Shown here: piece after piece, positions 1 to 64,000 of the stretch
Layout of the letters: the number at the start of each line of letters is the position of its first letter
Numbering within the stretch: the first letter of the stretch is position 1
Source of the DNA: Pristiophorus japonicus
Lineage: Eukaryota
Direction of reading: 5' to 3'
Length of the DNA stretch: 64,000 nt
Assembly: GCF_044704955.1 (NCBI RefSeq)
Contig: NC_091988.1
Location: 44,578,001-44,642,000 of the forward strand
Translations under genes and position numbers: made by a program
The notes under the pieces: generated by a model
Told to the model about the DNA's origin: nothing
Database searches by the model: none
Seen by the model: only the letters and a program-made list of their open reading frames with translations

Positions 1-260
1 CCGTTATAATAATAGCCCCTGATGCTCCGGGGGCTCTCGTCCAGTCGGTAATCATTCAGCTTCCGCCGGGTGAGCTCGTGCCAGAAACCCGCGTCCAAAG
101 CGCTGCCGAACGGCGCAAACTGCAGGGACGGCCGCTCCGAGCCCGTGCGCTCCATCCCGGACACTTCCGCACTCCGGCTGTCCGGCCGCCCGTCAGCCCG
201 GCGTCATCGCGTCACTCGGCCTCAACCCGGCGCGGCGGCGCGATGACATCACCGCCAAAG
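1..260. promoter_or_regulatory. CpG-island-like GC-rich segment, possible housekeeping promoter
   Basis: High CpG density. ETS-type CACTTCCG at 162-169 and CRE/ATF-like GCGTCA and TGACATCA motifs. No recognisable TE coding motif. Confidence 0.4.
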
Positions 261-285
261 CTCCCCAATTCCTCACGCACGCAGA

Positions 286-1590
286 ACAACTTGGATATTA
301 CATAACGCCTTTAAAACGTCCCCAGGAGTGTTTTAAGACAAAACAAATACATTTGATACCGAGCCACATAAGAAGAAATTACGGCAGGGCTTGGGTCAAA
401 GAGGTAGGTTTTAAGGAGCGTCTTGAAGGAGGAAAGTGAGGCGGAGAGGTTTAGGCAGGGAGTTCCAGAGTTTGGGGCCCAGGCAACAGAAGGCACGGCC
501 ACCGATGGCTGAGCGATTCTAATCAGGGATGCTCAGGAGGGCAGAATTAGAGGAGTGCAGACATCTCGGGGGTTGGGGCTGGAGGAGATTACAGAGATAG
601 GGAGGGGGCAAGGCTATGGAGGGATTTGTAAACAAGGATGAAGAGGTGTTGCTTAACCGGAAGTCAATATAGGGCAGCGACCACAGGGGTGATGGGTGAG
701 CGGGACTTGGTGCGAGTTAGGACATGGGCAGCCAAGTTTTGGATCACCTCTCGTTTATGTGGGGTGGAATAGTCAAGTCTAGAGGTAACAACGGCATGGA
801 TGAAGGCTTCAGCAGCGGATGAGCTGAGGCAAGGGCGGAGACGGGCGATGTTACAGAGGCGGGAATAGGTGGTCTTAATTATGCTGCGGATATGTGGTTG
901 AAAGTTTATTTCAGGGTCAAATATGACACCTAGGTTGCGAACAGTCTGGTTCAGCCTCAGACAAAAGTTGGGGAGAGGGATGGAGTCAGTGAACAGGGAA
1001 CGGAGATTGTGGCGGGGACCGAAAAGAATGGCTTCGGTCTTCCCAATATTCAATTGGAGAAAGTTTCTGCTCATCTAGAACTGGATGTCGGATAAGCAGT
1101 CTGACAATTTATAGACCGTGGAGCAGTCGAGAGAAGTGGTGGTGAGGTAGAGCTGGGTGTCATCGGCGTACATGTGGAAACTAATGCTGTGTTTCCGGAT
1201 GATGTCACTAAGGGGGAAACATGTAGATGAGAAATAGGAGGGGGCCAAGGATAGATCCTTGGGGGACACCAGAGATAACGATGCGGGGGCGGGAAGTGAA
1301 GCCATTGCAGGTGATTCTCTGGTGACTATTAGATAGATAAGAATGAAACCAGGCAAATGCAGTCCCACCCAGTTGGATGACGGTTGAGAGGCATTGAAGA
1401 AGGATTGAATGGTCAATTGTGTCAAAGGCTGCAGACAAGTCAAGAAGAATGAAGAGGGATAGTTTGTCTTTGTCACAGTCACAAAGGATGTGATCAAAAT
1501 GACTTTGCTGAGAGCCGTTTCGGTACTGTGACAGGTGCAGAAACCAGATTGGAGGACTCAAACATGGAATTGCGGGAAAGATGGGCACAG
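286..1590 (-). mobile_element. L2-type LINE 3' fragment (degenerate RT)
   Basis: Frameshifted RT motifs [48 protein letters not shown] and C-terminal FKTLLKTYLF. L2-like tail near 286; a second L2 tail at about 1595-1677. Confidence 0.85.
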
Positions 1591-1677
1591 GCACCAACAA
1601 CAACTTGTATTTATATAGCGCCTTTAACATAATAAATGCGCCCCAAGGCACTTCGCAGGAATGTTATAAGACAAAAA

Positions 1678-2245
1678 GGGGGAGAAATTCAAATCGTTTG
1701 CGCCTGGAGGCTAACCAGTAGTGCCCCGGGCCGCTGCACCGGCAATGACGACGTCATCAACATGCGTAGCGACCCATTTATGCCGCCGAGCAAAAATATG
1801 GTAGCGCCCCGTGAGGCTGCCGCGGGCAATGTACGCACCTTCCTTGCTGGTCACGAACCGGGCTTCAGTCAGCATGCGGGATGAAAAAGGGGAGGTGCAA
1901 TACCGATATTTTTTAAAATGGGTGACTTAACCGGTTGTGGCCTTGCCATCTTGAAATCACGGGGTCTGTGCGGCGATATTGCAGCCCGGCACTCTGTATC
2001 TGTGCCGGGCTGCTGCCACAGCACCCTGCTCCCCAGTGGTGCAGTGGTGGCCCCCTCTTCCCGGTGCAGAGTCCGCAGCGTGCCCTTCCCGTTAATGGAA
2101 TGGGAGGGCTCTGTGATCACACCAGCGCTACGCACCTCTCCGCACCGCACTGTAAAATTCCTGCAGTTAGCACCCCTGTCCCGCCCCTGAGAGGAAGTCA
2201 AGCATACGATATTGCGCTCGGGGATGGTAACTCCAATTTAGCTGC
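1678..2245. mobile_element. GC-rich MITE-like element (Harbinger-type terminus)
   Basis: Begins GGGGGAGAAATT, matching the TIR of the 13111-17001 element. Non-coding; right end degraded and approximate. Confidence 0.45.
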
Positions 2246-2266
2246 TGGGGCTGGACATTTTGCACC

Positions 2267-2516
2267 TGTCACAGGAAGTATGGCCTCGCAGCGGAACCGT
2301 GGCAATACTGCTTGTACTATTACAAGGTGTGCCACCAGAGGGCACCGCAGTGGGAGACTTGCAGGTTACCTTTACAGGTGTGCCTGGCCTAGTATAAAAG
2401 GCAGGCCACCAGGTGTGATCCTCACTGGAGTTATCAATAAAGGACTAAGGTCACTAGAGTTCAAGTACAACACATTGCCTCGTGGAGTCATTATCAGAGC
2501 ATCTAAAGACATAACA
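2267..2516 (+). mobile_element. Solo LTR
   Basis: TG...CA termini, TATAAAA and AATAAA. Close match to the LTRs at 51599-51831 and 52268-52501. Confidence 0.75.
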
Positions 2517-2713
2517 CCCTCCTGCCTTTCCCTGCCTCTGCATTTGCTTAAAATCTGTTACATTTCTAGCTTTTTCCAGTTCCAACGAAAGGCCATTGAC
2601 CTGAACCGTTAATTCTGTTTCTCTCGCAACAGATGCTGCCTGACTTCCTGAGTATTTGCAGCAATTTTTGTTTTTATTTCAGATTTCCAACATCCGCAGT
2701 ATTTTGCTTTTGT
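2517..2713 (+). repeat. Penelope-like terminal repeat remnant
   Basis: Motif ...ACGAAAGGCCATTGACCTGAACCGTTAA...ACAGATGCTGCCTGAC..CTGAGTATTT..AGCA resembles Penelope pseudo-LTRs recalled from shark genomes (recall, not search). Confidence 0.45.
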
Positions 2714-2759
2714 AATGTCTTTTCTACTTGGATTTCAACAAAGTTTAAAAACACACAAA

Positions 2760-3090
2760 AAGAAAGACTTGCATTTATATTGCACTTCTCATGACTACCG
2801 GACGTACCAAAGCCCTTTACAGACAATGAAGTACTTTTTTTGAAGTATAGTCACTGTTGTAATGTATGAAATGCAGCAGCTAATTTTCACACTGCAAGCT
2901 CCCACAAACAGCAATGTGATAATGACCGGATAATTCGTTCTTTTTTTAAGCAGTGTTGATTGAGCGATAAATATTGGCCAGGACACCTGGGATAACTCCC
3001 CAGCTCTTCTTTGAAATAGTGCCATGGGATCTTTTACAGCCACCTGAGAAGATGGCACGGGTGGATGAAAGTCTCATCTGAAAGACAGCT
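2760..3090 (-). mobile_element. SINE fragment with L2-type tail (DeuSINE-like)
   Basis: L2-like tail (TTGCATTTATAT) plus central GCCATGGGATCTTTTAC..CCACCTGAG and GTCTCATCTGAAAGAC, resembling the Deu domain. Confidence 0.5.
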
Positions 3091-5195
3091 TCCACATGCT
3101 CCCGGCGAAGAGACTCGAGGTGTTCGGCGCCTTCCCAGATGCTTCTCCATTTTGAGTGGTCTTGGGCCAGGGATTCCCAGGTATCGGTGGGGATGTCGAT
3201 TGCTGGACTGACCACCACCTATTCCACTCTGTCATTTCCATCAATGTAGCCCCAAAACAGCAGTGGCAAGAGAGACACTGCCGCAGGAAAATCAACGCTG
3301 GAGCACTCAGACCCTGCTAAGAAAGCCCTATTCAGCCAGCGCCTCACAACTAACCTGATGACTTCCATTGAACCGGAGACGCAGAGTGTCCACAGTGCCT
3401 GGTCTGCCCTCAAGGCCTGCATAATTAGCACCTGTGAAGCGACGCTTGTTCACTCCACCAGGAAACATCAAGACTGGTTTGACGAGAACGACCAGGAGAT
3501 CCAGGAGCTGATAAGCCGCAAGCACAAGGCATTCTTGAACTGGAAACAGCAACACAACTCGAGAGCAAGAAAGCAGCTCCACAGACGTCTGAAGGCCGAG
3601 GTCCAACATAAAACTCGTGACCTAAAGAACAGATAGTGGGTGGAAAAAGCGCAAGAGATCCAGCAACTAGCTGACAACCATGATGTGTGTGGATTCTTTA
3701 GCACAGTCAAGACCACCTATGGCCCAAACTCCCAAGGTCCTATCCAACTGAGGGCCAAGAAAGGAGAGGTACTCATCAAGGACAGAGAGGCAGTCAGTGC
3801 CCGCTGGAAGGAGCACTTTGAAGATCTCCGTAACCGAGACTCTGTCTTCGGTGTGAGTGTCCTGGACTCCATCCCACAGCATGCTACTCATCACCACCTC
3901 AGCACAACCCCAGCCCAGCATGAGGTTGAAAAGGCCATACGACAACTGAAGAACAACATGGCCTCAGGAGCAGATGGAATCCCCGCCGAAGCACTAAAGC
4001 ATGATGGAGAAGCACTATTGGCACGAATCCATGAACTCATTTCTCTTATTTTGAAGGAGGAAAGCATGCCAGGGGATCTGAGAGATCATCAAGAAAGGCG
4101 ACAAGTCTGATTATGGTAATTACAGAGTAGTTTCCCTGCTGTCTGCCACAGGGAAAGTCATCGCAAGAATCCTCCTCAATCACCTTCTCCCAGTGGCTGA
4201 AGACATCCTTCCAGAATTGCCATGCAGATTCCGCCCACTAAGGGGCACAATGGACATGATCTTCACTGTGCGTCAAATTCAAGAAAAATGCAGGGAGCAG
4301 CACCAGCCTTTGTATGTGGCCGCCTTTGACCTCACAAATACCTTCAACATTGTCAACCGGGAGGGATTATGGAGTGTCCTCCTCAAATTCAGCTGCGCCT
4401 CAGACCCAATACACGTGTGGACCGGGGTCAAGCAAGGCTGTGTCATTGCACCAATGCTCTTCTCGATCTTCCTTGCTGCAATGCTCCATCTCACTCTCAA
4501 TAGGCTCCCCGCTGGAGTGGATCTAATCTGCAGAACAAATGGTAAACTGATCAACCTCTGTCACCTCCAGTCCAGATCCAAGATCACCCCACCCTCTGTC
4601 ATTGAATTACAGTATGCAGACGACGCTTGCGTTTGCGCACACTCGGAGGTCGAACTCCAAACCATCGTCAACACCTTCACCGAAGTGTATGAGAGTACGG
4701 GCCTTACACTAAACATCCGTAAGACAAAGGTTCTCTACCAACCTGCCTCCGCCACACAGTACTCCCCCCACCCCCCATTATCAAGATCCATGACGAGGCC
4801 TTGGACAACCTGGACCATTTTCTATATCCCGGGAGCCTACTGTCAACAAGGGCAGATGTCGATGACGAAGTCCAACACCGTCTTCAGTGTGCCAGTGCAG
4901 CCTTCGGCCGCCTGAGAGGGTGTTTGAAGACCGGGACCTCAAACCCGGCACCAAGCTCATGGTCTACAGAGCTGAAGTGATAGCCGCCCTCCTATATGTT
5001 TCAGAGACATGGACTATGTACAGCAGGCACATCAAAGCACTGGAGAAGTATCACCGACGCTGCCTCCGGAAGATCCTGTAAATTTGGTGGCAGGAACGCC
5101 AGTGTTCTCGCTCAGGCCAACATCCCCAGCATCGAAGCATTGACCACGCTCAATCAGCTCTGATGGACGGGCCACATCGTCTGCATGCCCGATAC
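3091..5195 (+). mobile_element. RTE-clade LINE, degenerate ORF
   Basis: ASGADGIPAE, RGTMDMIFTVRQIQEKCREQ, GVKQGCVIAPMLF, LQYADD and ETWTMY motifs across frameshifts. An inverted C-terminal piece lies at about 3091-3200. Confidence 0.85.
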
Positions 5196-5196
5196 T

Positions 5197-5396
5197 TGAT
5201 AAGTGCAGCTCCAGCAGCACTCCAGAAGCTCAACACCATCCAAGACAAAGCAGCCCGTTTGATTGGTACTCTATCCACAACCTTAAACATTCACGCTCTC
5301 CATCACCAGCATACCGTGACTGCAGTGTGTACCATCTACAGGGTGCACTGCAGCAACTCACCAAGGCTTCTTCGGCAGCACCTCCCAAACCCACGA
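5197..5396 (+). mobile_element. CR1/L2-group LINE 3' fragment, left half (interrupted by provirus)
   Basis: LQKLNTIQDKAARLIG...LRQHLPNPR. Continues at 12787; same family as 56852-57545. Confidence 0.75.
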
Positions 5397-5455
5397 TGAT
5401 TTAAGCTGAGTGGACCTAGTGAAATACAAGGTCGACACTTAACCTTAACCTTAAA

Positions 5456-5952
5456 GTTGGTGAGAGAGGAGCGACCTATAAAAGGCCCAGCGGGAGATCA
5501 AGAGTCAGCGGCAGTTGGTGAGAGGGAAGCGACCTATAAAAGGCCCAGCGGGAGATCGAGAGCCAGCGGCAGTTGGTGAGAGGGGAGCGACCTATAAAAG
5601 GCCCAGCGGGAGATCGAGAGTCAGCGGCAGTTGGTGAGAGGGGAGCGACCTATAAAAGGCCCAGCGGGAGATCGAGAGCCAGCGGCAGTTGGTGAGAGGG
5701 GAGCGACCTATAAAAGGCCCAGTGGGAGATCGAGAGCCAGCGGCAGTTGGTGAGACGCGGGACCAGCTTATAAAAGGCCCAGCGGGAGATCGAGAGCCAG
5801 CGGCAGTTGGTGAGAGGGGAGCGGCCTATAAAAGGCCCAGCGGGAGATCGAGAGCCAGCGGCAGTTGGTGAGAGGGGAGCGGCCTATAAAAGGCCCAGCG
5901 GGAGATCGAGAGCCAGCGGTAGTTGGTGAGGAGGGTGCGGCCTATAAAAGGC
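5456..5952 (+). repeat. Tandem 58-bp monomer array in the CR1 5'UTR (about 8.5 units)
   Basis: Unit GTTGGTGAGAGGGGAGCGACCTATAAAAGGCCCAGCGGGAGATCGAGAGCCAGCGGCA starts at 5456, 5514, 5572, 5630, 5688, 5746, 5806, 5864 and 5922. Confidence 0.95.
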
Positions 5953-8900
5953 GTACCGGTGCAGCTACAGCGGGAGAGAAAGCAAAATAGAAGTAGAAAG
6001 GAATCAAAAAGTGACGTCACAGCCAATGGGGTAAGTGATTGGTGAGTAGCTTTTCTTTTTATTTTTTATATCAGTAAGTGAACTTTAGCATTGTTACTAC
6101 CAATTTAAGGGTATCTAAGGGTTAAGAAATGGCAGGAGAGCTCGGTCACGTGATATGCTCCTCCTGTACCATGTGGGAACTCGGGGACACTTCCGGTGTC
6201 CCTGGGCGCTACGTGTGTGGGAAGTGTATCCGCCTTGAGCTCTTGATGGTCCGCGTTGCGGAATTGGAGCTGAGGGTGGATTCACTCTGGAGCATCCACG
6301 ATGCTGAGAATGACGTGAGTATCACGTGTAGTGAGTTGGTCTTACCGCAGGAGAAGGATCCACAGCCAGATAGGGAATGGAAGACCAGCAGGAAGAGCAG
6401 TGCAAGAAAGATAGTGCAGGGGTACCCTGTGGTCATTCCCCTGCAAAACAGATACACTGCTTTGAGTACTGTTAGGGGGATGACTCATCAGGGGAGGGCA
6501 GCAGCAGCCAAGTTCATGGCACTGTGGCTAGCTCTGCTGCACAGGAGGGCAGGAAAAAGATTGGGAGCGCGATAGTGATAGGGGATTCGATGGTGAGGGG
6601 AATAGATAGGCGTTTCTGCGGCCGCAACCGAGACTCCAGGATGGTATGTTGCCTCCCTGGTGCAAGGGTCAAGGATGTCTCGGAGCGGGTGCAGGACATT
6701 CTGAAATGGGAGGGAGAACAGCCAGTTGTCGTGGTGCACATTGCTACCAACGACATAGGTAAAAAAAAAAGGGATGAGGTCCTACGAGACGAATTTAAGG
6801 AGCTAGGAGCTAAATTAAAAAGTAGGACCTCAAAAGTAGTAATCTCGGGATTGCTACCAGTGCCACGTGCCAGTCAGAGTAGGAATCGCAGGATAGCGCA
6901 GATGAATACGTGGCTTGAGCAGTGGTGCAGCAGGGAGGGATTCAAATTCCTGGGGCATTGGAACCGGTTCTGGGGGAGGTGGGACCAGTACAAACCGGAC
7001 ATTCTGCACCTGGGCAGGACCGGAACCAATGTCCTAGGGGGAGTGTTTGCTAGTGCTGTTGGGGAGGAGTTAAACGAATATTGCAGGGGGATGGGAACCT
7101 ATGCAGGGAGATAGAGGGAGACAAAAATGAGGCAAAAGCAAAAGACAGAAAGGAGATGAGGAAAAGTGGAGGGCAGAGAAACCCAAGGCAAAGAACAAAA
7201 AGGGCCACTGTACAGCAAAATTCTAAAAGGACAAAGGGTGTTAAAAAAGCAAGCCTGAAGGCTTTGTGTCTGAATGCAAGGAGTATCCGCAATAAGGTGG
7301 ATGAATTAACTGTGCAAATAGATGTTAACAAATATGATGTGATTGGGATTACGGAGTCGTGGCTCCAGGATGATCAGGGCTGGGAACTCAACATCCAGGG
7401 GTATTCAACATTCAGGAAGGATAGAATAAAAGGAAAAGGAGGTGGGGTAGCATTGCTGGTTAAAGAGGAGATTAATGCAATAGTTAGGAAAGACATTAGC
7501 TTGGATGATGTGGAATCTATATGGGTAGAGCTGCAGAACACTAAAGGGCAAAAAACATTAGTGGGAGTTGTGTACAGACCTCCAAACAGTAGTAGTTGGG
7601 GAGGGCATCAAACAGGAAATTAGGGGTGCAGCAGTTATAATGGGTGACTTTAATATGCACATAGATTGGGCTAGCCAAACTGGAAGCAATACGGTGGAGG
7701 AGGATTTCCTGGAGTGCATAAGGGATGGTTTTCAAGACCAATATATCGAGGAACCAACTAGGGGGGAGGCCATCTTAGACTGGGTGTTGTGTAATGAGAG
7801 AGGATTAATTAACAATCTCATTGTGCGAGGCCCCTTGGGGAAGAGTGACCATAATATGGTGGAATTCTGCATTAGGATGGAGAATGAAACAGTTAGTTCA
7901 GAGACCATGGTCCAGAACTTAAAGAAGGCTAACTTTGAAGGTATGAGGCGTGAATTGGCTAAGATAGATTGGCGAATGATACTTAAGGGGTTGATTGTGG
8001 ATGGACAATGGCAGACATTTAGAGACCGCATGGATGAATTACAACAATTGTACATTCCTGTCTGGCGTAAAAATAAAAAAGGGAAGGTGGCTCAACCGTG
8101 GCTATCAAGGGAAATCAGGGATAGTATTAAAGCCAAGGAAGTGGCATACAAATTGGCCAGAAATAGCAGCGAACCTGGGGACTGGGAGAAATTTAGAACT
8201 CAGCAGAGGAGGACAAAGGGTTTGATTAGGGCAGGGAAAATGGAGTACGAGAAGAAGCTTGCAGGGAACATTAAGGCGGATTGCAAAAGTTTCTATAGGT
8301 ATGTAAAGAGAAAAAGGTTAGTAAAGACAAATGTAGGTCCCCTGCAGTCAGAATCAGGGGAAGTCATAACGGGGAACAAAGAAATGGCAGACCAATTGAA
8401 CAAGTACTTTGGTTCAGTATTCACTAAGGAGGACACAAACAACCTTCCGGATATAAAAGGGGTCAGAGGGTCTAGTAAGGAGGAGGAACTGAGGGAAATC
8501 TTTATTAGTCGGGAAATTGTGTTGGTGAAATTGATGGGATTGAAGGCCGATAAATCCCCAGGGCCTGATGGACTGCATCCCAGAGTACTTAAGGAGGTGG
8601 CCTTAGAAATAGCGGATGCATTGACAGTCATTTTCCAACATTCCATTGACTCTGGATCAGTTCCTATCGAGTGGAGGGTAGCCAATGTTACCCCACTTTT
8701 TAAAAAAGGAGGGAGAGAGAAAGCAGGGAATTATAGACCGGTCAGCCTGACCTCAGTAGTGGGTAAAATGATGGAATCAATTATTAAGGATGTCATAGCA
8801 GCGCATTTGGAAAATGGTGACATGATAGGTCCAAGTCAGCATGGATTTGTGAAAGGGAGATCATGCTTGACAAATCCTCTGGAATTTTTTGAGGATGTTT

Positions 8901-10131
8901 CCAGTAAAGTGGACAAAGGAGAACCAGTTGATGTGGTATATTTGGACTTTCAGAAGGCTTTCGACAAGGTCCCACACAGGAGATGAATGTGAAAAGTTAA
9001 AGCACATGGGATTGGGGGTAGTGTTGACGTGGATTGAGAACTGGTTGTCAGACAGGAAGCAAAGAGTAGGAGTAAATGGGTACTTTTCAGAATGGCAGGC
9101 AGTGACTAGTGGGGTACCGCAAGGTTCTGTGCTGGGGCCCCAGCTGTTTACATTGTACATTAATGATTTAGACGAGGGGATTAAATGTAGTATCTCCAAA
9201 TTTGCGGATGACACTAAGTTGGGTGGCAGTGTGAGCTGCAAGGAGGATGCTATGAGGCTGCAGAGTGACTTGGATAGGTTAGGTGAGTGGGCAAATGCAT
9301 GGCAGATGAAGTATAATGTGGATAAATGTGAGGTTATCCACTTTGGTGGTAAAAACAGAGAGACAGACTATTATCTGAATGGTGACAGATTAGGAAAAGG
9401 GAAGGTGCAACGAGACCTGGGTGTCATGGTACATCAGTCATTGAAGGTTGGCATGCAGGTACAGCAGGCGATTAAGAAAGCAAATGGCATGTTGGCCTTC
9501 ATAGCAAGGGGATTTGAGTACAGGGGCAGGGAGGTGTTGCTACAGTTGTACAGGGCCTTGGTGAGGCCACACCTGGAGTATTGTGTACAGTTTTTGTCTC
9601 CTAACTTGAGGAAGGACATTCTTGCTATTGAGGGAGTGCAGCGAAGATTCACCGGACTGATTCCCGGGATGGTGGGACTGACCTATCAAGAAAGACTGGA
9701 TCAACTGGGCTTGTATTCACTGGAGTTCAGAAGAGTGAGAGGGGACCTCATAGAAACGTTTAAAATTCTGACGGGTTTGGACAGGTTGGATGCAGGAAGA
9801 ATGTTCCCAATGTTGGGGAAGTCCAGAACCAAGGGTCACAGTCTAAGGATAAGGGGTAAGCCATTTAGGACCGAGATGAGGAGAAACTTCTTCACCCAGA
9901 GAGTGGTGAACCTGTGGAATTCTCTACCACAGAAAGTAGTTGAGGCCAATTCACGAAATATATTCAAAAGGGAGTTAGATGAAGTCCTTAATACTCGGGG
10001 GATCAAGGGGTATGGCGAGAAAGCAGGAAGGGGGTACTGAAGTTTCATGTTCAGCCATGAACTCATTGAATGGCGGTGCAGGCTAGAAGGGCTGAATGGC
10101 CTGCTCCTGCACCTATTTTCTATGTTTCTAT
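5456..10131 (+). mobile_element. Full-length CR1 LINE (frameshifted ORF1 and ORF2) inserted in the proviral LTR
   Basis: ORF1 about 6129-7078 (CxxC..CxxC, leucine zipper, GDS/TND/HL esterase). ORF2 about 7081-10040 (LNARSI, GITE, GDFN, SDH, VPQGS, FADD). TTCTATGT tail. Confidence 0.95.
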
Positions 10132-10391
10132 ACCCCTCTGGATGGACTAAGTGAAATATAAAGCCGACTAGTAGAGATGACAGACTTCAATTGGAGGTTC
10201 AAAACGGTGTTTATTCACAGGCCTGGGGAGAACCTTCTAAGACCGCTCTCAGATCCTACTCCACCGAGATGTTAACGAATTTCATATTTATACATTTAAC
10301 AGTCCATCACTTCCGTAGCCTATCCTGTGTGACATCTTACGCTATTCCCTATATTCGCGGTTAATCTTATTTCTTCTTGTAAGCTTATTTC

Positions 10392-11793
10392 CCTCTCTTC
10401 CTCCTCCTTTGTTCCAGCAATCTACCTTCTTATGTTCTGGCTTGTTACAATTATGGCAAGTGGGTCTTGAATCTGATGCTAGCTGGACATTCCCCCCTTG
10501 TTTCTGTTTGCATTCCTTGGCGAAATGTCCTTACCCCCCCCCCCCCCCCCCCCGCAAGCATAACAGCTTGCTATTCCTACGGCTTCTTCCTGCCCCTCAA
10601 CTCTTCGGCGGCAGCTATCTTAGCCTTTTGCATGTTATCCACCTTGGTTGCCCACCTAATTCAATCATCATAGTTGTTCATTGTAACAATTCCTAATCGT
10701 GTGGTTGCCTGATGTGCGGGACCTAACCTGATGATTGTAGAAAACATTGATTATCCCTAGTGGGGTTTAGAGCGCCGGAACAGTCCACAAACCTTTCCCA
10801 ATCCATTTGCTATAATCTACAGCAGATTCTCCTTTGTCTTGAGTTATATTGGTTATAGCTGCCCAGTTTACCGGAGCTGGTCCCATCACCCCCTCTACTG
10901 CAAGTTTAAAGACGTTATAGTCATTGTCCGCCTGTTGTTGTGGGATATTTAACATCTGACACCAGGTTCCGTCCCGAAAGTTCTAGCCTAATCGGTCCCA
11001 GTGGTCGTCCGGGATTTTTGCTCGCACTAACTGGTCGCAGTCCTTATTGTGCAAATTATAGCTAATCCTTAATTCCCTCATTTTTTGCCAAAACGGGTAG
11101 TTATTTTCTCATGGCTGTAGTTGGGGTAATTTATCCACCAACATTTGTCTCTCTAGTGGTTTAAAAGGTTGGTACGTGGTTCGGATTACCGGGGGCCCTT
11201 GTGGAACTGGTGGGACCGGGGGGTTTGCTTGTTGGTCGTCTGGGATTGCGGGTGTTCCGGGGATTAACTTGGGTCTTTATCGGGGCCACTTTTATCTCGC
11301 GGGGCACTGGATTGTAGGGTGATGGGAGATTATTTTCTTCTGGCAAGGACGATGGCTCCGGCCAGTCTTTTTCCCTATTATACTCGAATGCTTCCTTTCC
11401 CAACCTATCCCAATCCATGATATCATCCCCGGGTATTTTCGGATACAAAGGCGTACTGCTAGGGCTGGCGGTTGCTATCGGGTTTCTCTTCCCTCCCCCT
11501 TTGGGAGGTGTTGCTCCCTTCCTTGTCCGTTCCTCCTCTTCCCTTTGTTTCAACTCCTTACACTGTTTCTGGTAGCACGCTAAGATTACCACTCCCCCTT
11601 TTCCCTCCTTATCTTTGGTTTGTCCCCTCCACCAAGCCCTTTGGTTTTCTGCACTGGCTTCGGGATCCCACCCTTTCTTTTTCATGATTTTAATGAGTTT
11701 CTGATTTTTGGCCGCTAAGTAGCGCGTAACAGAGTCGGGATCTCCCCAAGGGAATGGTCCCTCCTCCTTTATTTTCAAGTCTTTCTTAGACAT
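10392..11793 (-). pseudogene. Retrovirus-like gag (disrupted)
   Basis: Basic N-terminus; proline-rich PLYPKIP and PSPY segments; MHR-like QDKGESAVDY; two CCHC knuckles, CYACG..GHFAKEC (10510-10565) and CHNCNKPEHKKVDC (10417-10458). Confidence 0.75.
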
Positions 11794-12052
11794 CCTAGAT
11801 ATTACCCGTCTTTCCAAGAATTCTTATTTTGCCTCGCACGTATTTATAGGATTTTGCCGCCTTCCCGGCTAACCAGACCGCACCTCTTCCTCGAGTCTGT
11901 CTCCCCTGGTTCTTTTAGTCGCAGCCTTACTGGTTCTCACAGTACGTTCTGAGCTTTCTAGTTTATGGATGGTAATTTAAAATGTACTCACTCTCTCTAG
12001 CTCAACGTTCCAGTGAACCGCAAGAGCCTACGATCCAACTGACTGCGCCAAA

Positions 12053-12786
12053 TGATGTAAGCTGAGTGGACCTAGTGAAATACAAGGTCGACGCTTAGCC
12101 TTGATACCCCTCTGGACGGACTAAGTGAAATATAAAGCCGACTAGTAGAGCTGACAGACTTCAATTGGAGGTTCAAAACGGTGTTTATTCACAGGCCTGG
12201 GGAGAACCTTCTCAGACCGCTCTCAGATCCGACTCCACCGAGATGTTAGCGAATTTCATATTTATACATTTAACAGTCCATCACTTCCGTAGCCTATCCT
12301 GTGTGACATCTTACGCTATTCCCTATATTCGCGGTTAATCTTATTTCTTCTTGTAAGCTTATTTTCCGCTCTGTCTGTCATTGGGGCCTTCCTCGTATCT
12401 ATTCTTGCAACTTCGTTGCTGTAACAATCGCCCTTTGTTTTTGCCAGATGGTCTTGTCTGATAGCATGTTTTCTTAAGGTAACATGCTCATTTTAATTCT
12501 GTAAGGCAAGTCTATCGTGGTTAATTTTATCAGACTTTAGCTGTAAGTCATTTATCGGGGTTAATTTTATCAAGACTTCAGCTGTAAGCCATGTTGCTAT
12601 CCACACAGTGCATCCTTTACCATTTAATTGTGCAGACCGGTGCCTTGCCCAAGCAAATCCTCAAGTCCTCTTAATCATGGATCGATTCGCTACCTCTTGT
12701 CCTGTTTCACCAAGCACACTGGTGATATACAATAGCTCAACATATTTATACATAAATTCAAGCGCTACATAAATTTGGTTATTTCA
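12053..12786 (-). repeat. 5' LTR of provirus
   Basis: Matches 5397-5450 and 10132-10390. On the minus strand, TATAAA (12261-12266) lies upstream of AATAAA (12184-12189). Confidence 0.9.
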
Positions 12787-13093
12787 CACGACTTCTTCTA
12801 CTGAGAAGAATAAGGCCAGCAGGCGCATGGGAACACCATCATCTTCATGTTCCCCTCCAAATCACACACCATCCTGACTTGGAAGTATATTGCCGTTCCT
12901 TCATTGTCGCTGGGTCAAAGTCCTGGAACTCCCTCCCGAACAGCTCTGTGGGAGTAACGTCACCACACAGACTGCAGCGGTTCAAGAAGACGGCACACCA
13001 CCATTAGGGGTAGGCAATAAATGACAATTAGGGGTAGGCAATAAATGCTGGCGTTGCCAGCAACGCCTACGTCCCATGAACGATTAAAAAAAA
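12787..13093 (+). mobile_element. CR1/L2-group LINE 3' fragment, right half and tail
   Basis: Continues 5197-5396 (GCATGGGAACACC, TCCTGGAACTCCCT) and ends in an A-rich tail. Confidence 0.75.
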
Positions 13094-13110
13094 GATTTAT
13101 TGGACTCAAT

Positions 13111-16100
13111 GGGGGAGAAATTGGGGAATGCCCCGTTTGAGGCGTTAACTTTTAAAACTTTGAAAAATTAGCGCCAGATGTAAATCAAGCGTTCCACTTC
13201 CTTCCGGGAGCAGAAGAAGCAGCAGGAGGGGAGGTAGCTATGCAGCGTTGCCGCGTTGGAAGGCTCCTTTCCTCACTTAAAGGAAAAGGCCATCGCTGCA
13301 GGCTCTGCAAAAGAAGACTTACCTTCTCCTCAATGGCAGCTGCAATCATAGAAACATAGAAAATAGGTGCAGGAGTAGGCCATTCAGCCCTTCGAGCCTG
13401 CACCACCATTCAATAAGACCATGTCTGATCATTCTCATCAGTACCCCTTTCCTGCTTTCTCTCCATACCCCTTGATTCTTTTAGCCATAAGGGCCATATC
13501 TAACTTTCTCTTGAATATATCCAATGAACTGGCATCAACAACTCTCTGCGGCAGGGAATTCCACAGGTTAACAACTCTCTGAGTGAAGAAGTTTCTCCTC
13601 ATCTCAGTCCTAAATGACTTACCCCTTATCCTTAGACTATGTCCCCTGGTTCTGGACTTCCCCAACATCGGGAACATACTTCCTGCATCTAACCTGTCCG
13701 GTCCCGTCAGAATTTTATATGTTTCTATGAGATCCCCTCTCATCCTTCTAAACTCCAGTGAATACAGGCCCAGTCAATGCAGTCTCTCCTCATATGTCAG
13801 TCCAGCCATCCTGGGAATCAGTCTGGTGAACCTTCACTGCACTCCCTCAATAGCAAGAACGTCCTTCCTCAGATTAGGAGACCAAAACTGAACACAATAT
13901 TCCAGGTGAGGCCTCAGCAAAGCCCTGTACAATTGCAGTAAGACCTCCCTGCTCCTATACTCAAATCCCCTAGCTATGAAGGCCAACATACCATTTGCCT
14001 TCTTCACTGCCTGCTGTACCTGCATGCCAACTTTAAATGACTGATGTACCATGACACCCAGGTCTCGTTGCATCTTCCCTTTTCCTAATCTGCCGCCATT
14101 CAGATAATATTCTGCCTTCGTGTTTTTGCCACCAAAGTGGATAACCTCACATTTATCCACATTATACTGCATATGCCATGCATTTGCCCACTCACCAAAC
14201 CTGTCCAAGTCACCGTGCAGCCTCTTAGCGTTCTCCTCACAGCTCACACTGCCACCCAGTTTAGTGTCATTTGCAAACTTGGAGATATTACACTCAATTC
14301 CTCCATCTAAATCATTAATGTATATTGTAAATAGCTGGGGTCCCAGCACTGAGCCCTGCGGCACCCAACTAGTCACTGCCTGCCATTCTGAAAAGGACCC
14401 GTTTATCCCGAATCTTTGCTTCCTGTCTGCCAACCAGTTCTCTGTCCATGTCAGTACATTACCCCCAATACCACATGCTTTAATTTTGCACACCAATCTC
14501 TTGTGTGGGACCATGTCAAAAGCCTTTTGAAAGTCCAAATACACCACATCCACTGGTTCTCCCTTGTCCACTCTACCAGTTACATTCTCAAAAAATTATA
14601 GAAGATTTATCAAGCAGGATTTCCCTTTCATAAATCCATGCTGACTTGGACCGATCCTGTCACTGCTTTCCAAATGCGCTGCTATTTCATCTTTAATAAT
14701 TGATTCCAACATTTTCCCCACTACTGATGTCAGCCTGACCGGTCTATAATTACCCATTTTCTCTCTCCCTTCTTTCTTAAAAAGTGCTGTTACATTAGCT
14801 ACCCTCCAGTCCATAGGAACTGATCCAGAGTCGATAGACTGTTGGCAAATGATCACCAATGCATCCACTATTTCTAGGGCCACTTCCTCAAGTACTCTGG
14901 GATGCAGACTATCCGGCCCAAAGGATTTATCGGCCTTCAATCCCATCAATTTCCCTAATACAATTTCCCACCTAATAAGGATTTCCTTCAGTTCCTCCTT
15001 CTCACTAGAACCTCGGTCCCCTAGTATTTCCAGAAGGTTATTCGTTTCCTCCTTCGTGAAGACAGAACCAAGGTATTTGTTCAACTGGTCTGCCATTTCT
15101 TTGTTCCCCATTATAATTCACCTGAATCTGACTGCCACGGACCTACGTTTGTCTTCACTAATCTTTTTCTCTTCACATATCTATAGAAGGTTTTATAGTC
15201 CGTTTTTATGTTTCCAGAAAGCTTCCTCTCATACTCTATTTTCCCCCTCCTAATTAAACCCTTTGTCCTCCTTTTATAAAATTCTCCCAGTCCTCAGATT
15301 TGCTGCTTTTTCTGTCCAATTTATATGCCTCTTGGATTTAACACGATCCTTAATTTCCCTTGTTAGCCACAGTTGAGCCACTTCCCTGTTTTATTTTTAC
15401 TCCAGACTGGGATGTACAATTGTTTAAGATTCATCCATCTGATCTTTAAATGTTTGCCATAGCCTATCCACCGTCAACCTTTGAAGTATCATTCGTCAGT
15501 CTATTCTAGCCAATTCATACCATTGAAGTTACCTTTTCTTAAGTTCAGGACCCTAGTCTCTGAATTAACTGTGTTACTCTCCATCTTAATAAAGAATTCT
15601 ACCATATTATGGTCACTCTTCTCCAAGGGGCCTCGCACAACAAGATTGCTAATTAGTCCTTTCTCATTACACATCACCCATTTTAGGATGGCCAGCCCTC
15701 TAGTTAGTTTCTCGACATATTGGTCTCGAAAACCATCCCTAATACTCTCCAGGAAATCCTCCTCCACCGCATTGCTACCAGTTTGGTTAGCCCAATCTCT
15801 ATGTAGATTAAAGTCGCCCATGATAACTGCTGTACCTTTATTGCACGCATCCCTAATTTCTTGTTTGACGCTGTCCCCAACCTCACTACTACTGTTTGGT
15901 GGTCTGTACACAACTCCCATTAGCATTTTCTGCCCTTTGGTATTCCGTAGTTCCACCCATACTGATTCCACATCATCCAAGCTAATGTCCTTCCTTACTA
16001 TTGCATTAATTTCCTCTTTAAGCAGCAACGCCACCCCACCTCCTTTTCCTTCTGTCTATCCTTCCTGAATGTTGAATACCTCTGGATGTTGAGTTCCCAG

Positions 16101-17001
16101 CCTTGGTCACCCTGGAGCCATGTCTCCGTGATGCCAATTATATCATATTCGTTACTTGCTGCCCGCACAGTTAATTCGTCCACCTTATTCCGAATACTCC
16201 TCGCATTGAGGCACAGAGCCTTCAGGCTTATCTTTTTAACACACTTTGCCCCTTTAGAATTTTGCTGTAATGTGGCCCGGTTTGCTTTTTGCCTTGGGTT
16301 TCTCTGCCCTCTACTTTTACTTTTCTTTCTATTTTTTTGCTTCTGCCCCCATTCTACTTCCCTCTGCCTCCCTGCATAGGTTCCCATCCCCCTGCCATAT
16401 TAGTTTCATCCCTCCCCAACAGCACTAGCAAACACTCCCCCTAGGACATTGGTTTCGGTCCTGCCCAGGTGCAGACCGTCCAGTTTGTACTGGTCCCACC
16501 TCCCCCAGAACCGGTTCCAATGTCCCAGGAATTTGAATCCCTCCCTTCTGCACCACTCCTCAAGCCATGTATTCATCTGAGTTATCCTGCTATTCCTACT
16601 CTGACTAGCACGTGGCACTAGTAGCAATCCGGCCCGATCAGCCCGATGCACTGCAGCAGAGTGCTGGGTTGATGGATCGCGGGCAGGAAACAAGGTACAA
16701 CATTTGAAATTGTTTTTTTTACTTACCTTGGCCACCTCGCCTTTAAGCATTGCCCCCGAAGCACCCAGTCTCCCGATGTTTTCACCCATTGATGCTACAA
16801 GGGGAGGAACACAAGTTCTGGTCCGGGGCATTACCAATGCGCATGGTGATGACGTCATGATTTCCGGGCGAAGGCGATCAGGGCGCAACACTGTACCACC
16901 ACTGCAAAACTCCCGCCGAATTTAGCAAACCCATTTGTGCCCTGATATCGTTCCCCCCGGAGGCATTAACGGGAGGTGCAAAGGAGCCCAATTTCTCCCC
17001 C
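13111..17001. mobile_element. Harbinger-type MITE split by a CR1 insertion
   Basis: Perfect 15-bp TIR GGGGGAGAAATTGGG (13111-13125) / CCCAATTTCTCCCCC (16987-17001); 3-bp TSD AAT. Confidence 0.85.
13348..16623 (-). mobile_element. 5'-truncated CR1 LINE
   Basis: End of ORF1 esterase plus frameshifted APE-RT. CATAGAAA tail. Flanking GCAATC duplication or microhomology. Confidence 0.92.
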
Positions 17002-18271
17002 AATATTTGCTAAAGCTCTCAAGAAGACTGCAAGTACTGTGCAATCTTTGATCAATTCTGCTGTCACAATGTAGAAAAATGTTAGCAATTTTGAAAAAAT
17101 AAATTGGTTCATTTAAGGTTATTAGATGCTGTCTTATTTAATCTCTTGCAGTTCTTCATATGAGCATTGAATTTGGTTACAGTTTAGACATTTTACACTA
17201 GGTTGCATAGTATTGTGAAACTGCCAAGTGGTTTGACTCCAAATGTTTTTTCTCAAATGAATAATAGCCCAAGAAAGGTCTTGCATGGTCTGCCTTCCTT
17301 TGTTTCAGGGCTGGTCCAAGAGGTTCATATTGTCAGTTGCAACCTGGATTGTGTTGGAAAGGAGAGACGCACTGCTTTGGAGGTGATGGTTTAAATAAGA
17401 CATAAATTCAATCAGTCCTGCTGTTGTATGCAGAGCTTATAGGTCATATTTCCAGTACAAACTTCACTAAACAATGCGATGCTGTTTGAAGTTTATTCTG
17501 TAGCATTTTACCAGTGCTTGGCCAAACAGCTGCTTCCTAATTGATTTTTTTTGTTGAAATACTAATATGCCTCATAAAGACATGATAAAAGCATTCATTA
17601 AATAACACAAGTGGTTTAAATTATCTTGTAATTCCCAAATATGTATGCAATTCCTCTCATAACAACAGAATGTTATGCATTAGAATTTACTAATGGGGAA
17701 TATTGTGGATTATTAATACTTTACTTGTCCATAACATAGTTATAAGAACCTTTAAAATCTCACTCTATGAACAGAGTGAGGTCAAGGACAGAGAGTGAAT
17801 TTTCTTCCCATTTCTGTAGCGTTTCATTTTGGTTCTGTTGCAACTCTTCGAGTGTATTACTCATTAATAGAACATAATCAAGGAGACAGTTTTTTATTAA
17901 ATGAAAGTTGGCAGCTGAGTGGCAATCCTTTTTGCTGTTATTGCGCCTGTACAGGATCGGCTGGAATTTTCAAGCCACAGAGTTTGAAAAACCTGCCATG
18001 TTTTTAAGATTCTGCTGAAAGATAAATTGAATTGAGATAAAACAAAAGGGAGAAATACATTTAAAAAAACAATAAAAAGGAAGCATGGCTACTTCCCTCG
18101 AGGCAGTGTGGTGGCAATGTGCTCTAATCCACTGTACCATGGATTGTAGGACATAGGGTTTATGATGATGAATAGCACACCTCAACTTGTGAGGTAATTC
18201 TCTACAAAGAAGCAAAATAACTGGATGTGGAATGCCCCTGTCACCCTCAAGCTGGCTAAAGAGCGATATGT

Positions 18272-18325
18272 TCTTTCTTTCCTTCCTTCCTTCCTTCCTT
18301 GCTCTTCTCTCTCTCTCTCACACAC
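18272..18325. repeat. (TTCC)n/(CT)n microsatellite
   Basis: Seen directly in the sequence. Confidence 0.8.
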
Positions 18326-18537
18326 TCTTCCCTCGCTCTCTTTCTTGTACGTGTTGGTCCCTGCTAGGATATGACAGCTCTCGGGTAGCTCACCTAAGTG
18401 TCCATTATTCATGACTGAGCTGAGCTAATGACTGTTGGCAGGCAATTTGATTATGGGGATATTACAGCTGAGTATAATCTTGTGGATAATTGTAGCATTC
18501 CTATTGCTACTCTGGTCTGTTGGTTCAGTTAACTGTT

Positions 18538-21500
18538 ACATAGAAACATAGAAATTCACAGCGCAGAAGCAGGCCATTTTGGCCCATCGTGTCCGCGCTG
18601 GCCAACAAAGAGCCACACGGCCCTCGGTCAGCAGCCCTGAAGGTTACATATAAACCTATGAACAATGAACAATGGCGGACAGGTAAAGAGCATCCGGCCC
18701 AACCAGTCCACCCCATACAACTGCGACACCCCATGTATCGCAACATTTTACACTCCACCCCACCCGGAGCCATGCGCTCTCCTGGGAGAGGCAAAAAAAA
18801 CAGATAAAAACCCAGGCCAATTGGGGAAAAAAATCTGGGAAAATTCCTCTCCGACCCATCCAGGCGATCGAAATTAGTCCAGGAGATCACTCTGGCCGTA
18901 TTAGACTCCCTGAAGTACTTACCATCATATCTGCGCCAGCCAACAAGAGGTTATCCAGTCTAATCCCACTTACCAGCTCTAGGTCCGTAACCCTGCAGGT
19001 TACGGCACTTCAAGTGCCCATCCAAGCACCTTTTAAATGTGGTGAGGGTTTCTGCCCCTACCACATTTCCAGGCAGTGAGTTCCAGACCTCCACAACCCT
19101 CTGCCTGAAGAAGCTTCCCCTCAACTCCCCTCTAAACCTTCCACCAACCACCTTAAAACTATACATCCTTGTAATTGATCCCTCCACCAAGGGAAATAGG
19201 CCCTTGCTATCCACTATATCCAGGCCCCTCAAAATTTTATACACCTAATGAGGTCTCCCATCAGCCCCCAGTTCCAAGGAGAACAAACCCAGCCTATTCA
19301 ATCTGTCCTCATAGCTAAGATTCTCCATTCCAGGCAGCATCCTCGTAAATCTCCCCGCATCCTCGCCAGTGCTTCCTATAATATGGTGACCAGAACTGCA
19401 CGCAGTATTCCAGCTGTGGCCTAACCAATGTATTATACAATTTAAGCATAACCTCCCTGCTCTTGTATTCTATGCCTCAGCCAATAAAGGCAAGCATTCT
19501 GTATGCCTTCTTAACCATCTTATCCATCTAGCCTGCTACTTTCAGGGATCTGTGTACAAGCACTCCAAGGTCCCTTTATTCATCTACACTTCTAAGTGGC
19601 CTACCATTTAATGTGTATACTCTTTCCTTATTAGCCCTCCCCAAGCGCATTACCTCACACTTCTCCAAATTAAATTCCATTTGCCACTGTTCTGCCCACC
19701 TGACCAGTAGATTGAAATCCTCCTACAGTCCATGACCTTCCTTTTCATTATCAACCACAGTCAATTTTAGTGTCATCTGCAAACTTCTTAATCATACCCT
19801 CTATATTCAAATCTAGATCATTGATATATACCACAAAATGCAAAGGACCCAGTACTGAGCTCTGCGGAACCCCACTGGAAACATCCTAACAGTCACCAAA
19901 ACATCCATCAACCATTACCCTTTACTTCCTACCTCTAAGCCAATTTTGGATTCAACTTGCCACTTTGCCCTGGATCCCATGGGCTTTTACCTTTGTGACC
20001 AGTCTGCCATGTGGGACCTTACCAAAAGCTTTGCTAAAGTCCATATACACTACATCGTACGCACTACCCTCATCGACCCTCCTGGTTACCTCCTCAAAAA
20101 ATTCTATTAGTTTAGTCAAACACGATCTTCCTTTAACAAATCCGTGCTGACTGTCCCTGATTAATCCATGCCTTTCTAAATGTAGATTTATCTTGTCCTT
20201 CAGGATTTTTTCCAATAATTTTCCCACCACTGAGGTTAGGCCTGTAGTTACTCGACATATCCCTTTCTCCCTTCTTAAACAAGGGTACCACATTAGCAGT
20301 CCTCCAGTCTTCCGGCACCATGCTTGAATCCAAAGAGGACGGAAAATGATGGTCAAGGCCTCTGCTATGTCCTCTTTTGCCTCACTCAACAGCCTGGGAT
20401 CCATTTCATCTAGGGACTTATCCACTTTCAAAGCTGCTAAACCCCTTAATACCTCCTCTTTCACTATGTTTATTTCACCCAGAATTTCACACTCCTCCTC
20501 GATAGCAGTATCTGCATTGCCCCTTTCCTTTGTGAAAACAGACACAAACTATTCATTAAGAACCATATCCACATCTTCTGCCTCCACCCACAGATTACCC
20601 TCATGGTCTCTAATAGGCCCTACTCTTCCTTTAGTTATCCTCTTGCTCTTAATTTATAGAACATCTTTGGGTTTTTCTTGATTTTACTTGCCAAGAATGT
20701 TTCATGCTCTCTCTTAGCATTCCTAATATCCTTTTTAATTTCACCTCTGAACTTTCTATATTCCTCCAGAGATTCTATAGTATTTAGCCGTCAGTATATG
20801 ACATAAGCTTCCCTTTTTTTTCTTTATCCTCACCTATAACTACCTAGATATCCGGGGGCTCTAGAATTGTTATTCCCACCCTTTTTCTTTAAGGGCACAT
20901 GTTTGGCCTGAGCCCTCCGGCCTCCCACTGTTCCGACACTGATTTACCTTCAAGTAGCTGTTTCCAGCCCACTGTGACCAAATCACTTCTCAACTTAGCA
21001 AAGTTAGCTTTTTCCCAATTTGAGACTTTTATTCCTGGTCTATCCTTGTTCTTATCCATAACTACCTTGGATCTGACTGAATTATGGTCACTGGCACCCA
21101 AGTGCTCTCCCATTGATACCCCGTCCACCGGCCTAGCTTCATTCCCCAAAACTAAATCCAGAACCGCCCCCTCCCATGTTGGGCTTGTTGCATACTGACT
21201 AAAAAAGTTCTCTTTGATGCATTTTAGGAATACCGCACCCGCTATACCTTTCACACTATATTTGTCCCAATCAACATTAGGATAGTTGAAATCCCCTACT
21301 ATTACTGCCTTATGGTTTCTGGTCTTCACCGAAATTTGCCTGCATATTTGCTCTTCTAACTCCCTCCCACTGTTTGGTGGTCTATAATACACGCCCAGCG
21401 GTGTGATCGCCCCTTTTTTATTTTTCAGTTAGATCCATGTGGCCTCATTTAATGATCCCTCTAACATATCATCCCTCCTCACAGCTGTAATAGCTTCTTT

Positions 21501-21882
21501 AATCAATACCGCGACCCCCCCTTTTTACCCCCCTTCTGTCCTGTCTAAAAATCCTGTAACCAGGAATATTGAGCTGCCAAGCTTGCCCCATCTTCAGTCA
21601 TGTCTCTGTAATGGCTATAATGTCATACTCCCAAGTATCTACGTGTGCTCTCAGCTCATCTGCCTTATTCACTATACACCTTGCATTGAAGTATATACCA
21701 TTTAGCACAGGAAGACCTCCTTGATTACTGCTTGTTAATCCTTGTTTCCTGTCTTACAGATTCATTTTCTACATTCTTGCTTTCCAATTTCAGCTTTACT
21801 TCCTTCCCTATTAAATTTGTTCTCAGGTTCCCATTCCTGTGCCAAGTTATTTTTAACTTTCCCCAACAGCACTAGCAAAACT
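18538..21882 (-). mobile_element. Older CR1 LINE (different subfamily), 5'-truncated
   Basis: APE (YYRPPN, GDFN, SDH) and RT (QHGF, DFSKAF) fragments, C-terminal WNSLP, CATAGAAA tail. Confidence 0.88.
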
Positions 21883-22118
21883 CCTTCATCAGCTGGTCAT
21901 CATAGTTAACTCCATATATTGCAAGAGAAAAAAAAACTTAAGGTTGACTAATTGCTATTGCTGACCTGTAATAAACACTGTTCAATAATTTATGAAGATA
22001 ATCAGGGCTGGACTTTCCACTTAGATCGATAGGGCCCCAAAAATGGGGGATGTTCCAGCCTTGCCAATGTTTCAGCTCTCAGGATCGCTGGAAGAGCGCC
22101 CATTTTTTGGATCGCTAA

Positions 22119-25100
22119 TGTTTTACACAATACCACAAATCCACACGAGGCACATTCTATGGACAATGTCACTCCATGACCTGAACCTTTATTCACAGGA
22201 CCAAGAAGTGATGACCCTGCGTGGGACCTCCCTTTATATACCTGGATGACCAGGTGAGGAGTGTCTCCCACAAGTTCACCCCCTGTGGTCAAGGTGTGCA
22301 TTTCTTATGTATATGCAGTATTGCAGTGTTATTACATAAAGGTTACATACATGACATCACCTCCCCCTCAACATCTTATTGGGATCATAGGTTAAGTCTC
22401 TTGGGTGGTCTGTGCTCTCTCGTGGAGCACCACAGTTGGGGCTCTGGTTGTTGAGCCTTGGTATGCATGTCTGTCACCTGTGGTGATTCTGGCCTGTCTG
22501 GGCTGACCGCAGGGACTGTGCATGCTGCTGAATGTTCTTGTTGCTCGTTCACTGGCGGTGGTGTGAATACCATCTCATGATCTTCCTCAGTGTCCATGCT
22601 GAACCTTTCTTTTACTTGGTCCAGATGCTTGCGGCATATCTGCCCATTGTTAAGTTTAACCACTATGACCCTATTCCCCTCTTTGTCTATTACAGTACCC
22701 TCAAGCCATTTGGGCCCCAAAGCGTGATTGAGAACAAATACGGGGTCATCAATTTCTATACATCTCCCCCTTGAATTTGGGACATGGTACTCATTTTGGG
22801 ACTGGCGCTTGCCCTCAACAATGTCGAACAGGACTGGATGAATGAGGGACAGCTGAGTTTTGAGTGTTCGTTTCATGAGTAGCTCCGCGGGCGGGACCCC
22901 AGTGAGTGAGTGCAGTCGGGACCTATAAGCCAGCAGGAGGCGCGATAGGCGGCATTGAAGGGAGGGTCCTTGAATCCGGAGCATGCCTTGTTTTATGATT
23001 TGGACTGCACGATCCGCCTGGCCATTGGCGGCCCTGCTTGAATGGTGCTGTCCTGACATGGTTAATGCCATTACCCGACATGAACTCCCGGAATTCGTAG
23101 CTTGTGAAACATGGGCCATTATCACTAACAAGGATGTCCGGCAAGCCGTGGGTCGCAAAGACCATGCGCAGACTCTCCACGGTGGTGGATGTCGTGCACA
23201 AATTCAAAATGATGCACTCGATCCATTTCGAGTACGCATCAACCACAATGAGAAACATTTTTCCCATGAATAGGCCCGCATAGTCTACGTGAATACATGA
23301 CCATGGCCTGGTGGGCCAGGGCCACGGGCTGAGCGGGGCCTCCCTGGGGGCATTACCAAGCTGGGCACACGTCGTGCACCTGCGAACACAGTGTCCCAGG
23401 TCTGAATCAATTCCCGGCCACCACACATGTGACCGGGCAATGGCCTTCATCAGCACGATGCCTGGGTGCTCGCTGTGGAGTTCCCTGATGAATGCTTCCC
23501 TGCCCCTCTGGGGCATGACTACCCAGCTGCCCCATAGTAGGCAGTCGGCTTGGATGGAGAGCTCATCCATCCGTCTGTGAAACGGTCTGACCTCCTCAGG
23601 GCATGCTCCGTGTGCGGGCGTCCAGTCCCCAGTCAGGACACATTTCTTAATCAAGGATAGGAGGGGATCTCTGTTGGTCCAGATTTTGATCTGGCGGCTG
23701 TGATGGGGGAGCCTGCGCTGTCAAAGGCATCAACAGCCATGACCATCTCAGCGCTTTGCTCCACTGCCCCCTCTGTGGTGGCCAGTGGAAGCCTACTGAG
23801 TGCATCAGTGCAGTTTTCGGCGTCGAGCCGGTGCCGGATGATGTAGTCATACTCAGCGAGCGTGAGAGCCCATCGCTGTATGCGGGCTGATGCATTGGCA
23901 TTGACAGCCTTGCTGTCTTGACAGCAGGGATGTTAATGGCTTGTGGTCCGTTTCTAATTCGAACCTCCTGCCAAAAAGGTACTGATGCATCTTTTTCACC
24001 CCATAGACACATGCGAGTGCTTCCTTCTCAACCATCCCATATCCCCGTTCAGCTTGAGAGCGCGACCTGGAGGCATAAGCCACAGGTTGTAGTTGGCCCT
24101 CAGCGTTACCCTGCTGCAACACGCACCCAACCCCATAGGACGATGCGTCACTTGTCAGAACCAATTTCTTACGGGGGTCGTACAGGGTCAACAACTTATT
24201 TGAACAAAGTAGGTTCCGCGCCCAATTGAAAGCCCGTTCCTGACAGTTCCCCCAAAACCACTCGCAACCCTTACGCAGGAGCACGTGCAGTGGCTCCAAC
24301 AATGTGCTTAAGTTCGGCAGAAAGTTCCCGAAATAGTTCAAAAGTCCCAGAAATGAATGCAACTCCGATGTGTTGCAGGGCCTGGGCGCTCGTTGAATTG
24401 CCTCCGTTTTGGATTCGGTAGGCTGAATCCCGTCTGCAGCAACCCTCCTGCCCAGAAACTCGACCTCGGGAGCCAAAAACACACGATTAGACTTAGTGAG
24501 GCGCAGGCCTACCTGGTCCAGTCGGCGTAGCACCTCCTCCAGGTTGTGGAGGTGTTCCTCGGTGTCACGACCGGTGATGAGGATGTCATCCTGAAATACG
24601 ATCATTCCGGGAATGGATTTGAGCAGGCTTTCCATGTTTCTTTGAAAAATCGCGGCTGCTGATCGAATGCCAAATGGACACCTGTTGTCATCAAACAGTC
24701 CCTTGTGCGTGGTGATGGTGGTCAGTAGTTTAGATTCGTTGGCCAGTTCTTGGGTCATGTAGGCTGAAGTGAGGTCCAACTTGGTGAACAGCTTGCCGCC
24801 TGCCAGCGTGGCAAAAAGGTCCTCCGCTCTCGGGAATGGGTATTGATCTTGTAGGAACACCCGGTTGATAGTGGCCTTGTAGTCGCCACAGATCCTGACC
24901 AAGCTATCCACTTTTAGGACGGGAATGATGGGGCTCGCCCAGTCGCTGAATTCAATGGGCGAGATGATGCCCTCTCTCAGCAACCGATCCAACTCACTCT
25001 CAATTTTCCCCCGCATCACATACGGCACAGCTCTGGCTTTGTGGTACACTGGTCTGGCGTCCGGGGTGATGCATATCACTACTTTGGTACCTTTGAACGT

Positions 25101-26858
25101 CCTGACGCCAGGTTGAAATAGTGACTCAAATTGCTGTAGGACCTGTGAGCATGAACTTCACTCCACAAATGACATGGCGTGCACATCCCCCCATTTCCAG
25201 TTCATCTCAGCTAGCCAGCTCCTCCCCAACAGTGCAGGACCATTGCCTGGGACAATCCAGAGCAGCAGCTGGTTCACCGATCCATTGTGTGTGACCGCCA
25301 ACATTGCACTGCCTAGCACTGGAATGATTTCTTTGGTGTATGTCCATAATTGCACCTCAATGCGTTCTAGTTTGGGTCTGCTGGCTTTGAGTGGCCACAG
25401 CTTTTCAAATTGTTGAACACTCATGAGTGACTGGCTGGCCCCTGTGTCCAGCTCCATGCGTACAGGGATGCCGTTTAATAGGACTTTCATCATCATAGGT
25501 GGTGTTTTGGTATATGAGCTGTGAATGTTTGCCACATGAACCCACTGAGCTTCAGCGTCCATTGATTTGCCCCAAGCATCATCCTGCCTCGCAGACCCCT
25601 CATCTGGTTCATCTGCCTCGTATATTAGCCTGGTTACAGGCTTTCTGCACATTCTGGCTAGATGGCCACTGAGGTTACAATGTCTGCAGATGAACTGTTG
25701 AAACCTGCAAGTCCTGGCAGCATGTCTGCCCCCACACCTCCAGCATGAACTGAGATTCCAATTGTTGTGAACAAAAGAGCTGTTAAAAGGCATTCCTCGC
25801 TGATTGTCCTTTTGACTGCTCTTGAGCACCCTGTTAGTGGGTATCAATGGCCCCAACCTGGGCTGCATTGTCCACTACGGAGGCGTAAATGTCCGTTCAA
25901 CCTGCCAATGTTTCTGTTGGAGACTTACTCTTGGGTCTATTGCTGCCTGGGGTGTGTCGAACTGCCCTTGCCTGCCTGCGGGGCCCTGTGTTGCATTTTG
26001 ATATTGACTCCCTGATCCATTGCCACGTTGGAGGCAGAATTGCGTGCGTATATTATCTTGGTTTCCTCCTCCCCCGCCATAAAAGTCTGAGCCATCAACG
26101 CCGCCGCTTCCAAGGTCAAGTCCTTGGTCTCAATTAGCTTTCTGAAAATCCCAGCATGACCGATGCCCTCAATAAAGAAAGCCTTTAGCATCTCCCCCCT
26201 GCAGGCATCTGTGAACTTACAGAGGCTGGCCAAGCGCCGGAGGTCCGCAACGAAATCCGGTATGTTCTGTCCTTCCCGACGTCGGTGGGTATTAAATCTG
26301 TGTCGGTCCATGTGTACGCTGCTCGCTGGTTTGAGGTGCTCACCGATTAGTTTGCTGAGCTCTTCAAAGGTTTTGTCCGCCGGCTTCTCGGGTGCTAGAA
26401 GGTCTTTCATGAGCGCGTAAGTCTTAGGTACACAGCTGGTCAGCAGATGAGCCCTTCGCTTGTCGGCCGCTGCGTCTCCCAGCCAGTCCTTCGTGACAAA
26501 ACTCTGCTGGAGCCTCTCAATGAAATCGTCCCAGTCCTCACCAACACAGTACCATTCATCTGTGCTGCCGGTGGCCATTCTCGTGGGTCGTTGATTCCCG
26601 TTTCTCGTCGCCAATGTAAAGTCCTTACACAATATCACAAATCCACACGAGGCACATTCTATGGACAAGGTCACTCCATGGCCTGAACCTTTATTCACAG
26701 GACCAAGAAGTGATGACCCTGCGTGGGACCTCCCTTTATATACTTGGATGACCAGGTGAGGAGTGTCTCCCACAAGTTCATCCCCTGTGATCAAGGTGTG
26801 CATTTCTTACGTATATACAGTATTGCAGTGTTGTTACATAAAGGTTACATACATGACA
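22119..26858 (-). mobile_element. Full-length Ty3/Gypsy (Mag-like) LTR retrotransposon nested in the Harbinger
   Basis: LTRs 22119-22356 and 26615-26858; PBS TGGCGACGAG; PPT next to 22357; flanks GCTAA/GCTAC; domain order gag-PR-RT-RH-IN. Confidence 0.95.
22385..26578 (-). pseudogene. gag-pol polyprotein (frameshifted)
   Basis: Two Zn knuckles (CWRC, CRHC), protease LDTGA, RT FQDD, RNaseH DAS/EKEALA/TDHKPL, integrase HHCC, HVDYAG and SDNG. Confidence 0.92.
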
Positions 26859-27126
26859 GCTACTTTTGGCTTTTTGTGGGGGGGGGGCATAGCTCAGTGA
26901 TGTGAAATGGGCCTCAGCGATATGCAAGGCAAGGCGTCCCTAGCAACGGCCTTTCTGCGCATGCGTTTTTTTTTAAAGAAGTTTTCCCCCGATTCGGGTC
27001 AGGGGTCATCCAGGCATGTGCAAAAGGTAAAAGCGGGGAGAGAGAGAGAGAGGAAGACAGACAGTTGAGAGGGGAGAGAGAGAAAAGTGAAAAGAGAGAA
27101 AAGTGAAAAGTCAAAGAATTAATAAT

Positions 27127-29360
27127 ATGTCAGGGCACGAGTCTGCTGAGAGAAGGAGGCGGGCAAAGCCTTTTTCTGATGAGGCCAATGAGGCCCTCGT
27201 AAGTGAGGTCCATAGCCGGTGTGCCAACTAATCCGGGGTGGGCATGGGAAACCTCTACCCTGGGCCTACCGCAAACTGTGGTGCGAGATCGCCGACATGG
27301 TCTCAACGGCGTCCAATGAGACAAGGGGTTCAGACCAGTGCCGCAAACGCTGGAACAGCCTGGTTGCTTCGGCAAGAGTAAGTATTATATATATTTTAAA
27401 TTGTAATAGTCCACATAATACGTAAATCTCCCGTATTGAAATTAAGCTGATTATTCTTGCATATAATCCCTGCTAAGATCTGGGAAGGGCTTGGAACCTG
27501 AGCCCTTTTCAAGTCTTTTTCAGTCTAAATTTGGCACCGTCTCCTTTTGGATTACATTGGTGGGTGGGCCAGGACTTTTACCCAGACTGTGTCAGTCTCT
27601 CCGGCTGCTGTCACTTACACAGTGAGCCAGCCTGCACTGGGAAAGAACTCCCCTGACTCACTGTCTGTTCTGGGACACTTTCGGACATTAGCTCCTGTCA
27701 TTCCCGAGCGGTCCTGATTACCTCCCCACCCCCTCTGGTGGCCCTCATGGAGATTGTAGTCGAGATGTTTTGTGTCCAGCATTAGATCCTAAACATGATC
27801 TTATGAAATATTTTATCCAAACGTAGATGTTATAACCATGCATCAATTGTGGATGCAAACCATATGAACATGCAACGTTGGAACCTGTTGTCTTTCCATA
27901 ATAGTACCTTCGCTCATGCCATGCTGTTGTCACGTTTGCAGAGGAAGATATCTACAACAGAATTGAGCAGAGGCGCACCGGAGGAGGCCTTGCTCAGCTA
28001 CAGCTGCTGACAGACCTCGAGGAGTGTGCAGTCGTGCTTGTGGGGATGCACAGTCGCTTGGCCACCACCCATGGTGTTGCAGAATCCTCCCTTACGTCAC
28101 ATGAGTAATGTGTAAAGCACTATTAATTCAAAGTAATGTAACGTCATTTCATTATAATATACAAGTGATGTCATGTTATGCATGCAGCTTCTGTGCTACT
28201 CTCAGGTTAACAACATAAGAACATAAGAAATAGGAGCAGGCCATCTGGTCCCTCGAGCCTGCTCCGCCATTTGATAAGATCATTGCTGATCTGATGTAGG
28301 GCTCAGCTCCACTTCCCTGTCTGCTCCCCATAAACCTTCACTCCCTTATCATTCTGTCTATCTCCAGCTTAAATATAGTTATTGATCCAACCTCTACAAC
28401 TCTCTGGTGCAGTGAATCCACATAGATATACTACCATATGTACTACTATATGATGCATTAATATGTAACGTCTCTCGGTCACATTTATTGTAGTAGTGCT
28501 GCTCCTCCTACGTATGCCAGCGCAGTGCAAGAATCATGTGTACCCTTCTGATCTAATAAGCTCAATTGTGTTTTGCAGGTCACACAGCTCCAGAGGCGCA
28601 TAGGGAGGCCGCACCTGCCCCATTGCAATTGGTCATCACCACGGGTACTGAGGAAGAGGAGACCACCGAGCCAGAGGAGGAGGAACTTATGGAAACGGAG
28701 GAGGATGCCCTTTGTATCCCTGAAGATACCTGCAGCCACATCATCGTCATCTTCGACAGAAGAAGTAGCAGGCCCAAGCGACTTGCAGCAGATGACTCCA
28801 AGATGTACAGTGCCTACGCCGACCTCACGGAGGTTGAGTCAGCGAGGTCGGCACGTGCCGCAACGGGCAGATCGACATGAGTGTATGTACAGACTGTGCA
28901 TGGAGAGTGTCGCGATAAGTCGCGAGCTCCTCCAGGCGTTTGGTGGGTTGACGGGGAACATTGCCAGGATGTCCGCTCGCATATCAGAGGATATGCAGCT
29001 GATGATCAGGGAAATGCGTGAGCAGACCGCCGACATCCATGCCTTGCGGCATGCAAGATTGGTGGGAGACGGCACTGCACTTCAAGGTGCCGTCCCACCA
29101 ACCACCAGCACACATGCGAGTCAGGAGGAAAAACTTCCTTCTGGCTCGGAAGTCGTTCAGTCAGAAATGTCTTCTCCTCACCACCCCCTGAGAGGATCCT
29201 GCCACCGACACCCCTCCCCACCTCCCCCCCGCCCCCCCACGCCACAGCAGCATGCCTTGAGGTCGCCTACTGCAAGTCATCCTGGTGCCGTTACCCAGGG
29301 ATTAAACCGGGGTGCTAAGACACGGGGGTGGGTACAGAATCTGGAGGGAAGTGTGACCAC
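27127..29360 (+). pseudogene. Harbinger Myb/SANT-like DNA-binding protein, intron-containing
   Basis: ATG at 27127 (RAKPFSDE, W.EIA, QCRKRWNSL). GTAAGT donor 27378. Acceptor 27941 followed by RRTGGG exon. Acceptor 28578 followed by an acidic exon. 3' end approximate. Confidence 0.75.
28211..28430 (-). mobile_element. CR1 3' tail fragment in the Myb gene intron
   Basis: (AACATAAG)n tail followed by the CR1 3'UTR motif GGCCAT..GCCCCTCGAGCCTGCTCCGCC. Confidence 0.7.
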
Positions 29361-29672
29361 AGGTAGAGAGGGGGGTGTTGTTATTGTTGTTATTGTTATA
29401 TTGTTCTTATTGTTTTTTACATTTATTGTTGGGTGACTGTTGGGGGTGCAGGGCGGGGTGTTACAGTTAAAAGAAATAGTTAAATTGTTCAATTATTACA
29501 TTTTTTTACTGCATTTTACAATTGTTGTGCAGTGTCTTATAATAACATAAGGTAAGGTAAAACATGAATACAATTGTTGGAGAACAATGGCCAGGCCAGG
29601 CCAGGCAGGGATGAAACATAACACAACTGCAACTGTTGTCTTTCCGTAACTGTAACTGTCACCAATGTAAGT

Positions 29673-30802
29673 TCATGCAAAGCGTTCATTTATGAGCTGC
29701 TGACACAAGAGTTTTACAGCTGCGTAACTCCCACGGGCTTTTCCAATCTTGCGTGGGGGCATGGGTTCATCGCCAGGCTGATTGTCCTCCCTGAGGTCCT
29801 CGTCACCCTCCTCCTCCTCATCGTCTTCCTCTTGACCTCTCTCCTGGTCAGGATGGTATTGCAGGCTGCCTCCAGAGTGGTCCAGGCATCTGAAGCGCTG
29901 ATTCAGCACTCCAATTATCTTTTCGACGATATTGCATGTAGCTATATGGCTTTCGTTGTAGTGCATCTCGGCTTCCGTCTGGGAATTACGCAGGGGGGGG
30001 TCACAAGCCAGCTGGCAAGGCCATATCCTTTATCCCCCAGCATCCAACTGTGACCTTGTGGCTAACTGTTAAACAGGTCAGAGACAGTGCTGTCACGCAA
30101 GATGTGTGCATCATGGATGCTGCCTGGAAAATTAGCATTTACTGCCATGATTATTTGAGCATTTACTGCCATGATTATTTGGTTGTGATCGACAACGAGC
30201 TGCACATTCAGGGAGTGGAATCCCTTTCGGTTACGAAACACTTCCACATCCTGTAAAGGTGCTCTCAGGGCGATGTGCGTACAGTCTATTGCTCCCTGCA
30301 CCTTGGAGAAGTTTGCTATTCTCGAGAAACCCAAAGCCCTCCCGGTCTGTGCCTCCCTGGTCATAGGGAAGCTTATAAAGTCCATCCTGCGAGCGTAAAG
30401 GGCTTGAGTCACCTGTTGAATGGACCAATGTGTGGCATGCTGAGAGATACCACAAATGTTGCCAGCTGAGACCAGAAAGGAGCCCAATGCATAGAAGGAA
30501 AGTGCCGCAGTAACCTTTACCTCAATGGGCAGTGCAGTCCTGATGGTGCTGGGAGGCTGCAGATCTCCCTTGATATATCTCAGCGATGACCTCCTTTTGG
30601 AAGCGCCGCCTCCTAAGGCACGTGTTATCGGACAAGTTCAGGTATGATTGCTTTTCCTTGTAGGTTCGTCGGGTGTAAAGTCTCCTCCATAGCAGCAGTC
30701 TGCCTTCTCTTTGATTGGGCACATCATGCTCTTCAATAAACCAATCTTCAGTCTGGAGCATGTATTATTCACCAATAATAGTAGAGAAGTTACAGACCCC
30801 AT
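29673..30802 (-). pseudogene. Harbinger (HARBI1-like) DDE transposase, disrupted
   Basis: GAIDCTHI, NRKGFHSLNVQ, PGSIHDAHIL, LGDKGY and VEKIIGVL..RFRCL motifs, with stops and frameshifts. Confidence 0.9.
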
Positions 30803-33800
30803 CACTATTGTTATAAATGCTCTAAATGTTGTCCTCAATAAATAGAAATGTGAGCAGATGATTGCCAAAGAGTCAGTAAGGCCCTTAAAATAACTCACAA
30901 TTATTCTCCTGATAAGCCCCTTCTTCAAGCAGCCTCTGACTTCCTCCGAAATGGTGACGGTAGTGCCGAGTCCTGACGAACAGTGCCAGTCAGGAGCAGC
31001 TTTTCTCCAGTGATCTTCTCGGCGAGCGATCAGCCCACGATGTGTGGGCGATGTGGTGAAAGTTGCGGTGGGCGATCACCTTGGCGATGTGAAATTCTTG
31101 CGTGCCGAAAGTTGGGCCGACGATCTTTGGGCGATGTCCCAGCTCAACTTTCCACTTTTATGGTAAAATGCGCGTTAGCCTGCCTATTTGGGCGATAGAT
31201 GGGCAATAGCTTAGCAATCATTAGGGGAAAGTTCAGCCCTCAGTCAGGTATATAGGAACAGGAGTAGGCCATTGAGCCCCTCGAGCCTGTTCTGCCTTTG
31301 AATGAGATCATGGCTGATCTGTGGCCTATTTAGATTTATGTGAAAACTGATACATTCTGGTAAATTTTAAGCACTTTTAAAATTCACAATTAACATATTT
31401 ATTCTTAAAACTAAGAAAAATGAAGTGGAATTTAGATTTTTAACAGAATGACCAGGCTAACAGTTCCTCAAAACACTCCTACAACCAAACACTCATACTA
31501 TTTCACAGAGGCAATCTACACCCTCCAGATACAATTCACAGAAACTGCACCCCATCCCACTCTTCACTCTTTCACAGAAATACATTCTCCTCTTCCAAAC
31601 CTCCAGTTCATTTTGACACTCGTCTCCCTCTCCATCCCTCACTTCAGGCTGAATTTTATGGGGTGGTAGCAGGCGAGATTGGTGGTGGGTCGGGTGGGAA
31701 AGTTGTTATTTTTGACAGCGGATTGGCAATTTCGCCCCCATACTATTTGAATAATTTGTTTTGGTTTTTCTGGTCAGGTTTTTCTCACAGTATACTGTGA
31801 TTGTCCAGTTATACATCAAATCAAGTTATCAACTGTAACAATTTCATTCTCATCACTCATTCCACTGGTTCAGTTTGCTTTCAGTTCCTGAATATAACTA
31901 ACTTTAATTTTGCAGTTTGAGAGTTTAGGGTGAATTTCTGTGGATGTTCTCTCACTTGTCCATTGTTAACTTCAATGGAAGACTGCAGAAATCCCAGAAA
32001 CAAATTGTAAGCACCACTGGGAGAGTTTGGGCAAGTGGGAGCAGGAGGTGTTGCTTTGTCTTGTTTTCCTCACCAGTGCTGACTCCCCGACCTGGGATGA
32101 AAAGTAAACTAAGTGTGACATCACAGCAAGAGGTTCAGGGACGTCGGAGCAGCCTATAAAGACCAGCTGGTGCAGCTGCAGCAGGGTGGGAAGGCAAAAA
32201 AGTAGAAAAAAATTGAAAGGTGACGTCACAGCCAAGTGGGTAAGTGATTGGCTGATGATTGGTGAGCAGTTTTTTCTTTTTCTTTTCTTTATCAGTAAGT
32301 AACCTTGAGCATTACTGTTGCCAAATTAAGTTAATCTCGGGGTTAAGTCATGGCAGGAGAGCTCAGACACGTGTTATGCTCCTCCAGTACTATTTGGAAG
32401 TCAGGGACGCTTCCAGTGTCCCTGACGACTACATATGCGGAAACTGTATCTGGCTGCAGCTCCTGACAGACCGCATTGCGGCACTAGAGCTGCAGGTGGA
32501 TTCACTCTAGAGCATCCACGATGCTGAGAATGACATGAATAGCACGTTTAGTGAGTTGGTCTTACCGCAGGTAAAGATTACACAGCCAGATAGGGGATGG
32601 GTGACCAACAGAAAGAGCAGTGGAAGGAAGGTAGTGCAGGGGTCCCCTGCGGTCATCCCCCTGCAAAACAGATACACCACTTTGGGTACTGTTGAGGGAG
32701 ATGACTCATCATGGGAGGGCAGCAGCAGCAAAGTCCATGGCATCGTGGGTGGCTCTGCTGCACAGGAGGGCAGGAAAAAGGGTGGGAGAGCTATAGTGAT
32801 TGGGGATTCTATTGTAAGGAGAATAGGTAGACATTTCTGCGGCCACAACCAAGACTCCAGGATGGTATGTTGCCTCCCTGGTGCAAGGGTCAAGGATGTC
32901 TCGGAGTGGGTGCAGGATATTTAGAAGGGGGAGGGTAAACAGCCAGTTGTCGTGGTGCATATAGGTACCAACGATATAGGTAAAAAAACAGGATGAGGTC
33001 CTACAAGATGAATTTAGCGGGCTCGGAGCTAAATTAAAAAGTAGGACCTCAAAAGTAGTAATCTCAGGATTGCTACCAGTGCCACGTGCTCGTCAGAGTA
33101 GGAATCACAGGATAGCTCAGATGGATACGTGGCTTGAGGAGTGGTGCAGAAGGGAGGGATTCAAATTCCTAGGACATTGGAACTGATTCTGGGGGAGGTG
33201 GGACCAGTACAAACCGGACGGTCTATACCTGGATAGGACCAGAACCAATGTCCTAGGGGGAGTGTTTGCTAGTGCTGTTGGGAAGCAGTTAAACTAATAT
33301 GGCAGGGGGATGGGAACCTATGCAGGGAGACAGAGGAAAGTAGAATGGAGGCAGAAGCAAAAGATAGAAAGAAGAAAAGTAAAAGTGGAGGGCAGAGAAA
33401 GCCAAGGCAAAAAGCAAAAAGGGCCACATTACAGCAAAATCCTAAAGGGGCAAAGGGTGTTAAAAAGGCAAGCCTGAAGGCTCTGTGCCTCAATGCGAGG
33501 AGTATTCGGAATAAGGTGGATGAATTAACTGCGCAGATAGCAGTTAACGGATATGATGTAATTGGCTTCACAGAGACATGGCTCCAGGGTGACCAAGGCT
33601 GGGAACTCAACATCCAGGGGTATTCAACATTGAGGAAGGATAGACAGAAAGGAAAAGGAGGTGGGGTGGCGTTGCTGGTTAAAGAGGAAATTAATGCAAT
33701 AGTAAGAAAGCAGATTAGCTTGGACGATGTGGAATATGTACGGGTGGAGCTACGGAATACCAAAGGGCAGAAAACGCTAATGGGAGTTTTGTACAGACCA

Positions 33801-35449
33801 CCAAACATAGTACTGAGGATGTGGACAGCATCAAACAAGAAATTAGGGATGCGTGCAATAAAGGTACAGCAGTTATCATGGGTGACTTTAATCTACATAT
33901 TCATTGGGCTAACCAAACTGGTAGCAATGCAGTGGAAGAGGATTTCCTGGAGTGTATTAGGGATGGTTTTCTAGACCAATAATGCGAGGAACCAATTAGA
34001 GTGCTGGCCATCCTAGACTGGGTGATGTGTAATGAGAAAGGACTAATTAACGATCTTGTTGTGTGAGGCCCCTTGGGGAAGAGTGACCATAATATGGTAA
34101 AATGCTTTATTAAGATGGAGAGTGACACAGTTAATTCAGAGACTCCTGAACTTGGGGAAAGGTAACTTCGATGGTATGAGACGTGAATTGGCTAGAAGAT
34201 ACCTAAAGGGTTGATGGTGGATAGGCAATGGCAAACATTTAAAGATCAGATGGATGAACTTCAACAATTGTACATCCCTGTCTGGAGTAAAAATAAAACG
34301 GGGAAGGTGGCTCAACCATGGCTACAAGGGAAATTAAGGATAGTGTTAAATCCAAGGAAGAGACATATAAATTGGCCAGCAAACCTGAGGACTGGGAGAA
34401 TTTTGTAATACAGCGGAGGAGGACAAAGGGTTTAATTAGGAGGGGGAAAATAGAGTATGAGAGGAAGCTTGCTGGGAACATTAAAACTGACTGCAAAAGC
34501 TTCTATAGATATGTGAAGAGAAAAAGATGAGTGAAAACAAACGTAGGTCCCTTGTAGTCAGATTCAGGTAAATTTATAATGGGCAACAAAGACATGGCGG
34601 ACCAGTTTTCACGAAGGAAGACACAAATAACCTTCCGGAAATACTAGGGGACCAAGGGTCTAGTGAGAAGGAGGAACTGAAGGATATCCTTATAAAACGG
34701 GAAATTGTGTTAGGAAAATTGATGGGATTGAAGGCTTATAAATCCCCGGGGCCTGATAGTCTGCATCCCAGAGTACTTAAGGAAGTGGCCGTAGAGATAG
34801 TGGATGCATTGGTGAACATTTTCCAACAGTCTGTTGACTGTGGATCAGTTCCTATGGACTGGAGGGTAGCTAATGTAACACCACTGTTTAAAAAAGGAGG
34901 GAGAGAGAAAACGGGTAATTATAGATCGGTTAGCCTGACATCAGTAGTGGGGAAAATGTTGGAATCAATTATTAAAGATGAAATAGCAGCGCATTTGGGA
35001 AGCAGTGACAGGATCTGTCCAAGTCAGCATGGATTTATGAAAGGGAAATCATGCTTGACAAATCTTCTGGAATTTTTTGAGGATGTAACTAGTAGAGTGG
35101 ACAAGGGAGAACCAGTGGATGTGGTGTATTTGGACTTTCAAAAGCCCTTTGACAATGTCCCACACAAGAGATTGGTGTGCAAGATCAAAGCACATGGTAT
35201 TGGGAGTAATGTACTGATGTGGATAGAGAACTGGTTGGTAGACAGGAAGCAGAGAGTCGGGATAAACGGGTCCTTTTCAGAATGGCAGGCAGTGACTAGT
35301 GGAGTACGGCAGGGCTCAGTGCTGGGACCCCAGCTCTTTGTAATAGAAACATAGAAACATAGAAACATAGAAAATAGGTGCAGGAGTAGGCCATTCGGCC
35401 CTTCTAGCCTGCACTGCCATTCAACGAGTTCATGGCTGAACATTCAACT

Positions 35450-38356
35450 TCAGTACCCCATTCCTGCTTTCTCGCCATACCCCTTGATCCCCCTAGTAGT
35501 AAGGACCTCATCTAACTCCTTTTTGAATATATTTAGTGAATTGGCCTCAACAACTTTCTGTGGTAGAGAATTCCACAGGTTCACCACTCTCTGGGTGAAG
35601 AAGTTCCTCCGCATCTCGGTCCTAAATGGCTTACCCCTTATCCTTAGACTGTGACCTCTGGTTCTGGACTTCCCCAACATTGGGAACATTCTTCCTGCAT
35701 CTAACCTGTCTAACCCTGTCAGAATTTTAAATGTTTCTATGAGGTCCCCTCTCATTCTTCTGAACTCCAGTGAATACAAGCCCAGTTGATCCAGTCTTTC
35801 TTGATAGGTCAGTCCCGCCATCCCGGGAATCAGTCTGGTGAACCTTCGCTGCACTCCCTTAATAGCAAGAATGTCCTTCCTCAGGTTAGGAGATCAAAAC
35901 TGTACACAATACTCCAGGTGTGGCCTCACCAATGCCCTGTACAACTGCAGCAACACCTCCCTGCCCCTGTACTCAAATCCCCTTGCTATGAAGGCCAACA
36001 TGCCATTTGCTTTCTTAACCGCCTGCTGCACCTGCATGCCAACCTTCAATGACTGATGTACCATGACACCCAAGTCTCTTTGCACCTCCCCTTTTCCTAA
36101 TCTGTCACCATTCAGATAATAGTCTGTCTCTCTGTTTTTACCACCAAAGTGGATAACCTCACATTTATCCACATTATACTTCATCTGCCACGCATTTGCC
36201 CACTCACCTAACCTATCCAAGTCGCTCTGCAGCCTCACAGCATCCTCCTCGCAGCTCACACTGCCACCCAACTTAGTGTCATCCGCAAATTTGGAGATAC
36301 TACATTTAATCCCCTCATCTAAATCATTAATGTACAGTGTAAACAGCTGGGGCCCCAGCACAGAACCTTGCGGTACCCCACTAGTCACTGCCTGCCATTC
36401 TGAAAAGTACCCATTTACTCCGACTCTTTGCTTCCTGTCTGACACCCAGTTCTCAATCCATGTCAGTACACTACCCCCAATCCCATGTGCTCTAACTTTG
36501 CACATCAATCTCTTGTGTGGGACCTTGTCGAACGCCTTCTGAAAGTCCAAATATACCACATCAACTAGTTCTCCCTTGTCCACTCTACTGGAAACATCCT
36601 CAAAAAATTCCAGAAGATTTGTCACGCATGATTTCCCTTTCACAAATCCATGCTGACTTGGACCTATCATGTCACCTCTTTCCAAATGCACTGCTATGAC
36701 ATCCTTAATAATTGATTCCATCATTTTACCCACTACCGATGTCAGGCTGACCGGTCTATAATTCCCTGTTTTCTCTCTCCCTCCTTTTTTAAAAAGTGGG
36801 GTTACATTGGCTACCCTCCACTCTATAGGAACTGATCCAGAGTCAATGGAATGTTGGAAAATGACTGTCAACGCATCCACTATTTCCAAGGCCACCTCCT
36901 TAAGTACTCTGGGATGCAGTCCATCAGGCCCTGGGGATTTATCGGCCTTCAATCCCATCAATTTCCCCAACACAATTTCCCGGCTAATAAGGATTTCCCT
37001 CAGTTCCTCCTCCTTACTAGACCCCCCGACCCCTTTTATAACCGGAAGGTTGTTCGTGTCCTCCTTCGTGAATACCGAACCAAAGTACTTGTTCAATTGG
37101 TCCACCATTTCTTTGTTCCCCGTTATGACTTCCCCTGATTCTGACTGCAGGGGACCTACGTTTGTCTTTACTAACCTTTTTCTCTTTACATATCTATAGA
37201 AACTTTTGCAATCCGTCTTAATGTTCCCTGCAAGCTTCTTCTCATACTCCATTTTCCCTGCCCTAATCAAACCCTTTGTCCTCCTCTGCTGAGTTCTAAA
37301 TTTCTCCCAGTCCCCAGGTTCACTGCTATTTCTGGCCAATTTGTATGCCACTTCCTTGGCTTTAATACTATCCCTGATTTCCCTTGATAGCCACGGTTGA
37401 GCCACCTTCCCTTTTTTATTTTTATGCCAGACAGGAATGTACAATTGTTGTAGTTCATCCATGCGGTCTCTAAATGTCTGCCATTGCCCATCCACAGTCA
37501 ACCCCTTAAGTATCATTCGCCAATCCATCCCAGCCAATTCATGCCTCATACCTTCAAAGTTAGCCTTCTTTAAGTTCTGGACCATGGTCTCTGAATTAAC
37601 TGTTTCATTCTCCATCCCAATGCAGAATTCCACCATATTATGGTCACTCTTCCCCAAGGGACCTCGCACAACGAGATTGCTAATTAATCCTCTCTCATTG
37701 CATAACACCCAGTCTAAGATGGCCTCCCCACTAGTTGGTTCCTCGACATATTGGTCTAAAAAACCATCCCTTATGCACTCCAGGAAATCCTCCTCCACCG
37801 TATTGCTTCCAGTTTGGTTAGCCCAATCTATGTGCATATTAAAGTCACCCATTATAACTGCTGCACCTTTATTGCAAGCACCCCTAATTTCATGTTTGAT
37901 GCCCTCCCCAACATCACTACTACTGTTTGGAGGTCTGTACACAACTCCCACTAACGATTTTTGCCCTTTGATGTTCTGCAGCTCTACCCATATAGATTCC
38001 ACATCATCCAAGCTAATGTCCTTCCTAACTATTGCCTTAATCTCCTCCTTAACCAGCAATGCTACCCCACCTCCTTTTCCTTTTATTCTATCCTTCCTGA
38101 ATGTTGAATACCCCTGGATGTTGAGTTCCCAGCCCTGATCATCCTGGAGCCACGTCTCCGTAATCCCAATCACATCATATTTGTTAACATCTATTTGCAC
38201 AGTTAATTCATCCACCTTATTGCGGATACTCCTTGCATTAAGACACAAAGCCTTTAGGCTTGTTTTTTTAACACCCTCTGTCCTTTTAGAATTTTGCTGT
38301 ACAATGGCCCTTTTTGTTCTTTGCCTTGGGTTTCTCTGCCCTCCACTTTTCCTCAT
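35450..38356 (-). pseudogene. CR1 ORF2 endonuclease-reverse transcriptase with one premature stop (35894-35896)
   Basis: The 820-aa ORF continues in the same frame past a TGA (Trp in other copies) to 35450. Confidence 0.92.
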
Positions 38357-38433
38357 CTCCTTTCTGTCTTTTGCTTTTGCCTCCTTTTTGTTTCCCTCTA
38401 TCTCCCTGCATTGGTTCCCATCCCCCTGCCATA

Positions 38434-39381
38434 TTAGTTTAACTCCTCCCCAACAGCACTAGCAAACACTCCCCCGAAGACATTGGTTCCGATTCTGCCC
38501 AGGTGCAGACTGTCCGGATTGTACTGGTCCCACCTCCCCCAGAACCGGTTCCAATGCCCCAGGAATTTGAATCCCTCCCTGCTGCACCATTCCTCAAGCC
38601 ACGTATTCATCTGAACTATCCTGCGATTCCTACTCTGACTAGCACGTGGCACTGGTAGCAATCCCGAGATTACTACTTTTGAGGTCCTACTTTTTAATTT
38701 AGCTCCTAGCTCCTTAAATTCATTTCGTAGGACCTCATCCCTTTTTTTATCTATGTCGTTGGTACCAACGTGCACCACGACAACTGGCTGTTCTCCCTCC
38801 CTTTTTAGAATGTCCTGCACCCGCTCCGAGACATCCTTGACCCTTGCACCAGGGAGGCAACATACCATCCTGGAGTCTCGGTTGCGGCCGCAGAAATGCC
38901 TATCTATTCCCCTTACAATTGAATCCCCTATCACTATCGCTCGCCCACTCTTTTTCCTGCCCTCCTGTGCAACAGAGCCAGCCACGGTGCCATGAACTTG
39001 GCTGCTGCTGCCCTGTCCTGATGAGTCATCCCCCTCAACAGCACTCAAAGCAGTGTATCTGTTTTGCAGTGGGATAACCACAGGGGACCCCTGCACTACC
39101 TTCCTTGCACTACTCTTCCTGCTGGTCTTCCATTCCCTCGCTGGCTGTGGACCCTTCTCCTGCGGTAAGACCAACTCGCTACACGTGATACTCACGTCAT
39201 TCTCAGCATCGTGGATGCTCCAGAGTGAATCCACCCTCAGCTCCAACTCCGCAACGCGGACCGTCAGGAGCCGGAGGTGGACACACTTCCCGCACATGTA
39301 GTCGTCAGGGACACTGGTGCTGTCCCCGTGTTCCCACATGGTACAGGAGGAGCATATCACGTGACCGAGCTGTCCTGCCAT
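38434..39381 (-). CDS. CR1 ORF1p: zinc finger/leucine zipper plus SGNH esterase
   Basis: Intact 315 aa with CSSC, CGKC, VAELELRVDSL, IGDSIVRG, HVGTND and DSLHL. Confidence 0.9.
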   Translation of the reverse strand: MAGQLGHVICSSCTMWEHGDSTSVPDDYMCGKCVHLRLLTVRVAELELRVDSLWSIHDAENDVSITCSELVLPQEKGPQPAREWKTSRKSSARKVVQGSPVVIPLQNRYTALSAVEGDDSSGQGSSSQVHGTVAGSVAQEGRKKSGRAIVIGDSIVRGIDRHFCGRNRDSRMVCCLPGARVKDVSERVQDILKREGEQPVVVVHVGTNDIDKKRDEVLRNEFKELGAKLKSRTSKVVISGLLPVPRASQSRNRRIVQMNTWLEEWCSREGFKFLGHWNRFWGRWDQYNPDSLHLGRIGTNVFGGVFASAVGEELN

Positions 39382-39561
39382 GACTTAACACTTAGATACA
39401 CTTAAATTGGCGACAACAATGTTAAAAGTTACTGACTAATAAAGAAAAAGAAAAACTACTCACCAATCAGCAGCCAATCACTTACCACGTTGGCTGTGAC
39501 GTCACCTTTTGATTTCTTTCTACTTCTTTTTGCCTTCTCTCAGCTGGAGCTGCACCGGTAC

Positions 39562-39835
39562 GCCTCTCTCGACTCCCGCCTCTCTCGACGCTCCCCGGAC
39601 TGCTGAGCCTTTTATAGGCCGCTGCCTCTCTCGACTCCCGCCTCTCTCGACGCTCCCCGGACTGCTGAGCCTTTTATAGGCCGCTGCCTCTCTCGACTCC
39701 CGCCTCTCTCGACGCTCCCCGGACTGCTGAGCCTTTTATAGGCCGCTGCCTCTCTCGACTCCCGCCTCTCTCGACGCTCCCCGGACTGCTGAGCCTTTTA
39801 TAGGCCGCTGCCTCTCTCGGCTCCCGCCTCTCTCC
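39562..39835 (-). repeat. Tandem 62-bp monomer array in the CR1 5'UTR (about 4.4 units)
   Basis: Units start at 39562, 39624, 39686, 39748 and 39810; each complete unit has CCTATAAAAGG on the minus strand. Confidence 0.92.
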
Positions 39836-42800
39836 GTAATATACATTAATGATTTAGATGAAGGAATTGAGTGTAATATCTCGAAGTTTACAGATGACAC
39901 AAAACTGGGTGGTGGCGTGAGCTGTGAGGAGGATGCTAAAAGGCTGCAGGGTGACTTGGACAGGCTAGGTGAGTGGGCAAATGCATGGCAGATGCAGTAT
40001 AATGTGGATAAATGTGAGGTTATCCACTTTGGTGGCAAAAACACGAAGGCAGAATATTATCTGAATGGTGGCAGATTAGGAAAGGGGGAGGTGCAACGAG
40101 ACCTGGGTGTCATGGATCATCAGTCATTGAAAGTTGGGATAGAAGTACAACAGGCGGTAAAGAAGGCAAATGGTATGTTGGCCTTCATAGCTAGGAGATA
40201 TGCGTATAGGAGCAGGGAGGTCTTACTGCAGTTGTATAGGGCCTTGGTGAGGCCTCACCTGGAATATTGTGTTCAGTTTTGGTCTCCTAATCTGAAGAAG
40301 GATGTTCTTGCTATTGAGGGAGTGCAGCGAAGGTTCACCAGACTGATTCCCGGGATGGCGGGACTGACATATGAGGAGAGACTGGATCAACTGGGCCTTT
40401 ATACACTAGAGTTTAGAAGGATGAGAGGGGATCTCATAGAAACTTACAAGATTCTGACGGGACTGGACAGGTTAGATGAAGTAAGAATGTTCCCGATGAT
40501 TGGGAAGTCCAGAACCAGGGGACACAGTCTTAGGATAAGGGGTAGGCCATTTAGGACTAAGATGAGGAAAAACTTCTTCACTCAGAGAGTTGTTAACCTG
40601 TGGAATTCCCTACCGCAGAGAGTTGTTGATGCCAGTTCATTGGATATATTCAAGAGGGAGTTAGATATGGCCCTTGCGGCTAAAGGGATCAAGGCGTATG
40701 GAGAGAAAGCAGGAAAGGGGTACTGAGGGAATGATCAGCCATGATCTTATTGAATGGTGGTGCAGGCTCGAAGGGCTGAATGGCCTACTCCTGCACCTAT
40801 TTTGTATGTTTCTATGCTTCTATGTTTGTCAGGGTTTCCACAGCTCTTCTGCTGAACTTTGCATAAGATTGGAAATTCCACCCTGTTAGAATTACTTTTA
40901 AAAACTGCTTAATTTTATATATTACCTCGACACTCATCTTTTATTTGTACCAGTTACTGATGTAAAAGTTTATAGATTTGTGACTAAAGCACCAATAACT
41001 TCCCAATTAATGTACTTAAAAAAAATTATGATCTTGATTGTCTTTGTAGTTTGTGTCATATTACTTAATGATAATATTTAAATAGTTCTTTGTCACTCAT
41101 GCATAAATTTTCTATTATTGTAGAGTAAACATTCAACACCGACTATGTTAGATTAAACTTAAAATTTTAAACACATCATGAATGACGTCACCAGAATGAC
41201 TGCCCCATCTAATTGGGCTGGGTAACGCGCTGGGTGTGCTTAATCGACCCCATTAAGTTCAGTTAATTTTCTACAGCGGGATGAATCCAGCAGCAGGGTC
41301 ACGACCCAACACAGATACTGGCTGCACTGGACCCGCCAATGTATGGAAAATGTTTACCTTCAGCCTGGAACTCTTCTCTACCTCCAACACAATTCAAGCT
41401 GGCACTTTTTGTCTCCCCTGGCATCTGTTCAAGCTGGCACTTATTTCTAGTTTTATTTGGCACTCTATTCACTCAGTAAATAAATACTGGCATTCCACCA
41501 CACACCCTGGCCACAAGCACCCCACCAACAACCCCCCCCCCCGCCCACTCCCCCCCCCACCCCCACACACACATCCCACTCTGTACTTAATATTGGCATT
41601 CTCCATTCTACCCCAATCTGAAGTCCTGCATCCAGCTTCTGCCCCATCTTGCTTCATTTCATTCATTCATTTTACTCTCTCCTTCATTAGCCCCTTCATA
41701 ACCATCCATTTTACCCCCCCCCCCGTTCATTTTCTTCCCTCATGATCCATTCTACTTCATTACCATCCATTTAACCCACCAATTACATCCATTTTCCTTT
41801 ATTATTGCCATTTATTTCCCTTTTATTTATATCCATGCCCTCTTCATTACCATCAATTTCCTCCTTCAATGCCATCCATTGGTAATCCCTTACTCCATTA
41901 TTTGCTCCCAACCACCCTGTGCTCTCCGCTCCTGTCGGAATCCAGCTGCTAATGGACCTTTTCTCAATACCATTCCTGCTGCTAATGGCAGTGATTCCAG
42001 CCAATGTTTTGGCAAATAAAATGATATTCAAATTACTCCATAAACCTCGCAAAGGATTTTGGCTTTCTTTATAAAATTGAAATTTTCTAGTCATATCAAA
42101 TATAATTTTTGTTAATAAAGAGACAGATGTTTAATAAACAATACACGTAGAATAAACAGTTCTTCTCAGTCAGTGACAGCATCTCAAAAACTCCTCTTCC
42201 TATTTCAGAGGAAATTGGAGTGCCTAGTATGTACAGTTACCCCTGGCTAACTCAGAAATCTATTCATGGACAAGTTTTGCAGCCAAAGAAAGCAAACTCA
42301 AGCACTGCAAATACTTACTTACTTTGACTGAAAGGCAACTGCAATGACTGACAGGTATAATTTAAATGAGTTGTCAGGTGAAAGTCAAGTACAATGTAAA
42401 CCATCAAATGCAAAGTAAACCATTACTTGGCAAACTAGGGTTGTTAGGGCATGAATCAGGCTACAGGAGATCCAATTTGCCCAATAGTATCCTGTAGAAC
42501 TTATTGTGTCTGTACTTCCAGCAATGAAAAAAAAACAAAATAATAAGCAGCACATACTTGTTATTGTTCCTTCCAGCTGCACTCTGTTGAGCCAGTTGAT
42601 ATAAAAAAGATTGTTCAGCAACAATGGCCATTGTTTTAAACAGACAGTAACAAATAATAAGTTACTCATTCGGGAAATGTAATTGCTATGGACTGAGCAT
42701 TGTATCATATAAAAGGAACTGTTCAACACAAAGTTACAGGAGTGTTAATACAATTACATATTAGAGGTTCACCAGTTGACCACAACCATAACTACAAAAA

Positions 42801-43169
42801 TGATCAGTTAGTTTAAATTCTGAGAGATTTAGATATATGTTTCAAGGATGAAGCTTCATCTGATCTGTTGGCGAGGTGCATAGTACCTTTAACAGGAGTG
42901 TGGCAATGAATTTGTTGTAAAATGTTGGAATAAGGTTTAAAATGGCACATAACAGGGTGAATCAGATATGATTGAAATTGGGAGTGAAAGCAACAATGCC
43001 TATCACCTTTTTTTACTATTAAAAGGCAGAACCTGCATCTATATAGCACCATATCACACCTTCAGGATATCCCAAAGTGCTTCACAACTAATTAATTATT
43101 TTTTGAAGTGTAGCTGGGGTGGTGGAGGCAGACTCAATTGTGACTTTCAAAAGGGAATTGGATAAGAAC

Positions 43170-46100
43170 TTATAAGAACATAAGAATTAGGAACAGGGGT
43201 AGGCCATCGAGCCCCTCGAGCCTGCTCCGCCATTCAACAAGATCATGGCTGATCTGGCCGTGGACTCAGCTCCACTTTCTCGCCCGCTCCCCATAACCCT
43301 TAATTCTCTTATTGGTTAAAAATCTATCTATCTGTGATTTGAATACATTAAATGAGCTAGCCTCAACTGCTTCCTTGGGCAGAGAATTCCACAGATTCAC
43401 AACCCTCTGGGAGAAGAAATTCCTTCTCAACTCGGTTTTAAATTGGCTCCCCCGTATTTTGAGGCTGTGCCCCCTAGTTCTAGTCTCCCGACTAATGGAA
43501 ACAACCTCTCTGCCTCTATCTTGTCTATCCCTTTCATTATTTTAAATGTTTCTATAAGATCACCCCTCATCCTTCTGAACTCTAACGAGTAAAGACCCAA
43601 TCTACTCAATCTATCATCATAAGGTAACCCCCTCATCTCCGGAATCAGCCTAGTGAATCATCTCTGCACCCCCTCCAAAGCTAGTATATCCTTCCTTAAG
43701 AAAGGTGACCAAAACTGCACGCAGTACTCCAGGTGCGGCCTCACCAATACTCGATACAGTTGCAGCAGGACCTCCCTGCTTTTGTACTCCATCCCTCTTG
43801 CAATGAAGGCCAACATTCTATTCACCTTCCTGATTACCTGCTGCACCTGCAAACTAACTTTTTGAGATTCATGCACAAGGACCCCCAGGTCCCTCTGTTA
43901 CAACATGCTGCGGTGCAGAGGGACCTGGGGGTCCTTGTGCATGAATCTCAAAAGAGTTTCATGCACAAGGACCCCCAGGTCCCTCTGCACCGCAGCATGT
44001 TGTAATCTCTCCCCATTCAAATAATATTCTCTTTTACTGTTTTTTTTCCCAAGGTGGATGACCTCACATTTTCCGACATTGTATTCCATCTGCCAAACCT
44101 TAGCCCATTCGCTTAACCTATCTAAATCTCTTTGCAGCCTCTCTGTGTCCTCTACACAACCCGCTTTCTCACTAATCTTTGTGTCATCTGCAAATTTTGT
44201 TACACTACACTCTGTCCCCTCTTCCAGGTCATCTATGTATATTGTAAACAGTTGTGGTCCCAGCACCGACCCCTGTGGCACACCACTAACCACCGATTTC
44301 CAACCCGAAAAGGACCCATTTATCCCGACTCTCTGCTTTCTGTTAGCCAGCCAATTCTCTATCCATGCTAATACATTTCTTCTGACTCCGCATACCTTTA
44401 TCTTCTGCAGTAACCTTTTGTGTGGCACCTTATCGAATGCCTTTTGGAAATCCAAGTACACCACATCCATCGGCACACCTCTATCCACCATGCTCGTTAT
44501 ATCCTCAAAGAATTCCAGTAAATTAGTCAAACATGATTTCCCCTTCATGAATCCATGTTGCGTCTGCTTGATTGCACTATTCCTATCTAGATGTCCTGCT
44601 ATTTCTTGCTTAATGATAGCTTCAAGCATTTTCTCCACTACAGATGTTAAACTAACCTGCCTATAGTTACCTGCCTTTTGTCTGCCCCCTTTTTTAAAAA
44701 GAGGTGTTACATTAGCTGCTTTCCAATCCGCTGGTACCTCCCCAGAGTCCAGAGAATTTTGGTAGATTATAACGAATGCATCTGCTATAACTTCTGCCAT
44801 CTCTTTTAATACCCTGGGATGCATTTCATCCGGACCAGGGGACTTGTCTACCTTGAGTCCCATTAGCCTGTCCAGCATTACCCCCCGAGTGATAGTGATT
44901 ATCTCAAGGTCCTTCCTTCCCACATTCCCGTGACCAGCAATTTTTGGCATGGTTTTTGTGTCTTCCACTGTGAAGACCGAAGCAAAATAATTGTATAAGG
45001 TCTCAGCCATTTCCACATTTCCCATTATTAAATCCCCCTTCTCATCTTCTAAGGGACCAACATTTACTTTAGTCACTCGTTTCCGTTTTATATATCTGTA
45101 AAAGCTTTTACTATCTGTTTTTATGTTTTGCGCAAGTTTACTTTCGTAATCTATCTTTCCTTTCTTTATTGCTTTCTTAGTCATTCTTTGCTGTTGTTTA
45201 AAATTTTCCCAATCTTCTATTTTCCCACTAACCTTGGCCACCTTATACGCATTGGTTTTTAATTTGATACTCTCCTTTATTTCCTTGGTTATCTACGGCT
45301 GGTTATCCCTTCTCTTACCGACCTTCTTTTTCACTGGAATATATTTTTGTCGAGCACTATGAAAGAGCTCCTTAAAAGTCCTCCACTGTTCCTTAATTGT
45401 GCCACCGTTTAGTCTGTGTTTCCAGTCTACTTTAGCCAACTCTGCCCTCATCCCACTGTAGTCCCCTTTGTTTAAGCATGGTACGTTCGTTTGAGACACT
45501 ACTTCCTCACCCTCAATCTGTATTACAAATTCAACCATACTGTGATCACTCATTCCTAGAGGATCTTTTACTAGGAGATCATTTATTATTCCTATCTCAT
45601 TACACAGGACCAGATCTAAGATAGCTTGCCCCCTTGTAGGTCTGTAACATACTGTTCTAAGAAACAATCCCGTATGCATTCTATGAATTCTTCCTCAAGG
45701 CTACCCCATGCGATTTGATTTGACCAATCGATATGTAGGTTAAAATCCCCCATGATTACTGCCGTTCCTTTTTCACATGCCTCCATTATTCCCTTGATTA
45801 TTGCCTGCCCCACCATGAAGTTATTATTTGGGGGCCTATAAACTACACCCACCAGTGACTTTTTCTCCTTACTATCTCTAATCTCCACCCACAATGATTC
45901 AACATTTTGTTCATTAGAGCCAATATCGTCTCTCACAACTGCCCTGATATCATCCTTTATTAACAGAGCTACCCCACCTCATTTCCCTTCTTGTCTATCT
46001 TTCCGAATTGTCAGATACCCCTGTATGTTTAATTCCCAGTCTTGGCCCCCTGCAACCACATTTCTGTAATGGTCACCAAATCATACTCATTTGTAATGAT

Positions 46101-46372
46101 TTATGCCGTCAACTCATTTACTTTATTTCGAATGCTGCGTGCGTTTAGGTAGAGTGTTTTAATACTAGTTTTTAAACCATGATTTTTCGTTTTGACCCCT
46201 CCTGCAGCCCCTTTATATTCATACATATTGTCCCTTCCTATCACCTTGTGGTTTACACTTACCCCAGTGCTACTCTGCTCTGTTGCCTCCTGCCTTTTGC
46301 ATTCTTTCTTGGGGTCCTGTTCATCTGAGCTCTCACCCACTCTAACTAGCTCAGAGCCTCTCCTGGGTTCTG
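43170..46372 (-). mobile_element. CR1 LINE (second subfamily), ORF2 region
   Basis: APE and RT ORFs (45241-43898 and neighbours); (AACATAAG)n tail. Confidence 0.9.
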
Positions 46373-47360
46373 ATTACTTCTTGCATTGAGGCACCGAGCT
46401 TTCATGCTTGCCTTTTTATTACACTTTGACCCTTTAGAATTTTGCTGTACAGTGGCCCTTTTTGTTTTTTGCCTTGGATTTCTCTGCTCTCCATTTTTAC
46501 TCATCTCCTTTCTGTCTTTTGCTTTTGTCTCCATTTTGTTTCCCTCTGTCTCCCTGCATTGGTTCCCATCCCCCTGCCATATTAGTTTAACTCCTCCCCA
46601 ACAGCACTAGCAAACACTCCCCCTAGGACATTGGTTCCGGTCCTGCCCAGGTGCAGACCGTCTGGTTTGTACTGGTCCCACCTCCCCCAGAACCGGTTCC
46701 AATGCCCCAGAAATTTGAATCCCTTCCTGCTGCACCACTGCTCAAACCACGTATTCATCGGAGCTATCCTGTGATTCCTACTCTGACTAGCTCGTGGCAC
46801 TGGTAGCAATCCCGAGATTACTACTTTTGAGGTCCTACGTTTTAATTTAGCTGCTAGCTCCTTAAATTCGTCTCGTAGGACCTCATCCCTTTTTTTACCT
46901 ATATCGTTGGTACCAATGTGCACCACGCCAACTGGCTGTTCACCCTTCCTTTTCAGAATATCCTGCACCCGCTCCGAGACATCCTTGACCCTTGCACCAG
47001 GGAGGCAACATACCATCCTGGAGTCTCGGTTGCGGCCGCAGAAATGCCTATCTATTCCCCTTACCATTGAATCCCCTATCACTATCCTGCCCTCCTGTGC
47101 AGCAGAGCCAGCCACGGTGCCATGAACTTGGCTGCTGCTGCCCTCCCCTGATGAGTCATCCCCCTCAACAGTACTCAAAGCGGTGTATCTGTTTTGCAGG
47201 GGGATGACCGCACTGCTCTTCCTGCTGGTCTTCCATTCCCTATCTGGCTGTGGACCCTTCACCTGCGGTAAGGCCAACTTGCTACACATGCTACTCACGT
47301 CATTCTCAGCATCGTGGATGCTCCAGAGTAAATCCATCCTCAGCTCCAATTCTGCAACGG
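46373..47360 (-). mobile_element. CR1 ORF1 and ORF2-start fragment joined to the preceding element
   Basis: Esterase ORF 46582-47349. ORF2 start breaks at CLNARS. Confidence 0.88.
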
Positions 47361-50178
47361 AAGTATCTGAAAGAAAAAAAATTGCAGGGCTACTGGAAAG
47401 GGTGGGGGAGTGGGACTTGCTGAAGTGCTCTTGGAGAGAGCCAGCATGGCTTAATGGGTTGAATGGCCTCCTTCTGTGCTGTAACCATTCTATGATTCTA
47501 AGTCCTCATGAGAGGTCCTGCCTACAGTATACAGCAGGCAGAATTACTGCCATGAGTGGTGTTGTCCAGTTGGACTTCGATAGGACTAGGGGTGCCAGCA
47601 ATGGAGCAAAGACGTATGGGATCAGGGAAGAGAGGAATGGCAATAGTGAAGTAGGCGGGCCCCGTTCGCTCTAATTTGAGGACATACGAAAAGACAGACC
47701 ATCAAGCCTGTCCCAAATAGTCATGATGCAACTAAGCATCATAACCACTAGTGTACCCGCTCACTCATCGTCATGTAAGGCATAAAATCAGGTTTAAAAA
47801 AAATGAGTCAAATCAGGGACAAAAGAATCTCAGAAATTTCTCTCCAACCCTTCAAAGGCAAAGGATATCAGAGTGACCATGAGGCACTTAACCAACATCC
47901 CACCTACTTTTTCCATGCAGTGATATTAATCACAGCAAGGAACCCTTTTTGAGCTGCGAATCTACACTTACCACACAAACCAGTAACTTGTTCCTGTGAT
48001 AGAGCTGCCCCACGAAGACTACTCCACTTCGTGGACTACTGATGTAATGCAACTACTGATGTAAGCAATAAAGGATCATGTGGCAAAGTCAAATGATGAC
48101 AGGTTTCTGTATTGGAGCCATCTTGTTTAGAGTGTGTTAGTGATGTTGTCAAAATATATCACATTGGCGATGAGGATAGGATTTCTGGATTCCCTAGTTG
48201 AAATTTTTGATGGTGGATAAGCCAGCCAACCAATAGAGAGACTTTGAGAGGTTCCTTGTTTTGCAGAATGGCTAAAAATCCAACGTAAATTGCAAGCACA
48301 GCTGGTTGAACTGTCGCCATTGCCAGAGACCAGAGGGCCATGTCTATGGGAATAATAGGGTACATGGGTGAGTTCCATCATGAACGAGAGACTTTCAGAG
48401 TGTATGTGGAGTGGCTAGAAATGTTTTCAATTGCGAATAGTATCGTCAAAATCCCCGATGATGAAAACCATAATCGGGTGGTATTAAAAAGAAAACGGGC
48501 TATTTTCTTGACTGAAACAAGCCCTGAGGTGTATGAAACCTTGAAAAATGTGCTTGATTCCATCAAGCCAAAGGACGCGCCACTGGAAAATTGCACTACA
48601 GTTCAGAGCCCCTGGAAATTGCTGAAAGTTATAATTTTGGAACACGAGATCAATTAATTGATGAGAGTATCTGTGAGTACATTGCAGCTTTACAAAAGCT
48701 ATCCATTTACTGTCATTTCGGAAACTTTCAGGACCAAGCATTGCGTGATCGCTTTGTGAGATCAGATGTGAAACAATCAGAAGAAAATTGTTGACAACCC
48801 CTAACTTCACTTTTGATTTAGCTTGTCAAACAGCTATGTCGATGGAAATGGCTGATCAATACTCCCTAGAATTTCACGCCATTTCCAGTCGTCAGACAAC
48901 TGAGGTGAATCGCCTGCAGGTTAAAAGTATACGTCAGTTTGGCCCCAAGGCCTCAGCAACTGGCCAAGATAACAGAGCATTGAAGTGATGCTATTGGTGC
49001 CTGGGACAACACATTGCTCAAAGCTGTCCATATGTGAAGGCAGAGTGTTTCTTCTGCAAGAAAACTGGGCATCTTGCAAAGGATTTTTAATGCTAGAAGT
49101 AGAAATCGCCAGACACTACATAGCATTGAAGAGAAGCAACAGGGCAAGGAGGTTCTGGAGATACACGTCATTGGGAGCACGAGGTTATCTAACAGCAATT
49201 TACAAAGTATTGTCATCCAAGTAGACGTTGCAGGAACTAAGATACCCATGGAAATTGACACTGGTACATCCGTACGTGTAGTACTGGAATCGCTATATCT
49301 CAACAAGTTGCGTGATTTTCGACTGGAGAAATTGAAGATAGAGTTGCGAGGCTACTCAGGAGAGTAAATTCCTGTTGTAGGACGTATTGCCGTAATGGCA
49401 AAATCCAAGGATCAGATACATAGCTTGCCTCTCATAGTAATGACAGGAGACAAGCCTGCCTTGATAGGTAGAAATTGGTTGGGAACACTGAAGCTGGATT
49501 GGAATGAGATTTTTCATGTAGAAACAAAATTTGCATCGAAAGATGATGTCATCAAACATTATCCGAAGGTGTTCCGCGAAACAGGCAGTCTGATCCAAGG
49601 CTTCAAGGCAAGTGTCAGAGTGCAGAAGGATGCTCGACCAGTTTAATGCAAGCCACGTCTCGTACCATACGCACTCAAGGAAAAAGTTGAGCAAGAACTC
49701 AAAAGACAAGAAACTGAGAACATTATCTGTAAGGTAGATCTAAGTAATTGGGCTACACCCACTGTTGTTGTATCTAAGTTAGATGTTAATGCTAATGCTA
49801 TATCTAGGTTGCCATCTCCATCACAAGTTACCACAATAGGGAAGAAGTGTACCATTTTTCATATATTGATGAACTGCCAGTCACAATTGAAAAGATTGGT
49901 CGTGCAACCAAACGCGACCTAGTTATGTCAAAGATGTATGATTACAGAGCAAATAGCTGACTAAACCAGATATACGAGAAAGATATTCATCCATACTTTA
50001 TTCGTTGGAATGATTTATCAGTGGATAAAGATTGTATCTTGTGGGGTGCAAGAGTGGTATTCCAAATAAATTCAGGTCCAAATTGTTAAGAGATCTTCAT
50101 GACCAGCACCTGGGAATGTGCTTGACCAAGAGTTTTGCACACAGTTATTTATGGTGGTCAGGTTTAGATAAAGATATT

Positions 50179-50791
50179 GGGGCCAAATTTCATCAAGGCC
50201 TCCTCCAGCCCAAGTGCCGTCCAACATGCTGCCGATGGCCGCCGAGGTATGGGACGATACTTTGGGTGGGATATTCATGAAGAAGGTCCCTCAAATGTCA
50301 GCAGGCGGCAAATGGACGACGTACTCCGCCAATCTGGGCGACAGCAGGCGGGAGGTCTCATTTTCGGCAGCAGAGGCGCTTGCCGCCCAAGTGCCACCGA
50401 GGATGGAGTGCCACGGAGGGTCGAAGAGCTGTAAAAAAAAATCATCAATAAAAAATACAAAAACTATACGAAGACCTTCAGGGCACCCCATGCAGGTAAG
50501 TCGCTGTTGAATGTTTTTTTAACCATTGGGGACAGACCAGCTTCCACACAGCGGTCCACTCCCATTCTGCCGCCGACTCCCACCCGCAGGAATCTGGGAG
50601 CTCGGCGGGCGGGAGTACAGTTGCGCCACTCGGCCATCCACTGACGTCAGCGGGCAGTTCCCGGTGGCTCTCTCCGCCAGCCCGCTCAAGGCCATCTCCA
50701 AAGTGGCACTGAATGGATCTTCAGGAGGAATGTTGGTGGAAGAGGGAGGCAGTCGGCAGCAGCGGACGGTGGGCTGATGAATTTCGACCCC
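50179..50791. mobile_element. MITE inserted in the integrase Zn-finger region
   Basis: Imperfect TIR GGGGCCAAATTTCATCA / TGATGAATTTCGACCCC; flanks ATT/ATA. Removing it rejoins the host frame GLDKDI-EYIVSQC. Confidence 0.8.
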
Positions 50792-51598
50792 ATAGAGTAT
50801 ATCGTTAGTCAATGTACAACATGTCAATCAGTAAGCAAGAAACCACCATCAGTTCCATTGCAGCTATGGAAATGGCCTCCCAGGGTGTGGCAAAGGTTAC
50901 ATGTAGATTTTGCTGAACTAGAAGGACAACAATTGTTCGTTGTGATTGATAGTCATTCGAAGTGGGTAGAGGTATTTCCGATGCAGAAAATAACAAGTAA
51001 AACACTGGACAATTTGCAAAGATTGTTTTCTTCATATGGCCCGCAGAAGAAATTGTGTCTGATAATGGGCCGCAATTTTGTTCAGAAGAATTTGCACAGT
51101 TCATGAGCAGAATCGGTGTGAAACATACTAAAGTTCCACCATACCATCCTTCTTCAAATGGTGCAATAGAGCGCACAGTAAAAATTGTAAAATGAGGCCT
51201 CATCAAGCAAATGTTGGATCCAAATCCAAAGAAACAACAGTTGTTGTTGGATCACAAACTGGCAAATTTTCTAATTATTTATCACACAAGTACTGGTAGA
51301 ACACCAGCAGAGTTTGTCGAATGACAGCCACAAACCAGGTTCTCATTGTTAAAGCCAAACTTGGCACAATCGGTAGAAGAGAAAAAGAATCATGATAGAG
51401 GTAGAGTAAGAGAGAGAATTGTGAAATTGAATTAGAAGGTTAGAGTGAAGAACCATAACCATAAATGGTTAACGTGGTTACCAGGAAGAATAGTGAAGAT
51501 ATGTGACCCTCGCACATATTGGGTCAAAATGTTTGATCATGTTTGTTCACATTGATCATATTTTACCTACCGATGTGGAAGTAGTTGAAAGTGGGAAT

Positions 51599-52057
51599 TG
51601 TCATGTATCCTACATGCTACTGTTGATACTATCTCAAGGTGTGCCACCAAAGGGCACAGCAGTGGGAGACTTGTAGGTTACCTGTACAGGTGTGCCTGGC
51701 CTAGTATAAAAGGCAGGCCATCAGGTGTGATCCTCACTCTGGAGTTAACAAATAAAGGACTAAAATCACTACAGTTCAAATACAAAACATTGTCTCGTGG
51801 AGTCATTATTTTAGCATCCAAGGACACAACAATTGGCGACGAGATTATGAACTTTCACACAAAAATGGCTACCCTTGGTACGTTGCAGCAGTTCTGGAAC
51901 TAGTTTGTCCTTACTCACCGGTCACCGCATTGATAATATATCTCACCAGTCTAACGTACTTGTGTCACAACGGAACCACAAATGTAATGCAAACTTGTTT
52001 TTCTGAACTTGAATGTATATGAATGCAATGAGTCTCCGGCATAATCTATATGTGTGT

Positions 52058-52088
<31 letters not shown>

Positions 52089-52501
52089 GGAAGAATGGAG
52101 TCATAAGGGACACACACAAACAGCAACCATCAGCACTCTACTGCACCACCACTCACCCAAGATTGAAACGACCTGCCAAGGGTCAAGAAGATAGAGCCCA
52201 GATAGAGCTAAGCCCAGAGCACAGTCAATGCAGAGACGATTTGCACTAAAGGCTTAGGGGAGAGTGATGTCATGCATCCTACATGGCTATTGTTAGTACT
52301 ATCACAAGGTTTTCCACCAGAGGGAACAGCAATGGGAGATTTGTAGGTTACCTGTACAGGTGTGCCTGGCCTAGTATAAAAGACAGGCCATCAGGTGTGA
52401 TCCTCACTCTGGAATTAACAAATAAAGGACTAAGGTCACTACAGTTCAAGTACAACACATTGCCTCGTGGAGTCATTATTTGAGCATCCAAGGACACAAC
52501 A
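51599..52501 (+). mobile_element. TRIM-like miniature LTR element
   Basis: LTRs 51599-51831 and 52268-52501; TSD GGAAT; PBS TGGCGACGAG; PPT; 436-bp interior carrying only the gag start (MATLGTLQQF). Confidence 0.92.
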
Positions 52502-54317
52502 GGAATGATTCGATTATTTCTGATGAGTCAGACAGTATTGTTACAAGTAATGTACCAGTAGAAAATCCTACATCAGATGTACTAGAAACAAGTCCAAGAG
52601 AAAGTGAAAATTGAAGTCCGATTCCTAGTCAGGCCGACAAACGGTCTGAAGTTGTAAAGAATCAAAATGTAGATCAAGGGTTGCCCTTGGAGAAAAACTC
52701 TCCCCAGGCTCAGCCTAGAATGAGTCTAAGTTCAACACCAAGTTTGGAAAGTTCTGTTCAAGAGCGAAGGTATCCTCTTTGAAACAGAAAACCAGTGGTT
52801 AAGTTTGATTTGTAAATATGGAAGAATAAGTTCATATCTTTTGTTTTGTATAACCATGCAAGTTATGAATAATGATTATTTTGTTATGATTATTTATTCA
52901 TTAAGAAGGGAAAAGTGTAATAGAGCTCCCCTAGTGGACTACTACTGTACTGCAACTACTAATGTAAATAATAAAGGATCACATGGCAAAGTCACATGAA
53001 TACAGGTTTCTGTATTGGAGCCATCTTGTGTCGAGTGTGTTAGTGATGTAAGAATATATAACAGTTCCAAGTGTTGACAACCCTTTGACTAAAAAAAAAC
53101 ATCACATCTAATCTTGTCCTATGCTTGCATAGCTTATAAAGGGTTCCTCAATGTGGTGTATGTAGCACTCAAATCACAGACTCCACACAGTCTGGTGTTG
53201 TAGTAACTGCTGTAACCTTAGCCCTTTATTGTGTAACTCCAGAGTGCCTCTCAGGTGTGGTGGGCAGCCTTTTATACTCTGTCTTGCAGGTACCTTCAGG
53301 TCTCCCACCACAGTGCCCTCTGAGGCGCACCATTGTACTTATACATTTAATGTACCTGGACAATACATAACATCTCACTTCTCCCCCAGTTCCAGAAGCC
53401 ATTGCCGGTGACCTCGGCCTTGTTCGTCCTGGTTGATTTGTGAGTGTGAGTCCATGAAGTTCATGACTATCCACTTCCCTCTTCTCCCCTATGTAAAGGT
53501 TATGCTTGCGATCCGGTGCAAGCCTGCGGTATTTGCAGTCCTTACATGGGTGATGAAGTACACAAGCATAACCTCCAACAGAAAACAGGTATACATAGAC
53601 AGTACATTTGTATGGTACATATAATATGTGGTACAGATGTTGCAGGTACACTGAACAGTTATTTAATCCCAGCTCCTCTGGGTGAGGTGCGGTGGCGGTA
53701 TAGTGCCCCTTTTTGCCCGAGCTAACGGGCTGCGCTGAGACAGGGTATCACAACTAGTGCATTGCCTCTGTTCTCAGAAAGTGATCGCCTTAGAGGCTCA
53801 TCTGCAGCTGCTGAACCATTGCATGAATCACATAAATCGAGAATTGCATTGGTCCACTAATCATGTTAGTCACAGATCCATTTACCCTTTTACTGTACCT
53901 TGTGGTATTAACTCTTTTTGTAATACATATCCCTTATTTTAAACACAGTACCCATTCAGCATCAAAATATTAACTCTTATCATAACTCACTTCATCATAC
54001 AAATCACATTGCTCATTTAGACTCGCTCTTGCCTTACAAAAGTCTCTTTGTGGGGCCCACCATGGTGTAAAGCCTTTTAAGACTCCCGGGTGCATTTCCC
54101 TTTTAAGACGCCATTTTGTGGTTCCCACGAGGCTTCCCTTGGGCGCCGCCATTTTAGTTACTCTGCTTGCATTTGTCTGCAGAGCTCTGCTGCCACGAGG
54201 CTCGCCACCATCTTGAGCTCGCTGGCATGACGTTTTACATTCTGGAATAGAAGGATTAAAGAGGAAAGAAGAAAGGAAACCAGCTAAGACAATTTGATCA
54301 TGGCTCTTTGGATTCGA

Positions 54318-54714
54318 TCAGTCATAGTCCTTGTGAAAGCGGCCTCCGTAATTGGTGCTGTATCCGCCGCTCTGGCTCTTGTACCCACCTGAGTAGCTGT
54401 CGCGTTCTCCCGAGTCATACCTGCCACCGCCGGAGCATCTGCCGCCGCTGTAGCCTCTGCTCCTGCCGTTGTACCAGTAACTACCGCCTCTCCTGCGGCC
54501 GCCGTAGCCACCACCACCGCCGCCGCTGTCCCGGCCTCCACCGTAGCCGCGACCGCCGCCTGACTTTTTCTCCGCGTGGGCCCCCCCCCCGGATTTGTCG
54601 GCCATCGATGGATTTCCCTTTCATCGCCTGCAGCGCGTCGCCAGCTTGCACCTCAGCGATCGGTCCGTACTTGAAAAACTGCTCTTCCAGGGTCTGCTCG
54701 TCTGTGTGGGGATT
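54318..54714 (-). pseudogene. Captured processed RBM3/CIRBP-family sequence (RRM remnant plus RGG/Gly-Tyr tail)
   Basis: TDEQTLEEQFFKYGPIAEV and DALQAMKGKSIDGRQIR..HAEKKSGGGRGYGG...SQSGGYS...KDYD-stop match cold-inducible RNA-binding proteins. No introns; RNP1 segment deleted. Confidence 0.85.
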
Positions 54715-55996
54715 TCTCCTCCAGCTTGGTCGGCGCTGCTCTTTGGGAACCCGGGGAACAGCAGTCTGTGGAGGAATGAAGTCTTTCCAGCTCCCATGGA
54801 CCTTCCCCATCCACCTCCTGCCGAGAAGCGTCGGCCCATCGCCTGCAATGACCCACAAAGGTAAACCATGCGTCTCGCCCCCGTGAGATACCTGCACATC
54901 CGCTCTGCCAAGAACAGGTATCAGTTCCTTGGTGTAGGTACGCAGCTTTGCTGTGACCGGAACCAGCTTGGGTCGTGCAGCTGGGTTGACTCACAGTTTA
55001 TCAGAAATTTCCTGACTCATCAACGACGGACCCGATCCAGTGTCCACTTCCATACTCACTGGGACTCCGTTAATCTTGACTTCCATAATCACTGGGGCTG
55101 AACCGTCAGTACACGTATACAGACCAAACGCCTCATCTTCTTCTGCCTGCTCCTCGCTGGAAGATGGACCCTCTACCATCTCCTCAGTCACACGGTGAGT
55201 CAGATTTCTTTTGCACATACGCTGAAGGTGGCCTTTCGTGTGGCAGGCATTGCATGTATACTCCGCAAACCTGCACCGGTGAGCCCCATGGCTTTCTCGC
55301 AGCGCCAGCATGGTGCTACTCGATTAGCCCCCCTCGGCGGACTCTGAGTTCCAGGACCCCGAGATACGTGCTCTCTGCCCTGGGCAGAGCCACGTTCTGC
55401 AATTTTGTCTGTGGTGGGCGCTATTCTGTGGACAGTGCCTGCCGGGTTCGAGACTGTGTGTATCATCTGCTTGGTGCTGCAAGTCGAGGTCATAAATGCC
55501 CTGCTGATGGTAATGGCTTGCTTCAGGGTGACTGTGGGTTCAGTGGATAGCAGCTTGTGGAGGAGACCCTCATGTCCAATCCCCATAACAAAGACGTCCC
55601 GCAACGCGTCGTCAAGGTGTGTGCCAAAATCACACGGCGCCCCGAGTCTCCTGATGTCTGCAGCATATTTGGTGACATCCTGGCCCTCAGGTCTGCAGTG
55701 GTGGTAGAATTTGTGCCTGGCCATGAGAATGCTCTCCTTCGGTTTCAGTTGGCCACGAATAAGTTCAATCAGCTCCTCATATGATTTGTCCTTGGCGCTC
55801 ACGGGTGCCAGCAAATCCCTGACGAAACAGTAAACCTCATCACCGCAACTGGAAAGCAATATCGCCTTACGCTTCTCTCTCAGTGCGTCCGTGTTCCCCG
55901 TCAAGTCGTTTGCTGTAAAGTAGTACTCGAGCCTTTCCGTAAAGGCCTCCCAGTCATGGCCACTGTAAAATCCTTTAACGAGTCCAGAGTACCCAT
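54715..55996 (-). pseudogene. gag plus aspartic protease
   Basis: ATG at 55996; LRDVFVMGI; Zn knuckles (CWRC, CNACHTKGHLQRMC); EVDTGS; LLGRRW. Frameshifts and one in-frame TGA (54991). Confidence 0.9.
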
Positions 55997-56851
55997 GGTT
56001 GCGTGAAGTTCGTCCGTGTCCTCGTTGCCAATGTAGTGTATGCAGCGCTCAAATCACTGACTCCACGCAGTCTGGTGTTGTAGTAACTGCTGTGACCTTA
56101 GTCTTTTATTGTGTAACTCCAGAGTGCCTCTCAGGTGTGATGGGAAGCCTTTTATACTCTTGTCTTGCAGGTACCTTCAGATCTCCCACCACATCGCTTA
56201 CTTATACATTTAATGTACCTGGACAATACATAACACTCAGAAGTTACAGCTGGAAGTATGGAGCACCTCTGTGGAAAGTCCGGGCAATTAAGTTTAGAAA
56301 TTACCTGAAAATATAAAATGAGTGTTAAAAGAGATTTTTTAAAGAAAAAAAAAAGATGTTATTAGTTCATTCTTTAACATGGTGAGTTGGGACTCTGAAA
56401 TAATTTCATTGTAAATAGATTTCACTAAATCTGTGTTAAATATAAATAGTTTTATTGCGCATTAGTTAACAAATGCTTTAATGTGTATTCATCAAATATA
56501 TACACAAAGGTGCCTCAATTAACCATACTACTATTATCCACACCAACAATTATCTGCAAGGAATCAAGGCGCTTAGTTTAGCAGAAAGCCTTTTATATAT
56601 AATTGAGTGGTTTAAATTGGTTTTCACAGACTAGATTCTTGATCTAGCAGGATGCGTAGTTGTTATTTGGATGTGCAGTACCTGCTAAGATTTACTATCC
56701 ATGCAGCTTAAATTTGTGTCAGACAATACGTGGGGACAAGATTTTGGGTCCAACAGACCAGCAAGAGTTGGTGTTCCAACATTATTTTCAAGAATACCTC
56801 ACTTTTTAAATGAAAAAATTTTACTTTTCTGCATGTTGATGGAGGAATTTA

Positions 56852-57545
56852 AAAAAAAAATTCATTCCAGGATGTGGGCATCGCTGGCAAGGCCAGCATT
56901 TATTGTCCATCCCTAATTGCCCTTGAGAAGATGGTGGTGAGTTGCCTTCATGAACCGCTGCAGTCCTTGTAGTGAAGGTACACCTACATTTCTCAATCAG
57001 GATAGAGTGTAACTTGGAGGGAACATACAGGTGATGGTGTTCCCATGTGCCTGCTGCCCTTGCCCTTCTAGGTGGTAGAGGTCGCGGGTTTGGGAGGTGC
57101 TGTCGAAGAAGCTGTGGCGAGTTGCTGTAGTGCATCTTATAGATGATACACACTGCAGCCATTGTGCGCCGGTGGTGGAGGAAGTGAATGTTGGAGGTGG
57201 TGCCAATCAAGTTTGCTGCTTTGTCCTGGATGTTGTCAAGCTTTTTGAGTGTTGTTGGAGCTGCACTCATCCAGGTAAATGGAGAGTATTCCATAACACT
57301 CCTGACTTGTGCCTTGTAGATGGTGGAAAGGTTTTGGGGAGTCAGGAGGTGAGACACTCGCCACAGAATACCCAGCCTCTGACCCGCTCTTGTTGCTACA
57401 GTATTTATGTGGCTGGTCCACTTAAGTTTCTGGTCAATGGTGACCCCCAGGATGTTGATAGTGGAGGATTCGGCGATGGTAATGCTGTTGGCTAGCAAGG
57501 GAAGGTGGTTAGACTCTCACTTGTTGGAGATGGTCATTGCCTGAT
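56852..57545 (-). mobile_element. CR1/L2-group LINE 3' fragment
   Basis: ILGVTIDQKL, IYKAQVRSVMEYS and LDNIQDKAA; same family as the 5197/12787 pieces. Confidence 0.8.
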
Positions 57546-58759
57546 GTACTGAAATTGATGGATGTAAATAGACCCATCCAAAGCCTAAAGCTTACTGGGT
57601 CAGACTAAATATTGGGAGGGGGCAGCTCTCATTTAGCTACAAACTTCCTTAATCTGCATTATGTGTCTGAATTTCCAATGTGCACTGGAAGCATAAAGTT
57701 AAAATGCCACCCCTCCTGTCTCAGGAATTTAATTTATTAGGAAAGGTTCAGGAACATGAGCTCATTCTCATTGTGAAAAAGGTAATTCAAAGATTACATA
57801 TTAATAAACGGTTCAAACATTAGATGGTATGAATTAGATATCTAAATCAATTCGTGAATTCTGTAAGAATGATAGAAGTATTGAATAAGTTACTGGGAAG
57901 ATTACTAAATGGATCCAAGAGACAGCTAGATATGTTTGCGGAGATAAATCAATTGAGGATTATAGTGAGAAGGTGGGTTGAGATCAATCAAAATGGGACA
58001 GACATGTTGGGACAAATGGCTTTATCAATTTCTAAACTTTATGTTCCAAAGAAAGATCTCTATAATCGGTGAAAGGAAAAATATCTGCTTCTTACTAAAA
58101 GAAGTTGTACATGTAATAAATAGCAAAATCATTTTTATAATAGCCCCTTTTCAGCAAGTTAAAAGACAATTAAATAAACACAAAAACTTATTTGTCAGCA
58201 CTTCTTGATACTTAAGTACAAGAAGATACTGCTATGTCTCAACTATTTTACCAATACAAAGAGTGCATACAATACAATTTTCTTATAATAGTAAGGTATA
58301 TACAGAACCTGTGATTTTTATATGTAATCTTGTATTTATTTATAAACATTTTTCAAAGCTGTATGATCCAGAATATATATTTTTATTCAGTTCATCTCTC
58401 ACAATCCTTTATATTGATGTTGAAAAATCATCACAAGACATGTTTATATCTTATGACTAAAACCTATGTGTGCATTCATTTTGCAGTTAACTAAATGGCA
58501 GTTTGATATTTTTCATATATACTATATAGTTCTAAAAGGTACTTGTTTCATCTTGCACAGATGAATTGTTGAAATTGTCACAAATATTTTTAATGTTCTA
58601 ACCAACAGAATTGCAAGATCAATTGATAAGATTTTTGACCAAATAAATTATCATTCTTCAATTAAGTTGTTTATGGTGGTTATGAAAATGAAGTCAGCAA
58701 GAGGATTTTTTTCCCCAAAGCAATGTTTGGTTCACATCTAATGATGCACAAATTATAAA

Positions 58760-60436
58760 TTAAGACTGAATGTGAAGAATAGTTTTGAATGTTTTCTTAA
58801 AGTTCTTGTTGCACAGAGGGTAAATGAATGGGTTAAGTGTTGAGTTAATGTAACCCAGCCATATTGTGAACATATGTAAATTGTGATTGATACATGTATC
58901 ACAGAAAGCCATAACCATAAATGCCACAAAGTAGGGAATCCAGCACACCATGAACCCTGCCATTATGAAACCCAATTGCTTGACAGCTTTTCTTTCTTTT
59001 ACTATGAGAAGGCCTTGTACGTACTGCACAGACTGTGAGAAAAACTTCTGCCATGATTGTTTAAATTGATTAATGCTGTCTGTTCCTTCAGTTTCTTCAG
59101 ATTCATGAACCCAAGATGGTGCTTCTGGACGTGGACAAGACATAGAACCAAACTGAAGCAACACCTCATTGAATGTTTGTATATCAGAGATATCTGATAT
59201 TTCACATTTTTCATCAGCTGAATTCTCTGCATTGTGTTCTTTTGTAGTCATGTATGTTTGTTGGGTGTTATTACCTCTTTGTCTGTGCAGTACACTCCTA
59301 GGAAAGTACTTTAGTTTTGCTATGGCAACAGGACTATCCAGGGTAAGATTTTCCCTTGAGTTTGCAATATAATTTAGACTGTAATCTGGTTCCATATGCT
59401 GATTTTGTGACTTACTGAGAGGCAATGACCTATGGTAAAAATCTGTTGAAATTTGTCGCTTTGATGGTGAAATGGAGAAGACATCAATACCTTCAATTGG
59501 GATGTTCTTCTCACCTCCTAAAGTATAAGACGTCTTGATTTCTTTTAAGTCAGAACAGTTAAACCTGCACTGTGAAAATTTGCACGTATCTTTGATTTTT
59601 GTATTTGGGGGTTCATGATCTGAATTTTCATCTTGTTGGTTCAAGCAAGTTTTATGTTTGTGCCATGATAGTTTCACATTCTCCTTGAAAATTTCTCTGT
59701 CTATAGTTGAGCACATAGGTCCACTTATATTGTCCCGTTGCTGCCAGTGTTTTCTTACAGCCATGTAAATTTTTGTGTAATACCACAGCATTAGTATAGA
59801 TGGGACATAAAAGTTCAGGACCGCAGTAAGAATTTTGAACCAGGTGACATAGCGAAATTCAGTCTCACATATATTGTTTGTGACAGTCCTGATACCTCCA
59901 TTTGCAAAGAAATGCCATCCTAAAATGGGCATGATCCAAGTCAGTGAAAGAAGCCAGGCTGCTACTATCGTAGCAACTGCTCTAGCTCTTGTCCGATACT
60001 TCAGATATCTCAATGGCTGACGAACTGAACGGTAACGATCCACACATAGAATAAAAAGGCTAAAAATTGAAGCTGTGCTAGCCACATAATCCATGGAAAG
60101 CCAAAACTGACAGATCGCTCTTCCTAGTTTCCATTCATTTTCTAATGTGTACATAATATTAAGGGGCATGACTGTCACACCAACTATCAGATCTGCCATG
60201 GATAGACTAACTATGTACATGTTTGCAACAGTTTGTAGTTTTCTTTCACTTTTCACTGCATATAGCACCAAAACATTCATGATGACAGTCAATAAAGATA
60301 AAAAGCCCAAGACTAGACCAAGTAAAATGTTCTTGGCAGGAAGCTGGTGGTAGAAATCTTCTTTTGTGTAGTTTTCTGTTGTAAAAACTGTATAATTTGC
60401 GATGTGTATAATTGATGTTGCAGTAGTAATATTCAT
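58760..60436 (-). CDS. HRH1: Histamine H1 receptor (class A GPCR), single coding exon, 558 aa
   Basis: 7TM pattern with WLSMDYVASTASIFSLFILCVDRY, TAVLNFYVP, ERKAVKQLGFIM..CWIPYF and HMFTIWLGYINSTLNPFIYPLCN..FKKTFK.ILHI. First ATG at 60436. Splice acceptor TTTTGTTTTTCAG ends at 60525, so the 5'UTR exon(s) lie further right. Confidence 0.96.
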   Translation of the reverse strand: MNITTATSIIHIANYTVFTTENYTKEDFYHQLPAKNILLGLVLGFLSLLTVIMNVLVLYAVKSERKLQTVANMYIVSLSMADLIVGVTVMPLNIMYTLENEWKLGRAICQFWLSMDYVASTASIFSLFILCVDRYRSVRQPLRYLKYRTRARAVATIVAAWLLSLTWIMPILGWHFFANGGIRTVTNNICETEFRYVTWFKILTAVLNFYVPSILMLWYYTKIYMAVRKHWQQRDNISGPMCSTIDREIFKENVKLSWHKHKTCLNQQDENSDHEPPNTKIKDTCKFSQCRFNCSDLKEIKTSYTLGGEKNIPIEGIDVFSISPSKRQISTDFYHRSLPLSKSQNQHMEPDYSLNYIANSRENLTLDSPVAIAKLKYFPRSVLHRQRGNNTQQTYMTTKEHNAENSADEKCEISDISDIQTFNEVLLQFGSMSCPRPEAPSWVHESEETEGTDSINQFKQSWQKFFSQSVQYVQGLLIVKERKAVKQLGFIMAGFMVCWIPYFVAFMVMAFCDTCINHNLHMFTIWLGYINSTLNPFIYPLCNKNFKKTFKTILHIQS

Positions 60437-60844
60437 GATGGACAAAGCAGACTAGTTTACACAGCCTGAATACACAACTTGGTCACAGAGTCGATACTCC
60501 TGATTGACATGTTAAAGATCGTGTCTGAAAAACAAAAGTCAGTGAGTCATTACTTGCAGACTTGACATATTTAACAGCAGTCAAAAAACAAAAACAATTA
60601 GCTTAACTATTGCCTAATTGCATACAATGTATTGAAAAAAAATCTGCTTCAGTTACACTTGGTGGATTCATACAATTTGTATTTTCATTAAAATTGTGTT
60701 GATGTGGAGTATTTTATAGCAACCAAACAAAAGTCAGTTGAAGAAATAATAATTTTAAAATGTTAGAGGAAGTGGGTTAGGAAGGTTGTAAACTTCCACA
60801 AGCATACAGCTGAACTAATAAGATGTTTTTTGCTTTTTGCCAGA

Positions 60845-61630
60845 CCGGGTAAGGGCAGCAGATTTCCTTCCCGAAAGGACATTGGTGAACCAGATGGGGT
60901 TTTACAACAATCATTGATCACCATTACTGACACTAGTGCTTTTTAAAAATTGTCTGAATTTAAATTCCACAGCTGCCATGGTAGGATTTGAACTGACAGC
61001 TCCAGATTATTGGTACAGGCCTTTGGATTACTAGTCCAGTAACATAACCATCATATCATCATAGGCAGTCCCTCGAATCAAGGATGACTTGCTTCCACAT
61101 CAAAAAGTTCACAGGTGTTTTCAATGATGGACCTAAAATTCCAGGACCGAACTAAATCTTGAAGGGTGGAAGATGCCTGTGCTTGGATTTTTTTTAACGT
61201 GTGGTGACCGTTGCACACCAGCCACCACACGGGCTTGACAGAGCTAGGTCTTGGTCCAGTAGCAAGGATTAACCAAGACGACTGGAGACCAGCTCTGCTG
61301 CACGGACCTAGTGCGCGCACATATCGCAGTGTGGGCTGGCCCGTGCTGCCCCTGGGCCCTCGCCTCTTCTGGGCCCCGAACTCACGCCTCTCCTAGGCCC
61401 CGATCACTTCCTCTATAATCTCTCGCCGCTGCTTCGCCCCGACCTTACCGCTCCTGCTGTACCTGCCCACGCTCCAATCACCGACCTGGATCTTGGCGAC
61501 GTCACTCTTCACTGCCGTTGCTCTCCTGTTCCAGCACGTGCTGCTCCCTGGAGTGGTATGCCGCCACGCTGCTCCTTCCGCTCCCCGGCCTGCTCCGATG
61601 GTGCTCGCATAACCACTATGCTACTATACC
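60845..61630 (-). mobile_element. tRNA-derived SINE fragment, interrupted
   Basis: Box-B-like GTTCAAATCC on the minus strand at about 60983-60992; the head is split by the 61051-61607 insertion. Confidence 0.55.
61051..61607 (-). mobile_element. Short non-coding retroposon with RTE-like (ATG)n tail
   Basis: 8-bp TSD CATAACCA (61043-61050 and 61608-61615); minus strand ends GGGACTGCCTATGATGATATGA; GC-rich head. Confidence 0.7.
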
Positions 61631-62891
61631 CCATAGGATATATAAGCACAGAAACAGAAACCTCATATGCTTATCTAACTGCCCCTTAAATGCATCTATG
61701 TTATTCGCTTCATCCACTCCCTGTGGTAGCGAGTTCCACATTCTCACCACTCTCTGGGTAAAGAAGTTTCTTTATATCATTGAATAAGATGTTAAATAAC
61801 TTCAGATTGTAAAAGTGGAAGAGGAAATATAGTAATTGATCATTTAAGGTTGGCCTACTTCAATGCTTTTCCTAAAATTATTAAAACAACTTTTATAGAG
61901 AGAAAAGGAAAAGAGGGGGGAAAAGTGGACAAGTATTGAATGGCTCGGGTCCAGGTCAACTTATCGGCCTGAGGTCACTCTGTTCCCTCCCGGCACCATT
62001 TCTTCTTTGCTGATTTTCATGTCAGTTGAGGCACTCGCTCCAGGCAAGCAGAGGCCTACTTGACATTCACAAGATGCGGCCCGATGCCTCCTGGCAAAAC
62101 CTAGTGCGAGGAAGTAGGTTGGGAAAGTTGGCTACTGCTACAGGATGCTAGTCCAAAATCAGCAGCCACAAGGCCTCAGCTGATGCTACATTGTCCACTT
62201 AACAATTATTACAATTTAAAATTCATTTATTGGATTTTCCACCATAAATCCCTCAACCTCTCCACTTTTCTCTCCTATTTTAAAAATCTCCAAACCCCAT
62301 AATCTTCTACCAAGCTTTTGGGCACCTTTCCTAATCTCTCTCTTCCTGGTTCAATGTCCTTTTTCTATATCTGTGAAGCCCTTTGGAATGTTTTTAATGT
62401 TGAAGGTGCTTTATAAATGGAAGTTTTGTTGAGAAGAATTAATTCTGAAGGTCATCCTATTTTTTCTTTTTGACCAAGATACATAATTTTCAAACCTAAG
62501 AAACTCCATATAAACTTTGCAGCTGTGAATCTATTATTATTTTTTCTTACTACTTTCCTCACTGCCCATTGCAATTTTATTCCACTTTTCTGTTTCCTAT
62601 TCTGGTAATATTTTCAATAACTCTCTACTATTGTATGTTACAGTCTTCTCATAATGTGTTTTGATTTTTCCTTACACTTGCTTTTAATTTTCCTTTCGAG
62701 CAATATTATGAAGTACACAAGAGCACCATTTTTCTTATCCCAGACGGGCACGAATGAGGTGTGCATGCACCAATAGGGGCCGCACAAGTTCCGGGTTTAG
62801 GCATGCACTTCTCTTGACAGATCATCTGCATCCCTGGGAAAGGGGCTCTTTTTGGTAGTGGTAAGTGGTACCTGCAAAAGAAAACACTTTG

Positions 62892-64000
62892 TGTTATGTA
62901 TTGTCCAGGTACATTAAATGTATTAGTACAATAGTGCGCCACAGAGTGTGCTGTGGTGAGAGACCTGAAGGTACCTGCAAGACAGAGTATAAAAGGCTGC
63001 CCACCACACCTAGGAGGCACTCTGGAGTTACACAATAAAGGACTAAGGTCACAGCAGTTACTACAACACCATACTGTGTGGAGTCAGTGATTTGAGTGCT
63101 ACATACACCACATTGGTGACAAGGACACGGACGAACTTCACGCAACCATGGCTACTCTGGGCTCGTTAAAGGAATTTACGGTGGGCAATGATTGGGAGGC
63201 CTTTACGGAAAGGCTCGAGTACTACTTCACAGCAAACGACCTGATGGCGGTCACGGATGCAATGAGAGAGAAGCGTAAGGCGATATTGCTTTCCAGTTGT
63301 GGCGAGGAGGTTTACTCATCGGGGATTTGCTGGCGCCCGCGAGCGCCAGAGACAAGTCATATGAGGAGCTGATCGCATTCATTCATGACCAACTGAAACC
63401 GAAGGAGAGCATCCTCACAGCCAGGCACAAATTCTACCACCACTGCAGACCTGAAGGCCAGGATGTCACCAAAATTGCTGCGGACCTCAGGAGACTCGCG
63501 GCACCGTGTGATTTTGGCACACACCTTGACGAGGCGCTGCGAGACGTTCTTGTTATGGGGATTGGCCATGAGGGGCTCCTTCACAAGCTGCTATCCCATG
63601 AACCTACAGTCACCCTGAAGCAAGCCATCACCATCAGCCGGGCATTTATGACCTCGACTTGCAGCACCAAGCAGATGATCCACAGTCTCGAACCCGGCAG
63701 GCACTGTCCACAGGATAGCGCTCACCATGGACAAAACTGCAGACCACAGCTCTGCCCAGGGCAGAGAGCACGGACCTCGGGGTCCTGGAACTCAGAGTCT
63801 GCCGAGGGGTGCTAATCGAGCAGCACCATGCTGGCGCTGTGGAGGAAGCCATGGGGCTCACCGGTGCAGGTTTGCGGAATACACGTGCAATACCAGCCAC
63901 ACAAAAGGCCACCTTCAGCGAATGTGCAAAAGAAACCTGACTTACCGTGTGGCTGAGGAGATGGCAGAGGGTCCACTTTCCAGCGAGGAGCAGGCAGAAG
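62892..64000 (+). mobile_element. Second copy of the 53152-56235 LTR family (runs off the window)
   Basis: LTR 62892-63112, PBS TGGTGACAAG, gag from 63148 closely matching 55996-55140 in the opposite orientation. Confidence 0.92.

Follow-up and report, generated by a model that had tools for sequence, protein, structure and literature searches.

Acutely transforming retroviruses carry host coding sequence that is fused in frame to the gag region and replaces pol, and they depend on a helper. In LTR-mediated retroposition, partial host mRNAs are found between LTRs, multigene chimeras occur, and a template-switch model has been proposed (Tan et al. 2016, PMC5131818). The same source describes a mouse “super” retrocopy composed of four genes and an Alu, as well as secondary amplification as non-autonomous elements. 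The maize LTR element Bs1 harbors exonic pieces of three host genes, shows shared switch points and secondary retroposition, and is present in one to five copies (PMC5131818, PMC7264820). According to PMC7264820, transduced pieces usually exist in one or a few copies and usually lie in the sense orientation. Plant genomes contain “semi-autonomous” TR-GAG and GAG-PROT elements, which keep GAG or GAG plus protease but lack RT, RH, and INT (PMC13570524). Furthermore, 42 mouse circRFWD2 pseudogene copies, associated with an LTR (MMERVK10C), preserve a back-splice junction in DNA, by a mechanism that was called “mysterious” (Dong et al. 2016, PMC4897178).

Here, we analyzed a stretch of 64,000 nucleotides (the window; G000:C12:44578001-44642000) from the 5.9-Gb genome of the shark Pristiophorus japonicus. 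It contains an LTR element with a piece of a cold-inducible RNA-binding protein (CIRBP) gene behind its protease. We consider it probable that this damaged element belongs to a large Ty3/Gypsy family without pol, in which Gag and protease (Gag-PR) were constrained, RT and integrase were likely borrowed, host sequences were likely captured by repeated template switches, and the CIRBP piece likely was a passive tail. Most known cases of LTR gene capture concern one or a few copies, whereas the captures described here gave rise to an entire high-copy family in a vertebrate, which continued to capture host sequence. The cases presented in PMC5131818, whose supplements may list antisense or higher-copy examples, are single or few-copy, while the shark family comprises thousands of copies. 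It also differs from them by its own constrained Gag-PR, by repeated capture in one slot, and by the antisense orientation of three of the seven identified pieces. Like the plant elements, it has Gag-PR only and no RT, RH, or INT, and its Gag was kept functional during amplification (see below), but the GAG-PROT definition as given in PMC13570524 includes no host-mRNA cargo behind the protease. In contrast to the transforming retroviruses, it is a Ty3/Gypsy element in which we saw neither env nor a sign of a selected host domain.

In a family of this size, junctions, orientation, and order can be compared among many copies, which makes it possible to test, in one system, models of template switching, the capture of antisense sequence, and the unexplained path from circular RNA to DNA. 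Serial capture in two orientations, including a circle, is a stronger result than the idea of a functional RNA-binding module, with which the analysis started.

Anatomy of the element in the window

The minus strand of the window (positions 53152 to 56235) contains a Ty3/Gypsy element with LTRs, gag, two Zn knuckles, a protease, and an in-frame CIRBP piece but without pol (Table 1). The LTRs, PBS, PPT, and target-site duplication expected of a Ty3/Gypsy element are present. The order LTR-PBS-gag-Zn knuckles-protease, followed by PPT and LTR, had been read from the letters of this stretch beforehand (the sequence-only reading), and we confirmed it, on the minus strand, as well as a protease frame that runs straight into the RRM remnant. 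The 5′ and 3′ LTRs differ by approximately 14 mismatches in approximately 203 columns (counted by eye). Duplications of 5 bp also border many other family copies.

Table 1. Features of the pol-less element and of the second family member, in window positions
Feature	Position	Strand	Remarks
Target-site duplication, 5′ side, 5 bp	56236..56240		Partner at 53147-53151, 1 mismatch; read directly
5′ LTR, 204 bp	56032..56235	-	18-nt deletion compared with the 3′ LTR
Putative primer-binding-site position	56020..56031	-	A similar site follows the related LTR at 51832 (+)
gag, with a capsid-like region and a linker leading to two CCHC-type Zn knuckles	55200..55996	-	ATG at 55996; frame break near 55295
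Aspartic protease in the gag frame	54790..55100	-	Pfam Asp_protease_2, E 2.5e-4, below the curated cutoff
RRM remnant of CIRBP, continuing the protease frame	54584..54714	-	Host nt 37-103 joined to 173-236
G-run	54581..54590	-	Length varies among copies; frame shift in the window copy
CIRBP RGG/Gly-Tyr tail with host stop codon	54318..54580	-	Stop at 54320-54318
Start of CIRBP 3′ UTR, host nt 496-535, partly deleted	54293..54317	-	Without poly(A)
Eroded antisense remnant of an exon of the C28 ADAD-like (dsRBM/adenosine-deaminase) gene	54222..54294	-	Score 38.8; shuffle maximum 32.4
Noncoding 3′ region common to the family	53388..54221	-	Approximately 950 nt noncoding from the CIRBP stop to the PPT
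Polypurine tract	53373..53387	-	Read from sequence
3′ LTR, 221 bp	53152..53372	-	Read from sequence
Second family member	62892..64000, continues past the window	+	5′ LTR 62892-63112, gag ATG 63148

The window copy is damaged. The protease catalytic triad (55044-55036) is followed by a stop codon at 54993-54991, and this stop, the frame break near 55295, and the shift in the G-run at 54590-54581 agree with the lesions noted previously. However, the deletion of RNP1, which had been counted as damage to this copy, is family-wide: RNP1 (host residues 36 to 44) is covered in 1 of 101 A-type copies, and RNP2 was lost twice more after the RNP1 loss. In the window remnant, RNP2 and RNP1 (β2-β3) are both missing, and these deletions are common to subfamilies. 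Loss of RNP1 removes core strands of the RRM.

The element that runs past position 64000, suspected to be another copy, does belong to the same family, but its cargo differs from that of the window copy. Beyond the window, its protease is followed by a piece with RNP2, a portion of a 57-nt insert, and, in sense orientation, a 5′-terminal segment of approximately 750 nt from a VTT-domain gene; the common 3′ region and a 3′ LTR complete the element. Its LTRs are 3.2% apart, and a 5-bp target-site duplication is present.

A large Gypsy family without pol

A protease 20-mer has at least 1,910 exact matches genome-wide (reversed control, 0) and is present in 72 of the 134 family copies collected previously, suggesting approximately 2,000 to 3,500 family copies. 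A 31-mer from the 3′ region has 173 exact matches and is exact in 18 of 52 unselected copies, which suggests approximately 500 copies for the classes that keep this 3′ motif. The CIRBP segment is neither confined to one copy nor a chance match: the 40 candidates scored among 1,757 all match, and the protease-RRM junction is common, with the same join across the 30 loci listed. CIRBP-derived DNA occupies the slot behind the protease in 82 of 85 mappable copies among 90 loci chosen by the 3′ motif; the other five of the 90 have no protease end. In a separate step of the analysis, seven duplicates were left out. Among 30 protease matches, 20 contain CIRBP-like DNA (6 strong and 14 weak, the latter being GC-rich and detected with the filter off). 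One pair of loci with identical element and cargo, L011 and L012 on C4110 and C4, is probably an assembly duplicate.

No pol was found within 1.5 kb of the protease in the first 30 protease-selected matches, in line with the absence of pol from the window copy, and the same 30 copies included no pol-bearing member of the family itself. The LTR-to-LTR spans are 2.2 to 4.2 kb (69 copies), and, as in GAG/PROT elements, the protease-selected copies sampled are free of RT, RH, and INT. LTR pairs, measurable at 69 of 88 loci (the remaining 19 were left out), diverge by 1.9 to 9.0%; the median is 4.8%, and that of subfamily D is 3.2% (P = 0.07). Therefore, no young copy was seen. None of 66 A-type copies has an uninterrupted reading frame between the ATG and the CIRBP stop.

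The long relatives of Gag-PR (49 matches, 24 to 34% identity) are single-ORF Ty3/Gypsy Gag-Pol proteins, one of them named K02A2.6-like, with RT/RH and mostly IN Pfam domains. These relatives identify the element as a Gypsy retrotransposon and not a retrovirus. Presumably the family is Mag-like; the element itself is without RT. A pol-bearing sister family with RT behind PR shares approximately 28 to 36% identity over Gag-PR and yielded 188,228 first-look candidates. Four family members (L009, L019, L230, and L237) sit inside other Gypsy elements, and such nested insertions probably reflect the abundance of the sister family.

The window also contains a decayed pol-bearing Gypsy element at 48310-52500 on the plus strand. 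Two LTR copies lie at 51616-51831 and 52286-52501, the former followed by a gag start, and another LTR lies at 2304-2519. The LTRs of this element are approximately 70% alike to part of the LTR of the pol-less family, and its lineage is a possible helper lineage. Both this lineage and the sister family are distant candidates for the autonomous partner.

In the subfamily tree, which is unrooted, lacks an outgroup, and has short internal branches with weak internal support, subfamily D is a well-supported clade with shorter tips. It accounts for 17 of 30 protease-selected copies. D copies read a minisatellite after the protease and have no recognizable RRM (three copies with ORFs listed). Subfamily B is without the RGG tail.

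Proteins 78 to 80% identical to Gag-PR, as well as element-type RRM fusions, carry one species label only among the 8,000 candidates scored for each, which weakly suggests a lineage restriction of the family. We found no description of the family in the literature searched, a search that did not extend to subscription journals or to Repbase/Dfam. Some copies are annotated as “RNA-binding protein 3-like” genes (P0001 to P0003) and inflate that gene family in P. japonicus.

The CIRBP piece and its host source

The best PDB matches of the RRM remnant were CIRBP and RBM3 (E values of 4e-7 to 7e-7), and window positions 54714-54293 are identical to a host CIRBP-B-like gene (G000:C7:219.66 Mb) at 364 of 409 positions. 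We conclude that the captured piece is CIRBP derived, as had been proposed. It spans host nt 37-103 and 173-535, while nt 104-172 are missing. The host CIRBP-B-like protein aligns at 100% to one uninterrupted genomic stretch. Indeed, all five CIRBP-like paralogs at C7 219.41-219.76 Mb (L031 to L034 and L037) have uninterrupted coding sequences; three of them are near-identical recent duplicates. CIRBP and RBM3 genes of bony vertebrates are multiexon, and the intronless C7 cluster is unusual beside them. Since host CIRBP is intronless, introns cannot prove a spliced source of the CIRBP piece, and the argument from missing introns made by the sequence-only reading fails. That the source was RNA nevertheless holds, carried by other, spliced cargo and by the endpoint of the capture.

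This endpoint is found in subfamily B, whose cargo consists of the 5′ UTR and nt 1-155 of paralog 4 (91% identity versus 84 to 85% to paralogs 1 to 3). In 30 of 34 copies (counts for B leave out 3 of 37 copies without RRM), the piece begins at host nt -79, which lies 30 nt past a TATA-like box and would be the expected mRNA 5′ end of paralog 4. The intronless coding sequences are also what one would see if the piece had come from genomic DNA, or from a read-through transcript of an element beside the CIRBP cluster, as in retroviral transduction from a neighboring provirus, instead of free mRNA. We regard such an origin as highly improbable, because the piece starts at the predicted transcription start without promoter DNA, because the loci of paralogs 1 to 3 (8 to 9.5 kb) contain no element sequence beyond the CIRBP piece, and because other cargo is demonstrably spliced.

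In A-type cargo, including that of the window copy, the 3′ part is nearest to paralog 1. A single copy (L056) has a whole RRM, itself broken, the middle of which is nearer to paralog 4 (67/70 versus 63 to 65/70); this suggests a second, homology-guided switch. At the junction of CIRBP and the circle described below, 7 of 8 positions match, and short matches were seen by eye at other switch points. Neither poly(A) nor an internal target duplication was found around the cargo in the copies listed, so that a retrocopy inserted later, the alternative considered at the outset, is not indicated.

All A-type CIRBP cargo shares A>G and T>C changes at approximately one-third of the A and T sites and has drifted to higher GC; in gag-PR and the 3′ region the value is 6 to 13%, with thresholds and yardsticks that differ from those used for the cargo. 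A-to-I editing was rejected as the cause of the excess of amino acid changes, as shared A>G (0.35 per A) and T>C (0.33 per T) did not differ (P = 0.89).

Other host RNAs in the same slot

Judged by sequence, the slot behind the protease repeatedly took up host RNA. CIRBP is thus one of several captured RNAs, which the sequence-only reading had not noticed. The identified sense cargo comprises pieces of two CIRBP paralogs, spliced FSAF1, and the 5′ end of the VTT-domain gene, and the antisense cargo comprises DLG exons in spliced form, histone H1, and a back-spliced three-exon circle, copied for one full lap. The DLG cargo encodes PDZ1 (Pfam PDZ, 3e-18; PDB matches to DLG1/2/4) and joins three host exons on C6 with 94 to 99% identity, the introns of 7.8 and 3.3 kb being gone. 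In the FSAF1 cargo, five exons of a host gene on C7 are joined. The linker histone H1 match (Pfam E 7e-4) is below the cutoff. Approximately 750 nt of the 5′ end of the VTT-domain gene (C1; presumably TMEM64-like) are present in three copies, including the second element of the window. Intron-free host exons inside the element, the mark of LTR-mediated retrocopies, are thus found in DLG, FSAF1, and ADAD-like cargo.

L133, L205, and L206 belong to a DLG-cargo subfamily that is more diverged and has a 20-nt deletion. The same pattern was seen in many of the 150 scored matches, so antisense DLG is present in many more copies than the sample chosen by the 3′ motif showed.

Three pieces have no assigned source: the 57-nt insert, a GC-rich piece of 190 to 340 nt in B, and a 440-nt piece in L083. 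Against Rfam, the best match of the 57-nt insert reached 17 bits, far below the cutoff, and a 7SL origin, considered because of a resemblance, was not supported.

In five B-like copies (L157, L160, L165, L179, and L184), 90 to 130 additional nt separate the protease motif from the cargo slot, and the CIRBP piece is apparently missing; these copies may be precapture or deletion forms. Tandem expansions in the cargo slot were seen in L076, L080, L096, L113, L147, L152, and L206 and in D-type copies; their units of approximately 18, 33, 45, and 54 nt (by eye) are multiples of three, and the expansions reach approximately 2.5 kb.

One lap of a back-spliced circle

The source gene of the ADAD-like cargo, located on C28, contains a dsRBM-like region upstream of adenosine-deaminase exons, and we take it to be ADAD-like. 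The exons were not found within 60 kb upstream of two deaminase loci and were later located by protein search. A PDB search with the cargo found nothing, and its Atlas matches were dsRBM-type leads under 0.9.

In the host gene, the exons have the order A-B-C over 44 kb; exon C follows exon B at a distance of 28 kb and exon A at 44 kb. In the cargo, the order is B(3′)-C-A-B(5′), antisense, in 4 of 4 mapped copies. The C-to-A join lies at splice sites with AG/GT flanks, and each exon was found once in the 162-kb host locus. One base of the circle is missing. The ADAD-like cargo of subfamily B reads as one full lap of a back-spliced three-exon circle in antisense orientation, with the noncolinear exon junction at canonical splice sites that defines circRNA pseudogenes. 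In contrast to circRFWD2, this circle lies inside a defined element, is antisense, and comprises exactly one lap.

A query from the circle cargo gave approximately 100 matches. An eroded circle remnant follows the CIRBP 3′ UTR in the A-type copies tested, including the window copy; it is clear in sister copies (scores of 178, 111, and 105) and weak in the window copy alone. The junction sequences suggest that B with the circle may have preceded short B and the A-types, with the reservation that the tree is unrooted and weakly supported internally and that recombination is evident.

Cargo in both orientations would be easily explained if it did not come from particles but from LINE (CR1/L1) retrocopies, or from cDNA patches at DNA breaks, in successive master copies that were then trimmed and amplified. 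CR1-like RT fragments are indeed common in the window and at the loci. We disfavor this origin and hold it to be improbable: every capture lies in one slot of a few hundred bases, the copies listed have neither poly(A) nor an internal target duplication, and the pieces come from internal or 5′ regions and not from 3′ ends. Moreover, one piece is the exact single lap of a circle, which has no poly(A), and the mosaic of paralogs points to homology-guided switching.

Constraint on Gag-PR but not on the CIRBP part

Selection was assessed by comparing subfamily-fixed changes with changes within subfamilies, which postdate insertion and were taken as neutral. In the capsid, 16 nonsynonymous and 30 synonymous fixed changes compared with 1023/613 (relative omega, 0.32; P = 3e-4), and in the protease, 12/18 compared with 570/330 (relative omega, 0.39; P = 0.012), whereas the linkers were unconstrained (111 copies). 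The CIRBP part (101 copies) gave 42/15 versus 784/431 (relative omega, 1.54; P = 0.2), a result that rests on 57 changes and on cargo-defined subfamilies, although recombination occurs (L059 groups with A3), and that is blind to composition-level selection on the low-complexity tail. Within it, relative omega was 1.86 for the RRM remnant (21/7 versus 243/151) and 1.36 for the RGG tail, with no difference from neutral (101 copies). The contrast between Gag-PR and the CIRBP part was significant (P = 0.004). We conclude that Gag and protease evolved under purifying selection and that the CIRBP part did not. For the captured part, for which a dN/dS analysis had been proposed, this comparison revealed no amino acid constraint.

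The reading frame shows a different pattern. The shared RRM-remnant indels of at least 3 nt (-24, -21, +57, -120, and -69) all keep the frame (5/5). The corresponding figures are 7 of 23 for private indels (P = 0.008) and 5 of 21 for shared indels in noncoding DNA; the test was post hoc and small. For tail indels, the difference between shared (12/13) and private (43/62) frame keeping was not significant (P = 0.16). Ten of 13 basal B copies read the paralog-4 RRM in frame. Overall, 43 of 92 copies read the tail in frame across the G-run; the length of this run may also be altered once a copy has inserted, or by the assembly. By class, the figure is 31 of 50 for RNP2-retaining copies, 7 of 14 for one deletion class, and 5 of 28 for the subfamily to which the window copy belongs. 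The in-frame shared indels suggest that read-through, but not a folded RRM domain, was probably favored for some time. Element genes were constrained and the captured domain was not, yet the frame was kept.

The frame gives reason to consider that CIRBP, chiefly its RGG tail, was co-opted on Gag-PR as an RNA-packaging, chaperone, or condensate module that aided competition for helper enzymes, at least in the A1 and A3 lineages. Besides the in-frame protease-CIRBP junction, the frame-keeping shared indels, and the tail in frame in most RNP2-retaining copies, we found no stop codon in the CIRBP part that is fixed in a subfamily, and the tail shows repeat expansions. Nevertheless, we judge co-option to be rather unlikely. 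The CIRBP part is without amino acid constraint, RNP1 is gone from 100 of 101 copies, and the tail is mostly out of frame in the window's subfamily. Furthermore, B spread without the tail, D, the commonest class in the protease sample, has an eroded one, and Gag already has two Zn knuckles. In its RRM form, the functional module considered by the sequence-only reading is unlikely: the window copy lacks RNP1 and RNP2, and a functional CIRBP/RBM3 RRM would be under the purifying selection that we did not detect. The comparison with transduction of oncogenes by retroviruses also did not hold, given the Gypsy Gag-PR backbone and the unconstrained cargo.

Proposed route of capture

Returning to the pol-less family with a passive CIRBP tail, we propose that the Gag-protease of the element would package its own RNA in cis, in mixed particles that contain the Pol (RT and IN) of a helper. 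The helper RT and integrase likely would come from another Gypsy family. Host pieces would be gained by repeated template switches onto copackaged RNAs, a model as in PMC5131818. Sense cargo could arise by minus-strand switching, when the enzyme runs to the mRNA 5′ end and jumps back, and antisense cargo if the growing plus strand, or a separate cDNA, were templated on host RNA. For the circle, priming on the circle combined with removal of the copied RNA by RNase H could yield exactly one lap. The window-type cargo may have resulted from a second, homology-guided switch between CIRBP paralogs, followed by in-frame deletions. An open frame behind the protease would have mattered for a time, and the residues would not.

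More speculatively, and with clear reservations, the family may have been a standing RNA-sampling vector, the slot of which logged the RNAs of germline particles over millions of years, including the one-lap antisense circle, which would represent a priming-and-RNase-H route for circRNA retroposition. Under the same tentative proposal, a host-derived basic tail on Gag-PR would have been frame selected, and the antisense cargo, present in hundreds of copies, could be a source of small RNAs that target ADAD-like, DLG, and histone H1 genes.

Other features of the window

At positions 58760-60451, the minus strand of the window encodes a single-exon rhodopsin-family GPCR of 563 aa (Pfam 7tm_1, E 8e-61), which we presume to resemble the histamine H1 receptor. 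Tandem arrays with units of 58 nt and 62 nt are located at 5410-6017 and 39562-39871, respectively.
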